A DNA stretch of 64,000 bases. Origin: an uncultured Clostridium sp. Lineage in GTDB: Bacteria; Bacillota; Clostridia; Ch29. Below, piece by piece: positions 1 through 64,000 of this stretch; within the stretch, counting starts at the first letter, position 1; each line of letters begins with the position of its first letter. The stretch is taken from assembly GCA_964625335.1 (NCBI GenBank), contig CAZVBE010000001.1, positions 28,463 to 92,462 on the forward strand, read 5' to 3'. The notes below the pieces were generated by a model. It made no database searches. It saw only the letters and a program-made list of their open reading frames with translations, and was not told the origin of the DNA. The translations under genes were made by a program, and so were the position numbers.

Positions 1-5
1 CGGTA

Positions 6-452
6 ATGCAGAGAAGTATTATGAGGGTATTCAATGTGGAAGAATCCTCCGCTTTACTGAATATGCCGGTGCAGGGCCCTATAACTTCCGGGTATGGTAT
101 CAGGACCCACCCGGTCTTTAAGGTTGAAAAAAAACACGATGGAATAGATATTGGGGCTCCGGTAGGGGAACCTGTCAAAGCTGCCCTTTCGGGTACGGTG
201 ATAGAGGTCAGAACCGATGAAAATTATGGGAATATAGTGGTTATTGACCACGGCAGTAATTTGAAAACTCTATACGGGCATCTGGATGAAATAAAGGTCT
301 CGGAAAATCAACAGGTATTCCGGGGGGAGGAGATAGGTCTGGTGGGCAATTCAGGCATTAGCACCGGCTCCCACCTTCATTTCGAGGTCTGGATAAACGA
401 CAGGCCTGTGGACCCCGCCAATGAGCTGGATACAAGCTTTAATAGCATGTAA
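6..452 (+). CDS. M23/LytM-family metallopeptidase, C-terminal part. The frame is open to the window edge, so the gene is probably 5'-truncated here. It occupies the spoIVFA position.
   Basis: HDGIDIG (HxxxD) and GSHLHFEV (HxH) M23 zinc-site motifs. It lies 14 nt upstream of a SpoIVFB-like protease gene. Confidence 0.8.
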   Translation: MQRSIMRVFNVEESSALLNMPVQGPITSGYGIRTHPVFKVEKKHDGIDIGAPVGEPVKAALSGTVIEVRTDENYGNIVVIDHGSNLKTLYGHLDEIKVSENQQVFRGEEIGLVGNSGISTGSHLHFEVWINDRPVDPANELDTSFNSM

Positions 453-466
453 AAGGGGGCGGGGGC

Positions 467-1351
467 ATGAAGCTGGCCAGAATAAGGGGGATTGACATAC
501 TGGTCAATCCTTTGGTAATTGTTTTGGCTGCAGCAGGAATTTGTCTTGGCTATTTTACTAAGGGACTTATACTGGTTGCAGCGGTGCTATGCCATGAAGC
601 AGCCCATTCGGTTATGGCAGGGTTTTTGGGATACAGGCTGGACGAAATCAAGCTGTTTCCTTTGGGAGGTGTAATCAGAATAGGAGGCATGTTCGAACTG
701 GATCCGGGACGGGAAATAATGATTGCGCTGGCGGGTCCGGTTATTAATATGTCTTTGGCTGTATTGGCTTTGGGCCTTAAACCCTACGGTTTTGCAACAG
801 AACAATATACAGACTTTTTTATCGCGGTAAATACTGTGATAGCGTTGTTTAACCTGCTTCCTGCCCTTCCTTTGGACGGGGGCAGAGTTTTAAGATCATT
901 ACTATCTTACAGGTGGGGTATTGCAAGGGCTACCCGGGTAGTATGGCTGCTGGGAAGAATTGCTGCAGTGCTGCTGGCTCTCTTGTCATTATACCGGGGT
1001 GTTGGCAATCCACTGGAGGTAACAATGCTTGCAGCCGCTGTTTTTTTGTTTTTTGCAGGGACAAAGGAAAGAAAAATGGCAGCCTTTCTAATGTATAACC
1101 AGGTGGGGTACAAGAAGGACCTGCTTAAGAACAGGGGACTTTTAAAATCAAAGTCTCTGGCGGTTGACCACAACGCTTACGGGAAAAGGGTTATCAGCCG
1201 TTTTGTGCCGGGCTGTTATCATATAGTGTATGTAATTGGCAAGGATGGCCAAGTGCTCGGAAGGGTTGGTGAACAGGAAGTATTTTATGGGATAATGAAA
1301 TACGGGTACAACGTGAGAATGATAGATATAGTAAAAATGTACAATTCATAG
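467..1351 (+). CDS. spoIVFB: site-2 (M50) intramembrane metalloprotease, SpoIVFB-like
   Basis: HEAAH (HExxH) in a hydrophobic helix, NLLPALPLDGG motif, several TM segments and a CBS-like C-terminus. The gene order with rplU-prp-rpmA-obg mirrors the Bacillus spoIVF-rplU-obg locus. Confidence 0.75.
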   Translation: MKLARIRGIDILVNPLVIVLAAAGICLGYFTKGLILVAAVLCHEAAHSVMAGFLGYRLDEIKLFPLGGVIRIGGMFELDPGREIMIALAGPVINMSLAVLALGLKPYGFATEQYTDFFIAVNTVIALFNLLPALPLDGGRVLRSLLSYRWGIARATRVVWLLGRIAAVLLALLSLYRGVGNPLEVTMLAAAVFLFFAGTKERKMAAFLMYNQVGYKKDLLKNRGLLKSKSLAVDHNAYGKRVISRFVPGCYHIVYVIGKDGQVLGRVGEQEVFYGIMKYGYNVRMIDIVKMYNS

Positions 1352-1502
1352 ATAGTATGTAAATTTTATTATATAATAATTGTATGACATCATACTGCAG
1401 CGGGTAATCGGATGTCGGAGCTTAGTTATTGCAGTTAATATAGTTTAAGGGTTTATGGAATACTAGTTTCTGAACATAAGGAAAAGCACGGGAGGATATG
1501 TA

Positions 1503-3353
1503 ATGACGTCTAAGGACATTGAAGGATTGCTAAATGAAGTGGAAAAACCGGCAAGGTATACCGGCGGTGAATACAACAGCGTATATAAGGATAAAGAGCA
1601 AATAGATATAAGGTTTGCCTTTGCTTTTCCGGATGTCTACGAGATTGCGATGTCCCATCTGGGCCTCAGGATTTTGTACTATCTGCTCAATATGAGGGAA
1701 GACACATGGTGCGAAAGGGTGTTTGCCCCCTGGACCGATATGGAGGATTTGATGAGGGAGAACGGAATACCCCTGTTCGCACTAGAAAGCAGAGACCCGG
1801 TAGCGGAGTTTGATTTTATTGGATTTACTCTGCAATATGAAATGAGCTACTCAAACATAGTGAATATGCTCTCGCTGTCAGGCATTCCCATGCAAAGCAG
1901 TCAAAGGGACAAAGGTCACCCCTTTGTAATAGCGGGGGGACCGTGCGCATATAACGGAGAGCCTCTGGCGGACATATTCGATTTTTTTGTTCTGGGAGAG
2001 GGAGAAGAGGTCCTAACTACGATTTTGGACACGTACCTGGTATGGAAAAGCCGGGGCGGTTCGCGCCGCGAATTCCTGGAAAGGGCAGCGCTGATAGAGG
2101 GGGTATATGTTCCTTCTCTGTACAATGTTGAGTACAGGGATGACGGCACCATTGAAAGCGTACGGCCGATTAGCGACAGGTTTCCACAGAGAATAAACAA
2201 GGTTATAGTAAGAGACCTAAATACCGTTTTCTTTCCTGACAAGATTATTGTACCCTTTATGGATATTGTTCACGACAGGATAATACTCGAATTATTCAGG
2301 GGATGTGTCCGGGGATGCAGATTCTGTCAGGCGGGTATGGTTTACCGGCCGGTAAGGGAAAAAAATCCGGGCATCCTTGCCGGGCAGGCGGAAAAACTGA
2401 TAAAAAACACCGGCTATGAGGAAGTTTCACTGTCTTCCCTAAGCACCAGCGATTATTCAAAGCTTCAGCCGCTGGTACAGGGACTTATCCAGGCCCACGG
2501 CGGCAAAAAGGTTGGTTTATCCCTGCCGTCTATGAGAATAGACAGCTTCTCGCTGAATTTGATTAAGGAAATTCAGAAGGTGCGAAAAACCGGCCTCACC
2601 TTTGCACCCGAGGCAGGAACCCAAAGGCTTCGGGATGTAATTAACAAAGGAGTGACCGAAGCCGACCTTATGATTGCTGCGGGGGACGCCTTTGAAGCCG
2701 GCTATGACAATGTGAAGCTGTATTTTATGATAGGCCTCCCTACTGAAACAGAAGAAGACATAGATGGTATTTCGGATTTGGCATTTAAAGCGGTGGACAA
2801 ATATTTTGCGACGGATAAGAGAAATAGGGGCAGAAATCTAAGGGTAACGGTAAGCACTTCCTGTTTCGTGCCCAAACCCTTTACACCGTTTCAGTGGCAG
2901 CCCCAGGACAGCATGCAGTCATTCAAGGATAAGCAGCAGCGGTTAAAGAGTAAGCTCAGGCACAGGGCAATTAACTATAACTGGCATCAACCCGAGACAA
3001 GCTTCCTTGAAGCGGTATTTGCAAGGGGTGACCGCAGGCTGGGAAAGGTTTTGATAAGGGCATGGGAACTGGGTTGTCGCTTTGACGGATGGAAGGAGCA
3101 CTTTGACTACGGGAAATGGAGCAGAGCCTTTGAGGAATGTGGTATAGACCCTGACTTTTACGCTTTAAGGCAGAGAGACTATGGAGAGGTACTGCCCTGG
3201 GACCATATAAATGTTGGTGTGTCCCGGGAATTCCTAAAGGGAGAAAACGAAAGGGCCCTTACGGGCGAGACAACCCCGTACTGCCGGGAGGGCTGTATAA
3301 ACTGCGGTATATCCGAACTGTTCGATGGAGGAATTTGCAATGCCGGTGATTAG
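1503..3353 (+). CDS. radical SAM protein (B12-binding-domain-type; the family usually paired or fused with DUF2344)
   Basis: CVRGCRFCQAG (Cx3Cx2C) radical-SAM cluster motif, 616 aa, followed by an overlapping DUF2344-like gene. Confidence 0.85.
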   Translation: MTSKDIEGLLNEVEKPARYTGGEYNSVYKDKEQIDIRFAFAFPDVYEIAMSHLGLRILYYLLNMREDTWCERVFAPWTDMEDLMRENGIPLFALESRDPVAEFDFIGFTLQYEMSYSNIVNMLSLSGIPMQSSQRDKGHPFVIAGGPCAYNGEPLADIFDFFVLGEGEEVLTTILDTYLVWKSRGGSRREFLERAALIEGVYVPSLYNVEYRDDGTIESVRPISDRFPQRINKVIVRDLNTVFFPDKIIVPFMDIVHDRIILELFRGCVRGCRFCQAGMVYRPVREKNPGILAGQAEKLIKNTGYEEVSLSSLSTSDYSKLQPLVQGLIQAHGGKKVGLSLPSMRIDSFSLNLIKEIQKVRKTGLTFAPEAGTQRLRDVINKGVTEADLMIAAGDAFEAGYDNVKLYFMIGLPTETEEDIDGISDLAFKAVDKYFATDKRNRGRNLRVTVSTSCFVPKPFTPFQWQPQDSMQSFKDKQQRLKSKLRHRAINYNWHQPETSFLEAVFARGDRRLGKVLIRAWELGCRFDGWKEHFDYGKWSRAFEECGIDPDFYALRQRDYGEVLPWDHINVGVSREFLKGENERALTGETTPYCREGCINCGISELFDGGICNAGD

Positions 3354-4035
3354 AATAGAATTTCAAAAAGAAGGCAGCACAAAGTATATTTCGCATCTGG
3401 ACCTTATGCGGACGATTCAGAGGTCGGTAAGGAGGGCGGATATTCCTGTTGAATACACAAAGGGCTTTAACCCTCATTCAAGAATATCCTACGGGCCCGC
3501 CCTTGCCGTCGGTGTGAGCAGCAGCGGTGAATACCTGGACATGGAGATTAAAGAGCAGCTTGACCAGGACCGGCTAATCGAAAGGTTAAATACCAGCCTG
3601 CCCTCAGGTATTAGGGCAACCGCTGCGAGATATGTACCCGACGGGTCTTCTTCCCTTGCTTCAGTAATAAATGCGGCCTGTTATTCAATAGACGGGCGGG
3701 CACAGCCGCAGAACGGGCATTTGAAGGAGAGGCTTTCAGAGTTTTTCTCTTTACCGCATGTTTTTATAGAAAAGACGGATAAAAAAGGCAGAAAAAAGCA
3801 GGTGGATATTATACCAATGATATTGGATATTGAAAAAATACTGGTACAGGACGGGAGGGTAGTTTTGGAGGTTATTCTTGAAACGGGCAGCAAAGGCAAT
3901 CTTAAACCCGCCGATCTTTTAGGCGCCATTATTAAAGAAACCGGGATAAACCTTAGGGACGTAACGATACATCGGAAAGGGCTGCTGGTAAAGAGAGGGG
4001 AAAGGTATTTTTCTCCGTTGGAAATTTTTGATTAG
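3340..4035 (+). CDS. radical-SAM-associated protein (DUF2344-like)
   Basis: ATG at 3340 is preceded by GGAGGA and overlaps the upstream radical-SAM gene by 14 nt. The N-terminus MPVIRIEFQKEGSTKYISHLDLMRTIQR is typical of this partner family, as I recall it. Confidence 0.7.
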   Translation: MPVIRIEFQKEGSTKYISHLDLMRTIQRSVRRADIPVEYTKGFNPHSRISYGPALAVGVSSSGEYLDMEIKEQLDQDRLIERLNTSLPSGIRATAARYVPDGSSSLASVINAACYSIDGRAQPQNGHLKERLSEFFSLPHVFIEKTDKKGRKKQVDIIPMILDIEKILVQDGRVVLEVILETGSKGNLKPADLLGAIIKETGINLRDVTIHRKGLLVKRGERYFSPLEIFD

Positions 4036-4098
4036 GTTAACAGGGACATTTCTTAATTAATGCGGTATGTACCCTTATATTATCTGGGAGTTGAGAAT

Positions 4099-5781
4099 AT
4101 GAATGAGATTATTGTAGATGTGAGTTTTGAACAGACCAGGGTCGCTTTGTTGGAGGATGAGCAGCTAAACGAGATATATATAGAGAGGTTTAGCAATAAA
4201 AGGATTGTTGGCAGTGTATATAAGGGAAGGGTTGAGAATGTACTCCCGGGTATGCAGGCTGCCTTTGTGAATATTGGGTTGGAGAAAAACGCCTTTTTGT
4301 ATGTTAAGGATATTTTTCTGGATTATGAAGAACTTTTTGACGGAACAGAGAGTCCCGGGAATATTTCCATTAAGGATGTACTCAAAAAGGGTCAGGAAAT
4401 CATGGTACAGGTGGTTAAGGAGCCTATAGACAGCAAGGGGCCAAGGGTTACTACAAATGTAACCCTCCCTGGAAGGTTTATGGTACTTTTGCCCAATGCC
4501 AACTATGTGGGGATTTCAAGGAGAATTGAGAACGAGGAAGAGCGCAGCAGATTAAAGGCAATAGCCCATGAGATTAAGCCGGAAAATATGGGGCTTATTA
4601 TCAGGACCGCTGCGGAAGGCAAAAAACTCCGGGATATCCGGCACGATTTAAGGCTTTTGGAAAAACTGTGGCAGGTCGTCAAAAGGAAGGAAAGGACATA
4701 TAACGCCCCCAGGATAATACACAGGGATTTAAACCTTGTTATGAAAACAGTAAGGGATATGTTTACGCGTAATATAGACCGCTTTATCATTAACAGCGGA
4801 ACGGAATACCATAAAATTTTGGAATTGCTTGACCTGATATCACCACAGCTTAAGGAAAGGGTTATTCTGTTCGATAAGGATCGGAATATATTCGATTATT
4901 ATAATGTGGAGCCCAAGATAGCCAATGCACTAAGCAGAAAGGTATGGCTTAATAACGGCGGATACATAGTAATTGACCAGACCGAGGCCCTTACCTCAAT
5001 TGACGTAAACACCGGAAGATTTGTAGGCAGTCTGGACCTTAAGGATACGGTACTCAAAACAAACCTTGAGGCGGCGGAGGAAATAGCAAGGCAGCTTAGA
5101 CTGCGGGATATTGGCGGCATAATAATAGTGGATTTCATCGATATGGAAAACACTGAAGATGACAGAATGGTATTAGAGCAATTAAAACAGTATTTAAAAC
5201 GTGACAGGACAAGAAGCAATGTGCTTGGCATGACTCAGCTGGGCCTGGTAGAGATAACCAGGAAAAAAGTGGGCAGGAGGATAGACTCCATACTGCAAAA
5301 GCCGTGCCCTTTTTGTCAGGGAAGCGGCAGGGTGCTTTCGGAGGAAACCATGGCCAACAAAATTGAGAGGGAATTAAAGAGGATTTTTTCCCAGACCACC
5401 GCCGAGGCTGCATTGATAGAAGCCCACCCATCGGTAGCGGCGTTGGTGATAGGCAGCGGGGGCGAACACCTGGGCCGCCTGGAAAAACAGCTGGGAAGGT
5501 ATATATATATTAAGGGCAGTTCACACCTGCACCCCGAGGATATTGAAGTAAAGGTTACAGGGAAAAAGGAATACGTTGAAAGCTATGCCTTTCCTGTCAG
5601 AGAGGGAGAAATACTTGACCTGTTTATATATGAACCCCATGCGGCTAATAATAATGACGGGATAGGCAGAATAGAAGGATATGTGATAAATGTGGAACGG
5701 GCGGGCAGCATGGCGGGGAAGAAGGTTAAAGTTAAAATCGTTAAGACCTACAAGACCTATGCAAAGGGCGAACTGGTTTGA
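4099..5781 (+). CDS. rng: Rne/Rng-family ribonuclease (RNase G-like)
   Basis: S1 domain (GSVYKGRVENVLPGMQAAFVNIG) and catalytic-core motifs ALTSIDVNTGRF and GGIIIVDFIDM. The start is preferred at MNEIIVD (4099) over the upstream ATG at 4060. Confidence 0.85.
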   Translation: MNEIIVDVSFEQTRVALLEDEQLNEIYIERFSNKRIVGSVYKGRVENVLPGMQAAFVNIGLEKNAFLYVKDIFLDYEELFDGTESPGNISIKDVLKKGQEIMVQVVKEPIDSKGPRVTTNVTLPGRFMVLLPNANYVGISRRIENEEERSRLKAIAHEIKPENMGLIIRTAAEGKKLRDIRHDLRLLEKLWQVVKRKERTYNAPRIIHRDLNLVMKTVRDMFTRNIDRFIINSGTEYHKILELLDLISPQLKERVILFDKDRNIFDYYNVEPKIANALSRKVWLNNGGYIVIDQTEALTSIDVNTGRFVGSLDLKDTVLKTNLEAAEEIARQLRLRDIGGIIIVDFIDMENTEDDRMVLEQLKQYLKRDRTRSNVLGMTQLGLVEITRKKVGRRIDSILQKPCPFCQGSGRVLSEETMANKIERELKRIFSQTTAEAALIEAHPSVAALVIGSGGEHLGRLEKQLGRYIYIKGSSHLHPEDIEVKVTGKKEYVESYAFPVREGEILDLFIYEPHAANNNDGIGRIEGYVINVERAGSMAGKKVKVKIVKTYKTYAKGELV

Positions 5782-5806
5782 CAGGATGCATTTGCAGTGG
5801 TATAAT
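5778..5806 (+). promoter_or_regulatory. consensus sigma-A promoter for rplU-prp-rpmA
   Basis: TTGACA (5778-5783), a 17-nt spacer, then TATAAT (5801-5806). This leaves a ~90-nt 5' UTR, where an L21-leader-type autoregulatory RNA sits in many Firmicutes. I did not verify such a structure. Confidence 0.7.
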
Positions 5807-5898
5807 ACTTAAGTTGTAAGTAGCCGCACGGATCGGGTTTTTAAACGCATAAAACGTACCTGTATTCGGCGAGACTGGGTTGAGGAGGTGTGCTGGAC

Positions 5899-6210
5899 AT
5901 GTATGCTTTAATAGAAACCGGAGGTAAGCAGTATAAGGTGGAAGAGGGAGATATCCTCTCGGTTGAAAAACTGAAAACCGGCGAAGGTGAAAAGGTCAGC
6001 TTTGACAAGGTGCTTATGGTGAGCAGTGAAGAAGGTGTTAAGGTTGGCAAGCCCTATGTAGAAGGGGCGGCGGTAGAAGGGGAAGTAATGCTTCACGGCA
6101 AGGATAAAAAGGTTATTGTATTCAAATACAAGGCTAAAAAGAATTACAAACGGAAGCAGGGACATCGTCAGCCGTTTACCAGGATAAAAATAAGCAAAAT
6201 TACAGGATAA
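5899..6210 (+). CDS. rplU: 50S ribosomal protein L21
   Basis: [19 protein letters not shown]-terminus and a basic C-terminus. Confidence 0.95.
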
Positions 6211-6216
6211 ACCGGT

Positions 6217-6546
6217 ATGATAACTGCTTATGTAAAAAGAGATAACAAAAAAAGTGTTGTTGAGTATAGGATAACAGGTCATGCCAACTGTGGCGAATAC
6301 GGCAGGGATGTTGTTTGCAGTGCAGTTTCGGTGCTTGCCCAGGCGATAATCATAGGTCTGACAAAGACCATGGGAATAAAGCCGGACTACTCGATAGACG
6401 GAGGCGACCTGTATTGTGCCATACCCCCCCTTGATGAAAAAAGGAGAAGGGAAGCCGACTTGTTGCTTGATACTATGTTTTACACTCTAAAGAGTATCAG
6501 GGACAGTTATCCTGAAAATATTTCGATATTTGAAACGGAGGTGTAA
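6217..6546 (+). CDS. prp: ribosomal-processing cysteine protease Prp (YsxB family)
   Basis: GHA...VVCSAVS motif. It lies between rplU and an rpmA that carries the cleavable N-terminal extension. Confidence 0.85.
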   Translation: MITAYVKRDNKKSVVEYRITGHANCGEYGRDVVCSAVSVLAQAIIIGLTKTMGIKPDYSIDGGDLYCAIPPLDEKRRREADLLLDTMFYTLKSIRDSYPENISIFETEV

Positions 6547-6549
6547 CAG

Positions 6550-6840
6550 ATGTTTAAAATAGATTTGCAATTATTTGCCCATAAAAAGGGAGTAGGGAGT
6601 TCCAGGAACGGAAGGGACAGCGAATCCAAAAGACTGGGCGCAAAAAGAGGAGACGGCCAGTACGTACTTGCAGGTAATATCCTGGTCCGGCAGAGGGGTA
6701 CGAAGATACACCCCGGCAACAATGTTGACAGGGGCGGGGATGATACGCTGTTTGCTCTGATAAATGGAGTGGTACGCTACGAGAAGAAAGGTAAGGACAA
6801 AAAGCAGGTCAGCGTATACGAAAAAGAGGCAATTGTATAA
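6550..6840 (+). CDS. rpmA: 50S ribosomal protein L27 (with N-terminal Prp-cleaved extension)
   Basis: [30 protein letters not shown]. Confidence 0.95.
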
Positions 6841-6842
6841 AA

Positions 6843-6869
6843 ACCTTCCGTTAAGGAAGGTTTTTTTTT
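6843..6869 (+). terminator. rho-independent terminator after rpmA
   Basis: AACCTTCC-gtta-AGGAAGGTT followed by a T-run. Confidence 0.8.
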
Positions 6870-6932
6870 ACCGCTGACGGGTGGATAATAATAGCAGTTG
6901 TCTGGTAAAACTAATTACGGGTGGTGGTTTAA

Positions 6933-8436
<1,504 letters not shown>

Positions 8437-8437
8437 A

Positions 8438-8464
8438 GGAACAGGCAGAGGCCTGTTCCTTTTG
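8438..8464 (+). terminator. rho-independent terminator
   Basis: GGAACAGGC-agag-GCCTGTTCC followed by TTTT. Confidence 0.75.
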
Positions 8465-8514
8465 ATTGAATATTTTTCCATTATTAAGGGATAATTAAGA
8501 GGGGAGGTGGCAAA

Positions 8515-9504
8515 ATGGAAACAACGATAAGGCGTATTAAAGAATGGATATCCGCCCGGCTGCGGGAGGCACAGATACAGGACTATTATTACAGCGGTGG
8601 AAATACTTCAAAGCATTACAGGGCAAGGAGTATGGACCGGCTGTCTGCCAGGATGGCAGTATTTGTGTTGACAGCCGTATCTTTTTACGTTTATACGGGG
8701 AATTTTTTTGCAGCCCTGTTCTTCGGTGGGGTTTGCACATATTTGTTTGACAGGCTTGCAATGCAATTAAGGAATAAACGGAGCGAAAAAAACCGGGCAG
8801 TATTGCTGGAAAAAGAAGGTATAGACAGGTTTACACAGTTATTGGAGGATAAAGATAACCGCGGTTTCTTTGAAATAATCTTTGAAACGCTCAAAAAAAC
8901 CTGCCTGTTTAAAGGTCTTAAGCTTATTGAAGACGACGAAGGCCGGCCGCTAATAATTACCGGAGAATTCAAGGGAGAAAAAGTCGGAATTTATGCCAAC
9001 AGGCTGGGAAAGGATGCATCGGTCAAGGAGGCGAATCTGAAAGAATTCGTGCAGTACTGCAAAAGCAGACAACTGGGAAACGGTATATATATTGCCAGCG
9101 GCCCCTTTGATTATGCCAGCAGGGGATATGCAGCGGGTCTCGATTCCTTTAACCTGTATATAGCGGATACCCAGACCATATACAGAGCATTTATTAAAAA
9201 GGGTTTCTTGTTTTCTATGGATGATTTGGAGGAGAAACTGGAACAGAGAGTATTTGAGCATAACAAAGAAACCCAGCACAGCCTTAAAAGAATACTCGCC
9301 TACAGGCGTATAAGGACGTATATCGTGCTGGGTGTACTGATTGCGGTATATTCCGCCTATGTACCCTATTCTGTTTATTACATACTGGTCTCCATAGTCC
9401 TTTTGTGCCTTTCTCTGACTGCGCTTATCAGATGGAAGATTGAAAAATTCATGGAGGATTCCGAAAACAGTATAAAACTGGACAGCCTGATGGATGCAGA
9501 ATGA
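8515..9504 (+). CDS. membrane protein with a central restriction-endonuclease-like (Mrr-cat-like, apparently degenerate) domain
   Basis: Hydrophobic helices at both ends. The central segment KVGIYANRLGKDASVKEANLKEFVQYCKSRQLGNGIYIASGPFDYASRGYA has the layout of Mrr-type domains, but I cannot see the catalytic QxK. Confidence 0.5.
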   Translation: METTIRRIKEWISARLREAQIQDYYYSGGNTSKHYRARSMDRLSARMAVFVLTAVSFYVYTGNFFAALFFGGVCTYLFDRLAMQLRNKRSEKNRAVLLEKEGIDRFTQLLEDKDNRGFFEIIFETLKKTCLFKGLKLIEDDEGRPLIITGEFKGEKVGIYANRLGKDASVKEANLKEFVQYCKSRQLGNGIYIASGPFDYASRGYAAGLDSFNLYIADTQTIYRAFIKKGFLFSMDDLEEKLEQRVFEHNKETQHSLKRILAYRRIRTYIVLGVLIAVYSAYVPYSVYYILVSIVLLCLSLTALIRWKIEKFMEDSENSIKLDSLMDAE

Positions 9505-9506
9505 TT

Positions 9507-10481
9507 TTATGCATTCGAGCGCTGTCCAATATAATCGGGCAGTTTCTCCATATCAAAGTTTCCACCGCTCACTACGCTGATTATCTTTTTGCCTTTGCCC
9601 CAGTTACCCTTTAATGCTGCCGCAACGCTGACGGCTCCTGAAGGCTCGGGAACAGTTTTGAAATATTCAATGCATATACCTATAGCCTGGAGGATTTCGG
9701 ATTCTTTAACAAGAAGGGTTGCGTCAACATACTTTTTCGCCAGTGGGAATGTTAAAGACCCCGGCTTCATTGTCAGCAGTCCGTCTGCTATTGAGTGGGT
9801 TTTTTCAAGCTGTGTGATTTCGCCCTTATCAATGGATACCGTCATAGAATTACTGCCCTCGGGTTCCACGCCTATAACCTGGATTTTGGGCTTTTGGTTT
9901 TTAATCAGCGTGGATATTCCAGATATAAGCCCTCCGCCTCCGATGGGGACCAGTATTATATCCACATCCGGTATCTGTTCCAGTATCTCAATTCCTATGG
10001 TCCCCTGCCCGGCAATTACGTCTAAATGATCGTAGGAGGGTATTTCCAGATAAGCCTTTTCCATGGCTATTTCCTTTGACCGTGCCAGCCTTTCGCTGGA
10101 AGTCTTGCCGCAGAACTCTATTTGGGCACCCCACCTGGCTACCGCACGGCTTTTAACCTTTGGAGCCGTTTCCGGCATTATTACAGTTGCCGGTATACCC
10201 AGCGTGTTTGCCACATAGGCAACTGCCTGACCGTGATTTCCGGAAGAGGCGGTTACAACACCCTTTAATGACGGCAGTTCTCTTTTTTGTTTGATGAGAC
10301 AGTTGCTCGCACCCCTTACCTTAAATGAATTGGTTGTTTGAAGGTTTTCTGCTTTCAACAAAAGCTCGAAACCAAGATCTTTTGACAAAAAGTTGGAATG
10401 TAATACAGGGGTGACATTGGCAAAGTCCCTGATGTTGGTATTGGCTTCCCATACCGACTGGAGTTTCAACAAATATACCAC
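9507..10481 (-). CDS. PLP-dependent threonine/serine dehydratase family protein
   Basis: SFKVRGA PLP-lysine motif, GGGGLISG glycine loop, 324 aa. Confidence 0.8.
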   Translation of the reverse strand: MVYLLKLQSVWEANTNIRDFANVTPVLHSNFLSKDLGFELLLKAENLQTTNSFKVRGASNCLIKQKRELPSLKGVVTASSGNHGQAVAYVANTLGIPATVIMPETAPKVKSRAVARWGAQIEFCGKTSSERLARSKEIAMEKAYLEIPSYDHLDVIAGQGTIGIEILEQIPDVDIILVPIGGGGLISGISTLIKNQKPKIQVIGVEPEGSNSMTVSIDKGEITQLEKTHSIADGLLTMKPGSLTFPLAKKYVDATLLVKESEILQAIGICIEYFKTVPEPSGAVSVAAALKGNWGKGKKIISVVSGGNFDMEKLPDYIGQRSNA

Positions 10482-10637
10482 TTCCTTTCTTTAATATATG
10501 CTGTCAGATTTATAATATCATTTTTTAAATGATATATGAATTTATTAGTAACCTAAAGATGCTTTTAATTTTATGATAATACTGTATAATGTTAGTTGTA
10601 TGCATTTAGTCGCAGTACCTGGAGGTGGATACATTAA

Positions 10638-11249
10638 ATGGAGCCCCAAAAAATTGGTATCATGGGGGGAACCTTTGATCCAATTCATTATGGACATCTG
10701 GTTACGGCTGAAGCGGCAAGGGACGAGTTCAATCTGGACAAGGTTGTGTTTGTACCGTCCGGTAATCCGCCGCACAAAAAGGATAAGCCAATAAGCCCGG
10801 GAACAGACAGGTTTTTAATGACGGTTTTGGCTACATCCAACAATCCATATTTTGAAGTTTCCGATATGGAGCTTAAGCGTGAAGGCTACACATATACCGT
10901 TGATACGCTTAGAGACTTCATTGAGATCTATGGAGGAGGCGCCCATCTGTATTTTATAACCGGCGCTGACGCGGTTATGGAAATAATAACGTGGAAGGAT
11001 GTATCCACTATCCTTAAACTATGCAGGATAGTATCCGCCTACAGGCCGGGTTCGGACATAAATAAGTTCAGGAGTATGGTTGGCGAGCTGGAGAGAGTAT
11101 ACAGAAGCAAGGTGCACCTGATAGAGGTACCGGCCCTGGCAATATCCTCGACGGAAATACGGCGCAGGGTAAGCAACAATATCACTATAAAATATCTTCT
11201 GCCCGGGAAGGTGGAAAAGTATATACAACAAAAAGGGTTGTACAGGTAA
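10638..11249 (+). CDS. nadD: nicotinate-nucleotide adenylyltransferase
   Basis: GIMGGTFDPIHYGH (HxGH) motif and ISSTEIR motif. Confidence 0.9.
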   Translation: MEPQKIGIMGGTFDPIHYGHLVTAEAARDEFNLDKVVFVPSGNPPHKKDKPISPGTDRFLMTVLATSNNPYFEVSDMELKREGYTYTVDTLRDFIEIYGGGAHLYFITGADAVMEIITWKDVSTILKLCRIVSAYRPGSDINKFRSMVGELERVYRSKVHLIEVPALAISSTEIRRRVSNNITIKYLLPGKVEKYIQQKGLYR

Positions 11250-11337
11250 AAGCCCCGCGACCGGTGGTTTGACACCTCTTGGTGTATCGGGGAGCTATAC
11301 CCGGGAACTATTAGCACAGAAATGCGTCTAATAATTA

Positions 11338-11940
11338 ATGCCATTTGATTGCGAAAAAGGGGTGGTCTGGTTGGACGGCATTAGTGATATTAAGGAAAAG
11401 CTAAAGACCATGCTGTCCTACGACAGATATATGCATTCGCTGCGGGTAACAAAGCAGGCGGTAATACTTGCCAGGCGGTTTAGAGCCGATGCCTGCAAGG
11501 CAGAAATTGCAGGGCTTTTGCACGACTGCGCAAGGGATTTAAGTCTTGGTGAGGCATTGAATGCGGCAGCCAAATTTGATATTATATTAGATAATATTAC
11601 AATAAATTCACCGGGAATAATTCATGCAGTAATAGGAGAGGCTGTTGCGAGATCCGAATTTAATATAACGGATGGTGAAATACTGGATGCCATCAGGTAT
11701 CATACAACCGGAAGGAAAGGTATGGCTCCGCTTGAAAAGATAATATTCATAGCCGATTATACAGAGTCTTCGAGGGATTTTCCCGGCGTCGGTAAGGTAA
11801 GGAGTATTCTGGAGCAAAGCCTTGACATGGCGGTGCTGTATGCGATGGAAAATACGCTGGAATATCTTATCAGTAAAAAACAGCTGATTCATCCGGATAC
11901 AATAGATGCAGTAAACAGTTTTTATCTTGATAAAGCATGA
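11338..11940 (+). CDS. yqeK: HD-domain bis(5'-nucleosyl)-tetraphosphatase YqeK (start uncertain)
   Basis: HS...LLHDCAR HD motif, and the conserved nadD-yqeK-rsfS neighbourhood. Confidence 0.8.
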   Translation: MPFDCEKGVVWLDGISDIKEKLKTMLSYDRYMHSLRVTKQAVILARRFRADACKAEIAGLLHDCARDLSLGEALNAAAKFDIILDNITINSPGIIHAVIGEAVARSEFNITDGEILDAIRYHTTGRKGMAPLEKIIFIADYTESSRDFPGVGKVRSILEQSLDMAVLYAMENTLEYLISKKQLIHPDTIDAVNSFYLDKA

Positions 11941-11954
11941 ACGGGGTGGTTTCG

Positions 11955-13151
11955 ATGAAAAAATTTGTGAAAATAGCTGTAATAGTATTTTTGGCGATAG
12001 TAATTGTATTGGCTTCTGCGCTATTTTTCTTTCTTAATGCTATTGGTGAGGATAGTACCAGCGACCGGACAGCGGAAGTAGAGTTCACTATACCCGACCC
12101 TCCCAAAAAAGACGAGAGGGTTAATGTTCTTGTTTTAGGCGTGGATGTGGGTAATCCAATGGACACACGAGCCCCAAGCCGGGCCGATACTATGATACTT
12201 GCAAGCTTTGATCCCGAAGGGAAAAAGCTGGACTTGATATCGCTGCCCCGGGATACCAGGGTAAACATAAAGGGTAAAGGGCTTGAGAAGCTTGGGCACG
12301 CAAACGCATACGGAGGAGCTGCACTGGCGATGGAAACTATAGGCAGCTTCCTTGATATTGATGTGCATTACTATATTAGTATAGATTATACCGGATTCAG
12401 AAAGTTTGTCGATAACCTGGGAGGGGTGAGGGTAAATGTTCCCTTTGATATGGATTATTATGACCCCTATGACAATCCACCGCTGCGAATAGATATCCCA
12501 AAGGGATGGCAGACGTTAAACGGTGAAAAGGCACTGCAGTATGTACGATACCGTGAGGGTTATAAAAACGGGGACATAGGCAGGATAGAAGCCCAGCAGG
12601 CCTTTATGGATGCGACTATTGACAAAATTCTGAGTGCGGGAACTATACTAAGGCTGCCCGCCCTTGCGGATACCCTGAGCAGCCACTTAAAGACCAACAT
12701 GACACCCTCGGATATGGGGAAATATGCCTTCAGGGCCGCCGGGATTGACAAGGAATCTATAACCATGTACCGGCTGCCGGGGGATTCCGAATATATCGAT
12801 GGCATTTCGTACTTTTTGTATGACGAGCAAAAGACCGAAGAACTTGTTTCACTAATATTTAACAAAGAGGACAGGGTTAAGGTTGAGGTGTTAAACGGAA
12901 GCGGAGTAGCAGGTCTGGCTTCAAAGGTCGGCGATATGCTTAAAGAGAAGGGGTATGATGTAGTACGGATAGGCAATGCGGAAAGCAGTGCCGAGTACAC
13001 CAGCACCCATATCTATGACCGGAAGGGACAGGGGGATAATGCGAAAGAAATAGCTGAAATACTGGATGTGGAAGAGTTTAAGGTGGAACGTGATGATGAT
13101 GCTATTGCAGACGTTACGGTTATCCTTGGTAAGGATAGCAGCAACTTATAA
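11955..13151 (+). CDS. LytR-CpsA-Psr (LCP) family cell-envelope phosphotransferase
   Basis: N-terminal TM helix, NVLVLGVD...RADTMILASFDP...ISLPRDT motifs and a LytR_C-like C-terminus. ATG at 11955 follows GGGGTGG. Confidence 0.8.
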   Translation: MKKFVKIAVIVFLAIVIVLASALFFFLNAIGEDSTSDRTAEVEFTIPDPPKKDERVNVLVLGVDVGNPMDTRAPSRADTMILASFDPEGKKLDLISLPRDTRVNIKGKGLEKLGHANAYGGAALAMETIGSFLDIDVHYYISIDYTGFRKFVDNLGGVRVNVPFDMDYYDPYDNPPLRIDIPKGWQTLNGEKALQYVRYREGYKNGDIGRIEAQQAFMDATIDKILSAGTILRLPALADTLSSHLKTNMTPSDMGKYAFRAAGIDKESITMYRLPGDSEYIDGISYFLYDEQKTEELVSLIFNKEDRVKVEVLNGSGVAGLASKVGDMLKEKGYDVVRIGNAESSAEYTSTHIYDRKGQGDNAKEIAEILDVEEFKVERDDDAIADVTVILGKDSSNL

Positions 13152-13160
13152 ACAGGGAGG

Positions 13161-13511
13161 TTGTATACCATAATTATTACACAGGATATGGCAAGAACTG
13201 CCGTACAGGCGGCCAGGAGCAAAAAGGCATTGGATATAACGGTACTGGATATAAGGGATGTATCAATACTGGCGGATTATTTCATAATATGCAGCGGAAA
13301 TTCTACCACCCAGGTAAAATCCATTGCCGATGAAATCAAAAAACAAATGCACGAAATGGGATATGTATTGGGCCATGTGGAAGGCTATAAAGAAGAGAAA
13401 TGGGTTTTGCTGGATTACAGGGATGTGGTTATTCATGTATTCCAGTCCCGGGAAAGGCAATTCTATAATCTTGAAAAATTATGGGCAGATGCAAAGATTC
13501 TTGCCTATTGA
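13161..13511 (+). CDS. rsfS: ribosome silencing factor RsfS (start codon uncertain)
   Basis: KKALDITVLDIRDVSILADYFIICSG and WVLLDYRDVVIHVF motifs. Confidence 0.85.
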   Translation: MYTIIITQDMARTAVQAARSKKALDITVLDIRDVSILADYFIICSGNSTTQVKSIADEIKKQMHEMGYVLGHVEGYKEEKWVLLDYRDVVIHVFQSRERQFYNLEKLWADAKILAY

Positions 13512-13522
13512 CGGATAATATA

Positions 13523-13551
13523 TTGACACCCGTTTCAAAATATTTTATAAT
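13523..13551 (+). promoter_or_regulatory. consensus sigma-A promoter of the leuS leader
   Basis: TTGACA (13523-13528), a 17-nt spacer, then TATAAT (13546-13551). Confidence 0.7.
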
Positions 13552-13559
13552 ACTTTTAA

Positions 13560-13790
13560 AATTCCAATAGGATTTTTGTATTTGCAGGAATAGTAAATCA
13601 TCAGGCTTTCAAAGAGAGGCGGTACCCGGTGAAAACCGTCGGGCCTTATGATTGAACTCGCCTGCTAATTTGTACAGGGGTGATTCCCGTAAGGATCAAC
13701 CAAGTGGGCAGTTAATAAATACTGTCAATTAGGGTGGTAACGCGAGCTTTAACCTCTCGTCCCTAAACAGGGGACGGGGGTTTTTTTATT
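13560..13790 (+). promoter_or_regulatory. T-box leader (tRNA-Leu sensing) with terminator/antiterminator
   Basis: Conserved T-box sequence AATTAGGGTGGTAACGCG at 13727-13744. Terminator CTCGTCCC-taaacag-GGGACGGG plus T-run at 13755-13787. AGAGA/GGTGAAA stem-I elements are present. The candidate specifier is CUC (Leu) at 13657-13659, and the leader sits directly upstream of leuS. Confidence 0.85.
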
Positions 13791-13821
13791 ATCCCAATAT
13801 AAGTTATGGAGGTAGGAAACG

Positions 13822-16284
13822 GTGAAACATGAATTTAATAAGATAGAGGAAAAATGGCAGTCGCATTGGGAGCAGAAGGGTCTGTACACCGTCAACAACA
13901 CAGGTGAAAATAAATACTATGCTCTGGAAATGTTCCCGTATCCCTCCGGGAAGCTTCATATGGGTCATGTGAGAAACTACTCCATCGGAGACGTAGTGTC
14001 AAGATTCAAAAGAATGAACGGCAGTGGGGTGCTGCACCCTATGGGCTGGGACGCCTTTGGACTGCCAGCGGAAAATGCGGCTATAAAAAACAATACCCAT
14101 CCAAATGAATGGACATGGAATAATATTAAGAGCATGAGATCCCAGCTCAAACGACTGGGTATAAGCTATGACTGGGACAGGGAAGTGGCAAGCTGCCACC
14201 CTGATTACTATAAATGGACCCAGTGGCTGTTTTTGCTGTTTTACAAAAACGGGCTTGCTTATAAGAAGCGATCCCAGGTAAACTGGTGCCCTTCGTGTAC
14301 AACCGTTCTGGCAAATGAGCAGGTTGTAGCCGGCGAATGTGAAAGGTGCGGTAGTATTGTAACAAAAAAAGAGCTGGAGCAGTGGTTTTTTAAGATTACC
14401 GATTATGCCCAGCGCCTGCTTGACGACCTGGAAAAGCTGGAGGGTTGGCCCGACAAGGTTAAGCTGATGCAGAAAAACTGGATAGGAAGAAGCGAAGGCG
14501 CATCCATCGACTTTGATATTCAGGGGCTGGGGCAGGATATCACAGTATTTACCACAAGACCGGACACATTATTTGGCGCAACCTATATGGCCCTTGCTCC
14601 GGAGCATCCCCTGTCCAGGGAGATTGTAAGCGGAACGGAGTATGAGAAGGAGTTTGACAGGTTTTTAGAGCGCATCAAAAAAATGTCTGAAATAGAAAGA
14701 ACCTCAAATGAATTGGAAAAGGAAGGGGTATTTCTGGGCAAATATGCGGTCAATCCGGTCAACGGCGAGAGACTTCCCATATATGCGGCCAATTATATCC
14801 TTCTTGAATACGGTACCGGCGCAATAATGGGAGTGCCCGCTCACGACCAGAGGGACTATGAGTTCGCAAAAAAATATCAGCTGGATATAGTTGAAGTGGT
14901 AAAACCCGGGACGGGTGACTGCGTACCCGAAGGCCAGGCCTATGACGGCCCCGGAATGATGGTTAATTCCGGCAAATTCAATGGTATGGACCATCTCGAA
15001 GCCATTGATGGTATTGTAAAGGACCTTGAACTGAAGGGCAAGGGTAAAAAGGAAATAAGATTCAGGTTGAGGGACTGGCTTATATCGCGCCAGAGATATT
15101 GGGGTGCGCCCATACCAATTGTATACTGCCCCGATTGTGGTGAGGTGCCTGTACCCGAGACAGACTTACCGGTAATACTGCCCATTGACATAAAGCTTAC
15201 AGGCATGGGGGATTCGCCTCTTGCAAGGAGCGAAGAATTTGTCAACGTCACATGCCCCAACTGCGGCCAAAAAGCAAAGAGGGAAACGGATACTATGGAT
15301 ACCTTTGTATGTTCATCCTGGTATTTTTTAAGGTTCACCGACCCCAGGAACAGTAAAGCTCCCTTTGACAGGGCAAAGGCTGATGCCTGGATGCCGGTTG
15401 ACCAGTACATTGGCGGTGTGGAACACGCTATTCTTCACCTGATGTATGCCAGATTTTTCACAAAGGCGTTACATGACCTTGGTTTATGCTCCTTCGACGA
15501 ACCCTTTAAGAACCTCCTTACCCAGGGTATGGTACTTAAGGACGGCGCCAAAATGTCCAAGTCCAAGGGCAATGTGGTAAGCCCGGAGGATATAATAAAA
15601 AGGTACGGGGCAGATACTGCGAGGTTATTTATACTATTTGCAGCTCCACCTGAAAGGGATTTGGAATGGAGCGACCAGGGAGTGGAAGGCTGCTACCGTT
15701 TTCTGAACAGAATCTGGAGGCTGGTAGAAGAGAATATAGGACTTATAAGGAATGCCGGCGAAACAGACGGCAGTGTTTCTAACCCGGAAGACAGGGAAAT
15801 GCTTTATGTAATTAACCGTACCGTTAAAAAAGTCACCGAAGACATTGAGGGCAGGTTCAATTTTAATACTGCCATAAGCGCCATAATGGAAATGGTGAAC
15901 GCCCTTTATCAGTATAAGGACGGTAACAGCTTCAATCATTCGATTATGCTTGACGGAGTAAAAAAACTGGTGGTTCTGATAGCGCCCTTTGCACCGCATA
16001 TTGCGGAGGAGCTTTGGAAAATGGCCGGGGAGACCGGCAGCGTTCATGAGCAGATGTGGCCGGTATTTGATGAAAAATACATGGTCAGGGAGCTGCTTAC
16101 AATTGCGGTACAGGTTAACGGAAAGGTTAGGAGCCGTATTGATGTGCCTTCGGGTATGGATGCGGAGGAAGTGAAGGAACTTGCATTGAAGGATAAAAGG
16201 GTTAGGGCGTATACCGACGGGGGCGCTATAAAAAAGGTTATTCTGGTTCCGGATAAGCTGGTAAATGTTGTTTTAGGGAGGTAG
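13822..16284 (+). CDS. leuS: leucine--tRNA ligase (GTG start)
   Basis: HMGH (HIGH-type) and KMSKS motifs, 820 aa. Confidence 0.95.
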
Positions 16285-16289
16285 AGAGT

Positions 16290-16940
16290 ATGAATGAGGA
16301 ATTACATCCGATCCTTAGGAGTATTATACCTATGGTAGAAGGTATAGCCAAAACCTTCGGTAAGAGCTGTGAGGTGGTGCTGCATGATATAACAGACCCA
16401 TACCACTCAATAGTAGCGATTGAGAATTCCCATGTTACCGAAAGAAGTCTTGGAGGAGCAATGTCCCAGACCAATATTGAGGCAATCGCATCCGGGGGCT
16501 TTACACAGAACCAGCTTAACTATACAAAAAAAACTGCCGATGGCAGAGTTCTAAAATCCTCTACAATGGTGATCAGGGATGAAAACCAAAAACCCATCGG
16601 GTGTCTTTGCATAAATTTTGACCTGTCGGAATTTATTATGGTAAGGAACTCCATAAACTCCCTGTGCTATACCGGGGAGCCCGAGGAAAATAAAATAGCA
16701 AGGGGATACCAGGGCACAAATATAAACGAAGTACTGTGCAATCTGGTAAACAGTGTGCTGGATGCCTCCGGCAAGCCGGTAGCGTATATGACCAAGGATG
16801 ACAAGGTGGAAATAGTAAGGATATTGGACAAAAAAGGGGCATTCCTTATCAAGGGTGCTATCGACTACGTGGCAAAGGTACTTTGTGTTTCCAGGTATAC
16901 TGTCTATAATTACCTGGATGAGGTAAGGGTAGAGGAGTAA
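16290..16940 (+). CDS. YheO-like PAS + HTH transcriptional regulator
   Basis: The domain layout and C-terminal HTH (VAKVLCVSRYTVYNYL) recall the YheO family, which is commonly paired with RidA. Confidence 0.6.
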   Translation: MNEELHPILRSIIPMVEGIAKTFGKSCEVVLHDITDPYHSIVAIENSHVTERSLGGAMSQTNIEAIASGGFTQNQLNYTKKTADGRVLKSSTMVIRDENQKPIGCLCINFDLSEFIMVRNSINSLCYTGEPEENKIARGYQGTNINEVLCNLVNSVLDASGKPVAYMTKDDKVEIVRILDKKGAFLIKGAIDYVAKVLCVSRYTVYNYLDEVRVEE

Positions 16941-16955
16941 AAAAGGAGGTTTATT

Positions 16956-17336
16956 ATGAAAAAGGAAGTGGTTTCAACTAAAAAAGCTCCCGGAGCCGTA
17001 GGACCCTATTCCCAGGCCGTTAAGAGCGGCAATCTGGTGTTTACTGCCGGGCAGATAGCGTTGGATCCTGAAACGGGACAAATGGTGGGCGGAGGTATAA
17101 AGGAGCAGACCCGTCAGGTGTTTGCAAACCTGAAGGCTGTACTGGACGCTGCAGGAACAAGCCTTGAAAATGTAATCAAAACCACCGTGTTTATTGTGGA
17201 TATGGGTAAGTTTGGCGATGTTAATGAGGTGTATGCAGGCTATTTTTCAGGCGATTTCCCCGCCCGGTCCTGTGTTGAGGTGGCCGGACTTCCAAAGGAT
17301 GCACAGGTGGAGATTGAGGTTGTGGCAGTACTGTAG
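16956..17336 (+). CDS. ridA: RidA/YjgF-family reactive-intermediate deaminase
   Basis: [13 protein letters not shown]-terminus and [20 protein letters not shown]-terminus. Confidence 0.9.
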
Positions 17337-17360
17337 CAGAGGGGTTTTGGGGGCTAAATA

Positions 17361-17390
17361 AAAAATGGGACAGGTTAACTGTCCCATTTT
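17361..17390. terminator. bidirectional terminator between convergent genes
   Basis: ATGGGACAG-gttaa-CTGTCCCAT flanked by an A-run and a T-run. Confidence 0.8.
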
Positions 17391-17393
17391 GCG

Positions 17394-18656
17394 TTATCTT
17401 CTTTTAAAAATGTTTTTTCTTCTGCCATACATAGAGCCTTTTCTTCTTCTGCTTTTAATTATAAACCTAAATGCCAGTACCGAAACCGGCAAAGCAAATA
17501 AGAACCACCAAAGCCTGAATTTTGAGCTTCCGGATTTCCCGCTGAATATGGCGGATGCCATTACATCGCTGCCGGGGGCACTGTCGGCTATCAGCCTCAC
17601 CTTTCCGACAATGTCTTCACCAATACTGTAGTCAATATGTCCAACGCGTTCTCCCGGTTGTACGGTGGGTTTCACGCTGTCAAGCACTATATTCTCGTTT
17701 ATGTCGGGTTTTTGTGTATCCACAGGGATATTATAATGAAAGCCCTGTTCGGTGACTATCCTTACATCGGAATTTGAACCCATAAACTCTATCGTGTCAA
17801 TTACTTTGCCCTCCTCAACCACAGGCAGTTGTTCGAAGCTGTCAAAGGCATACTCCAGCAGGGCTACGGTATTATCCCACAGCGTATTGCTGTTTTGTTC
17901 ATTCAGTATTACTGTGATAAACTCCTTTCCATCCCTTTGGGCAGACCCTATAAAGCAGTGCCTTGCCGCCGTTGTATATCCCGTTTTTATGCCGTTACCG
18001 CCCTCATAGCTGTGACTGGTATTCTTGATAAGCCTGTTCCCGTTGTACAGATACCTGGTATCCTGCATGTTGGTTTCGGGTATTATGTATCTCACAGTGC
18101 TTACTATCTTCCTGAATTCGGGTATTGACATAGCGTGTTTGGCGATTAACGCCATATCATAGGCAGTGGTAACATGGTTTGGGTCGGGCAGGCCGTTGGG
18201 GTTGGTGAAATTGGTATTCAGGGCTCCCAGCTGTGCCGCCTTATCGTTCATCATTACCGCAAATTCTTCGACCGAACCGCCTATGTACTCTGCTATAGCT
18301 ATGGCTGCATCGTTTCCGGATTCCAGCATAAGGCCGTAAAGCATTTGCTCCAGTGTTACCTTTTCACCCTCAAGCAGGTATATTTTGCTTCCGTCAATAT
18401 AGGAAGCCCTCCTGCTTATCGGCACATAATCGGTCAGGGTACCTCTTTCCAGGGCCAGTGCGGCAGTCATTACCTTGGTTATACTGGCCGGGTAGGACAC
18501 CTGATGGGCATTCTTACCGTATAATACCTGGCCTGTTTTGGCGTCCATCAGAACCGCCCTGGGAGAACTAATGTTTATCGAAGCTAAAGCATTGACAGGA
18601 CCGGTTAACAGGGCCAGGAGAATTGACAAAACCATTAAAGCTGCAATTTTTTTCAT
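17394..18656 (-). CDS. serine-type D-Ala-D-Ala carboxypeptidase (PBP5/DacB/DacF family)
   Basis: Signal peptide, SITKVMT (SxxK), ESGND (SxN), IKTGYT (KTG) and a C-terminal TM anchor. Confidence 0.9.
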   Translation of the reverse strand: MKKIAALMVLSILLALLTGPVNALASINISSPRAVLMDAKTGQVLYGKNAHQVSYPASITKVMTAALALERGTLTDYVPISRRASYIDGSKIYLLEGEKVTLEQMLYGLMLESGNDAAIAIAEYIGGSVEEFAVMMNDKAAQLGALNTNFTNPNGLPDPNHVTTAYDMALIAKHAMSIPEFRKIVSTVRYIIPETNMQDTRYLYNGNRLIKNTSHSYEGGNGIKTGYTTAARHCFIGSAQRDGKEFITVILNEQNSNTLWDNTVALLEYAFDSFEQLPVVEEGKVIDTIEFMGSNSDVRIVTEQGFHYNIPVDTQKPDINENIVLDSVKPTVQPGERVGHIDYSIGEDIVGKVRLIADSAPGSDVMASAIFSGKSGSSKFRLWWFLFALPVSVLAFRFIIKSRRRKGSMYGRRKNIFKRR

Positions 18657-18841
18657 ATTTCGCCTCCGCGGTTATGTATAGGAGTTAAGTATAATAATAG
18701 TATAACAGATAAGGCCCTTTGTTTACAGGTGTAAGGACACAAATCCATAAAATACATAGCAAGACATCTGTCGCCAAATTTAAAGGAGAAAATAGAAAAA
18801 TATAGAATAATAATATGAATAGTAGTTCAGGGGGTGTGTGT

Positions 18842-19429
18842 ATGGACCTCTCAAAAAGGGAATTGCTATTAATAGGTCTGGTAGTAGTATTATTAGCCAT
18901 AAATATTGGTCTTATACTTAAAATTGAGGACAGGAGCGAAGGGAGCGTGGCCGGGGAAAACCTGGACAGCTTTTTTGCCGAGGCAGAAGAATACATGGAG
19001 GCGGAGATAGTAATACATGTTACCGGGGAGGTAAAGGAAAGTGGAGTGGTCTATATGCCGGAGGGAGCCCGCGTAGTGGATGCTGTAAATGCGGCCGGAG
19101 GGGCCCTTGAAACCGGTGACCTTGACAGGATAAACCTTGCAAAGGTGCTGCAGGATGGTGAAAAAGTCCATATTCCGGCCATGGGAGAAGTTGTGGATAA
19201 TTATGCATATTCGGATTATAATGGACAAGCAGATGGCGTAATCAATATTAATACTGCCGGTGCCTATGAACTCGAAAGCTTGCAAGGCATAGGTCCTGTG
19301 CTTGCTGCGAGGATTGTGGATTTCAGGGAAAAGGAAGGCAGGTTTGAAAAGCCGGAGGACATAATGAAGGTCTCGGGCATAGGCACAAAGATTTACGAAA
19401 GCTTAAAAGACAGCATAAGAGTGAGGTGA
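18842..19429 (+). CDS. comEA: ComEA-family DNA-binding protein (SLBB + helix-hairpin-helix)
   Basis: N-terminal TM helix and INTAGAYELESLQGIGPVLAARIVDFRE HhH motif. Confidence 0.85.
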   Translation: MDLSKRELLLIGLVVVLLAINIGLILKIEDRSEGSVAGENLDSFFAEAEEYMEAEIVIHVTGEVKESGVVYMPEGARVVDAVNAAGGALETGDLDRINLAKVLQDGEKVHIPAMGEVVDNYAYSDYNGQADGVININTAGAYELESLQGIGPVLAARIVDFREKEGRFEKPEDIMKVSGIGTKIYESLKDSIRVR

Positions 19430-19434
19430 AGGCT

Positions 19435-20478
19435 GTGAGTAATAACGAAAAGGTAAGGCTGACGTCGCTTACTGCCAGCGCAGGGTGAGCTTCTAAAATA
19501 GGGCCCGATGCCCTGGCGCAGGTTCTGCGTCATTTACCCGTATCAGCCCATCCGGATCTGCTGGTGGGTTTTTCAGGTTCGGATGATGCGGCGGTTTACA
19601 AAATGTCCGACGATACAGCCGTTATTCAAACACTGGATTTTTTTACACCGGTGGTGGATGACCCCTTTGTTTTCGGCCAGATTGCGGCAGCAAACGCCCT
19701 TAGTGATATATATGCAATGGGCGGAGTTCCCGTTTTAGCTTTAAACATAGTCTGTTTCCCCAAATGTTTAGACCTCGATGTATTAGAGAATATACTCCTT
19801 GGGGGGGCGGACAGGGTGAAGGAGGCAGGGGCTCTCCTTGCCGGAGGTCACACAATACAGGATGATGAGCCCAAATACGGCCTTTCGGTCATGGGTACAG
19901 TCCACCCGGACAGGGTTGTGACCAACGGCGGCGCAAAACCCGGGGATATTCTGGTGCTTACGAAACCCCTGGGAAGCGGTATCATTAATACTGCAATAAA
20001 GGCGGATATGGCCAGCCCTGAGATTTATAAAGCGGCAGTAGAGGTTATGATAACTCTTAACAGTCATGCCGCGGCGGCTATGCAGCAGTCCGGAGGCACC
20101 GGCTGTACGGATATAACCGGTTTCGGTCTGGTGGGGCACTGCCTTGAGATGGCAGAAGCCAGCAAGGTGTCCATCCGATTGTGGAAAGACAGTATACCAA
20201 TACTGGAGGGGGCAAGGCAACTCGCACAGATGGGGATAGTTCCTGCCGGTGCCTATTCCAATAAAAACCATGTTAAGAACAGGGTGAGCCTTAAAGGAGT
20301 GGAAACCGACATAGAGGACATTGTTTTTGACCCGCAGACCTCGGGAGGGCTGCTTATTTCGATGCCCGAAGACAGAACCCGCCATTTCATGGACATTGTT
20401 TCCGGGAAAACGGTGTTTGACTGTGCAGTAATTGGCAGGGTTCAGGAAAAAAGTACCTTTAGCGTAGAGGTTCTGTAG
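19435..20478 (+). CDS. selD: selenide, water dikinase SelD, selenocysteine-containing (in-frame UGA at 19486-19488)
   Basis: GTG at 19435 gives VSNNEKVRLTSLTASAG-U-ASKIGPDALAQVLRHL. This is in frame (129 nt) with ORF 19564..20478. The U-x-x-K matches the Cys/Sec-x-x-Lys active-site loop of SelD. Confidence 0.85.
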
Positions 20479-20611
20479 ATATTAGGTAAAAATTTATTTT
20501 TATAGTAATGGGCAAAAGGAATTTTACAAAAGATGGCGAATATAAATACAGTGTGTTATATAACTATAAATTTTAGTTATATATCAAATAATAGGTATTA
20601 GGAGGGAAATT

Positions 20612-21961
20612 ATGGAGTTTCTGTTGGAACTGAACGGTATGATTAACGGTTTGGTTTGGGGTCCATATATGCTGGTACTCCTGGTGGGTACCGGTATCTA
20701 CCTGACCCTACGCACTAATTTTATGCCAATTGCTAAGCTAGGCTATGTATTAAAGAGCACGCTGCTTAAAATGTTCGAAAAGACAACTCTCGGGGAAGGT
20801 GAGATTACACCCTTCCAGGCTGTTGCAACGGCCCTGGCAGCAACCATTGGTACCGGTAATATAGCCGGTGTTGCTACTGCCATAGCCATAGGCGGACCTG
20901 GAGCCGTATTCTGGATGTGGGTGTCCGCAGTATTCGGGATGGCCACAAAGTATGGAGAAGTTGTACTTGCAATAAACTTCAGGGAAAAGACCGAAGACGG
21001 CCGTTTTGTCGGAGGCCCTATGTACTATATCGAAAAAGGACTGGGTATGAGATGGCTTGCAATGGTGTTTGCTTTCTTTGGAGCCGTGGCAGCCTTCGGT
21101 ATAGGTAACATGGTTCAGGGTAACTCGGTTGCCGCTGCTTTGGAAGCTTCATTCGGTATCAGCAAGCTGGTTTCGGGTATTGTACTGGCAGTAGCAGCAG
21201 CAGCTGTAATAATCGGCGGCTTGAAGAGGATTGCAACGGTTACTGAAAGACTTGTTCCTATCATGGCAGCGTTCTATATGATCGGGGCGATAGTCATACT
21301 GGTCACCAGCGCAGGCCAGATTCCCGCAGCCTTCGCGCTTATTTTCAGTGAGGCCTTTACCGGTACTGCTGCAGTAGGCGGATTTGCAGGCTCAACCATT
21401 ATGATGGCGGCCAGGTTCGGGGTTGCCCGTGGGGTATTCTCCAACGAAGCCGGTCTTGGTAGTGCTCCTATAGCACACGCCGCAGCGACCACAGACAGTG
21501 CTGCACGTCAGGGCCTGTGGGGAATATTCGAAGTATTTGCCGATACACTGGTAATATGTTCAATGACGGCTCTGTCCATCCTGGTAACAGGAGTATGGCA
21601 GTCCGGTGAGACCGGTGCAGCATTGACCACAGCAGCATTCAACCATGGACTTCCGGGACCCGGCGGCATAATAGTCGCAGTAGGAATTCTGTTGTTTGCA
21701 TTCTCCACAATCCTAAGCTGGTCTTACTACGGAGAGCGTTGCGCCGAGTATCTTCTGGGAAGCAAAGTAAACATGATATACAGGGTTTTGTGGATACCCT
21801 TCATAGTTATCGGTTCTGTAGGCGGTCTGACTATTATCTGGGACATCGCCGATACGTTGAACGGACTTATGGCAATCCCCAACTTGATAGGCCTGTTAGG
21901 CTTAAGCGGCGTTATAATCAAGCTTACCAAGGAATTCTTCAATAATAAAAACGAAGCCTAA
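20612..21961 (+). CDS. alanine/glycine:cation symporter (AGCS) family transporter
   Basis: GPGAVFWMW motif and ~11 hydrophobic segments, 449 aa. Confidence 0.85.
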   Translation: MEFLLELNGMINGLVWGPYMLVLLVGTGIYLTLRTNFMPIAKLGYVLKSTLLKMFEKTTLGEGEITPFQAVATALAATIGTGNIAGVATAIAIGGPGAVFWMWVSAVFGMATKYGEVVLAINFREKTEDGRFVGGPMYYIEKGLGMRWLAMVFAFFGAVAAFGIGNMVQGNSVAAALEASFGISKLVSGIVLAVAAAAVIIGGLKRIATVTERLVPIMAAFYMIGAIVILVTSAGQIPAAFALIFSEAFTGTAAVGGFAGSTIMMAARFGVARGVFSNEAGLGSAPIAHAAATTDSAARQGLWGIFEVFADTLVICSMTALSILVTGVWQSGETGAALTTAAFNHGLPGPGGIIVAVGILLFAFSTILSWSYYGERCAEYLLGSKVNMIYRVLWIPFIVIGSVGGLTIIWDIADTLNGLMAIPNLIGLLGLSGVIIKLTKEFFNNKNEA

Positions 21962-21968
21962 TACATAT

Positions 21969-21994
21969 AGCCCCGGATTATCCGGGGCTTTTTT
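21969..21994 (+). terminator. rho-independent terminator
   Basis: AGCCCCGGA-tta-TCCGGGGCT followed by TTTTT. Confidence 0.8.
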
Positions 21995-22060
21995 AGTTGA
22001 TTATTTGCAGGGCATATGGGAAAATAAAGGGAGATAAACACCCGGGAGGAGTATGGTACT

Positions 22061-23479
22061 ATGGATAATAGAGAAATGCTGCGGTTACTGCCTTCGGTTG
22101 ACCAAATGATCAGAGACCCTGAGGTGGTCAGCATAATAGAAAAGCATGCACGGGTTCCGGTAACCCAAGCCCTAAGAGAGGTACTTGAAGAAACCCGGCA
22201 GAGGATTATGGATGGAGAATTTGATGCGGTTATAAGCGCTTCTTTACTGAAAAAAAAGCTTATCCAGGCTTTAAGGGAAAAGATAAGAAGTAAAAGCCTT
22301 GGCACAATGAGGGAAGTTATTAACTGTACAGGGGTGGTAATACATACAAACTTAGGCAGGGCGCCTGTTTCGGACAGCGCAGCACATCACATGGCCCGGT
22401 TGTCCGGCAGGTATATCAACCTTGAATATAACCTCCGGGACGGTACCCGGGGCTCCCGGCAAGATATAGTGAGGGAGCTTCTATGCAGTATTACCGGGGC
22501 GGAGGATTGCATAGCAGTAAACAACAACGCGGCGGCGGTTTTACTGGTTTTAAGCGCTATGGCAGCGGGCAGGGAAGTGATTGTTTCCAGAGGAGAACTG
22601 GTTGAGATAGGTGGCTCCTTCCGGGTACCTGAAGTTATGGAACAGGGCGGTGCAAGGCTTGTGGAAGTGGGCACCACCAATAAAACCTACATTGACGACT
22701 ACAGAAGGGCGATAAATGATAATACAGGCATGCTGCTTAAGGTGCATACCAGTAACTACAGGATTTGCGGATTCACCAGCCAGGTGTCCGCCGAAGAGCT
22801 GGCCGGCCTTGGCAAAGAATACGGTATACCCGTAGTGGAGGATTTGGGCAGCGGCGTGCTGGTAAACCTGGAAGAGTACGGCATAGGACATGAACCCACA
22901 GTTCAAAGCAGTATCCTGTCGGGGATAGATATCATAACCTTTAGCGGGGATAAACTGCTGGGCGGCTCCCAGGCAGGGATAATAGCAGGAAAAGGGGAAT
23001 ACATAAGGAAGATTGAAAAGCATCCGCTGGCGCGGGCTGTAAGAGTGGACAGACTGACGCTGTCGGTTTTGGAAAGCACCCTAAGGATATACGCACAGGG
23101 GGAAAAAGTAATTGAAAGAATACCTGTACTGGATATGCTGACAATGCCTGTTACACGGTTGGAACAAAAGGCCGGGCGGCTTATGGAGTTGGTATCGGGC
23201 TTAAAGCCCTGTGCGGATATAGATATGGAAAAGGAATATTCCCAGGTGGGGGGAGGATCGCTGCCCCTTGAAAGGATAGAAACCAGGGTAGTATCCATAG
23301 TACCAAAGCATATTCCTGTAAACGAAATGGAAGAAAAGCTGAGAACAGGCGACACCCCTGTAATAGGAAGGATTGTAAAAGATAGATATGTAATAGATGT
23401 CAGAACGGTATTCGATGAACAGCTCCCGGTATTGGCGGATATGCTGACTTCCGTTTTAGCAGGGGGTGGCAGCAGTTGA
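22061..23479 (+). CDS. selA: L-seryl-tRNA(Sec) selenium transferase
   Basis: FSGDKLLGG PLP-lysine motif. The N-terminus LLPSVDQM is typical of SelA. It overlaps selB by 4 nt. Confidence 0.9.
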   Translation: MDNREMLRLLPSVDQMIRDPEVVSIIEKHARVPVTQALREVLEETRQRIMDGEFDAVISASLLKKKLIQALREKIRSKSLGTMREVINCTGVVIHTNLGRAPVSDSAAHHMARLSGRYINLEYNLRDGTRGSRQDIVRELLCSITGAEDCIAVNNNAAAVLLVLSAMAAGREVIVSRGELVEIGGSFRVPEVMEQGGARLVEVGTTNKTYIDDYRRAINDNTGMLLKVHTSNYRICGFTSQVSAEELAGLGKEYGIPVVEDLGSGVLVNLEEYGIGHEPTVQSSILSGIDIITFSGDKLLGGSQAGIIAGKGEYIRKIEKHPLARAVRVDRLTLSVLESTLRIYAQGEKVIERIPVLDMLTMPVTRLEQKAGRLMELVSGLKPCADIDMEKEYSQVGGGSLPLERIETRVVSIVPKHIPVNEMEEKLRTGDTPVIGRIVKDRYVIDVRTVFDEQLPVLADMLTSVLAGGGSS

Positions 23480-25386
23480 GCAGCATAATAATCGGTACGG
23501 CGGGGCATATTGACCACGGGAAGACTACACTTATTAAGGCTTTGACCGGCAGGAATACCGACAGGCTAAAGGAGGAACAGCGCAGGGGAATATCCATAGA
23601 ACTGGGCTTTACTTATTTTGACCTGCCTGACGGAAGAAGGGCGGGAATAATCGATGTACCCGGCCATGAGAAGTTTGTCAAAAATATGCTGGCAGGGGTA
23701 GGAGGAATGGATATTGTCCTTTTGGTGGTGGCCGCCGATGAGGGTATAATGCCACAGACCGCCGAGCACCTTAACATCCTTGACCTTATCCGGATAAAAG
23801 ACGGAATCGTAGTTCTGACAAAAACAGACATGGTAGAGAAAGAATGGCTTGATATGGTTATTGAGGATATAAAAGAGAAGACCAGAGGTACCTTTCTTGA
23901 GGGGGCTCCGGTCATACCTGTTTCATCCACCACCGGTGCTGGAATTGACACCCTTGTAGAGGCTATCGCGGGTATTACCGGTGAAATTGACGTGAAAAAT
24001 CCCGAAACCATATACAGGCTGAACATAGACAGGGCCTTTTCGATAACCGGGTTTGGCACTATAATAACGGGAACGCTTATTTCAGGGAAGCTTGAGGAGG
24101 GGCAGAAAGTATGTATATACCCTGCTGGTATAGAAGGCAGGATAAGGAACCTTCAGGTCCATGACCGGGATGTGGAGACCGCTTACGCCGGACAGAGACT
24201 TGCGGTCAACATTGCGGGGATAAAAAAGGACCAGATTCACAGGGGAGACGTATTAGCTCCCGTCAATGCACTGCAGCCCACCATGATGCTGGACTGCAGT
24301 CTGCGCCTTATAAGGGATACCGACCGGATACTGAAAAACAGGGGCAGGGTCCGGCTGCATATTGGAACCAGGGAAATTCTATGCAGGGTTATACTTCTTG
24401 ACCGGGAGGAGCTTGAACCCGGTGAAAGCTGTTATGTCCAACTTCGGTTGGAGGATGAGGCCGTAGCTTTGAGGGGTGACCGGTTTGTAATAAGGAGTTA
24501 CTCTCCGATGGAGACCATAGGCGGCGGTTTAGTGCTGGAGCCAAACCCGCCCAAAAGAAAGAGATATAACAAAGACGTCATGGAAGAATTAAAATTAAAG
24601 GAGTCCGGCAGTCCTATACAGGTGCTGGAAAAGGTTATAAGCTTAAACAGCAGCGGTTTTCCCGGCATATCCCAACTGGCTAAACTTACGGGAAGCAGCC
24701 GGGAGGAATTAAAGCCCCTGCTTGAAGAGTTGGTGAGTAACGGTAAGGTCAGGGAATTCCACGGCGGCAGTGAGAAGGTCTACATACATAAAGGGTACTA
24801 TTCCCATTTGCTGTCAAAGGCGGTTTCCATTCTCGGACAGTTCCACAGTTGCTATCCCCTGCGCAGCGGTATGCCTGTGGAAGAGTTTAGAAGCAGGCTT
24901 TTTGGAAGTGGGAAGGGAAATTATACCGATGATATACTAAAGTCTATGGAAAGGGAAGAATGTATCAGGGCTAAGGCCTATGCGGTTTTCCTCCATGATT
25001 TCAGTATTGACCTTACCCCAAGGCACCGGGAAATTAGGGACCATTTGTTGGAGATGTTGGAACAGGGAGGGTATTCTCCCCCGGGAATGGGAAAAATACT
25101 CGAAAGCGCATCCTACAGGGAAGCTGAACTAAACGAAGTTTTGGATATGCTGGTGGAGTCGGGGGCTGTTAAGCGGATAGACGAGGATGGTTTATTTCTG
25201 GCAAAATACTATAAAAGTGCAGTGGATATTGCTGTTAATCACATCAGAAAGGAAGGCAGCATCAGTCTTGCCACTTTCCGGGACCTGTTAAACACCAGCA
25301 GAAAATATGCCATGGCGCTGCTGGAAGAAATGGACAGGGACAAGGTAACCCGAAGGACCGGGGACAACAGAGTTTTGTACCGGTAG
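23476..25386 (+). CDS. selB: selenocysteine-specific translation elongation factor (TTG start)
   Basis: GTP-binding motifs GHIDHGKT, DVPGH and TKTD, plus a long C-terminal winged-helix extension. It lies next to selA. Confidence 0.9.
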   Translation: MSSIIIGTAGHIDHGKTTLIKALTGRNTDRLKEEQRRGISIELGFTYFDLPDGRRAGIIDVPGHEKFVKNMLAGVGGMDIVLLVVAADEGIMPQTAEHLNILDLIRIKDGIVVLTKTDMVEKEWLDMVIEDIKEKTRGTFLEGAPVIPVSSTTGAGIDTLVEAIAGITGEIDVKNPETIYRLNIDRAFSITGFGTIITGTLISGKLEEGQKVCIYPAGIEGRIRNLQVHDRDVETAYAGQRLAVNIAGIKKDQIHRGDVLAPVNALQPTMMLDCSLRLIRDTDRILKNRGRVRLHIGTREILCRVILLDREELEPGESCYVQLRLEDEAVALRGDRFVIRSYSPMETIGGGLVLEPNPPKRKRYNKDVMEELKLKESGSPIQVLEKVISLNSSGFPGISQLAKLTGSSREELKPLLEELVSNGKVREFHGGSEKVYIHKGYYSHLLSKAVSILGQFHSCYPLRSGMPVEEFRSRLFGSGKGNYTDDILKSMEREECIRAKAYAVFLHDFSIDLTPRHREIRDHLLEMLEQGGYSPPGMGKILESASYREAELNEVLDMLVESGAVKRIDEDGLFLAKYYKSAVDIAVNHIRKEGSISLATFRDLLNTSRKYAMALLEEMDRDKVTRRTGDNRVLYR

Positions 25387-25447
25387 GCCATATATAGGGC
25401 TTATCAGGGAGAAAAAAATCAGACAAACAATGAAAGGAAGGGTTGGA

Positions 25448-26299
25448 ATGGCAAAAAAGAAGAGTGTACTTGATTTTAAAAGGATGAAACAGGAAGGAGA
25501 ACAGGTGGCATGGGTAACGGCTTATGACTTTCCCATGGCTTCCTTTGCGGAACAGGCGGGCATGGATATGATACTGGTCGGGGATTCCCTGGGCATGGTG
25601 GTTCTTGGTTATGACAGCACCATCCCCGTAACAATGGAGGATTGTATTTCTCACTGCCAGGCGGTCAGGAGGGGCGCACCCAACACCTGGATTATAGGAG
25701 ATATGCCCTTTATGTCATACCAAAAATCCGATGAGCAGGCGGTTGAGAATGCAGGCCGTTTCCTCAAGGAGGCAGACACCGACTGCATAAAGCTGGAAGG
25801 CGGCCGAAGGGTTGCCAGCCGAATAAGGGCTATAACCGATGCCGGCATTGTTGTCATGGGGCACATCGGCCTGACACCTCAAAGCTCTGGGCAGCTGGGA
25901 GGATTTAAGGCCCAGGGCAGGGACGTGTTGAGCGCAAGGGAGCTTATTAAGGATGCCCTTGCAGTACAGGAGGCGGGAGCATTTTCAATACTACTCGAGG
26001 CAGTACCGCCCGAACTGACGGAATTTATTGCAAAAAAACTGGAAATTCCCGTTTACTCTATAGGTGCGGGTCTGTGTGACGGTCAGGTACTTATCTGCGG
26101 TGACATGTTGGGACTATTCGAGGCCTTCACTCCAAAATTTGTAAGGAAGTATGCCAATGTGGCGGAGATTGAGATAAATGCATTTAAGCAATATATCAAA
26201 GAAGTTAAAAGCGGAGAATTTCCAACCGATGACCATGTTTACCATATTATTGACAGCAAAGAACAGTTTTATGAGATGTTCAGGGAATTTGATGAATAA
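25448..26299 (+). CDS. panB: 3-methyl-2-oxobutanoate hydroxymethyltransferase
   Basis: Overall PanB-like sequence (VTAYDFPMA..., GDSLGMVVLGYDST, KLEGG). Confidence 0.85.
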   Translation: MAKKKSVLDFKRMKQEGEQVAWVTAYDFPMASFAEQAGMDMILVGDSLGMVVLGYDSTIPVTMEDCISHCQAVRRGAPNTWIIGDMPFMSYQKSDEQAVENAGRFLKEADTDCIKLEGGRRVASRIRAITDAGIVVMGHIGLTPQSSGQLGGFKAQGRDVLSARELIKDALAVQEAGAFSILLEAVPPELTEFIAKKLEIPVYSIGAGLCDGQVLICGDMLGLFEAFTPKFVRKYANVAEIEINAFKQYIKEVKSGEFPTDDHVYHIIDSKEQFYEMFREFDE

Positions 26300-26353
26300 C
26301 ATGGCATATTGAAATAAATACGAGTCCATGGTATAATACAAAAAGTCAAATCC

Positions 26354-26451
26354 GGGGGTAGATGGGTGCTGGTGTGCCTCCTGGTCTTCAAAACCAGTCG
26401 CTGGGCGTTAGTAGCGTCCGGGGTGGGTTCAATTCCCACATACTCCCGCCA
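26354..26451 (+). tRNA. selC: tRNA-Sec (anticodon UCA)
   Basis: GGTC-TTCAAAA-CCAG anticodon arm with UCA, a long variable arm, T-arm GTGGG-TTCAATT-CCCAC, an extended acceptor stem and encoded CCA. It is ~98 nt, lies next to selAB and is followed by a strong terminator. Confidence 0.85.
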
Positions 26452-26454
26452 TTT

Positions 26455-26500
26455 AAACAGGTTTTGCGTTCATATGAGCGCAAAACCTGTTTTGTTTTTT
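26455..26500 (+). terminator. rho-independent terminator after tRNA-Sec
   Basis: AAACAGGTTTTGCG ... CGCAAAACCTGTTT 14-bp stem followed by a T-run. Confidence 0.85.
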
Positions 26501-26559
26501 GGTCAATTAACAAATTGTACGGTATATAAGTATTATGGTAATAGAGAGGAGGATGGGAT

Positions 26560-26718
26560 ATGGACAAAAAACAAGCCAAAATAAAAAATAAACAAAAAAA
26601 ACGAAATGAAAAGGCAGCAACGGCAAGTGTAATGATAGAGGCTAAGGTGCCCTCAGCCTGCTATGAATTATCTGTAAAACCGGCGAACCATTCAATCCAA
26701 AAACATGAATCCGGATGA
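26560..26718 (+). CDS. possible 52-aa lysine-rich small protein (below the ORF-track cutoff)
   Basis: ATG is preceded by GAGGAGG. MDKKQAKIKNKQKKRNEKAA... The stop overlaps the next ATG (ATGAATCCGGATGA). Confidence 0.3.
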   Translation: MDKKQAKIKNKQKKRNEKAATASVMIEAKVPSACYELSVKPANHSIQKHESG

Positions 26719-27337
26719 TATAAGCGGAATGGTTAATGCCATACCGCTTATTATGATATATATAGTGCCCGGATACATTATCCTGCGGATCAGCAATTTT
26801 CAACTGTCAAGGAAAACAGAGCATAACCAGTATATACTGGTTAAAAGCCTGGTTATAAGCTTTGTGTTTTTATCAGCAGCAGAGGCTGTGTGGGGAATCA
26901 TATTTCCCGGCAGCCATGTATTGGGTGACCCTGTATTCAGGAATGCGGTTATTTTATCTTCGGCAGCCGCAGGGGTTTTATTATCCAGGTTTCTAACCAG
27001 CATACTTTTCGAAAAGCTTTTATTAAGGCTTGGGATCTATAAGACTTTGAGAGCGGGTATCTGGAGTGATGTAGTGGATTTTGAATATGGTCTTTGGCTT
27101 ATGGTGTATATGTCAGTAGATAGGGTGGTCTATGCCGGGAAACTGAGGAGGTATGTGGAGACCGAGAACTTGGGCAGTTATGTAGTATTTCTCAGTAATT
27201 ATACACTGTATGATTATAATGCGGATGTGTTGAAGGATTATGTGGAAGACAACGATAAGTGGGTGGCGCTGCACTCCAAGGACATAGGCAGGATAGAGTT
27301 GTTTTACCATGAAAGAAGCAGCAAGATTGCACATTAG
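26705..27337 (+). CDS. hypothetical membrane protein
   Basis: Three to four N-terminal hydrophobic helices and a soluble C-terminus. No recognisable motif. Confidence 0.5.
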   Translation: MNPDDISGMVNAIPLIMIYIVPGYIILRISNFQLSRKTEHNQYILVKSLVISFVFLSAAEAVWGIIFPGSHVLGDPVFRNAVILSSAAAGVLLSRFLTSILFEKLLLRLGIYKTLRAGIWSDVVDFEYGLWLMVYMSVDRVVYAGKLRRYVETENLGSYVVFLSNYTLYDYNADVLKDYVEDNDKWVALHSKDIGRIELFYHERSSKIAH

Positions 27338-27375
27338 GGTCTTATGGGAAGACATGGGGAGGTGAAACGAACGGT

Positions 27376-27972
27376 ATGACTAAGGAGCAGTTTATACAGG
27401 AAATTCTGCCAGGAGCATTGGACGGGCATAAGGAGTATAATATTTTACCTTCCCTTACGCTGGCCCAGGCAGCTCTGGAAAGCGGCTGGGGCAGAAATCA
27501 TATACAAAACAACCTGTTCGGGATTAAGGCGACGGATTCCTGGAAAGGGAAGGTAGCCGAGGTATGGACCACGGAATATATCAATGGGCAGCCGCAGAAG
27601 GTTAGAGCGTTGTTTAGGGCCTATGACAGTTTTGCGGAAAGCGTGAGGGACCACAGCAGGCTGCTGGGAGAGCTGCCAAGGTATATAAGTGTAAGGGAGG
27701 CAAGCAACTATAAAGAAGCCTGCTATGCGGTACAGCAGGCAGGATATGCCACCGATCCCGAATACGCTGTCAAACTGATAGGTATAATCGAAACAAACGG
27801 ATTTGAAGAGTATGACAACCAAGTCAAAAAAACCCACTGGGCGGAAGGGATATGGAAGAAACTAAACGAAATAGGTATCCCCGTCTATGAAAAAAGATAT
27901 GATGAAAGGGCTACCCGGGGAGAGGTAATGGCTTTGGTTCTGAGGGCGGTTCAGCGTATAACGGGGAAATAA
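27376..27972 (+). CDS. glucosaminidase-domain (mannosyl-glycoprotein endo-beta-N-acetylglucosaminidase/FlgJ-like) peptidoglycan hydrolase
   Basis: LAQAALESGWG and NNLFGIK motifs. The C-terminal stretch (ATRGEVMALVLRAV) resembles an SLH fragment. Confidence 0.75.
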   Translation: MTKEQFIQEILPGALDGHKEYNILPSLTLAQAALESGWGRNHIQNNLFGIKATDSWKGKVAEVWTTEYINGQPQKVRALFRAYDSFAESVRDHSRLLGELPRYISVREASNYKEACYAVQQAGYATDPEYAVKLIGIIETNGFEEYDNQVKKTHWAEGIWKKLNEIGIPVYEKRYDERATRGEVMALVLRAVQRITGK

Positions 27973-27990
27973 GGAATATGGGTATACACG

Positions 27991-29661
27991 CTAGAGGACA
28001 TTTACAAGAAGTATGCTTACATCGTCCTCCAGCTTTTTGTCCAGCACAAAACATGAGAATCTGTCGAAGATTTCATAATACAGTCCCTCAGCAGATTTGT
28101 ATAAATTGCATTCCAGTATTTCCATAAGCCTTTGGTCGGAAAAGGCAATACCCTCCCTGTTAACCGCTTCCACAAGGCCGTCGGAGTACAGCAAAATCCG
28201 GTCACCGGGCTTTAACTGTAATTTCTTGTCACTGTAAGCCGGCTGCAGGTATTCGCCCATTTTACAGATAGGAAAGGTGTCTTTGTTAACCAGATTGTAA
28301 ACCTTCGAACCGGACAGCGCCACCGGCCGGGTGTTGAGTCCGGCGGAACAGTAGGTAAGTTCCCGTGTCCGGCTGTTGTACACGCCATAAAACATAAGCA
28401 TATACATTTCGTCGGGGAATCTGGAGCTATTGAATTGCCGAAACAGGTCTGCCAGCGCCATGGAAGGGGACAGTAGAATCTGCTGTCTGTATGTGTCAAG
28501 CTTATTTGCCAGAATTGTTCTGTCGTTAAATATTGTTATAATGGCAGATGATATTCCATGTCCCGATACATCCGCCAGATAAAAACCAATATTCTCCTCA
28601 TCAATCTGGAATACATTGAAAAAGTCCCCGCTCAGGCTTTTACATGGGACAAGGGCTGAATAAAATTCTAATCCGGTGTAGATAAGCTTCCGTTCGGGGA
28701 GTATGGACTGCTGTATCTCCCTTGCCAGTTCAATGTCTTTATACAGCTGGCTGTTGGCCTCCATAATCTTAAGCCTTGCCCTTTCTATTTCCTCCTCCAG
28801 AGTATCGGCATGGCGTTTGAGCAGGATGTCGGCTTTTTCCAGCCTTTCATAGGGCAGCTTTATGTTTTGCATAAACAAAATATTGAACATAATGGAATAG
28901 GCTATTATTTTAAATATATGGCCCGCCAGGTTGTACATGTCAAATACGCTTATATATAATGTGAAACACAGTTCACTGAATATGCTTATTATCAGTGCGG
29001 TGGCAAACATAATGGAAGCAGTGCTGCCGGTTTTTCTGAATTCAGATACAGACAGCACCACTGCTATTGCCTGTACTGCAATAATAGCGTATTCCGCCTG
29101 TATCTTTAACGGCGTAAGCCCGGTACCCTCAATATATACTTTGGGCAACAAATCCGAATGGAAGGTCACTATGTAAATTAACACAAAGGAGACCGAAAGG
29201 GATGTAATAAGGGCAATCCAGCGGGAAACCCCGGTTGTTTTATCCGGTTTAATACATGCTGTCCACAGGAAACCCAGCGCCATAATAAGACGGGCAATCA
29301 CCCAGTATGTGGTCGGAATGGAGGCGCCGTTAGGAGCGAAAAAATCCGGCATTCCTTTAAATGACATGGTATGGAATATATCAAGGAAGCCGCCTATTAA
29401 GAATGCACAGGCCAGCACTATATATCTGAGGCTGGAACTGCGTTTGTATATATAGAAAACTATCGTGAAAATGGCAAAGGAAAATAGTATACTGATGAAT
29501 TCCAAAAGGGAATGTAAAGACAGAAACCGTGATTCTCCTATGGAGGTGTGCATAAAGGCTCCGGCTCCCCCTAATAGTACCATGGATAAAAGACACAGCA
29601 TAATGGCCATTATGGGATACAAATAATAGTTATTTTTGTAATCTGCGATTTTGTTAAGCAT
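27991..29661 (-). CDS. membrane-bound PP2C/SpoIIE-family serine phosphatase
   Basis: An N-terminal half with ~8 TM helices. The C-terminus carries SGDFFNVF and ADVSGHG PP2C-type motifs. Confidence 0.8.
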   Translation of the reverse strand: MLNKIADYKNNYYLYPIMAIMLCLLSMVLLGGAGAFMHTSIGESRFLSLHSLLEFISILFSFAIFTIVFYIYKRSSSLRYIVLACAFLIGGFLDIFHTMSFKGMPDFFAPNGASIPTTYWVIARLIMALGFLWTACIKPDKTTGVSRWIALITSLSVSFVLIYIVTFHSDLLPKVYIEGTGLTPLKIQAEYAIIAVQAIAVVLSVSEFRKTGSTASIMFATALIISIFSELCFTLYISVFDMYNLAGHIFKIIAYSIMFNILFMQNIKLPYERLEKADILLKRHADTLEEEIERARLKIMEANSQLYKDIELAREIQQSILPERKLIYTGLEFYSALVPCKSLSGDFFNVFQIDEENIGFYLADVSGHGISSAIITIFNDRTILANKLDTYRQQILLSPSMALADLFRQFNSSRFPDEMYMLMFYGVYNSRTRELTYCSAGLNTRPVALSGSKVYNLVNKDTFPICKMGEYLQPAYSDKKLQLKPGDRILLYSDGLVEAVNREGIAFSDQRLMEILECNLYKSAEGLYYEIFDRFSCFVLDKKLEDDVSILLVNVL

Positions 29662-29767
29662 AGACAGCCCCCGATATTTTCTGAATCTATGTTAAAGATT
29701 TCTACAGGCGCCGCGCTTTTTCCTTCCGGGGCCGGAATAAACGGTAAATAATTGTCGGTTTGAGACA

Positions 29768-30379
29768 TTAATTGTCGGGCAGCCGGCTGTTTTTTTCTAT
29801 GCTTTCAAAGGCCGGCGGTATTATATCGGATACCCCGGAATCTTTTTCACCACCGGGGTTGGGACCAGATGTGATCGTATCCATCAGGCGAAAGATTTCT
29901 ATCATTTCAATGGCTTTACACGCGATATTCATCGCAGCCTGTTCGCCGGGTTCAAGGTGTGGTTTTATTGCGGTCAGCATACCCAGGGAAGAGCGTCTAT
30001 TGTCCGACTTGGAGGCAACCTTGTCGGAATAGAGCTCAGGATTCATTATATTCTTTAGTTCAAGGCATTTTGCCACAATGTGCATTAGCTGCTGATATGT
30101 AGGGTCCAGGTAAGGGAGAGATGCTTTAATAATTTTTATTTTTTTATCCTCTGCGAGGGAATCCATGCTAAAAACCGCCGGCCCGGGATGCGAATGCTTC
30201 CTTTCGGGACGATGGGTGCTATCCGTTACAGTCTGAGGTTTGGCCCCACCCGTTTGGGCGAACATTTTTGAGACCATCATAGCCAGTTTCAGCATTTGTC
30301 CCATATCCGGCGCCTTGTTTTTCTGCGCTGTTATTCTGTAATGACATTTTTCACACATTTCATTCATTGGGGTATCCAT
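29768..30379 (-). CDS. hypothetical protein (contains two copies of an A-x-KP-x-L helical motif shared with 30761..31174)
   Basis: Long ORF, last gene of a same-strand cluster headed by an S8 protease gene. Confidence 0.55.
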   Translation of the reverse strand: MDTPMNEMCEKCHYRITAQKNKAPDMGQMLKLAMMVSKMFAQTGGAKPQTVTDSTHRPERKHSHPGPAVFSMDSLAEDKKIKIIKASLPYLDPTYQQLMHIVAKCLELKNIMNPELYSDKVASKSDNRRSSLGMLTAIKPHLEPGEQAAMNIACKAIEMIEIFRLMDTITSGPNPGGEKDSGVSDIIPPAFESIEKNSRLPDN

Positions 30380-30497
30380 ATGCTATCCCTCCAAAAAATG
30401 CTATCTTTATATAATATGCAAAAGCATCATAAATGACATTGAAAATCCAAAAAAAATCGGGATGACCCGACCGGACATCCCGATTAGCGGCAATATG

Positions 30498-30731
30498 TTA
30501 TTCGAAGGATTTAAGTAGATTCTTAAGTTGTTCCACTTCCTCCTTTGAAAGGATTGGTTCAACAAACTGAAACAGCTTATTCTTTTCCTCTTGGGTGATT
30601 TCCTTTTTGCCGGAAGCCTCTTTAAGTTTCTTTGCCTCCTCAAACAATTCTGCCTCGCTCATATGTGAATACTTATCCAACATGTCGCTTATCAGTTCGG
30701 GGTTAATATAGTCCAAATTAATACCTCCCAT
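30498..30731 (-). CDS. small acidic helical hypothetical protein
   Basis: 77-aa ORF within the same-strand cluster, rich in E/K/L. Confidence 0.45.
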   Translation of the reverse strand: MGGINLDYINPELISDMLDKYSHMSEAELFEEAKKLKEASGKKEITQEEKNKLFQFVEPILSKEEVEQLKNLLKSFE

Positions 30732-30760
30732 CTACTCCTTATTAGTATACGCAGAACTTC

Positions 30761-31174
30761 CTAATGTGTTTCTAGAAAAATAAGAAGAATTATCAAAGGT
30801 ATCAAAACGCTTAAGTTGGAAAACCCAATACCACCGGTTGTATCCGGATGGAGCTTCGTGCTTACGGAGGCGGAGGCATTTGCATATCGCCGTGAGTGCA
30901 GCAGGTCCTCCGCCATAACCTTTGACAGAGTAGCTAAGCTGTACGAGTAAACAAGCTTATCTATCACAGCACAGCATTCATTATCCACAAAGGGCTTAAG
31001 CGCAGAAAGAAGCCCTATCTCAGGGGGCGGGTTTTCGCTTAATATATCGCACTGGTTTTTGAGCATTTCTTCAAAGGGCTCGACATATTTTTTGTGCAGG
31101 TTATTGGTTATCAACTCCACTATCTCAACAGTATCCTGTTGTATTCTACTATCTATAGGTAGCACCTCCCTCAC
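30761..31174 (-). CDS. hypothetical protein with C-terminal TM anchor
   Basis: Overlaps the S8 protease gene end by 26 nt. C-terminal hydrophobic tail LSVLIPLIILLIFL. Confidence 0.55.
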   Translation of the reverse strand: MREVLPIDSRIQQDTVEIVELITNNLHKKYVEPFEEMLKNQCDILSENPPPEIGLLSALKPFVDNECCAVIDKLVYSYSLATLSKVMAEDLLHSRRYANASASVSTKLHPDTTGGIGFSNLSVLIPLIILLIFLETH

Positions 31175-32405
31175 CGACCTTCACTATTTCCGCAAGGTCT
31201 ATCAATCCTTTGCCCTGGGCATAGGCAGGGAAGTTTAAGTCCTTAGCGGTTGACAGCATCAGTTCCTTGACCTGTTCATTGGTATAGCCCGGAAACATTT
31301 CATGTATCAGGGCGGCGCAGCCGGATACAATGGGAGTGGCCATCGACGTGCCCGACAGGGATTTATACAGGGTTTCGTTATTGTCCGCCGGAACGGCCAG
31401 CGAAACAATATCCACCCCCGGCGCCACGATATCGGGTTTTGCCACCATTCTCCTGGTGGGACCTCTGCTGGAAAAGTTGGCTATGGTATCATCCTTGGTA
31501 GAAGTGGTTCCCCGGTCATCCAGGGCGCCTACAGTTATTACCTCGGGACATATACCCGGGGAGGAGATGGTATGCCTGGACGGGCCTTCATTACCGGCGG
31601 CACAAATCACGGTCATTCCCTTTTCCCATGCCGCTGCCACAGCTTTGTCAATGGGAGAATAGGACAGGGATTTAGGCTTTGAGCCCAGCGAAAGGTTCAG
31701 CACCTTTATATTGTATCGCTCCCGGTTATCCAGGACCCACTGGATGCCTGCAATTACGTCGGAGGTATCTCCGCTGCCCTCGGCGTTTAAGGTTTTTATC
31801 GCAATTATATTGGCTTCAGGCGCTATTCCGGAATATTTTCCCTCCGAGCCAAACCCGTTTCCCGCGATACAGCCTGTCACATGGGTTCCGTGGCCATTAT
31901 CGTCGTAGGGCTCTCTTTTTTCATTTACATAGTCCCTGAATGCGGTAATTCTGCCCACTGGTTTCCAAAGGTCGGGGTGAAGTGTAACGCCGGTATCTAT
32001 CACAGCCACACCAACGCCCTTACCGGTATATTTTACCGGTTCCGGATGGGCTTCCTTTATTGTTTCCCTGGCCACATCCATGTGTATAAAAACCTTGGTG
32101 TCATCGGTAACGTATTCAACCTCTTCCAGAACGGCGAGTTCCTCCACCAGGCCGGCGGGCGCCTCCAGGGCTATTGCATTGATTATGGGGAGATGGCGTT
32201 TAATCCTTACGTCGGGATGGCGGCATATGCATTTTTCCATATGGGACAGGCTGTGGCCTTTATAGTAAAGAATGACCGGTATTTTTTCGTTTTTATTTGT
32301 TCTTATTTTCGGTACCAGGGCAGGATCGATATAACGGTTGCGATATTGATTGGTCATCAGATTTTTTAAAAGAAGGAGCAGAAGGATTTCCCTTGAGTAA
32401 TTCAT
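31149..32405 (-). CDS. S8 (subtilisin-like) serine peptidase
   Basis: Catalytic triad motifs VAVIDTGV (D), HGTHVTG (H) and GTSMATP (S), plus an N-terminal inhibitor_I9-like propeptide. Confidence 0.9.
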   Translation of the reverse strand: MNYSREILLLLLLKNLMTNQYRNRYIDPALVPKIRTNKNEKIPVILYYKGHSLSHMEKCICRHPDVRIKRHLPIINAIALEAPAGLVEELAVLEEVEYVTDDTKVFIHMDVARETIKEAHPEPVKYTGKGVGVAVIDTGVTLHPDLWKPVGRITAFRDYVNEKREPYDDNGHGTHVTGCIAGNGFGSEGKYSGIAPEANIIAIKTLNAEGSGDTSDVIAGIQWVLDNRERYNIKVLNLSLGSKPKSLSYSPIDKAVAAAWEKGMTVICAAGNEGPSRHTISSPGICPEVITVGALDDRGTTSTKDDTIANFSSRGPTRRMVAKPDIVAPGVDIVSLAVPADNNETLYKSLSGTSMATPIVSGCAALIHEMFPGYTNEQVKELMLSTAKDLNFPAYAQGKGLIDLAEIVKVGEGGATYR

Positions 32406-32564
32406 TGATATTCACCTCACAAAAATACATCTACAATATTCTATGGGTTTAACAGCGAAATTGTTAAAGGAGTTAAGGGGCTACATGAAAAATCATCCAT
32501 GGACTATAGGACCAATACCGTTTATAATAGTGATATAACATTATGTAAACCGAAGGGTGATTAG

Positions 32565-34400
32565 ATGAGACGAAAAAAATTCATTATCATATTGTCCGTC
32601 GTCCTATTGCTGGCAGTTGCTGCCGGCAGTGCATATTTTTATGGGCAAAGCGTTAAAAATATTGAGACAATAACATATTTGGATTTTGTTGAAAAGGCGG
32701 AGGACGGCAAGGTTGAGGTAATCTATCTTGGTGACAGTCCCAGTTTGGATGGCCAGATGACAGACGGTACCAGGTTTATTACCGAGAATCCACGAAATGA
32801 AGGCTTTAAAGAAAGTATGCTTGTGCTTGGAGTGAAGGTAGAAGAGGGCCAGAGAAGCAGTGCGCTGCTGTCGGTTTTGCGGGTGCTGCTGGTTTTTGGC
32901 ATAGTGATATTTGCCGTCTGGGGCATTTCTAAGCTTATGAACAGGGGAACAGCGGGACATAAGAGCCAGGCTGACAAACTGACCACGATGCAGTGCGAGA
33001 CGGTAAAAGACGCTGGCGTTGTTTTTGATGATGTTGCAGGGAATCAGGAGGCCAAGGAAAGCGTTAAGGATATAATTGATTTTTTGAAAAACCCTGACAA
33101 GTATGCACGGATGGGAGCGCGAATGCCAAGGGGTGTTGTTTTTTACGGTCCTCCCGGAACAGGTAAAACAATGCTGGCAAAGGCGGTGGCTGGGGAAGCA
33201 GGGGTTCCTTACTTTGCCTTTTCAGGTTCGGATTTTGTACAGATGTATGTTGGAGTGGGAGCCGCTCGTATACGGGATGTGTTTAAGAAAGCCCGGGAAA
33301 TGGGCAGATGCGTAGTGTTTATTGATGAGATTGATGCCCTGGGTAAAAAAAGAGAGGCATTATCCTCCGGCGGGAATGACGAGAGGAGTCAGACCCTCAA
33401 TGCCCTGCTTACGGAAATGTCCGGGTTCAATGCCAATGAAGGCATTATAGTAATTGCGGCCACCAACAGGCTGGATGTGCTGGACCAGGCCCTGCTGCGG
33501 CCGGGAAGATTTGACAGACAGGTGGAAATAGGTCTTCCGGATATTAACGGAAGGTTCGAAATAATAAAAATCCACAGCCGTAATAAACCCCTAAGTCAGG
33601 ATATTGATTTAAAAAGCCTTGCGCATCAGACGGTATTTTTCAGCGGTGCGCAGCTCGAAAATCTGATGAATGAAGCCGCGATTTTTGCTGCAAAAAGGGG
33701 TTCAAAGCTGATCGAAAAGGGCGATATTGACAAATCCTACTATACTGTTATTGCCGGCGCGGAGAAGAAGGACAGAAGCGCTATTTCCCGGTCGGACAGG
33801 GAGATAACCGCATATCATGAAGCGGGGCATGCCCTGGTTACCAAGCTGGTTGCGCCCGAAAACCGCGTTACCAAGGTTACCATAATACCAAGCACCAAGG
33901 GAGCCGGTGGTTTTAGCGTATCGCTGCCGCCGGACAGGATGTACAGAAGCAAAAAGCAAATGGAGAGCAGTATCAAGATTGCCCTTGCGGGGCGGATAGC
34001 CGAGGAAATTATATTTGGCAGGGAAAACGTGACCACCGGAGCTTCAAATGATATAGAGAAGGCCACGCAGATTGTAATGGCTTTGGTTAAACAGTTCGGT
34101 ATGGGAGACAGTACCGGCATGCTGAATTACGACATCCTCTTTCATAACAGTGTTGCCAATCAGGAGCATATAGTAGAGGAATGCAGGGCCTTTATGGACA
34201 AGTATTATAAGGAAATCTCCAACCTGCTGGTGGAAAACAAATACCTGCTTGACAAAATAGCTCGTACACTGCTGGCGGAGGAATCGATAGATGAAGAGTG
34301 TCTTGAAGGCATATTGTCCGGTGAACGGTGTGAACCGACCGTTCCAGCCGGTGACCATGTACCCCAAAAAAGCGGAGAAAAATCTGCGGCAATGGCATAG
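32565..34400 (+). CDS. ftsH: ATP-dependent zinc metalloprotease FtsH (paralog)
   Basis: Two TM helices, Walker A GPPGTGKT, Walker B VFIDEID and Zn site HEAGHA. Confidence 0.9.
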
Positions 34401-34448
34401 CAAACAGTAGGACAGGCAGTGTGTTTGGCAAAGCTTAATCGTAAGTGT

Positions 34449-35585
34449 TCAACGGCCGGATGGAGGCCTTTGTTTTAGGAAGTATCCCAGCGTAGAGCGG
34501 GCAAGGGCCCTCTCTAACAGGTTGTCCGACTGCACATTGAGTTCTGATACCGGCTTTGTAAACAGTACCGGGAAAAAGCTGCCAATCTGCCTGCCGTATA
34601 TATCCATACACCGGTTGGGCGTAACGCCCGGCCAGGCGTTGCAGCTGGCAACAACGCGTCTGTGGCCTGCATCTATGTATTTGCCAAGGTCAAGGTAGAC
34701 AGGGTGGTCGGTTTCGAATATATACCCGTCCAGGCTGCCTGTTGGAATACCCTCTATGCCCTTTACCTGATAAGGCCGTGTATCAAAATCATAGGGGTCG
34801 GCGGTTAGGTCCAGTATTACAGCGTCCTTTGGCAAACATCCTATCAGGTGGTTTCTGATTATCGGGACTGTGGGGTCGTTTCTTTTGCTGGTATCTGCCA
34901 GAATATCCGTAGCTTTAAATAAATCCTCTAGACTTTTATGGTCCCGGGTGATGCTTCTGCCTGCACATTGCACAAGCACACCCGGGATTTTTCGTTGTTC
35001 TGATGTTTCATATAGTTTTAAATTGCCATATTTGGAGGCTGCCCTTGCGGCATGCATACCCACCGCTCCCATTCCTATAATGGTTACCGTTAAATAGGGC
35101 TTTTTGGCACTAATAAACCACGGTCTGTCCTTAAGCAGTGCCTGGAAGGCCGCATTCATTCCGTTCCATGCGGTACCGGCGATGTTTTCCACCAGCCTTT
35201 GGTCATTATCATCTTTAACTGCATCCAGGGAAACACCGGTTATGTTCCGTTTTACGAGATTTTCTATCCTGTCCGGCCTTGTTTCATAATGTATCATTGA
35301 TACCAATATGCTGCCGGGTTTTAAAAGATCCAGTTCTCCGGCACTGGGGAACCGCAGCACCATTACAATGTCCTGATTATATGCCTCTGCCAGTGTGCCA
35401 AACCTTGCCTTCGGATTGGCTTTTGTATAGCTTAAAGGGTTGATATCCATCCCACGGCCGTAATCATGCTCCAGTACAACTTGGATATCGTACTGCGCAA
35501 GCTTTTCTACAAAGCCGGGCAGAAAGGCCCGTTTTTCACCGGCTTCCTTATGCATTCCGGGCAGTCCAAGGCTTCTGGCGGTCAT
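34449..35585 (-). CDS. alanine dehydrogenase/PNT-fold NAD(P)-dependent dehydrogenase (saccharopine/carboxyethyl-ornithine-synthase-like)
   Basis: Rossmann loop IIGMGAVGMHAA and overall AlaDH-like layout. The substrate cannot be inferred. Confidence 0.6.
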   Translation of the reverse strand: MTARSLGLPGMHKEAGEKRAFLPGFVEKLAQYDIQVVLEHDYGRGMDINPLSYTKANPKARFGTLAEAYNQDIVMVLRFPSAGELDLLKPGSILVSMIHYETRPDRIENLVKRNITGVSLDAVKDDNDQRLVENIAGTAWNGMNAAFQALLKDRPWFISAKKPYLTVTIIGMGAVGMHAARAASKYGNLKLYETSEQRKIPGVLVQCAGRSITRDHKSLEDLFKATDILADTSKRNDPTVPIIRNHLIGCLPKDAVILDLTADPYDFDTRPYQVKGIEGIPTGSLDGYIFETDHPVYLDLGKYIDAGHRRVVASCNAWPGVTPNRCMDIYGRQIGSFFPVLFTKPVSELNVQSDNLLERALARSTLGYFLKQRPPSGR

Positions 35586-35739
35586 TTTTTTCCTCCTCTA
35601 TGAGTTTACTCATTAATTTTATTATACCCAGAAATCTATATGTGAAAATTCATATGCGCAGTTGCTGATATAATCAATTATTCGTTGGATTTCATAGTAT
35701 AATATAGTGCCAATAAAGTTTTGGAGGGAGTACAGGCTA

Positions 35740-35991
35740 ATGGATGACCTGAACAACCAGATAGGTTGGCTGCTGGCAACCGATGCTTTCAGAAGCCTTC
35801 TGGAAAATGATTTATTGAGTACGGCCAAGCTGAATGCGGCTATTGCGCTGCTTATTAAGGCACGTATTCCCTTTGATGTAGTCTTCACACCGGGAACGAG
35901 AAGGGTGAGGCCCCAGGCTGTTATAACCATAAATATCAACCCGAATACCACAATATCCTTTACAGTAAGGTTTGAATCTCAAATTATTTAG
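35740..35991 (+). CDS. small hypothetical protein
   Basis: ATG at 35740 lies 9 nt after GGAGGGAG. 83 aa with no known motif. Confidence 0.5.
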   Translation: MDDLNNQIGWLLATDAFRSLLENDLLSTAKLNAAIALLIKARIPFDVVFTPGTRRVRPQAVITININPNTTISFTVRFESQII

Positions 35992-36136
35992 ACCCGTCTT
36001 TAAATAAAATACCCGTTTAATGAAATACTATAGTAAGGAATACATGCAACAGGCGCCGGTTCTCGTTTGCAGCAAAAGCCCACCTTGGGACCGCCGGAAC
36101 CTGGTACATGTGATCTGAAAGCGACAAAAGGGAGGA

Positions 36137-37438
36137 ATGGAATTGCTGGGAGAGGGGATTGTAAAAAATATAATAGATGAAATGCTCGAGAGAATGCGTG
36201 AACTGGAGACCACCAAGAGTCCCAATCTTGTCCATGGTTTTTCGATGCTAAAGATTGCTGCAATAGCAGAAAGGGCAAAGCACGGGGTTCCCGTAAGGGA
36301 GATGTACGGTTCAACCAGAAAACTCCCTACCTTTGAGGAACTTATGTTTGTCCCCGCTATGATAGATGTGCTTCCGGTCAGCCCAAATACGGTTAACACC
36401 GAGGTGGTTATAGGAAAAAATACAAGTAAGCCGGTTAAAATATCCACTCCAATAATGCTGTCTGCAATGGCTTTCGGGCTTTCGGTCAACCGCCGGACCA
36501 AGATATGCTGGGGAAAGGCTTCGGCTGCCGCCGATACCGCCTGTAATTCGGGAGATACCGGTTTTTACCCTGAAGAACGAAAATATGCGAGATATTACAT
36601 AGTCCAGCTTAACAGAGCCCGTTACGGCAACTCGGAGGAGGAAATAGAGCAGGCGGATGCCGTGGAAATACGCTTCGGCCAGGGAGCGATGGGGGCACTA
36701 TCAGGGACCGTTGACGATGCGGATGTCGACAAAGAGCTTGCAAAGCAGTTGGGTGTAAGACCCGGTAAGAGTTCAACCCGGCCAATGCTGCACCCCGAGA
36801 TAGATCAGGGGAAAACCTTAAAGGATATAGTTCAAAACGTCAGGAATATCAATCCCGACATACCGGTGGGCGTAAAGGTTGCCGCAGGGAATATTGAAAA
36901 GGACCTTGACGCTGTCATAAATGCGGGATGCGACTTTGTTACCATAGACGGCGGCGGAGGCGGGACCGCAAACTCCCCCGAGGTAACCATAAACAACCTG
37001 GGCGTTCCGCTGGTATACGCCGTTGGCAGAGCCCACCGCCATTTAGTCAGCCGTGGTGAACGCGGCAATATAGATCTGATAGTAACTGGAGGCTTAAGGG
37101 ATGCGGGGGACTGCCTGAAGGCCATGGCCCTTGGTGCCAATGCCGTTTATCTGGGCGAGTCGGCCCTTATAGCCATGAGCTATTCCCAGTGGGACAGGGT
37201 GCCGCCGGGAACCGCACCTTCCGAGATGTTCCTTTCCTTTGGCGACCATGAAGAGCTGCTGGATATCGAGGAGGGAACAAAGGCTTTGGCCAATTTCATT
37301 AAGGCTTCCACGTCCGAGATAGCTATGCTGACAGGCCTGGTTGGGAAAAATGATATTAAAAAGGTCAGTATTGACGATATGATAGCCCTTACGGAGCATA
37401 TGAGTAATGCCACCGGTGCACGCCTGGCATGGCAGTAG
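36137..37438 (+). CDS. FMN-binding glutamate-synthase-family (GltS FMN-domain-like) protein
   Basis: TIM-barrel FMN-site motifs (DFVTIDGGGGGT, TGGLRDAGD), 433 aa. Confidence 0.8.
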   Translation: MELLGEGIVKNIIDEMLERMRELETTKSPNLVHGFSMLKIAAIAERAKHGVPVREMYGSTRKLPTFEELMFVPAMIDVLPVSPNTVNTEVVIGKNTSKPVKISTPIMLSAMAFGLSVNRRTKICWGKASAAADTACNSGDTGFYPEERKYARYYIVQLNRARYGNSEEEIEQADAVEIRFGQGAMGALSGTVDDADVDKELAKQLGVRPGKSSTRPMLHPEIDQGKTLKDIVQNVRNINPDIPVGVKVAAGNIEKDLDAVINAGCDFVTIDGGGGGTANSPEVTINNLGVPLVYAVGRAHRHLVSRGERGNIDLIVTGGLRDAGDCLKAMALGANAVYLGESALIAMSYSQWDRVPPGTAPSEMFLSFGDHEELLDIEEGTKALANFIKASTSEIAMLTGLVGKNDIKKVSIDDMIALTEHMSNATGARLAWQ

Positions 37439-37516
37439 AAAAGAAGTATCCAAAAATGCCATGGATAAATATATAGACCACCGGAAAAGGTGTGCTTTTG
37501 TTTGCGCTTATTATCG

Positions 37517-37545
37517 GCAGCAATAGAAGTTGCTGCTATTTTTGT
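37517..37545 (+). terminator. rho-independent terminator (last core feature before the AT-rich island)
   Basis: GCAGCAA-tagaag-TTGCTGC followed by TATTTTT. Confidence 0.7.
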
Positions 37546-37781
37546 CTATTTAGAGGAAAATATAAACAAATGTAGAACTCTTATGTATAACACCTAGATA
37601 TATCAGTTATGGCACTGTAATATGTTAGTGATGCCATAGATAAATCTAATTGACTTTTATTCTAATTGGCCGCATCCAATAATACCAAATAATTATTCAT
37701 TATATTTTCAAAATATCTTCAAAAAAAATAAGACTATGATAAAATTAATTTGCGTAAGTAAATTGAGAAAGGGGTGTGGAA

Positions 37782-38633
37782 ATGAGTTCAAATAATAATA
37801 TTATCTTGAATAGAGTTTTCACCCGCAGTACTTTTACGGAGTTGCTTAAAGAACAATATAGTAATACATACTACCAAGTCATTAAACGCTATATAGAAAA
37901 TATTGAGACTAAAAGCAATCGAATTCTAATAAGTGAAATATACAAAGTTATGGCGCATAATTATCGAAATGAATATGTGTATAAGAATACTCTGCTAAAC
38001 AGATTGTTAATTGCCAAGCATAGCTTGAAGACGACTACAGCATTAACTGAGATACCGATAAGCAAATCAAAGGCTGATTTTGTATTGATAAACGGTAAAG
38101 CAATCGTTTATGAAATCAAAACAGAATTAGATAGCTTTGATCGATTGGAAAACCAATTGAGCAATTACTATAAAGCCTTTGATAATGTATGCGTGGTAAC
38201 CTGTGAGGATAATTTTGAGAAGTTAGATAGATTGCTGAAGTATAGCCCTGCTGGCATTTATATTCTGACGAAACGAAATAGACTTAGTGCTAGAAAAGAG
38301 CCTATTACTGATAATACTAACTTAGACTCAAATATTATGTTTAAGATTTTAAGGAAGCGAGAATTTGAGAATATATTAAAAATCCATTATGGAGAGCTCC
38401 CTATAGTATCACAAGTTAATTATTATAATGAATGTTATAAACTATTCGGAAATATTGATATCCAAGAAGCTTATCAGTATATGTTAAAGGAGCTAAAAAA
38501 GAGAGCCATAATTAAAATTGAGGAATATAAAAGAATACCCTATGAATTGAAATACCTGGCTTATTTTTCAAAATATAAAACGTTAGATTACCAGCGATTA
38601 GATAATTTTTTGAATAAAAAATTTGGAGGTTAG
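37782..38633 (+). CDS. PD-(D/E)xK nuclease-fold protein, sce7726-family-like
   Basis: TEIPISKSKADFVLINGKAIVYEIKTELDS shows E / D / ExK spacing. ATG at 37782 follows GGGGTG. The size and its pairing with the next gene match my recollection of the sce7726/sce7725 pair. Confidence 0.6.
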   Translation: MSSNNNIILNRVFTRSTFTELLKEQYSNTYYQVIKRYIENIETKSNRILISEIYKVMAHNYRNEYVYKNTLLNRLLIAKHSLKTTTALTEIPISKSKADFVLINGKAIVYEIKTELDSFDRLENQLSNYYKAFDNVCVVTCEDNFEKLDRLLKYSPAGIYILTKRNRLSARKEPITDNTNLDSNIMFKILRKREFENILKIHYGELPIVSQVNYYNECYKLFGNIDIQEAYQYMLKELKKRAIIKIEEYKRIPYELKYLAYFSKYKTLDYQRLDNFLNKKFGG

Positions 38634-38637
38634 TCTT

Positions 38638-39570
38638 ATGTATTTTCCATATTTACGTGGAAGACAATATGAGTTGCTTGCCTTATGCGAATTGGTAGAT
38701 GCTCACCGCCTTGGCAAACAATCCATCCCAATTATTGAGCCAGTGAAACCATCCTCGACTTTAATTAAAGTTTTGAATTCCTTCACAAAGAATAATCAAG
38801 AAATAGCCATTATTCATAATCCGCAGGTAGGATCTTTCTCTAAAGATATACAAGACGAAAAGAGAAATGAATTTAGAGAGAAATATAAGGAATTATTGCA
38901 GAATAAGTTAGTAATAAAAGCTCATATTTTAAACAAACATTCTAAATTGGAACTTAAGCAATTAGAAACACAAGGTTTTGACAAAAACGATCTATTGATA
39001 ATAAGTAATAAACGTGATTATGTAAACTTATATCCAGAAGAGTTTCGCACATCTATTCCTCGCTATATACTAATACCTGACGAAAGCATATTCAGACGTA
39101 AAATAAGAAGAAACCGGGTTTTACTCGCCGATAAATTCGAAAAACAAAACCGAAATATTGATTATGCAATAGTTGACGATGAGCCCTTTTCAGATGATCA
39201 TTTATTCTATAGAGATGATGGTTTTATTGGATTTTCAGACTACTCAATTGTAGGAGATACTTTCTTGGAAGCTGGCTTCGCACCCTATGCAGTAGCGTTA
39301 CATATTGTTTATTTTGCAGATGATGAAAGTTTGCGTATTAGGCATTTTGTTTCTATTTCAAACGAAGATATCACGAATCCAGCAGGAAAATTCTATGAAG
39401 CATTAATAAAGCTAAACGATTGGGATATGTCACACAAAATGGATACACTTGGCCTGTCAGGGCTTTTAACACATTTTGAAGACGAGACATACCCTGGACT
39501 GGGAACAGTAAAAAAGCTTTCTATGATGCATCATATTGAATTAGTTGGACGATATCTTAACGAGGTATAA
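38638..39570 (+). CDS. sce7725-family-like protein (function unknown)
   Basis: ATG lies 4 nt after the upstream stop, with GGAGG 8 nt upstream. The N-terminus MYFPYLRGRQYELLAL is as I recall for this family. Confidence 0.55.
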   Translation: MYFPYLRGRQYELLALCELVDAHRLGKQSIPIIEPVKPSSTLIKVLNSFTKNNQEIAIIHNPQVGSFSKDIQDEKRNEFREKYKELLQNKLVIKAHILNKHSKLELKQLETQGFDKNDLLIISNKRDYVNLYPEEFRTSIPRYILIPDESIFRRKIRRNRVLLADKFEKQNRNIDYAIVDDEPFSDDHLFYRDDGFIGFSDYSIVGDTFLEAGFAPYAVALHIVYFADDESLRIRHFVSISNEDITNPAGKFYEALIKLNDWDMSHKMDTLGLSGLLTHFEDETYPGLGTVKKLSMMHHIELVGRYLNEV

Positions 39571-39575
39571 TAACG

Positions 39576-40643
39576 ATGATATGTTGTGAAAAATGTTTTA
39601 AAGATATAGAAATTAAAGCCATTCTTAAAAGTTTAAATCAAGTTGGCATATGCGAATTATGTGGAAAAGTAAATGTAAATATTTATAATACTGATACAAA
39701 CAATGAACTAGCAGAGATGTTTGACGACTTATTAAATATTTACACTATTAGAGAAAACTTACCCGATGGTTATCCACGTGAGAATGTAAATCTGTTAAAA
39801 GATGAACTTTGCAGACGATGGAATATTTTTAATATCGATAAAGACTTAGCATATAGAGCTATTACTGGTATTTGTAGCGAGAAATATCATGAACATCCGG
39901 AAATATTTGATACACCTATTGGAATTTTGGAATTACATCAGACAGATTATCTTGAAGAACATTCAATAATGAAAACCTTTGAGTGGGAGAATTTTGTTGA
40001 AGGAATAAAAACTAATAACCGTTTCCATACAGATTATATAAATAAAGAAGTGCTTTATTCTTTCTGTAACTATATAAAAAAAATATATAAGACAGGAGCT
40101 ATATTCTATAGAGCAAGAATTTGCTCAGATGAGACAGGCTTTACTATTAACGAAATGGGGGCTCCTCCTGTAGGAGATGCCACTGGTGGTCGAGCTAATC
40201 CCATAGGAATAAGCTGCTTATATCTTGCTGATACCGATATAACTGCTCTTAATGAAATTAGAGCGGGTATTTATGACTATGTTGCAATAGGTAAATTTGT
40301 TCTTAAACAAGATATTGAGGTTGTTAATCTAACAATTGTGGATCAGATCAGCCCTTTTGGGGGGATAGATAATACCGTTCATGCAGTAAATAAAAAGCAT
40401 TTGCAGAAAATAAGTGCTGATATTGCAAAACCTTTACGAAGACACGACAGCCCACTTGATTATCTTCCTACTCAATATATTAGTGATTACATAAAAAGCA
40501 GAGAATTTGCTGGTATAGAATACAAAAGCACGATGAACCAAGGTGGATATAATCTGGCAATATTTGAAGGAAAATTATTTGAATGTACAACTGTGGATGT
40601 TTACGATATTCGCGAATTGAAATATGAATATGATAAGTTATAG
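39576..40643 (+). CDS. zinc-ribbon (HEPN/RES-NTD1-like) + RES-domain protein, putative NAD+-degrading effector
   Basis: The N-terminus has CCEKC...CELC. The C-terminus reads FYRAR...GGRANPIGISCLYLA...ALNEIRA...YLPTQYISDYIKSREFAGIEYKST, giving the R/E/S signature positions. It starts 5 nt after the upstream stop. Confidence 0.7.
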   Translation: MICCEKCFKDIEIKAILKSLNQVGICELCGKVNVNIYNTDTNNELAEMFDDLLNIYTIRENLPDGYPRENVNLLKDELCRRWNIFNIDKDLAYRAITGICSEKYHEHPEIFDTPIGILELHQTDYLEEHSIMKTFEWENFVEGIKTNNRFHTDYINKEVLYSFCNYIKKIYKTGAIFYRARICSDETGFTINEMGAPPVGDATGGRANPIGISCLYLADTDITALNEIRAGIYDYVAIGKFVLKQDIEVVNLTIVDQISPFGGIDNTVHAVNKKHLQKISADIAKPLRRHDSPLDYLPTQYISDYIKSREFAGIEYKSTMNQGGYNLAIFEGKLFECTTVDVYDIRELKYEYDKL

Positions 40644-41073
40644 CATATAAACAGCTCAAGGGGTTTCAGTGTTTTCAATTTGTGTAGCGAAGAATTATTC
40701 AAATACTTTAGATAGTCTTAGATACTGGCTCGGAAAAAGTGAGACTACAGAAGAAGTAATTATTGCATCATTTGAAAAAAACAATAAGTGATTTCATCCA
40801 TAAGCCATACGATATTGTTGGGGAAGTGGCTAACAGAGAAGCTTATTAAAACAAGTTAATAAAGATAGAAAAACTGTATATGAATCTGTCAAACAGACAA
40901 ATTATTATACCAGGTATATGAACGGCTTTATTGTCCAAAATTGTTAATATATCTGTCTATAAGACACTTATGGTATATTTTATGTAATGTATAATAAAAT
41001 AGCTATAAATTAGATTGTCTAATCCATAGATTGTAAAAAATAAGATTTTTCATATAGACGGAGGAGATTTAAT

Positions 41074-43215
41074 ATGAGTTTTGACGTTGTAAGAGGAAAA
41101 GTTAATAAAATAAATCCGACTCAAAGTCTTGTGAAGAACATAACAAGATACTTTGAAAATAAACATGATAGTGGGACTTTATTTTTAGGTTATCCATTAT
41201 CAGCTGGATCAGAATCCAAAGTTACAATAGATGCACTACTAGTAAGTAAAAGGTGTGGCTTAATTGCATTCATTTTCCCGGAAGATAGTAATAGCCCTGA
41301 ATTAATAATGGAAGAGCAAGATACGCTTTATTATCATCTTGATTACAATTTTAAAAAGTATATCAGTCTTAAGAAAGGAAGAGATTTAGCCTTTGAACCT
41401 ATTGTAGTTTCAGTATTTCCAGATGACAGTTATCCAAATATTGAAGGAGAGTATACACTTATATCCATTGAAGAAATAGAAAAAGTATTGAATGAAAACC
41501 AAGATTTTAGTTTTGATGTTTATAAGAGATTATGCGAGGTACTTCAAAGAGTTGCAAATATAAAACCAAAGAAAAAACGTCAAAATGTTAAAAAGGAATT
41601 ATCTTTTGGTGGTAAGATTAAAAAAATTGAAAGGGAAATTGCTAATCTAGATCAGTGGCAAAAGAAAGCAGCATTAGAATTACCGGAAGGGCCTCAAAGG
41701 ATAAGAGGGCTAGCGGGTTCCGGCAAAACCATAGTTTTGGCACTTAAAGCAGCATATTTACATTCTCAATTTCCAGAATGGAATATCGCAATTACATTTT
41801 ACACAAGGTCATTATCTCAGCAATTTAAAGATTTAATAAGACAATTTTATTTTGAGTTTTCAAGTGAAGAACCTGATTGGGGAAAAGTAAATATTGTTCA
41901 TGCATGGGGAACAAGTTTCGAAAATGGCATATATTCAATTGCGGCAAGGTCAGTGAATGTTACACCGCTTAACTTTAACACTGCAAAAATGAAATATGGG
42001 AGAATAAATGCTTTTAGTGGTGTTTGCGAAGAGCTACTTCCATATTTTGGTGATGATTATGAACCAGTTTTTGATGCGGTCCTAATTGATGAAGCTCAAG
42101 ATTTACCTAGTACGTTTTATAAGATTATATTTCAATTAACAAAAAAACCAAAAAGAATAACTTGGGCGTATGACGAGTTGCAAAACCTTAGTGAAATTGA
42201 AATGCCATCTCTTGCAGAAATGTTTGGAAGAGATTCAGAAGGCAATTTAAATGTTATTTTAGAAAAAAACCCTGATGAAGCGCAAATGGATATAGTACTT
42301 CCAATATGCTATAGGAATCCGCCTTGGGCATTAACATTAGCTCATGCATTAGGATTTGGTATATATAGAGATAAAGGGATGATTCAGATGTTTGATGAAC
42401 TTAAGCTATGGGAAGATATTGGGTATCAGCGTATTAGTGGTAGGTTGCAATATGGAAATAAGATCATATTAAAACGAAGTACAAAATCAACACCAGAATA
42501 TTTTGCTGATTTATTAAAACCAGAAGAAAGCGTTCAATCAAAAGTATTCAAATCTGCCGAAGAACAATATAAATGGGTTTCAAATCAAATAAAGAATAAT
42601 ATTGAATATGATGAACTTGACCCTGACGATATTTTAGTAATTTTCCCTGATGCATACCGTTCTAATAAAGAGTCCATAGATTTTAGAAAGTCTTTAAATC
42701 AATTAGGCATTAAGTCTGTATTAGCTGGAGTAGATACAGATAGAGATACATTTAAAATGCCTGAATATATATCTTGTTCGAGTATATACCGAGCTAAAGG
42801 TAATGAAGCCCCCATGGTATATATTGTGAACGCAAATCATTGTTCTGATGGTTTGGAGTTAATTAAGTTAAGGAACATACTATTTACGGCGATAACAAGA
42901 TCAAGAGCGTGGATAAGAATATGTGGAGTTGGAGAAGGAATGGATTTACTCCAGGAAGAAATAAACAAATGTATAGAAAAGGGATATATTTTAGATTTTA
43001 AGTTGCCTACCAAAGAAGAGTTAGAATCAATAAGAAGAATAAATAGGGAAAGAACACAGGAAGAAGTGAAAAAGATAAACCTCGCTCAGAGCAATGTAAA
43101 GCAACTTATTGAAGGTTTTGAGAAAGGAGAATTAGATCCTGAATTGATACCAGAATTAGAAGTGTTACTAAATGTGTATAAAAAATCAAAAATGAGTGAT
43201 AACGAAGATGAGTAA
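41074..43215 (+). CDS. NERD-like N-terminal domain + superfamily-1 (UvrD/DUF2075-like) helicase/ATPase
   Basis: Walker A GLAGSGKT, Walker B VLIDEAQDL, then AYDELQNL, ICYRNP, SIYRAKGNEAPMVYIV and FTAITRSRAWIRICG. The N-terminal segment TIDALLVSKRCGLIAFIF is NERD-like. Confidence 0.75.
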   Translation: MSFDVVRGKVNKINPTQSLVKNITRYFENKHDSGTLFLGYPLSAGSESKVTIDALLVSKRCGLIAFIFPEDSNSPELIMEEQDTLYYHLDYNFKKYISLKKGRDLAFEPIVVSVFPDDSYPNIEGEYTLISIEEIEKVLNENQDFSFDVYKRLCEVLQRVANIKPKKKRQNVKKELSFGGKIKKIEREIANLDQWQKKAALELPEGPQRIRGLAGSGKTIVLALKAAYLHSQFPEWNIAITFYTRSLSQQFKDLIRQFYFEFSSEEPDWGKVNIVHAWGTSFENGIYSIAARSVNVTPLNFNTAKMKYGRINAFSGVCEELLPYFGDDYEPVFDAVLIDEAQDLPSTFYKIIFQLTKKPKRITWAYDELQNLSEIEMPSLAEMFGRDSEGNLNVILEKNPDEAQMDIVLPICYRNPPWALTLAHALGFGIYRDKGMIQMFDELKLWEDIGYQRISGRLQYGNKIILKRSTKSTPEYFADLLKPEESVQSKVFKSAEEQYKWVSNQIKNNIEYDELDPDDILVIFPDAYRSNKESIDFRKSLNQLGIKSVLAGVDTDRDTFKMPEYISCSSIYRAKGNEAPMVYIVNANHCSDGLELIKLRNILFTAITRSRAWIRICGVGEGMDLLQEEINKCIEKGYILDFKLPTKEELESIRRINRERTQEEVKKINLAQSNVKQLIEGFEKGELDPELIPELEVLLNVYKKSKMSDNEDE

Positions 43216-43888
43216 AAAAATTGTTAAATACAATAAGAACATCCAAAATACTGCTGAAGAGATGAACAATACAATGATTCTATTATTTGGTTTGAAATTA
43301 CTTTATTACTATAAAGAAGTAAGACCTCAATTTTCGAATGGAAAACAAATCATTACTTGGGATAATCATATACCTGATAGAGCAAACTGCGGCCCATTTT
43401 TTACTACTTTAAAACAATATGAACACATTCTTAAATCCGGTGCTTTTCACTGTATTTTGTTCGATGGTTCAATTATTAGATCTGCCTTTATATTTGATAG
43501 TAATAACTTGATTAATCATAGCCACCTGTGGTGGCCAGCACCTTATAATAATGAGAGTTATATTGAAGAAGTTACACCACAAAGCAAATATGAAGATTTT
43601 ATAAATGATTCTAATTGGAAAAAAAGATTGAGAATGAGAAGCCCTATTAGAATAGATTTTGATCCAAAAAATATGAATGATAATCATCCATTGGTTCATA
43701 TGCACATTCAGCACCAAGAGACAAGAATTCACATAGATAAGCCTATTTGTTTTAATAAGTTTGTAAAATATATTTTTCAAAATTTTTATTCTAGTATTGA
43801 TCTGGATTTTAGAAAATGGAATTTATTAGACTTTTCATATGAAAAATCAGAGATATATGGACACATTTCTTCTAGAATAATAATTTAA
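43208..43888 (+). CDS. small partner protein of the helicase (DUF2290-like, tentative)
   Basis: ATG overlaps the helicase stop (ATGAGTAA). 226 aa with an HPLVHMHIQH histidine cluster. The assignment rests on architecture and memory only. Confidence 0.45.
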   Translation: MSKKIVKYNKNIQNTAEEMNNTMILLFGLKLLYYYKEVRPQFSNGKQIITWDNHIPDRANCGPFFTTLKQYEHILKSGAFHCILFDGSIIRSAFIFDSNNLINHSHLWWPAPYNNESYIEEVTPQSKYEDFINDSNWKKRLRMRSPIRIDFDPKNMNDNHPLVHMHIQHQETRIHIDKPICFNKFVKYIFQNFYSSIDLDFRKWNLLDFSYEKSEIYGHISSRIII

Positions 43889-43937
43889 ATTTGAAGCTCT
43901 TTGAGTATCTAATATATTTGTTGTTGGCGCAGTTCTG

Positions 43938-44183
43938 TTGCTTCTTATAATCGGGGTTCAGGCGGTATTGTCCACTAGAAAGCGCGTGGTATTTAGGTAT
44001 ATTATGCCAGTGCTGTTCCTCATTCTTGCCGGATATAATTTGTACAAATCTTCTATATACAATCCCTATCCCACCATGCAAGAGGGTATGCTTATGACCT
44101 TTGGCATAATGGGATTTGGAATTTCTGCTGTTACGTTGGTCATTTGCAGGATAGTTCAAAAATATAAGGCCGGAAACAGATAA
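43938..44183 (+). CDS. small 3-TM membrane protein, possibly a truncated remnant (frame open from 43905)
   Basis: Hydrophobic ORF starting exactly where G+C rises again. No RBS seen. Confidence 0.3.
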   Translation: MLLIIGVQAVLSTRKRVVFRYIMPVLFLILAGYNLYKSSIYNPYPTMQEGMLMTFGIMGFGISAVTLVICRIVQKYKAGNR

Positions 44184-44199
44184 GAAGGCTTGGCCTGGA

Positions 44200-44538
44200 C
44201 TATTTCATATTTTTCATCCTTTTGCCCCAATCGGCCAGGGCTTTGAGGGCAGGGATAAGGTCTTTTCCGTTATCGGTCAGGGAATACTCAACCCGCGGGG
44301 GTATCTCCATGAATTGCTTCCGGTTTATGATACCATAGGCTTCCAATTCCTTTAGCGATTGAGTCAGCATCATGTTTGTAATTCCATCAATGCTCCTTTT
44401 CAATTGATTGTATCTCATAGTCCCATTTTTACTTAATGCCCAGATTATTGGCAGTCTCCACTTGCCGCCGATAAGGTTTAAAGCAAATGTTAACGGACAG
44501 TTGTCAAAGCTGCTTTTATACAATCCTTTGTCATTCAT
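44200..44538 (-). CDS. HxlR-family winged-helix transcriptional regulator
   Basis: CPLTFALNLIGGKWRLPIIWAL...PPRVEYSLT motifs. Confidence 0.85.
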   Translation of the reverse strand: MNDKGLYKSSFDNCPLTFALNLIGGKWRLPIIWALSKNGTMRYNQLKRSIDGITNMMLTQSLKELEAYGIINRKQFMEIPPRVEYSLTDNGKDLIPALKALADWGKRMKNMK

Positions 44539-44679
44539 AATACCACTCCAATACTCAGCTTAAACTTCCTTAAGCAGAAAATACTGCATACTTGTCACAA
44601 TCATTGTAACTGATACAATGATATCAAAGCTGACCTGGCAATCAAACATGTTTTTAATTTTTTAGAGAGGAAGATTAGT

Positions 44680-45222
44680 ATGAATATACATTATGAGGTA
44701 ATTTCCGAAGATAATATCAATTGCATTAGGGACTTGTGCAATGGCTTAATGGATTATCAAAAATCCATAGCGCATATCCATCCTGAGTTTTTCGATGGCA
44801 TGTGTTTTGAAACCAGAATGGTTCCGGCTGTCAAGAGTTCTAAAGCTAACTACATAGTAGCAGCTAAAGACGGTGATGAAGTGGTTGGGTATGCCTATAG
44901 CACCATTGCGCCAAAGGAGACATACTCCGGCGGTTTTGCTACTTTACAATGTGACGCCTTTTTTGACTTTGATTCTGTAGAAAATGCTGATGTGGGCTGT
45001 CTTTCCCAGTTTTTCATAAAAGAGGATTACCGTAATGCAGGAATTGGAAGCGTTCTGTTTGATAAGTCTATGGATTGGATATGTTCATTTAAGTCAATAA
45101 GAGATGTATTTATATTTGTATCAAACGGAAATGACGGTGCGTTGAAATTTTATGTGGATAAAGGTTTCAAAATCAGTCACCGGATACTGGATGGGTTTAT
45201 CACAGTGTTAAGGAATAACTAA
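44680..45222 (+). CDS. GNAT-family N-acetyltransferase
   Basis: YRNAGIGSVLF acetyl-CoA-binding motif (R/Q-x-x-G-x-G/A), 180 aa. Confidence 0.8.
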   Translation: MNIHYEVISEDNINCIRDLCNGLMDYQKSIAHIHPEFFDGMCFETRMVPAVKSSKANYIVAAKDGDEVVGYAYSTIAPKETYSGGFATLQCDAFFDFDSVENADVGCLSQFFIKEDYRNAGIGSVLFDKSMDWICSFKSIRDVFIFVSNGNDGALKFYVDKGFKISHRILDGFITVLRNN

Positions 45223-45253
45223 GCCCTGCTGCTTGATGTCTTAGGTTATTTAT

Positions 45254-45291
45254 ATTAAGTCTGCCTTATCGGGTGGACTTAATATTTTTTT
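45254..45291 (+). terminator. rho-independent terminator after the GNAT gene
   Basis: ATTAAGTC ... GACTTAAT stem followed by a T-run. Confidence 0.6.
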
Positions 45292-45371
45292 ATTATTTAT
45301 TGTACAATTAATAAAAAAATACGTTAAACTATGAAGGGATATTGAAAATATTTTCGTCTAGTTTAATGAAA

Positions 45372-45559
45372 GGGGACACACCGCTACTTGCGGGAATTCC
45401 TTGCTGCGGAATGTCCCCGAATGATAGACTTCGAGGTCAGGGACACACCGCTGCATATAAGGTCAGGGGACACACCTTTATAGCTGGTATTCCTTTATGG
45501 CCAAGGAATGTCCCCATTAGAACTCCTTGTTGCGGAATGTCCCCGAATGATAGACTTCG
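45372..45559 (+). repeat. array of hairpin-forming repeats upstream of the ECF sigma gene
   Basis: GGGGACACACC occurs three times (45372, 45440 lacking one G, 45466). Its partial complement GGAATGTCCCC occurs three times (45408, 45505, 45534). A 35-bp direct repeat CCTTG[C/T]TGCGGAATGTCCCCGAATGATAGACTTCG sits at 45399-45433 and 45525-45559. Confidence 0.8.
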
Positions 45560-45588
45560 GACTAGAGACAGAGGAAAGGGGGGGAGAG

Positions 45589-46137
45589 ATGAACTCAGAG
45601 GATATCATAATAAAAAAGGCGGCCGCCGGCGATAAAGCCGCCTATGAACAACTGGTGGATAAATACAAAGGATACGTATACGCAATCATTCTAGGCTTAA
45701 CAAGGGACAGCTTTCATGCCGAAAACATTGCCCAGGAGGTATTCCTGAAAATTTACATCTCTTTACCCCAGTATGAGTTCAAAGGTTTTAGGACCTGGAT
45801 AGGCAGGATTGCAACCCACAAGGCAATAGACTGGAAAAGGAAGCAGCAGAAGATACAGGCAAAGGAAAAGCTTGTGGCGGTGGAGGAGAACTTGCCGGCA
45901 CAAGAGGCCGGTAACAGCATTGAGGATGCTGTTATAAGGCAGGAGGATGCTATTAGAATCAGACATCTGTGCAGCCAATTGCCTGATAACTACAGAACGG
46001 TGGTTAAAAAGTACTACTTTTCGGGGAAGAGCTACCGGCAGATAGCCAGCGAGGAAGGTATAGCGGTTAAGACGGTGGAGACCAGACTCTACAGGGCAAA
46101 ACAGAAATTAAAGGAACAGTGGAAGGAGGGTGGTTAG
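45589..46137 (+). CDS. ECF (sigma-70 family group 4) RNA polymerase sigma factor
   Basis: ATG follows AGGGGGGGAG. Region 2 reads YKGYVYAIILGLT...AENIAQEVFLKIY. Region 4 HTH reads SYRQIASEEGIAVKTVETRLYRAKQKL. Confidence 0.9.
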   Translation: MNSEDIIIKKAAAGDKAAYEQLVDKYKGYVYAIILGLTRDSFHAENIAQEVFLKIYISLPQYEFKGFRTWIGRIATHKAIDWKRKQQKIQAKEKLVAVEENLPAQEAGNSIEDAVIRQEDAIRIRHLCSQLPDNYRTVVKKYYFSGKSYRQIASEEGIAVKTVETRLYRAKQKLKEQWKEGG

Positions 46138-46623
46138 ATGATGCATTTTACCCGGGAGGATTGGAAGGCCTTTTCGGAAGGTCTGGTAGAAGAAAAAAGG
46201 TATATAGCAATGGAGGAGCACCTGCTAATATGTAACACATGCGTTGAAATATACTTATCCTTTTTCCCCGAAGAAAATGCAGCCGGTTTCGCTAAAGAGC
46301 TCAGTCCACAGTTTACCTCCAACGTTATGAGCAGGATTGGCGGCTTGAAGCCACAAGGAAGGAGAGCAAAGAGCAGACAGGGAATCATTTCCTATTATAC
46401 CGCAGCAGCCTGTATAACACTGCTGCTAATGTCTGCGGGAGTATTTGAGGGCTTTGCCCATATGATACCAGTAATAACCCAGGCAAAAATACAAGCAGAA
46501 CATCCATTAGAAACTGATAACGGGAATCTAATCGAATTTGGATGGTCGGATAGGCTTTTAAACAATACTTTGACATTTATAGACTCGATAAAACCAAAGG
46601 GTGAAGAGGAGGTAATGTATTGA
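46138..46623 (+). CDS. anti-sigma factor (zf-HC2-like, single TM)
   Basis: HLLICNTC (Hx3Cx2C) motif and a central TM helix. It starts directly after the sigma gene stop. Confidence 0.7.
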   Translation: MMHFTREDWKAFSEGLVEEKRYIAMEEHLLICNTCVEIYLSFFPEENAAGFAKELSPQFTSNVMSRIGGLKPQGRRAKSRQGIISYYTAAACITLLLMSAGVFEGFAHMIPVITQAKIQAEHPLETDNGNLIEFGWSDRLLNNTLTFIDSIKPKGEEEVMY

Positions 46624-47441
46624 AAAAAAAGAGTAAGTTTGTAGTGTTTGTTTTATCGATTATACCGGGATTAAGCCATATTTATCTGGGGCTAATGTAT
46701 AGAGGGTATATATTTTTAGGAACAGCGGCCGCAGCCGTAGCCATAATTCTAGGACTTTCCGTGTTGTCCCATAGCGAGGGACCTTTGGTATTGCTGGCAG
46801 GACTGCCGGTCTTGTGGTTGGTTGCTCTGGTAGACAGTATGTCCCTGACTGCCAGGGTTAATGGCAGACGGGAGCTAAACGATGATACGGGGGACAGTCC
46901 CAGGATTGATATAGATATGGGGGAAAACAAAATGAGCGATCAGAACAGAAAAATTATAACCTGCCTGCTGTCTGTGGTTCCGGGGGCCGGGCACATGTTC
47001 ATGGGCTATCAGAAGCTTGGGCTGGAATTGATGACTCTGTTTTTCTTCTCCTTCTTTTTCATCGACTGGCTGAGGATTGGGTTTTTCATGTTCATAATAC
47101 CGGTAATATGGTTTTACAGCATGTTTGATGCCCTTAACAAGGCTTCCGGTGAAAGGGCCCCGGTTGAAGATAATCTTTCGGTACTGGATTTTATCGGCGA
47201 AAACAGATATAAGTGGAGCGGTTCCAAGCTGCTGGGATACGGGCTTATAGGTATAGGATTGCTGCTTATATTCGACAGGATAATCTCACCGATGATACCC
47301 TACGAAATCAGGAGTTATTTGCAGACGGGAATAGTTGCCCTGCTGTTTATATCAGGCGGTATTAAAATACTTATGGGCGGCCGTAAGGAGCCCAGTGTTA
47401 ACCAAGAGGAGGTAGTCGAGCAATGCGAAGATGGAGAGTAG
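46620..47441 (+). CDS. polytopic membrane protein with duplicated PG-x-[SG]-H-x-[YF]-x-G motif
   Basis: IIPGLSHIYLG and VVPGAGHMFMG repeats, several TM helices, overlapping start and stop with its neighbours. Confidence 0.6.
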   Translation: MKKKSKFVVFVLSIIPGLSHIYLGLMYRGYIFLGTAAAAVAIILGLSVLSHSEGPLVLLAGLPVLWLVALVDSMSLTARVNGRRELNDDTGDSPRIDIDMGENKMSDQNRKIITCLLSVVPGAGHMFMGYQKLGLELMTLFFFSFFFIDWLRIGFFMFIIPVIWFYSMFDALNKASGERAPVEDNLSVLDFIGENRYKWSGSKLLGYGLIGIGLLLIFDRIISPMIPYEIRSYLQTGIVALLFISGGIKILMGGRKEPSVNQEEVVEQCEDGE

Positions 47442-48349
47442 GGACCCTGTCCTTAGGAGTCTTGCTGATTGTCCTGGGTGTTATTATGCTGTCTGCACAG
47501 TTCAGGCAGGTTGCCATACTTGATATGCTGCTTACATGGTGGCCTTTGATACTTGTATTGATTGGAGGGGAAATACTTATACATGTCTATGCCGCGAAAG
47601 AACCCGAACCCAAAATAAAATATGATGCCTTCAGTATTTTTATAATAATGGTTATAGTATTTTTCAGCATAGGAGTATATTCCCTCACAGCCACCGGTGT
47701 CCTTGAAAGAGTTACCTGGATGGTGGAGAGCAGCATTATTCCGGTGGAGGTGCCTGATGACAGAATTGTTATAGACGAAGGGATAGAAAGGTTAGTGGTA
47801 TCCGCTCCCCGGGGAAAGCTTAACATTAAAAAAAGCAGCAATCCCGAAGTGGTAATTTTCGGGGAAGCCTTTGTAAATGCAGCCGACAGGGATGAAGCCA
47901 AAAGCTTGGTGGAGCAGAACCGAGTGGTTACCCACCGGGAAGGGGATACCCTCTTTGTACAGTTTTTATCCAATACCTGGTCGGGGGACTTCAAACCAAG
48001 CATCAGGGAAATACGACATACCATATTACTGCCCTCAGACAGGAACGTGGAGATTAGCGGACCCAATTATTTCAACCTTGATATTGACGGCGAGGCCCTG
48101 GGGAATGACTGGCTTATAAAAGGAAATGGAGTGCTCAACATCACAGCTGTAAAAGAGTCAGATCTAGCCATATCGGCACAGGTTAAAAGCCCCGGTCACC
48201 TTGGGGGAAACGTAAATTGGGAAACCGATGAAACAGCCCTTTCGATGAATGGAGGGTCTGTTTTGAAAGGACAACTCAAATGGGGGGAAGGTAATAACAA
48301 AGTAAATATTATAATTGATGGCGGTGAATTAGCGGTCAATGAAATATAG
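47423..48349 (+). CDS. membrane protein with LiaF/DUF4097-like beta-rich C-terminal domain (tentative)
   Basis: Three to four N-terminal TM helices and a beta-strand-rich C-terminus. It is co-operonic with the ECF sigma/anti-sigma genes. Confidence 0.5.
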   Translation: MRRWRVGTLSLGVLLIVLGVIMLSAQFRQVAILDMLLTWWPLILVLIGGEILIHVYAAKEPEPKIKYDAFSIFIIMVIVFFSIGVYSLTATGVLERVTWMVESSIIPVEVPDDRIVIDEGIERLVVSAPRGKLNIKKSSNPEVVIFGEAFVNAADRDEAKSLVEQNRVVTHREGDTLFVQFLSNTWSGDFKPSIREIRHTILLPSDRNVEISGPNYFNLDIDGEALGNDWLIKGNGVLNITAVKESDLAISAQVKSPGHLGGNVNWETDETALSMNGGSVLKGQLKWGEGNNKVNIIIDGGELAVNEI

Positions 48350-48362
48350 TATGTAAGCCAAG

Positions 48363-48405
48363 CCAAAGGCTCAGAATACTCAGTTCTGAGCCTTTGGTGT
48401 TTTTT
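48363..48405. terminator. bidirectional terminator between convergent genes
   Basis: CCAAAGGCTCAGA-atactcagt-TCTGAGCCTTTGG followed by a T-run. Confidence 0.85.
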
Positions 48406-48421
48406 AAACCCGGACTGTTTG

Positions 48422-49330
48422 TTAATCGTTGTCATTGTTATCTTGTCTGCGTGGTATACAAATAACTTGCCCTATTTGAAGGTTATCAGGGTCTATACCG
48501 GGATTAGCCCGTCTTATGGCTTCAACCGTTGTGTTAAATCTTCTGGCCAGAGCAAACAGAGTATCCCCTGACCTTATGGTATATGGTCTTGTATTCGCAG
48601 GGCACTCGTCGGGTGGTTCAGGTGTCACAGCCCGGGGGATGCAAATTATCTGGCCTACCCTCAGGGCTTCAGGGTCTATACCGGGGTTAGCCCGTCTTAT
48701 GGCTTCAACAGTTGTGTTGAATCTTCTGGCCAGAGCAAACAGGGTATCCCCTGCTCTAATTGTATATGGCCTTGTGCCGGCAGGACAGGTAACCGGAGGA
48801 CCAGGACGCGGTATGCATATCACCTGACCGATCAGCAGCGCATCGGGATTTACTCCGGGGTTTGCAGCTATTAGCGCTTCCAGAGAAACATTGAACCTTT
48901 GAGCTATGGCAAAGAAAGTATCTCCCGCTCTTATTGTGTAGGGCTCTGTGCCGTCAGGGCATTCATCCGGCGGTACTGCCAGCGGTATGCATATCACCTG
49001 GCCTATCATAAGCCTTTCGGGATCAATTCCCGGATTCGCCTCCAGCAAATCGTCCAGGGACACATTAAAGCGGCGGGAAATGGCAAACAGAGTATCCCCG
49101 GCGCGTATTGTGTAGAAGTTGCCTCCAGGACAGGATGGGAAAATAGGCTGTCTGGGGATGCATATCACCTGACCAACCTGAAGGAAATTGGGATTCACAT
49201 TGGGGTTGGCCGATATTAACGCCGGCACCGTTGTGTTAAACCGCTGCGCAAGTGAGAAAAAAGTATCACCCGGCCTTATGGTATATGCTACTGTGTTTGG
49301 GGGGCATTGTCTCCCCATAAAGTTATACAC
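48422..49330 (-). CDS. protein with five tandem LysM peptidoglycan-binding domains
   Basis: Five copies of YTIR[AS]GDT[LF]F..A.RFN....L..ANP...P..L..GQVICIP joined by Cys-Pro linkers (CPGG, CPDG, CPAG, CPAN). Confidence 0.9.
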   Translation of the reverse strand: MYNFMGRQCPPNTVAYTIRPGDTFFSLAQRFNTTVPALISANPNVNPNFLQVGQVICIPRQPIFPSCPGGNFYTIRAGDTLFAISRRFNVSLDDLLEANPGIDPERLMIGQVICIPLAVPPDECPDGTEPYTIRAGDTFFAIAQRFNVSLEALIAANPGVNPDALLIGQVICIPRPGPPVTCPAGTRPYTIRAGDTLFALARRFNTTVEAIRRANPGIDPEALRVGQIICIPRAVTPEPPDECPANTRPYTIRSGDTLFALARRFNTTVEAIRRANPGIDPDNLQIGQVICIPRRQDNNDND

Positions 49331-49520
49331 TGAAATATCACCTCCTCAATATAAGGTATTCAAAGTATGAAAAAAAGTTCTGAAAAGGAAAAAATTATTA
49401 GCTGTACACAACCCGACCGAAAAGTATTGACAGGTAATAGGCACTGCGAATACACATAAAGGGAATTGGGATAAGCTGTCGAATTAGATTATTAATAGAT
49501 AATACAGGGGAGGTAAGAGT

Positions 49521-51455
49521 GTGGCGAAATCGCGGATTCTATTCGTGTCAACATACCCTGAACTGACTGCCATGGCCAGTGATATTTCAGATGAACTGCG
49601 TATACCTTTGAGCATATACGAAGGTGGAATAATGAGAAACGGCCATCTTTACGCCAGGGAAAAGGAAAGGGAACTGGATGTGATAATAAGCTGCGGGGCC
49701 ACAGCTGCAGCTATCAAAGAGCTTGTCAGCATACCCGTAGTCTCGGTGGAAACCGGCACGGTGGATTTTCTAAATGCACTTATAAAGGCCAGGGAGTATG
49801 GAGACAGGATAGGACTTGTCAGTTATAAAAGTGAGAAGCTTGAAAACCTTGAGAGTTTAAAAAATGCGCTGAATATAGACTTTATTGATTTCCCGTATTC
49901 CAACAAAGAGGAACTGGAAAAGCAGATGGAGGGCGCACTGGCCTTTGAAAAACTTACGGTGGTAAGCATGGGCAACTGTGTTATGGAGGTTGCCACGCAA
50001 AAGGGCCTAAGGGGCGTACTGATACATCACAGCAGGAGGTCTGTAGAGCAGGCGGTGATTGCAGCAAGAAATATAAGCGATTTAGGCAAAAGGGAGAAGG
50101 AACGGGCTGAGAGGCTAAAGGCGGTGATAGACTATTCCGGCGAAGGCATAGTAACTACCGACAAAAACGGCATTATAACAACCTTTAACCCTGCAGCGGA
50201 AAGAATATTCGAAATAACTGCATCAGGCATAGTGGGGAAACCCATCAGAAAGCTGGAGACAAACAGCAGCTTTGACGTTTTCTTTGGTGAGGGCAAACAG
50301 GAACTGGGAAGGCTTATCAAAGTCAACAATACACAAATCATCCTGAATAAAGTGCCCATAATAGTGGACAGCGAACAGACGGGAACCGTCTTTACCCTTC
50401 AGGAGGTCTCAAGGATACAAAAACTGGAGCATAAGGTAAGAAAGGAGCTGTATGCCAAAGGTCTGGTGGCCCGGTACCGCTTCGACGATATAATAGGGCA
50501 TGGCAGTGTTATAAGGGAGACGATAAACAAAGCCAAAAAATTCGGCAGAACGCCTGCAACCGTACTCATTGAAGGCGAGACCGGCAGCGGTAAGGAGCTT
50601 TTTGCCCAGAGCATACATAATATAAGCCCGCGGAGGGATGGCCCCTTTGTCGCAATAAACTGTGCAGCCCTGCCGGAGAATTTGCTGGAGAGCGAATTGT
50701 TCGGCTATGAAGAGGGAGCCTTTACCGGGGCAAAAAAGGGAGGTAAACCGGGGCTGTTTGAGCTGGCCCATGGCGGGACGATTTTTCTGGATGAAATAAG
50801 CCAGATTTCTCCGGGGCTTCAAAGCAGGCTTTTAAGGGTTTTGCAGGAAAGGGAAGTGCTGAGGATAGGAGGGGAATACATTCTTAACGTAGATACAAGG
50901 GTTATAGCCGCTACCAACAGCAACCTGTATGATCTGGTACAGAAAGGCAGGTTCCGGGAAGATTTGTTTTTCAGGATAAATGTACTCAACCTGAAGGTTC
51001 CGCCTCTAAGGGCAAGAAGAGATGACATCCCGATGCTGATAAGGCATCTTATTTCTAATGCCAATCATCGTCACGGCGCCCGTATAAGCGATATAACCGA
51101 TGGCGGTATGGAGCTTTTGAAAAAATATAATTGGCCGGGGAATGTCAGGGAGCTCGAAAATTTTACCGAGAAGATGGTAATACTCGCCGAGCAACCGGTG
51201 ATAGGTGAGGATTTCATCCAACAGCTGTTGTCCGATCATGTCGTTTACAGGGATACAGGCATTGAGACAGATAAGGAAAGGGACGATTTGATAGAGATTA
51301 GCATAGGCCCTTTAAAGGAAATGGAACTGCAAATTATTGAAGCCATAAGCAATAGGGTAAGGGGAGATAAAAAGCTACTTGCCGAAAAACTTGGGATTAG
51401 CAGGACAACCCTTTGGAAAAGGCTCAGGGAATTGGAGACCGGAGACGAACAGTAA
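49521..51455 (+). CDS. sigma-54-dependent transcriptional activator (PrpR_N-like sensor + PAS + AAA+ + Fis-type HTH; GTG start)
   Basis: [21 protein letters not shown] and C-terminal [16 protein letters not shown]. Confidence 0.9.
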
Positions 51456-51619
51456 AACAGCTTGTTTACTGTTCCCGCGTTCAAAATATTAACATATATC
51501 CATGATTTATTAATAATTCAAACAACTATAAGTCCTGCGTTAAAAGGCAGGACTTTGTTATGGCAGGAAAGAGGAGGCTGGTCATAGGTTTTTATTATAA
51601 AAAATACCGGCTGAAAAAG

Positions 51620-51635
51620 TGGTATGGATTTTGCT
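51620..51635 (+). promoter_or_regulatory. sigma-54 (-24/-12) promoter
   Basis: TGGTAT-ggatt-TTGCT matches TGGCAC-N5-TTGCW. It lies ~69 nt upstream of the transporter ATG and downstream of the activator gene. Confidence 0.75.
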
Positions 51636-51703
51636 ACTATGAATCAGCGTAATGGTTCTGGAATAATACGCATTTCATCGAAACAGGGGAGGAAGGATGG
51701 AAA

Positions 51704-53116
51704 ATGTCTATACAGTTTTTAATTATTATTCTGTACTTTGCGCTGACGGTAGGCATTGGGGTATACGCACAAAAAAAATCCACAAGCTCGGATGCCTTTC
51801 ACGGAGCAAGGCTTGGTGTACTTATGTGCGTAGCAGCCGGGACGGGGGAATGGCTGGGCGGCACCTCAACCACCGGCGTATCCGAATACGGATACTCTTT
51901 CGGTATATCGGGGGCATGGTACTCAATAGCAAATGCCATCGGGGTAATGGTGCTGGCTCTTTTTTTTGCCAGGCTCTACAGGAGCCTTGAGACGGTAACG
52001 GTACCCGGGGTGGTGGAAAGGTTTATAGGTGTTAATGCAAGGGTGGCAGCCAGCGTGCTGCTTATATTTGTAATGATAGTGGTGGGGACGTCCCAGGTAA
52101 TAGCAGCCGGTACCCTGGGCGTAACGGTACTTGGTCTTGACTTCAACACATCGGTAATAGTACTTGGTATCGGCTTTATTATTTATACCCTTGCGGGGGG
52201 TATGAACGCTGTGGGATACACCAATATGCTGCATCTGTCTGCTATGTACGGAGGTGTAATACTGGCGTTAATACTGGTGGGCAGAGATATTGGAGGCATG
52301 CAGACATTTCAGAATGCGCTGCCGGCGCAGCCGTATTTCAGTTGGACGGGGATAGGTATGCCCAAGGTATCCTCCTGGATAATAGCATCCATACTGGGAG
52401 CGTGTACCGCCCAGGCCGGCATACAACCAATCCTGGCGGCGCGGGATGTCAAAGTGGCAAAAAGGGCTGCCATAATCACCGCCTTCGCCGTTGCCCCCTT
52501 TGGCATACTAACCGCTGCGCTGGGAATGGCGGCAAGGATAAAGTTTCCGGAGCTTGCCAATGCAAAGCTGGCCCTGCCCATGCTGATGATGAACATGCAG
52601 CCGTTGGCGGGGGGTATAGTGCTTGCATCCATAATGGCTGCCATACTTTCCACAGTTTCGCCGATAATTCTGGCGTCCGGCACCATGTTTACAAAGGACA
52701 TATATCAAAGAATACTAAGGCCGGACGCCCCCGACAAAAAAGTGCTGTTTATGTCGAGGCTGTCAACAGGCATTTCGGGCGGGCTGTGTATAATACTTGC
52801 ACTGCTAATGTATGGCAGCACCAGGATACTGGACATGGTATACTTTGCATACACCCTGAGGGGATCTCTGTTCGTGGTCCTTTTGTTCGCAATCTATTGG
52901 AAAAGGACATCTCCAAAGGGTGCCGTTATAGCTATGATAATCACCGGTATAGTGGGTTTATTCTGGGTTGCCTACAAAGCCATGTACGGGCAATTCCCCA
53001 TTCACCCTGCCGTTACCGAGACTTATGCATCGGTAATTGTGGCCTTTGTATCCACCATTGTACTGAGCTTCATATATAAGGATGGTAAACTCCACCATCA
53101 GACATCAAAGCATTAA
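51704..53116 (+). CDS. sodium:solute symporter (SSS) family transporter
   Basis: 470 aa with ~13 hydrophobic segments and an SSS-like N-terminus. Confidence 0.8.
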   Translation: MSIQFLIIILYFALTVGIGVYAQKKSTSSDAFHGARLGVLMCVAAGTGEWLGGTSTTGVSEYGYSFGISGAWYSIANAIGVMVLALFFARLYRSLETVTVPGVVERFIGVNARVAASVLLIFVMIVVGTSQVIAAGTLGVTVLGLDFNTSVIVLGIGFIIYTLAGGMNAVGYTNMLHLSAMYGGVILALILVGRDIGGMQTFQNALPAQPYFSWTGIGMPKVSSWIIASILGACTAQAGIQPILAARDVKVAKRAAIITAFAVAPFGILTAALGMAARIKFPELANAKLALPMLMMNMQPLAGGIVLASIMAAILSTVSPIILASGTMFTKDIYQRILRPDAPDKKVLFMSRLSTGISGGLCIILALLMYGSTRILDMVYFAYTLRGSLFVVLLFAIYWKRTSPKGAVIAMIITGIVGLFWVAYKAMYGQFPIHPAVTETYASVIVAFVSTIVLSFIYKDGKLHHQTSKH

Positions 53117-53142
53117 TAATTTGCGGAAGGGAGTTAAGAATT

Positions 53143-53355
53143 ATGAACAGGGTAACAGTAAACAGGTTGTGGTGCAAGAAATGCGGCATATGCATAGAGT
53201 ATTGTCCCGTAAAGGTGTTTACCGGGGAAATAGACGGCACACCGGTACCAACCTTTCAGGAAAGGTGTACCGGCTGCAGGATGTGTGTACTAAGGTGCCC
53301 GGATTTTGCACTCGAAGTGGAGGTGGACAGCGATGACGGAAGAAAACAGGATTAG
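53143..53355 (+). CDS. 2-oxoacid:ferredoxin oxidoreductase delta subunit (2x[4Fe-4S] ferredoxin)
   Basis: CKKCGICIEYCP and CTGCRMCVLRCP cluster motifs. Confidence 0.85.
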   Translation: MNRVTVNRLWCKKCGICIEYCPVKVFTGEIDGTPVPTFQERCTGCRMCVLRCPDFALEVEVDSDDGRKQD

Positions 53356-54481
53356 ATTTATCCAGGGTAACGAGGCCATAGCCGAAGGGGCAATAACGGC
53401 GGGTGCGAGGTTTTTCGCCGGATATCCTATAACCCCGTCCTCCGAGATAGCCGAGATATCCTCAAGGCGTTTGCCTGGAGTTGGCGGTGTGTATGTACAG
53501 ATGGAAGACGAAATAGGCAGCATAGCTGCTATTATCGGGGCCTCGGTCGCCGGCAAAAAATCATACACCGCCACCAGCGGACCAGGGTTTTCGTTGATGC
53601 AGGAAAATTTAGGCGTTGCGGTAATGGCGGAAGTGCCCTGCGTAATAATAAACGTACAGCGTTCAGGACCAAGCACAGGACTTGCCACAAAGCCCGCCCA
53701 GGGCGATGTGATGCAAAGCAGATGGGGCACCCACGGCGACCACGGTATAATAGTACTATCCCCGTCTTCGGTACAGGACTGTTTTGACCTAACTATAAGG
53801 GCCTTTAGCCTTGCGGAGAAGTACAGAACGCCGGTGGTGCTTCTGGCAGACGAGATTGTAGGGCATATGCGGGAAAAGGCGGTGATAAGAGAGCCGGGAC
53901 CCGGGGAGTTAACTGAACGCATTAAACCTATCTGCCATCCGGATGAATACAAACCCTTCGGGATGGATAAAGGGGGAATTGCCCCGTTGGCGGCCTATGG
54001 CGGCGAATACGTTTTCAGGGTTTCCGGATCCACCCATGATGAACTGGGCTTTGCGAGTAACAGACCGGAAAACGCCGATAGGTTCGTAAGACATTATACC
54101 GACAAGATAGAAAAGAACAAAGACGATATAGTAACGACAAGGGAGTACAACCTGTCGGATGCCGAATACACCATAATAAGCTTCGGCTGTACTGTGAGGT
54201 CCGCCCTGGAAGCGATGTCAATTTCACGTCGCCGGGGTAAAAAGGTTGGTGTGCTGGAGCTTGTTACGCTATGGCCCTTTGCCGACGGCAGGGTAAAAAG
54301 TGCATGCGAAGGCGCAAAGGCGGTAATAGTTCCGGAGATGAACCTTGGACAGGTGATAAGGGAGGTTCAAAGGGTGGTCAGGAAAGACATACCCATAGCA
54401 GGCGTCAATAAAGTGAACAGCCAGGCCATAACACCTGTGGAAATACTGGGCAAAATTGAGGAGGTGGCGAAATGTCTGTAA
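53333..54481 (+). CDS. 2-oxoacid:ferredoxin oxidoreductase alpha subunit
   Basis: ATG at 53333 follows GGAGGTGG. FIQGNEAIAEGAI...GYPITPSSEI N-terminus. Confidence 0.85.
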   Translation: MTEENRIRFIQGNEAIAEGAITAGARFFAGYPITPSSEIAEISSRRLPGVGGVYVQMEDEIGSIAAIIGASVAGKKSYTATSGPGFSLMQENLGVAVMAEVPCVIINVQRSGPSTGLATKPAQGDVMQSRWGTHGDHGIIVLSPSSVQDCFDLTIRAFSLAEKYRTPVVLLADEIVGHMREKAVIREPGPGELTERIKPICHPDEYKPFGMDKGGIAPLAAYGGEYVFRVSGSTHDELGFASNRPENADRFVRHYTDKIEKNKDDIVTTREYNLSDAEYTIISFGCTVRSALEAMSISRRRGKKVGVLELVTLWPFADGRVKSACEGAKAVIVPEMNLGQVIREVQRVVRKDIPIAGVNKVNSQAITPVEILGKIEEVAKCL

Positions 54482-55320
54482 TAAAATACGACGACTACCT
54501 GCTGAAGGAAAAGCTCCCTTTATTTTGGTGCGGCGGGTGCGGTAACGGAAATGTATTGGGTTCAATACTGCGCGCCTTTGCCAAGCTGCAGTTTGAAAGG
54601 CGCAATACCGTGGTGGTAACCGGCATAGGCTGTTGGGGAAAAGCGGACGACTATATAAACACCAACACCTTCCACGGTACCCATGGCAGGGCCCTTGCCT
54701 TTGCCACCGGTATAAAGCTTGCCAATCCAGAACTTAAGGTCCTTGCGCTGATGGGAGACGGTGACGGCGCCACCATAGGCGGAAACCACCTTATACATGC
54801 AGCCCGGCGTAATGTGGACATAACCGCAATAGTGGTAAACAACTTCAACTACGGCATGACCGGCGGGCAGTACTCGGGGACAACACCCGAAAACGCTTTT
54901 ACATCCACCTCGAGGTACGGACACATAGAGGAGGGCTTTGACCTGTGTAAGCTGGTGGAAGCGGCGGGTGCGCCCTTTGTGGCAAGGAGTACGGTATATA
55001 ACATAATACAGCTTGACAAACTGGTGGAAGAGGCCCTGAATAAAAAAGGCTTTTCTTTTCTGGAAGTCATAGCGCCGTGTCCAACCCATTTTGGCAGACT
55101 AAACCGCATGAAAACAGCGCCGCTTACGCTAATGTGGATAAAGGAAAACAGTATTACCCAAAAACAGGCCGGGAAGCTGTCTGACCAGGACAAACAGGGT
55201 AAATTCATAACAGGCAAATTCGCAGATATAGATAAAGAGGATTACAGCACCAAATATGAAAGACTGCAGAAGCTGGTGCAAAAATCAGAAGGAGGGGAGG
55301 ATTCGGTAAATGAAGGATAG
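54472..55320 (+). CDS. 2-oxoacid:ferredoxin oxidoreductase beta subunit (TPP-binding)
   Basis: WCGGCGNG, GIGCWG and GDGDGATIGGNH TPP motifs. Confidence 0.9.
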   Translation: MSVIKYDDYLLKEKLPLFWCGGCGNGNVLGSILRAFAKLQFERRNTVVVTGIGCWGKADDYINTNTFHGTHGRALAFATGIKLANPELKVLALMGDGDGATIGGNHLIHAARRNVDITAIVVNNFNYGMTGGQYSGTTPENAFTSTSRYGHIEEGFDLCKLVEAAGAPFVARSTVYNIIQLDKLVEEALNKKGFSFLEVIAPCPTHFGRLNRMKTAPLTLMWIKENSITQKQAGKLSDQDKQGKFITGKFADIDKEDYSTKYERLQKLVQKSEGGEDSVNEG

Positions 55321-55852
55321 GTGGGAGATAATATTAAGCGGGGTAGGCGGCCAGGGCCTTATTATGAGCGGTACCATACTGGGCCGGGCGGCAACCGTTT
55401 ATGAAGGCAAAAACGCTACCCTTACCTCTTCATACGGAATCGAAACCAGGGGTACCCTCGCAAAATCCGATGTAATAATCAGCGAAGAGGATATATACTT
55501 TCCCGAAGTTATGAAGGAAGACATTGTATTGGCGCTGGCTCCCGTTGCCTATGAAAGGTATATATCCTCCATGGACAAAGATGCTATGCTGATTTATGAC
55601 AGCAGTCTTATTACTGATATCAGGGAAACGGGTGTAAAGCAATACGGCTATCCAATAACCGATATAGCCCGTCAGCTAGGCAATGCCGCTGCGGCCAATA
55701 TGGCAGCCCTTGGTATTATCGTAAGAAAGACAGGCGTGGTATCCGAAGCCTCGGTTATTAAGGCTATAAATAATAGTTTTTCCAATAAGCCCCAGGTTAT
55801 CGAATTGAACCACAAGGCTTTCATGGAAGGTCTCCATCTGGTACAAGTTTAA
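55310..55852 (+). CDS. 2-oxoacid:ferredoxin oxidoreductase gamma subunit
   Basis: GVGGQGLIMSGTILG motif. Confidence 0.85.
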   Translation: MKDRWEIILSGVGGQGLIMSGTILGRAATVYEGKNATLTSSYGIETRGTLAKSDVIISEEDIYFPEVMKEDIVLALAPVAYERYISSMDKDAMLIYDSSLITDIRETGVKQYGYPITDIARQLGNAAAANMAALGIIVRKTGVVSEASVIKAINNSFSNKPQVIELNHKAFMEGLHLVQV

Positions 55853-55892
55853 ATATAGAGGGCAGCATCTGGTTATCAGGTGACAGACGGCA

Positions 55893-55936
55893 GATACACA
55901 AGAAAGCCTCCAAATGGCTTTCTTGTGTATCTTGTT
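55893..55936 (+). terminator. rho-independent terminator after the oxidoreductase operon
   Basis: 16-bp stem GATACACAAGAAAGCC-tccaaat-GGCTTTCTTGTGTATC followed by TTGTT. Confidence 0.8.
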
Positions 55937-55952
55937 ATAAAATCGGATTGCT

Positions 55953-56552
55953 GTGGAATATATTAGTAGAACAGATGAAATACAGAAATCAAAGCATGTT
56001 TTTGAAGGAATCCTGTCCGTCATCCGTAAGGCGGCAGAGCTTTTAAAAGATGGCAGGGCGGCTAAAAAAACGGATCTGGAAAATATATTCCCGGGACTGT
56101 GGACTAAACTGGAGGAACGTCTATACAGCCCCGATCCAGGCATGCCGGGCAATGTAGTGGCCATGGAGGCTTCCGGAGACGGAGGCGGTAAAGCTACTTA
56201 TTTTTTCAGGATAATGGACAGAAATGAATACCGGCAAAAAAGGGATAAATCAGAGCTGGCGGATATAACCAGCGAGTTTTTGATTAAGTTAAACCGATGC
56301 ATGCTGGAAATAAATTTCAGAAGGGAACCCATATACCTGACGGATGAGAAGATAAATCAGCCTTCGTATTCGAGGTATAGGGAATCCATCAGGCAGATAC
56401 CTTATTTGCAGACTTTAAGAAAGCATTTTATAGGAAGAGTTATACATGGTTCTTCAGAACAATGGGAGAAGGATGTTTTGGACCTGATGCAGTTTAATAT
56501 AAACGCCAGGGATAACGGGGAGAAGTGGAGCAAATCCTTATCCAGGGAATAG
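55953..56552 (+). CDS. hypothetical protein (GTG start uncertain); has a decayed paralogous copy at ~61410-61818
   Basis: 199-aa ORF. Nucleotide similarity to the downstream pseudogene copy shows it is a real, duplicated sequence. Confidence 0.55.
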   Translation: MEYISRTDEIQKSKHVFEGILSVIRKAAELLKDGRAAKKTDLENIFPGLWTKLEERLYSPDPGMPGNVVAMEASGDGGGKATYFFRIMDRNEYRQKRDKSELADITSEFLIKLNRCMLEINFRREPIYLTDEKINQPSYSRYRESIRQIPYLQTLRKHFIGRVIHGSSEQWEKDVLDLMQFNINARDNGEKWSKSLSRE

Positions 56553-56578
56553 CATTAACCATTAAGGAGGTGAGGCCT

Positions 56579-56905
56579 ATGGCAGGATACAAACATCCCT
56601 GCCGCTACTGCAACGAATTTATTCCTCCGGATTCAAACTATTGCCCCCTATGCAACAAGGTTAATCCCCTTGGGCAGCTGAGATGCCCCAAATGCAAAAA
56701 TCCAATCAGAAGAAGCTGGTCAAACTGCAGCCACTGTGGCATATCATTGACAATTACCTGTCCCAAATGCGGCAGTACAACCTTTTTCGGGGATTACTGC
56801 GACAATTGTGAAGAAAGACTAACCGTTACATGTCCCAACAGCAAATGTAATACAGTACAGCCTCCCGTTAGCGAACTATGCATAAAATGCAAGCAGCCGC
56901 TTTAA
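56579..56905 (+). CDS. multi-zinc-ribbon protein (double zinc-ribbon type)
   Basis: ATG follows AAGGAGGTG. Six or more CxxC pairs (CRYC, CPLC, CPKC, CSHC, CPKC, CDNC, CIKC). Confidence 0.7.
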   Translation: MAGYKHPCRYCNEFIPPDSNYCPLCNKVNPLGQLRCPKCKNPIRRSWSNCSHCGISLTITCPKCGSTTFFGDYCDNCEERLTVTCPNSKCNTVQPPVSELCIKCKQPL

Positions 56906-56930
56906 AATTAAAGGAAAGGATGGATATTAA

Positions 56931-57389
56931 GTGACATTAAAAGCGTTTACCAGTAATTATGCTGATAATAGTACCGAGGCAGGTTTCCAGTTTACTTTTT
57001 TTTGTGATATTTGCCGTGATGGGTATAAAACAAGCTTTGTCGAGTCCAAAACCCATAAGAAAGGAAAGCTTATAAAAGGTCTTGGAGCAGCTGCCCGGGT
57101 GGGGGCTTATGCCCTGGGTAAGCATAGTATTGGTTATAGTATTGACAGGGGCTCGAGTGTTATAACCGAGCGCTACAGGGGTATGTCTCCCGAGTGGCAT
57201 AAGGAGCATGAAGAGGCTTTTGAATTGGCCCAGAATGAAGCAAAGGGACATTTTACCCGCTGCCCTAAATGCATGAAATGGGTATGTGAAACTGACTGGA
57301 ATGAACAGGAGGGCCTCTGTGTTGTCTGCGCACCGCGCGTTAATGTGGAAGTGGTGCTGCCAAAGCGGAAAAAATGGTCTCAGATGTAA
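56931..57389 (+). CDS. hypothetical zinc-ribbon-containing protein (possibly the 5' part of a frameshifted gene)
   Basis: CDIC...CPKC...CVVC motifs. It overlaps the next ORF by 16 nt. Confidence 0.5.
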   Translation: MTLKAFTSNYADNSTEAGFQFTFFCDICRDGYKTSFVESKTHKKGKLIKGLGAAARVGAYALGKHSIGYSIDRGSSVITERYRGMSPEWHKEHEEAFELAQNEAKGHFTRCPKCMKWVCETDWNEQEGLCVVCAPRVNVEVVLPKRKKWSQM

Positions 57390-57595
57390 GGGCAAAGGCT
57401 TCCCAGACACAGGTGTTCACCGGTGAGATTGAGAGTAAGCAGACAGTATGCCCGCGATGCGGCAAACCATCGGGGGAAGGAAAATTCTGCAATAACTGCG
57501 GAGCCAACATGTCATTGACAGCGTGTGAAAAATGCGGTGCGGAAAGTCCATCGGGTACAAGATTTTGCGGAGAGTGCGGAAACCGGTTGGAATAG
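57374..57595 (+). CDS. zinc-ribbon protein (possibly the 3' part of a frameshifted gene)
   Basis: CPRCGK...CNNCG...CEKCG...CGECG. Its frame is open from 57344 and there reads ...AAKAEKMVSDVRAKAS. Confidence 0.5.
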   Translation: MVSDVRAKASQTQVFTGEIESKQTVCPRCGKPSGEGKFCNNCGANMSLTACEKCGAESPSGTRFCGECGNRLE

Positions 57596-57801
57596 GCAGG
57601 TGTTGCCCCGGGTATTATCTGCCGTTAAGCTACGGGAGTGCTCGGGAACTACCCGCCCCAAAAGCTTAAAAAAGTATACTATATTTGTTTGATGACAGGA
57701 CATATTATGAATACATGGATCTTATATATCCATTCAATTAAAAATTTTCGGATGGTTAAAATGCGACAGGGAGATGGTTCTCAGACTGTCGCATTTTTGG
57801 T

Positions 57802-58149
57802 TTACATGTTAGCCATTTTTCTGCATTCGTCTGCGCATGTTCGGCAGATATCCGCGCATTTCTGACAATGGTCGTCCTTGAACATGACGCATTCCTGCGC
57901 ACATTTATCGCAGACTTTAGCGCACAGCTGGCAGTGTTCCTTGGAAAACTGTCCCAGCATTGACATGGTTGATGCCGACATCTGGCACATCATGGCACAT
58001 TCAATCAGCATACTCACACAGCTTTTTCTGGCGCCCAGGTCGGGCTCATTAAGGCATGCGGAAAAACATTCATAACAAGCCTGGGCACACTTTGAGCAGG
58101 CATCTATACATGCCTGAAACTTATTGGTTGCCATTGTTACCATTCCCAT
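57802..58149 (-). CDS. Cys-rich four-helix-bundle copper-binding protein (DUF326 family)
   Basis: Repeated CxxC[AS]xxC helices (CIDACSKCAQACYEC, CAKVCDKCAQEC, CADICRTCADEC). Confidence 0.75.
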   Translation of the reverse strand: MGMVTMATNKFQACIDACSKCAQACYECFSACLNEPDLGARKSCVSMLIECAMMCQMSASTMSMLGQFSKEHCQLCAKVCDKCAQECVMFKDDHCQKCADICRTCADECRKMANM

Positions 58150-58363
58150 TTACATCCCTCCCCGAACATTTTGTTATTCAAAGATATTGTGCGGATTCCA
58201 ATGTATTTTATACCTTAGGAGATAACATACATTATTTTTATCAAGACATTATCCATCTAAAGAGACGGATAATGCTGTCTATTTTTTGGGAATACTGTCA
58301 TATAGAAACCTGAAAATCCGGATAATTTATCTTTGCAGATAAAACAATAAATGAGGTGCAGAA

Positions 58364-59581
58364 ATGCTGAAGATTGAAGTTAAAGGTTTGACCAAGGTTT
58401 TTGGCAGAAATCCCAAACAGGCTATAAAGCTATTGGAAAAGGGAAAAACTAAAACGAATATATTAAAGGAAACAGGAATGACGGTAGGAGTGAATCGAGC
58501 ATCCTTTGAGGTACACCTGGGAGAAACCTTTGTGATTATGGGGTTATCCGGGAGTGGGAAGTCTACGCTTATCAGACTTATTAATCGTTTAATAGAGCCC
58601 AGTGCAGGCAGTGTGTTAATAGACGGCGAAGATTTAGCTAAAATGGATAAACACAAATTGAGAGAAACCAGAAGAAAAAAACTAAGTATGGTATTTCAAA
58701 AGTTTGGGCTGTTCCCCTATCGTACTATTTTAGAGAATGCCGGATACGGATTGGAAGTACAAGGAACAGATAAAAAGGAAATCCATGAAAGGGCTTTTAA
58801 AGCGTTACAAATGGTAGGCCTTAAAGGGTACGAGGATCAATACCCCAGACAATTATCGGGAGGAATGCAGCAAAGGGTAGGGCTTGCAAGGGCGTTGGCC
58901 AATGATACAGACATTCTGTTAATGGATGAAGCATTTTCAGCCCTTGACCCACTAATTCGCAAGGAAATGCAGGACGAGCTTTTGGAGCTGCAGTCATCCA
59001 TGCAAAAAACAATAATATTTATAACCCATGACCTGGACGAAGCGCTCAAAATTGGGGATAGAATTGCATTGATGAAGGATGGAGAAATTGTACAGATTGG
59101 CACTCCAGAGGAAATAATGACCAATCCTGCAGATAATTATGTTAGAAAATTTGTTCAAGATGTGGATAGATCCAAGGTATTTTCTGCGCAACACGTTATG
59201 AAGCATCCGGAAACCATTAATGTAGAGAAGCATGGGCCGCGGGTTGCGCTGCAGCGTATGAAGCAAGCCGGGATTTCAAGTATTTATGTTGTTAATAAAA
59301 ATAAAGAGCTGCTGGGAGTGGTAACTGCGGATTCTGCTTCCGAAGCAGTAAAGAATGGAAATAAAGATATTTATGATGTAATGGAAACGGATATCCCTGT
59401 GGTTAGTCCGGATTTATCGATAAATGATTTATTTAATATAATACACGATTCTCCTGTGCCTGTAGCTGTGGTTGAAGAAAAGATATTAAAGGGGATTATA
59501 GTCAGAGGTGCAGTATTGGCGGTTCTTGCCGGAAATGAGGTGGATGACCGTGACACAAATTCCTCCAATACCAATAGTTAA
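58364..59581 (+). CDS. opuAA: glycine betaine/proline ABC transporter ATP-binding protein with tandem CBS domains
   Basis: Walker A GLSGSGKST, signature LSGGMQQRV, Walker B ILLMDEAFSALD and a C-terminal CBS pair. Confidence 0.9.
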   Translation: MLKIEVKGLTKVFGRNPKQAIKLLEKGKTKTNILKETGMTVGVNRASFEVHLGETFVIMGLSGSGKSTLIRLINRLIEPSAGSVLIDGEDLAKMDKHKLRETRRKKLSMVFQKFGLFPYRTILENAGYGLEVQGTDKKEIHERAFKALQMVGLKGYEDQYPRQLSGGMQQRVGLARALANDTDILLMDEAFSALDPLIRKEMQDELLELQSSMQKTIIFITHDLDEALKIGDRIALMKDGEIVQIGTPEEIMTNPADNYVRKFVQDVDRSKVFSAQHVMKHPETINVEKHGPRVALQRMKQAGISSIYVVNKNKELLGVVTADSASEAVKNGNKDIYDVMETDIPVVSPDLSINDLFNIIHDSPVPVAVVEEKILKGIIVRGAVLAVLAGNEVDDRDTNSSNTNS

Positions 59582-60392
59582 ATGGGCTGACATAATTGTA
59601 GCATGGCTGAGAAGAAATGCTCAGTGGTTTTTTGAACCGTTAAAGAATTTACTCGATTGGGCGGTAAGCAGGTTGAGTGGGGGGTTAATGGCTGTTCCGG
59701 CGTTACTTTTTATTGCCATTATGGCAGGGTTAACTTTGCTTGTAACCAGAAAAAATTGGCGTTTATCAACATTTGTTTTATTTGGATTATTGTTAATACA
59801 AAATCTTGGATACTGGGAAGGGACCATGCTGACACTTTCATTGATTTTAACATCCAGTTTAATAGCCATACTAATAGGCATACCCCTGGGAATATGGATG
59901 TCAAGGAGCAGAGCAGCACAGGATATAGTGACACCTATATTAGACCTTATGCAGACTATGCCTGCCTTTGTTTATTTAATACCCGCCGTATCTTTCTTTG
60001 GTATAGGAATGGTGCCCGGGATTATTGCATCTGTAATATTTGCAATGCCTCCGGTTGTACGATTAACCAATCTTGGTATCCGTCAGGTTTCTGTAGAACT
60101 GATTGAAGCGGCAGATGCATTCGGGTCAACCGCTGCGCAAAAACTGTTTAAGGTACAAATCCCAATGGCTAAAAGCACTATTATGGCGGGCATTAACCAA
60201 ACCATAATGTTAGCATTGTCTATGGTAGTTATAGCTTCTATGATTGGGGCCGAAGGTCTGGGGGTTGTGGTTTTCAGGGCTGTTACAAGAAATGAAGCAG
60301 GACAAGGTTTTGCTTCCGGTTTGTCTATTGTTATATTAGCAATAATCCTGGACCGTATTACTCAGGCACTTAATGTAAATAAAGAGCATTAA
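59544..60392 (+). CDS. opuAB: glycine betaine/proline ABC transporter permease
   Basis: ATG at 59544 follows GAGGTGG. It has the EAA-like loop (IEAADAFGSTAAQKLFKVQIP) and overlaps opuAA. Confidence 0.9.
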   Translation: MTVTQIPPIPIVKWADIIVAWLRRNAQWFFEPLKNLLDWAVSRLSGGLMAVPALLFIAIMAGLTLLVTRKNWRLSTFVLFGLLLIQNLGYWEGTMLTLSLILTSSLIAILIGIPLGIWMSRSRAAQDIVTPILDLMQTMPAFVYLIPAVSFFGIGMVPGIIASVIFAMPPVVRLTNLGIRQVSVELIEAADAFGSTAAQKLFKVQIPMAKSTIMAGINQTIMLALSMVVIASMIGAEGLGVVVFRAVTRNEAGQGFASGLSIVILAIILDRITQALNVNKEH

Positions 60393-60476
60393 AGCTTTAA
60401 GGGTAGCATCTGCTGACACTATGATTTGCTGTTATTATCAACCGACTAGGATAAAAAAGAAGGAGGAAAACAAACA

Positions 60477-61385
60477 ATGGTAAGAAACAAGTGGAAAAGA
60501 CTCGCAGTAATAGTATGTGCTGTATTGGTTCTGATTGCTGTAGGCTGTAGAAATAACAATGAACAAAACCGTCCGGAAAATGAAAACGGTTATACAAATA
60601 TAGGACAACAGTTGGACTATAAGATTACCGGAATAGATGCCGGGTCAGGAGTAGTGCAAGCTGCTGAACGGGCTGTTGAAGACTATGATTTGGATTTTAC
60701 TGTACAAACCAGCTCAGGAGCTGCTATGACTCAAGCCCTTGCAGACGCAATTGAAAATGAAGAGCCGATTGTAGTTACCGGATGGTCACCCCATTGGAAA
60801 TTTGCTAAATATGACTTAAAATACCTGGATGACCCTAAGGGGTCCTTTGGCGGTGCAGAGCATATAAATACAGTTACACGCTTGGGGTTACAGGAAGATA
60901 TGCCAAATGCCCATGGTATTCTGGACAGATTTTATTGGACCTCTGACGATATGGAAACTGTTATGCTAAAGGTTAACGAGGGAGAAGATGTAAAGGAAGC
61001 TGCCAGACAATGGATTAATGATAATCAGGAAAAAGTAGAAGAATGGACAGAAGGGGCAAATCAAGTAGAAGGAGAAAAAATCAAGCTTGCTTATGTGGCC
61101 TGGGACACTGAAATAGCATCTACCAATGTTATTGGAATAGTATTGGAAGATATGGGGTATGATGTTACACTTACACAGGTAGAGGCAGGGCCAATGTGGG
61201 CTGCGGTGGCCAGTGGGGATGCAGATGCAATTGTCGCAGCATGGCTTCCGGCAACCCATGAGAAATATATGTCAGACTATAATGAACAGGTTGAAGATTT
61301 AGGTCCAAATCTTGAAGGAGCTAAGATAGGATTAGTTGTCCCTGAGTATATGGAAATTGACTCTATAGAAGACTTGGCAAATTAA
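60477..61385 (+). CDS. opuAC: glycine betaine ABC transporter substrate-binding lipoprotein
   Basis: Lipobox LIAVGC, then GWSPHWKF and AWLP motifs of OpuAC-type binding proteins. Confidence 0.85.
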   Translation: MVRNKWKRLAVIVCAVLVLIAVGCRNNNEQNRPENENGYTNIGQQLDYKITGIDAGSGVVQAAERAVEDYDLDFTVQTSSGAAMTQALADAIENEEPIVVTGWSPHWKFAKYDLKYLDDPKGSFGGAEHINTVTRLGLQEDMPNAHGILDRFYWTSDDMETVMLKVNEGEDVKEAARQWINDNQEKVEEWTEGANQVEGEKIKLAYVAWDTEIASTNVIGIVLEDMGYDVTLTQVEAGPMWAAVASGDADAIVAAWLPATHEKYMSDYNEQVEDLGPNLEGAKIGLVVPEYMEIDSIEDLAN

Positions 61386-61409
61386 TGTAAATATTTGTAA
61401 CCGGCAATG

Positions 61410-61818
61410 CCCGTCATCCGTAAGGCGGCAGAGCTTTTAAAAGATGGCAGGGCGGCAATAAAGCGGATTTAAAAAATATCTTTTCGGGGCTGTGGGTTAA
61501 ACTGGAGGAACGTCTATACAGCCCCGACCCAGGCATTCCGGACAATGTAGCGTCCATGGGGGTTTCCGGAGACGGCGGCGAATAAAACCGGCGTTTTTTT
61601 GATTCAGTTAAACCGGTACATGCTGAATATAAATTTCAGGAGGGAACCCACCGGGCAGATACCTCATTTGCAGGCTATAAGAAGATATTCTGCCGGAAGA
61701 GTTTTGCATGGTTTTTGTGGACAGCGCAAGGGCGGCCGGGGTTAAGGTACATATAATAAACAGGGATGCGGAAAACGAAGTTCCGGAATTTATGAGGAAG
61801 CTAAGCAACGAAGCATAG
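61410..61818 (+). pseudogene. decayed, 5'-truncated duplicate of the gene at 55953..56552
   Basis: CCGTCATCCGTAAGGCGGCAGAGCTTTTAAAAGATGGCAGGGCGGC is identical to 56017-56062. Similarity then continues with substitutions, internal deletions and in-frame stops (e.g. GAATAA near 61581). Confidence 0.75.
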
Positions 61819-61933
61819 ATGTTCGCAGGACAAATGGGAAACGACTGAGAGTTGATGCGCGTCCGAATAATATGGCCGTATTTATAGCATGCTACTGGTA
61901 TGCCTTGATTCGCAAACTTTTGGGAGTGTTTAT

Positions 61934-62386
61934 ATGAACAGGGAAAAATTAATATCCAGGTTGAATTGGTTCTTCAACCTGGAACTAAACCAGGTGGATT
62001 TGTATACTTCCCAGAGCAGATACAGTCATGACCCCTACGTTAAGATTGCTTTTGAACGCATCTCATATATCGAGCAACAGCATGTTGACAACATTGCGGA
62101 CAAGATTAAGGAACTCGGCGGAAAACCCAGTAAGATCGGTGATGTGCTCGCTCCCATAGCGGGCGGTGCTGCCGGTACCGTATTGTCACTTGCCGGTCTG
62201 TCAAATGTACTAAGGGCCAATATACTAATCGAAAAGAAGGCGATGAAGGACTATAAGCATTTAATTCATGGGTTAAAGAGAACATACGGCGATATTGAAC
62301 TGGTCACGTTGCTGCAGAACAACCTTTTCGATGAGGACCTGCATACCGCCTGGTTCCAGAGGGAACTTTCCAGGCTGAAGAACTAG
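61934..62386 (+). CDS. ferritin-like di-iron protein (demethoxyubiquinone-hydroxylase/COQ7-like family)
   Basis: ExxH motifs (IEQQH, DEDLH). The N-terminus LNWFFNLELNQVDLY is as recalled for this family. Confidence 0.6.
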   Translation: MNREKLISRLNWFFNLELNQVDLYTSQSRYSHDPYVKIAFERISYIEQQHVDNIADKIKELGGKPSKIGDVLAPIAGGAAGTVLSLAGLSNVLRANILIEKKAMKDYKHLIHGLKRTYGDIELVTLLQNNLFDEDLHTAWFQRELSRLKN

Positions 62387-62455
62387 CCGCACTTGTACCC
62401 AACCTCATTAACGGGCTGAAACAAGAGATGTTATGACCAGCTTTCAGGCTGCCGG

Positions 62456-63931
62456 CTATCGTGTGGGAATAGATACTCTGAATGTGCTGCCCCTACCCGG
62501 CTTGCTGTCTACATCCACGTCTCCACCGTGCAGTTCCACCAACTGCCTGGTAATGGCAAGCCCAAGACCGGGGCTTTTTTTTGCGTTACCACGGGCCTTG
62601 TCTACCTTATAGAACCGTTCCCATATTCTACCTTGTTCATCCGGCGGTATGCCGACACCCGTATCCTCTATCTCGAAAACAATTCTGTCCTTGTCGGCTG
62701 CAGGGTAAGCGCGCAGCCAGACGGTGCCTCCTTCCGGGGTATACTGGACAGCGTTCCCCAAAAGGTTAACCAATATTTGATGCATTCTGTCCCTGTCGGC
62801 AATAATGGCTGGCAGTCTTTCGCTTACCTGGAGTTTTATTGAAATATTTTTACTGTCTGCCCGGGTTGAAATGCTGTTATAACTACGTTGAGCTATCTCT
62901 TGCGCCCGCAGGTATTCCTTTTTCAGTTTAACATCCCCGCTCTCTATCGAGGACAGTTCCATCAAATCCTGTAACAAACGGTCCAAGTGCTTGCTGTTGT
63001 CCAATATCAGATGCAGGTATTTGCTCCGGTCTTCAGGAGGCAGGAGCCCATCCAGCATTAACTCCGTATAACCCTGAATAGCGCTTAAAGGTGTCCGGAA
63101 ATCATGAGAAACGTTGTCCAGTAAATTTTTGCGCAGGACAGCCAGTTTTTTCTGTTCCAGCACTGTTTTTTCAATTTCTGCTGCGGCGTAGTTAAATGCG
63201 CTGGTAATCTGTCCGATTTCGTCATCGCGCTCTACGTGAATACGGCTTTTAAAATTACCTGCAGCCAGCTCTCTGGCAGATTTATTAATCGCCCGCAAGG
63301 GCTGGGCAATTTTCCGGGATAGTGAGAAAGCGATAAAGCCTGCAATAAAGGTGGCGCCTAATCCGGATAAAAGAATCAGCTTGCTCAGGTTGGCAATAGT
63401 ATCTTCTATTCCTTTCAGAGGGGCATCCAGAGTAATGATACCAATTATTTCTTCCGGGTTTTCCTCTTCATCAACCATCTTCGGGATAGGAAGGGGCATT
63501 GCCACCAACAGGCGCTTGGCCCCCGGGCCAAAGGCTTTTTTGGTAAGGGCGTTCCCCTTAAATACTTGCTCCAGCTCCTGTTCCTCAAAATTCAGACCTT
63601 CTACCGTGGGATTATCTCCCCCTTCAGGCAAAGCCCTGGCAACGACCTCTCCATTGATATCCAATACTTTAATCTTCATATCCAGGGACTTGGCAAGGGG
63701 TGCCACAACGTCAGGTATTATTTCCGGGGTATTGTCCCCCAGGGAATCCTGGATTAAGTTGGCTACAGTTTCAGCCTGCTGTTTGATTTCAAACTCTCTC
63801 ATGCCGTAAAAGTATTTTTCCACAAGGTAAGATAGCAATGCCCCTACGGCTATCAGAGTGATCAGGATTACAATAAGGAAGTTGGTCAAAAGCTTGCCAA
63901 AGATGCTCCTGGGCTGGAAAAAATACTTCAT
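62456..63931 (-). CDS. sensor histidine kinase (2 TM, HAMP, HisKA, HATPase_c)
   Basis: H-box SHDFRTPL, N-box LLGNAVQYT, G-boxes DTGVGIP and GLGLAI. Confidence 0.9.
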   Translation of the reverse strand: MKYFFQPRSIFGKLLTNFLIVILITLIAVGALLSYLVEKYFYGMREFEIKQQAETVANLIQDSLGDNTPEIIPDVVAPLAKSLDMKIKVLDINGEVVARALPEGGDNPTVEGLNFEEQELEQVFKGNALTKKAFGPGAKRLLVAMPLPIPKMVDEEENPEEIIGIITLDAPLKGIEDTIANLSKLILLSGLGATFIAGFIAFSLSRKIAQPLRAINKSARELAAGNFKSRIHVERDDEIGQITSAFNYAAAEIEKTVLEQKKLAVLRKNLLDNVSHDFRTPLSAIQGYTELMLDGLLPPEDRSKYLHLILDNSKHLDRLLQDLMELSSIESGDVKLKKEYLRAQEIAQRSYNSISTRADSKNISIKLQVSERLPAIIADRDRMHQILVNLLGNAVQYTPEGGTVWLRAYPAADKDRIVFEIEDTGVGIPPDEQGRIWERFYKVDKARGNAKKSPGLGLAITRQLVELHGGDVDVDSKPGRGSTFRVSIPTR

Positions 63932-64000
63932 TTTGGCCTCACCTCAAACTTGTATCCTATGCCCCATACTGTCTGAATATATTGAAACTGGCCGGTATCG
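63928..64000 (-). CDS. OmpR-family response regulator, 3' end only (continues beyond the window)
   Basis: The reverse strand reads ...TGQFQYIQTVWGIGYKFEVRPK*. The stop overlaps the kinase ATG (ATGA). Confidence 0.75.
   Translation of the reverse strand, partial: DTGQFQYIQTVWGIGYKFEVRPK

Follow-up and report, generated by a model that had tools for sequence, protein, structure and literature searches.

Three tightly packed genes lie in an AT-rich island of the window, the 64,000-nucleotide stretch of DNA analyzed here. What might this triad do, given that its last gene encodes a RES-domain protein of the kind found in toxin-antitoxin (TA) pairs and no Xre-type antitoxin accompanies it?

Organization of the operon

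The triad consists of three open reading frames on the + strand, gene 1 (37782..38633, 283 aa), gene 2 (38638..39570, 310 aa) and gene 3 (39576..40643, 355 aa). TCTT (4 nt) separates the end of gene 1 (...GGAGGTTAG) from the ATG of gene 2, and TAACG (5 nt) separates the end of gene 2 (...GAGGTATAA) from the ATG of gene 3. GGAGG/GAGGT ribosome-binding sites for genes 2 and 3 lie within the 3' ends of the preceding genes. The ribosome-binding site of gene 1 is weaker (AAAGGGGTG), and an in-frame GTG at 37776 is a less likely start for this gene than 37782. The preliminary description of the locus had reported this same-strand arrangement, its 4-nt and 5-nt gaps and the GGAGG/GAGGT sites, and ORF coordinates and gap letters agree with it throughout; every peptide motif that it quoted is also found in the translations.

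The GC content is 0.30–0.33 across 38–44 kb (31% for the island), compared to 0.44–0.51 in the flanks. A predicted terminator-like hairpin (37516..37537, + strand, a 9-bp stem, then a run of T) closes an upstream glutamate-synthase-like gene (ORF 36137-37438, Glu_synthase, 2.7e-63) and marks the left boundary of both the operon and the AT-rich island. A sigma-70-type sequence 5' of gene 1 (37718..37745, + strand; TTCAAA, 16 nt, TAAAAT, extended TG) is a weak promoter candidate, by position only, as the region contains 41 promoter-like sites against a shuffled expectation of 38.4, which is not above chance.

Gene 1 is an sce7726 protein, like P4 cII

Gene 1 had been likened to the placeholder family sce7726, and it matches NCBIfam sce7726 (NF033832, curated cut-off 70 bits) at 186.3 bits (5e-55, model positions 1-183/184). 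It also matches phrog_984 (5.7e-23) and PADLOC 'cll' (PDLC02989, 1e-15). BLASTP aligns gene 1 to the cII protein of satellite phage P4 (8e-9) across an invariant D...ExK core, and P4 cII itself matches the sce7726 family (151.4 bits, 2.5e-44), in agreement with its RefSeq product name. Sequence comparison places gene 1 in the cII/sce7726 family.

The acidic and basic positions that never vary in the family are E64, D99, E111 and K113, to which D117, R121 and Q125 can be added. Across 20 diverse members, P4 cII among them, D99, E111 and K113 are always kept. The proposal of a PD-(D/E)xK core in gene 1 survives in part. Its D...ExK motif is invariant, whereas the Glu of 'TEIP', also assigned to the core, is unconserved and is Gln in several homologs, and supporting profile matches were not found: the gene 1 profile has no PDB match at E <= 10, Pfam and PDB profile searches detected no match of gene 1 to any nuclease profile, and only 1 of 20 family members gave a weak PDDEXK_3 match (0.093). 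We call gene 1 PD-(D/E)xK-like on the invariant D...ExK motif by itself, and propose that the protein is a sensor or regulator subunit.

Gene 2 is an sce7725 protein and probably a remote homolog of P4 Beta

Gene 2 matches NCBIfam sce7725 (NF033831, curated cut-off 60 bits) over its full length (340.9 bits, 9.3e-102, 1-312/312), which confirms the family suggested for it. The further hunch was that gene 2 resembles a 'beta protein'. BLASTP finds no similarity between gene 2 and P4 Beta, and neither Pfam Beta_protein (PF14350) nor PADLOC 'beta' matches gene 2 at E <= 0.1. Alignment of the sce7725 and Beta families by hhalign gives a probability of 74% (E 2.8e-5, 92 columns), with the E-value falling as the profiles deepen (1.9e-3, 4e-4, 2.8e-5; controls 0.12–0.84). 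The relaxed alignment is collinear across the full length; global hhalign gives no alignment support. Among the 31 aligned conserved sce7725 positions, 15 coincide with positions conserved in Beta, against 6.6 expected (P 3e-4), and 10 carry identical residues. The sce7725 HMM directly matches a Sinorhizobium Beta protein (5e-5), providing a bridge between the two families, and sce7726 is the genomic partner common to both. Thus, profile-profile comparison and conserved-column overlap support the hunch, with gene 2 probably a remote homolog of P4 Beta and not a member of its family.

The AF2 model of gene 2 (pLDDT 78.7) predicts a partial (β/α)-barrel with weak TIM-barrel-like fold matches. 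P4 Beta itself is not among the Foldseek matches listed for this model, and the most conserved stretch of gene 2 (aa 165-216) is its poorly modeled part. Its invariant His, Asp, Glu and Lys residues are numerous, which is more in keeping with an enzyme than with an antitoxin that simply binds. We propose that gene 2 is an antitoxin or regulator of gene 3.

Gene 3 is a RES-domain protein with an N-terminal Zn ribbon

Gene 3 (+ strand) comprises an N-terminal Zn ribbon (aa 3-29, CCxxC...CxxC), a helical HEPN/RES-NTD1-type domain (about aa 40-165, from family-level matches) and a C-terminal RES/ADP-ribosyltransferase (ART)-fold domain (about aa 172-345). Pfam RES (PF08808, gathering threshold 23.2 bits) matches aa 198-340 (40167..40595, + strand) at 57.4 bits (2.3e-15), and matches 32/32 members of the gene 3 family. 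This segment carries the RES signature of R206 (GGRAN), E227 (NEIRA) and S318 (YKST), all invariant across 32 homologs, as are C26, C29, R179, R181, G205, Y216, T319 and N326. Pfam HEPN_RES_NTD1 (PF18870) does not match gene 3 of the window at E <= 0.01; it matches 14 of the 32 homologs (best 1.7e-5), and a Salmonella homolog scores 6e-5, below the gathering score. The N-terminus described earlier as a Zn ribbon joined to a HEPN/RES-NTD1-type domain is borne out at this family level.

We used Foldseek to compare the AF2 model of gene 3 (pLDDT 88.4) to known structures. The best 35 matches are all ART-fold, with modest E-values (at least 0.01). Diphtheria toxin matched at 0.012, and the P. putida RES structure 9r35_A at a probability of 0.98 (TM 0.57 on target). 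In the PDB, the sequence closest to the RES-domain profile is that of ParT (6d0i, E 0.63), a RES toxin with which the GRxN..G..Y motif of gene 3, containing the catalytic Arg, aligns. With the Pfam match, the ART fold and the Arg/Glu/Ser signature in place, the C-terminal RES assignment holds, and sequence and model together identify gene 3 as a RES/ART-fold protein with all signature residues. We propose that it is the effector. Two RES chemistries are known, NAD+ depletion and protein ADP-ribosylation, the latter as in ParT, which ADP-ribosylates Prs.

The three genes are co-inherited among mobile and defense genes

We surveyed the 80 best loci per scan, out of the wider sce7725 superfamily (~4,500 clusters at 90% identity, 1,489 at 50%). 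The triad is complete, with its order kept, in 152/165 sampled loci from other organisms, mainly Bacillota, and a recurrence of this extent is far from chance. Distance matrices of the three genes correlate in mirror-tree comparison (r = 0.90–0.95; 0.90 for the sce7725/sce7726 pair), and an intact gene 1 adjoins gene 2 in 143 of the 147 loci with enough contig. Gene 3 is lost or broken in 15/151 loci, compared to 4/147 for gene 1 (Fisher p 0.016), and has been pseudogenized repeatedly. Its more frequent loss fits a costly toxin or component. The triad occurs in 19/5,426 E. coli genomes, a patchy distribution, and has only 4 matches among 2.9 million viral contigs.

The three genes travel as a unit: no fourth gene is conserved beside them, and among the 140 flanking genes the most frequent family accounts for 6. 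The commonest flanking genes are those of mobile elements (raw counts among the 140: Resolvase 6, Relaxase 3, rve 3, Phage_integrase 2). Recombinases, relaxases and transposases are found around the triad, along with type I, III and IIG restriction enzymes, JetC, GmrSD, MADS and PADLOC candidate genes. The E. coli triad sits on an integrative element with variable defense cargo alongside, a KwaB-like gene in one strain and genes for a reverse transcriptase, a caspase, TIR and a cyclase in a second; Salmonella and E. coli copies are carried by an ICE or an integrative mobilizable element. The flanking-gene census (raw counts), the E. coli loci and the neighbors in the window agree with the idea that the triad keeps defense and mobile company. 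No HTH/Xre gene lies within the operon, in agreement with the reported absence of an Xre-type antitoxin, and the 140 flanking genes include no conserved one (HTH_36 in only 2).

Proposed function and its alternatives

At a probability of about 0.55, we favor the triad being a self-contained, horizontally mobile toxin module, most likely of abortive-infection anti-phage function and an evolutionary cousin of Gop-Beta-cII from P4. Gop-Beta-cII has been shown experimentally to act against lambda and P1, and Gop is toxic without Beta (PMC9122126, Rousset et al. 2022); the system is triggered by a phage gene, with cell death (bioRxiv 10.1101/2023.04.06.535777). Defense activity, NAD+ chemistry and the parts played by genes 1 and 2 are inferred from this analogy. 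In the uninfected cell, the sce7726/sce7725 pair would hold the RES effector inactive, with gene 2, standing in for an absent Xre antitoxin, as the likeliest direct neutralizer. Sensing of a phage cue would follow, for which the nuclease-like product of gene 1 and the Zn-ribbon/NTD1 domain of gene 3 are both candidates. The released RES domain would consume NAD+, through phosphorolysis or hydrolysis to ADP-ribose derivatives or through ADP-ribosylation of an essential target, and growth of the infected cell would halt ahead of phage progeny. Weighing against this reading are the remoteness of the sce7725-Beta link, a gene order, orientation and effector unlike those of P4, the failure of profile searches to support a nuclease fold in gene 1, the enzyme-like residues of gene 2 and the small number of matches in viral contigs.

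The abundance of mobile-element genes around the triad and its carriage by ICE or integrative mobilizable elements in Salmonella and E. coli would also suit a three-component TA addiction module, which stabilizes integrative/conjugative elements by RES post-segregational killing and has no dedicated anti-phage role. The characterized RES proteins are indeed type II TA toxins (PMC9503650). However, no integrase, tRNA or att-like repeats were found in the island of the window, the direct neighbors of the triad are frequently defense genes, and the homologous Gop-Beta-cII protects against phages (PMC9122126). Three proteins with a nuclease-like sensor also exceed the needs of a simple TA pair. 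We regard a pure addiction module as unlikely, and note that TA and abortive-infection roles are compatible with each other.

The roles or the chemistry could instead be reversed, with the RES domain ADP-ribosylating a specific target or making an ADP-ribose-derived signal, rather than killing by NAD+ depletion, and gene 1, or gene 2 as a putative enzyme, killing or restricting. ParT is the closest PDB match of the RES profile and aligns at the catalytic Arg motif, and ART-family enzymes can generate signals in immune systems (PMC9503650), yet RES toxins degrade NAD+ and most of those characterized deplete NAD+/NADP+ (PMC9503650; 10.64898/2026.09.04.749371). Gene 1 keeps an invariant, catalytic-looking D...ExK but no detectable nuclease-profile match. 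Gene 2 has invariant His, Asp, Glu and Lys on a barrel-like fold, as is typical of enzymes. Against either as the killer, it is gene 3, not gene 1, that is preferentially decayed, as befits the costly component, and the toxic component of P4 is Gop, the functional counterpart of gene 3, not cII (PMC9122126). Such a reversal seems to us improbable to a similar degree.

Helicase and DUF2290 genes adjoin the triad on the same strand, within the same AT-rich island (41074-43888), and the search for terminator-like sites revealed none in the intervening 430 nt, as a single five-gene system would have it. This arrangement is effectively refuted, since 0/80 genome loci have a helicase or DUF2290 homolog near the triad. 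The pair matches PADLOC PDLC03002 (3.4e-226) and PDLC02998 (6e-30), and Pfam DUF2290 (9.6e-33), and by these matches is a separate, known system, an independent two-gene one validated alone in E. coli (PMC9122126). A conventional operon for housekeeping or NAD metabolism that has no conflict role, as the use of NAD+ by RES domains and the resemblance of the predicted gene 2 barrel to metabolic enzymes might suggest, is highly improbable given the patchy distribution in E. coli, the atypical GC of the island, the highly variable, mobile- and defense-rich neighborhoods, the repeated pseudogenization of gene 3 and the homology of gene 1 to a phage-satellite defense component.

If the triad is an abortive-infection module, sce7725 and sce7726, two large placeholder families so far annotated by co-occurrence only, would gain a functional context and a tie to the poorly understood Gop-Beta-cII of P4. 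cII and Beta would become a reusable sensor/regulator core with exchangeable effectors, making both mechanisms easier to work out, and an Xre-free RES effector would join the known NAD+-targeting immune effectors. A bolder version, which we offer very tentatively, is that sce7726 and sce7725/Beta make up an ancient and widespread phage-sensing core of two proteins, able to drive unrelated effectors (the membrane toxin Gop in Proteobacteria, RES here), with the barrel-fold sce7725/Beta an enzyme that gates toxicity, by making or destroying a small molecule or by modifying the effector, and not a passive antitoxin. RES toxins would then be controlled by a new principle; to our knowledge, their control is so far known only through Xre-type antitoxins. 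Native triad copies in E. coli, for example in strain MS 115-1, make the hypothesis directly testable with standard coliphage panels.

Comparison with known systems

The proposed logic of the triad, in which sensing leads to an NAD+-consuming effector and growth arrest, is that of Thoeris, DSR/SIR2, SEFIR and some CBASS and pAgo systems. The effector fold is RES/ART in the triad and TIR or SIR2 in those systems, and the sensors differ too. Unlike the NAD+-depleting Abi systems compared, the triad operon has no cyclic-nucleotide or ADPR-isomer signaling gene.

The C-terminus of gene 3 shares its RES domain, with conserved Arg, Glu and Ser on an ART fold, with the Xre-RES, MbcTA, NatRT and ParST systems, whose toxins either consume NAD+, by NAD(P)+ degradation or by phosphorolysis, or ADP-ribosylate Prs. 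These systems include an Xre/MbcA/ParS-type antitoxin gene, which the triad lacks. Type II TA RES toxins stand alone at about 145-190 aa, whereas gene 3 joins its RES domain to a Zn ribbon and a ~170-aa HEPN/RES-NTD1-type part, and the partners of gene 3 are two unrelated ~300-aa proteins, unlike Xre-RES TA pairs. The Zn-ribbon, HEPN/RES-NTD1 and RES architecture was catalogued by Anantharaman et al. 2013 (PMC3710099); that survey has it in a table only, with no link to sce7725/sce7726 or Gop-Beta-cII and no function.

The preliminary description knew of no named, validated system like the triad. This is correct for the exact composition with RES, which is unnamed in the searchable literature and in PADLOC models, but the triad has a validated relative in Gop-Beta-cII (PADLOC 'gop_beta_cll'), through cII and the Beta-like gene 2. 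Gene 1 and P4 cII are both sce7726 proteins with the invariant D...ExK core. Gene 2 resembles Beta in size, in its N-terminal YxPxLRxRxxE and in the downstream GxSD...G and H motifs, although the Pfam and PADLOC Beta models that define P4-type Beta do not detect it. Both systems have three genes, contain a toxin and lie on mobile elements beside other defense systems. The helicase-DUF2290 pair in the window is another system from the P2/P4 hotspot study that gave Gop-Beta-cII.

The effectors are different. Gene 3 encodes a 355-aa, predicted cytoplasmic Zn-ribbon/NTD1/RES protein, whereas P4 Gop has 133 aa and appears from its sequence to be a small, two-transmembrane, coiled-coil-like protein. 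No similarity is found between gene 3 and Gop, and the triad operon has no small hydrophobic ORF of the Gop type; the Gop-like proteins of P4, Pseudomonas, Methylibium and Pmp11 (131-161 aa) have hydrophobic N-terminal segments. Gene order differs as well. The triads of the window and of 152 other loci run in one direction, from the cII-like through the Beta-like gene to the effector, whereas P4 has the effector (gop), Beta and then a convergent cII; Beta followed by convergent cII is also found in Pseudomonas, Methylibium and four plasmid loci. The triad was sampled mainly in Bacillota, and the Gop type occurs in Proteobacteria. Because cII is an sce7726 protein and sce7725 is probably Beta-like, the triad is best read as no orphan but a relative of Gop-Beta-cII, a rearranged form of that type with a RES effector in the place of Gop.

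Operon layout and island boundaries

The operon at 37782-40643 (hereafter the triad) comprises three forward-strand ORFs, gene 1 (37782-38633, 283 aa), gene 2 (38638-39570, 310 aa) and gene 3 (39576-40643, 355 aa). The preliminary description had placed three same-strand genes in an AT-rich island, separated by 4 nt and 5 nt, and both the ORFs and the junctions agree with it. Gene 1 ends ...GGAGGTTAG and is followed by TCTT (4 nt) and the gene 2 ATG, while ...GAGGTATAA closes gene 2 and precedes TAACG (5 nt) and the gene 3 ATG. The GC content is 0.30-0.33 at ~37.5-44 kb, against 0.44-0.51 outside. From the spacing of the junctions, the Shine-Dalgarno sequences of genes 2 and 3 must lie inside the preceding genes, an arrangement that would be consistent with translational coupling. 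The start of gene 1 is most likely the ATG at 37782, directly after AAAGGGGTG, and an alignment of gene 1 with its homologues reveals a common MxSNNNIILNR opening.

Upstream, a terminator-like hairpin (37516-37537) ends a glutamate-synthase-like gene. A promoter-like site precedes gene 1 at 37718-37745, and is a positional candidate only, since promoter-like sites are no commoner here than in shuffled sequence. We looked for an integrase, an adjacent tRNA and flanking direct (att-like) repeats at the island borders and found none. The sole tRNA gene of the window, tRNA-SeC (selenocysteine, 26354-26451, + strand), is far from the island and is no integration site for it; its presence is consistent with an anaerobic Bacillota host. 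Two copies of a 40-nt direct repeat (45394-45433 and 45520-45559, 95% identical, 126 nt apart) sit just upstream of, and overlap the start of, an ORF at 45508-46137 that looks like an ECF-type sigma factor. The same region has a 19-nt repeat pair at 45364 and 45458 and an AT-rich palindrome at 45283-45321.

Gene 1 belongs to the family of P4 cII

Genes 1 and 2 had been likened to the sce7726 and sce7725 families, and the NCBIfam models confirm both identities. Gene 1 matches sce7726_fam at 5e-55, far over the curated cut-off, and gene 2 matches sce7725_fam at 9.3e-102, also well over it; a Pfam scan returned no match for either protein.

Gene 1 also matches the PADLOC model "cll" (1e-15), which represents the cII component of Gop-Beta-cII, an anti-phage system of satellite phage P4. 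P4 cII is itself named "sce7726 family protein" in RefSeq, matches the NCBIfam sce7726 model at 2.5e-44 and aligns with gene 1 across the core by BLASTP (8e-9). At the sequence level, gene 1 thus groups within the cII/sce7726 family, which supplies one component of a system already named and validated. In an alignment of 20 family members, which included P4 cII and a Pasteurella phage homologue, the invariant residues are E64, D99, N104, G105, E111, I112, K113, D117, R121, L122 and Q125. The nuclease-like motif proposed for gene 1 stands in part: D...ExK is family-wide, but the Glu of the quoted "TEIP" is not conserved. The nuclease fold is putative: searching the PDB with the family profile gave 0 matches, and Pfam gave nothing consistent on the 20 members, with one weak PDDEXK_3 match (1/20).

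Gene 2 is a probable remote homologue of P4 Beta

By profile, P4 Beta is a member of Pfam Beta_protein (4e-56) and not of sce7725, and BLASTP detects no similarity between it and gene 2. The two share an N-terminal motif, YFPYLRGRQYELLAL...IPIIEP in gene 2 and YYPALRTRSAEMTGL...ILPLIS in Beta. In profile-profile comparisons of sce7725 with Beta the E-value improved stepwise as the profiles were deepened, from 1.9e-3 (25 sce7725 against 2 Beta sequences) through 4e-4 (~120 close homologues of each) to 2.8e-5, at a probability of 74% over 92 aligned columns, once 136 diverse sce7725 representatives were compared with 120 Beta sequences. Control comparisons with the RES family gave 0.12 to 0.84. 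Global-mode hhalign of sce7725 and Beta fails, and a relaxed alignment runs collinearly from end to end. Taking columns at least 90% conserved in each family, 15 of 31 aligned sce7725 positions fall on conserved Beta positions (6.6 expected, P 3e-4), a test that is partly circular because hhalign favours aligning conserved columns. At ten of these pairs the residue is identical in the two families (sce7725/Beta): Y2/Y10, P4/P12, R7/R15, P31/P37, F167/F203, G198/G232, G206/G240, H222/H246, F237/F271 and A255/A285. The sce7725 HMM also directly matches a Sinorhizobium Beta-family protein (5e-5, 13 bits; noise in the same run ~4e-3), and a sce7726-family gene is the obligatory neighbour of both families. 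We consider remote homology of gene 2 and P4 Beta probable, although not proven. The early hunch of a "beta protein" likeness thus gains from the profile comparison what BLASTP did not provide.

AlphaFold predicts gene 2 to form an alternating β/α partial barrel (pLDDT 78.7, pTM 0.78). Foldseek returned nothing significant for this model in the PDB, where the best matches are TIM-barrel enzymes (weak, E of at least 0.019), and one significant match in BFVD, an unnamed 379-aa Gordonia phage protein (7.5e-5). P4 Beta is absent among the matches listed by Foldseek. Residues 165-216 are the most conserved stretch of sce7725 (D165, F167, N173, Y176, G198, D201, G206, G213 and P216), yet are poorly modelled, being the sole part with a pLDDT below 50. 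This region may depend on a partner or ligand.

Gene 3 carries a RES domain

The claimed RES domain of gene 3 holds at the level of both sequence and fold, with a Pfam RES match at aa 198-340 (2.3e-15) and a confident AlphaFold model (pLDDT 88.4) whose top 35 PDB matches, at modest E-values, are without exception NAD+-binding proteins of the ADP-ribosyltransferase fold. The Pseudomonas putida RES toxin is among them, at a probability of 0.98. RES is matched in 32/32 homologues, and among these C26, C29, R179, R181, G205, R206, Y216, E227, S318, T319 and N326 are invariant, with C3, C4 and C7 at least 90% conserved. For the HEPN/RES-NTD1-like N-terminal domain, 14/32 homologues match the model, but gene 3 of the window falls short of E 0.01.

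Against PDB sequences, the full-length profile returned SecA noise only, and a RES-only profile gave marginal matches to the RES toxins ParT and 8qnq. The GRxN..G..Y motif of the gene 3 RES domain aligns with ParT, which ADP-ribosylates Prs instead of degrading NAD+. RES toxins degrade NAD+ (PMC9503650), and the Zn ribbon-NTD1-RES architecture was already included in a 2013 survey (PMC3710099). BLASTP found no similarity between gene 3 and Gop.

The three genes travel together

We scanned the best 80 matches in each locus search, within a sce7725 superfamily of 1,489 clusters at 50% identity. The complete triad, in the same order, is present in 77/80 species-representative genomes, most of them from Bacillota and with a gene 2 that is 45-79% identical to that of the window, and a Salmonella ICE carries it at 31-34% identity. 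A metagenome scan started from distant sce7725 representatives, taken together with 4 viral contigs, gave the complete triad at 74/84 loci, and seven incomplete ones are cut by contig ends. The 80 best metagenome loci all have RES, with no alternative effector beside sce7725. Over 119 non-identical loci, the pairwise distances among copies of each protein track those of the other two (matrix correlations r = 0.90-0.95).

By HMM counts on contigs with room, gene 1 is intact in 143/147 loci and gene 3 in 136/151, where 9 copies are fragmented and 6 absent. The difference in broken or missing copies (15/151 vs 4/147) is modestly significant (Fisher p 0.016; 0.036 after gene-length correction). 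Damage takes the form of replacement by an IS fragment, split ORFs or truncation, with some split copies in metagenome contigs possibly being assembly errors; gene 3 is damaged or missing at loci L004, L031, L059, L069, L095, L096, L105, L106, L108, L126, L138, L149 and L172. This repeated loss suggests selection against the gene 3 toxin in some hosts.

Two other proteins surfaced in these searches. P0502 (544 aa, from the search with sce7725 representatives) was considered as a fusion of genes 1 and 2 and set aside, as its N-domain was missed by the gene 1 HMM and Pfam. This ~240-aa domain has a D...YEIK motif, is fused to a full sce7725 domain (aa 243-534) and matches phrog_2776 and, weakly, the "DNA repair protein" phrog_5429 (8.5e-7); it may be a different nuclease-like partner. 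A Clostridium locus (L061, 9430-10383) has a lone sce7725 gene, with neither an intact gene 1 nor a RES gene. Next to it is encoded, downstream, a 317-aa protein that weakly matches HNH (7e-4), and the locus could be either decayed or one with an alternative partner.

Mobile and defence context

The triad lies among mobile and defence genes. Its commonest flanking genes encode serine recombinases, relaxases, transposases and integrases, and PADLOC matches in the flanks include type I/III/IIG restriction enzymes, JetC, MADS components, PbeA and several candidate systems. At the genome loci, its 140 direct neighbour genes represent 154 Pfam families, none seen more than 6 times, in raw counts with crude ORF calling for the flanks; there is therefore no conserved fourth gene. 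Among complete E. coli genomes, 19/5,426 carry the triad. The MS 115-1 copy is at NZ_CP146665.1 4105196-4108064. In E. coli MS 115-1 and 300444 (loci L177 and L178, locus positions ~5000-11500) it lies on an integrase- and relaxase-bearing element with a shared right flank and variable left cargo: a KwaB-like gene in MS 115-1, and in 300444 a reverse transcriptase with a phosphoribosyltransferase-like gene and a caspase, TIR and adenylate/guanylate cyclase cluster. The two loci have the look of a hotspot for defence genes, carried by an integrative mobilisable element.

Proposed mechanism and alternatives

We propose that the triad acts as an abortive-infection module, and give this account as a whole a probability of about 0.55. 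The cII-like and Beta-like proteins would restrain the RES effector until a phage cue lifts the restraint; the RES domain would then use up NAD+ or ADP-ribosylate an essential target, and growth of the infected cell would halt. We infer the defence role, the sensing and neutralising proteins and the chemistry. By analogy with Beta and Gop, the neutraliser is probably gene 2; no Xre antitoxin is present.

A pure addiction module, with no dedicated part in defence, is an unlikely reading of these genes. We regard as equally unlikely another division of labour or chemistry, in which RES would modify a target or make a signal and the executor would be gene 1 or gene 2. The AT-rich island continues directly downstream of the triad with a complete pair of genes encoding a helicase (41074-43215, + strand, PADLOC 3.4e-226) and a DUF2290 protein (43196-43888, + strand, 6e-30), which overlap each other by 20 nt. 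The 430-nt gap before them (40644-41073) is ORF-free and holds several promoter-like hexamer pairs; a terminator-like site was sought in it and none was detected. A five-gene system uniting the triad and this pair is very improbable, as helicase or DUF2290 genes occur at 0/80 triad genome loci (best 80), and the pair is a separate system. It is the two-gene helicase and DUF2290 system of a P2/P4 hotspot study, in which that system blocked T7 in E. coli (PMC9122126). A housekeeping role for the triad is just as improbable.

Comparison with known systems

Gop-Beta-cII protected E. coli against lambda and P1 (PMC9122126), and the same paper, in a passage citing Ghisotti 1990, relates that Gop is toxic without Beta. 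The cell-death activity of the system is set off by the phage accessory gene orf184 (bioRxiv 10.1101/2023.04.06.535777). The canonical layout, a small Gop-like gene, Beta and a convergent cII, is kept in P4, a Pasteurella phage, a Pseudomonas Pf-type prophage, Methylibium and several plasmids. As read from their sequences, the Gop-like proteins are 131-161 aa long, have hydrophobic segments at the N-terminus and end in a charged, coiled-coil-like tail. In Pseudomonas aeruginosa (L084-L086) the canonical module occupies one edge of a filamentous Pf-type prophage with Phage_Coat_B, DUF2523 and DUF5447 genes, and is adjoined by the toxin-antitoxin pair HigB/HTH; P4-like satellites are therefore not the only carriers of Gop-Beta-cII. 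On a Neorhizobium plasmid (L173), a 415-aa protein (935-2182) with a reverse-transcriptase-like YSDD motif is encoded upstream of a divergent Gop-like/Beta/cII set, and may be another defence gene of the retron, Abi or DRT type.

Neither gene 2 nor gene 3 is matched by any PADLOC (2023) model, and the literature searched held no paper linking sce7725/sce7726 to RES, Gop-Beta-cII or defence. The preliminary description knew of no named, validated system of this composition; the triad is indeed undescribed in that literature, but gene 1 falls in the family of P4 cII. The effector domain and its architecture are already known, and the proposed logic is conventional.
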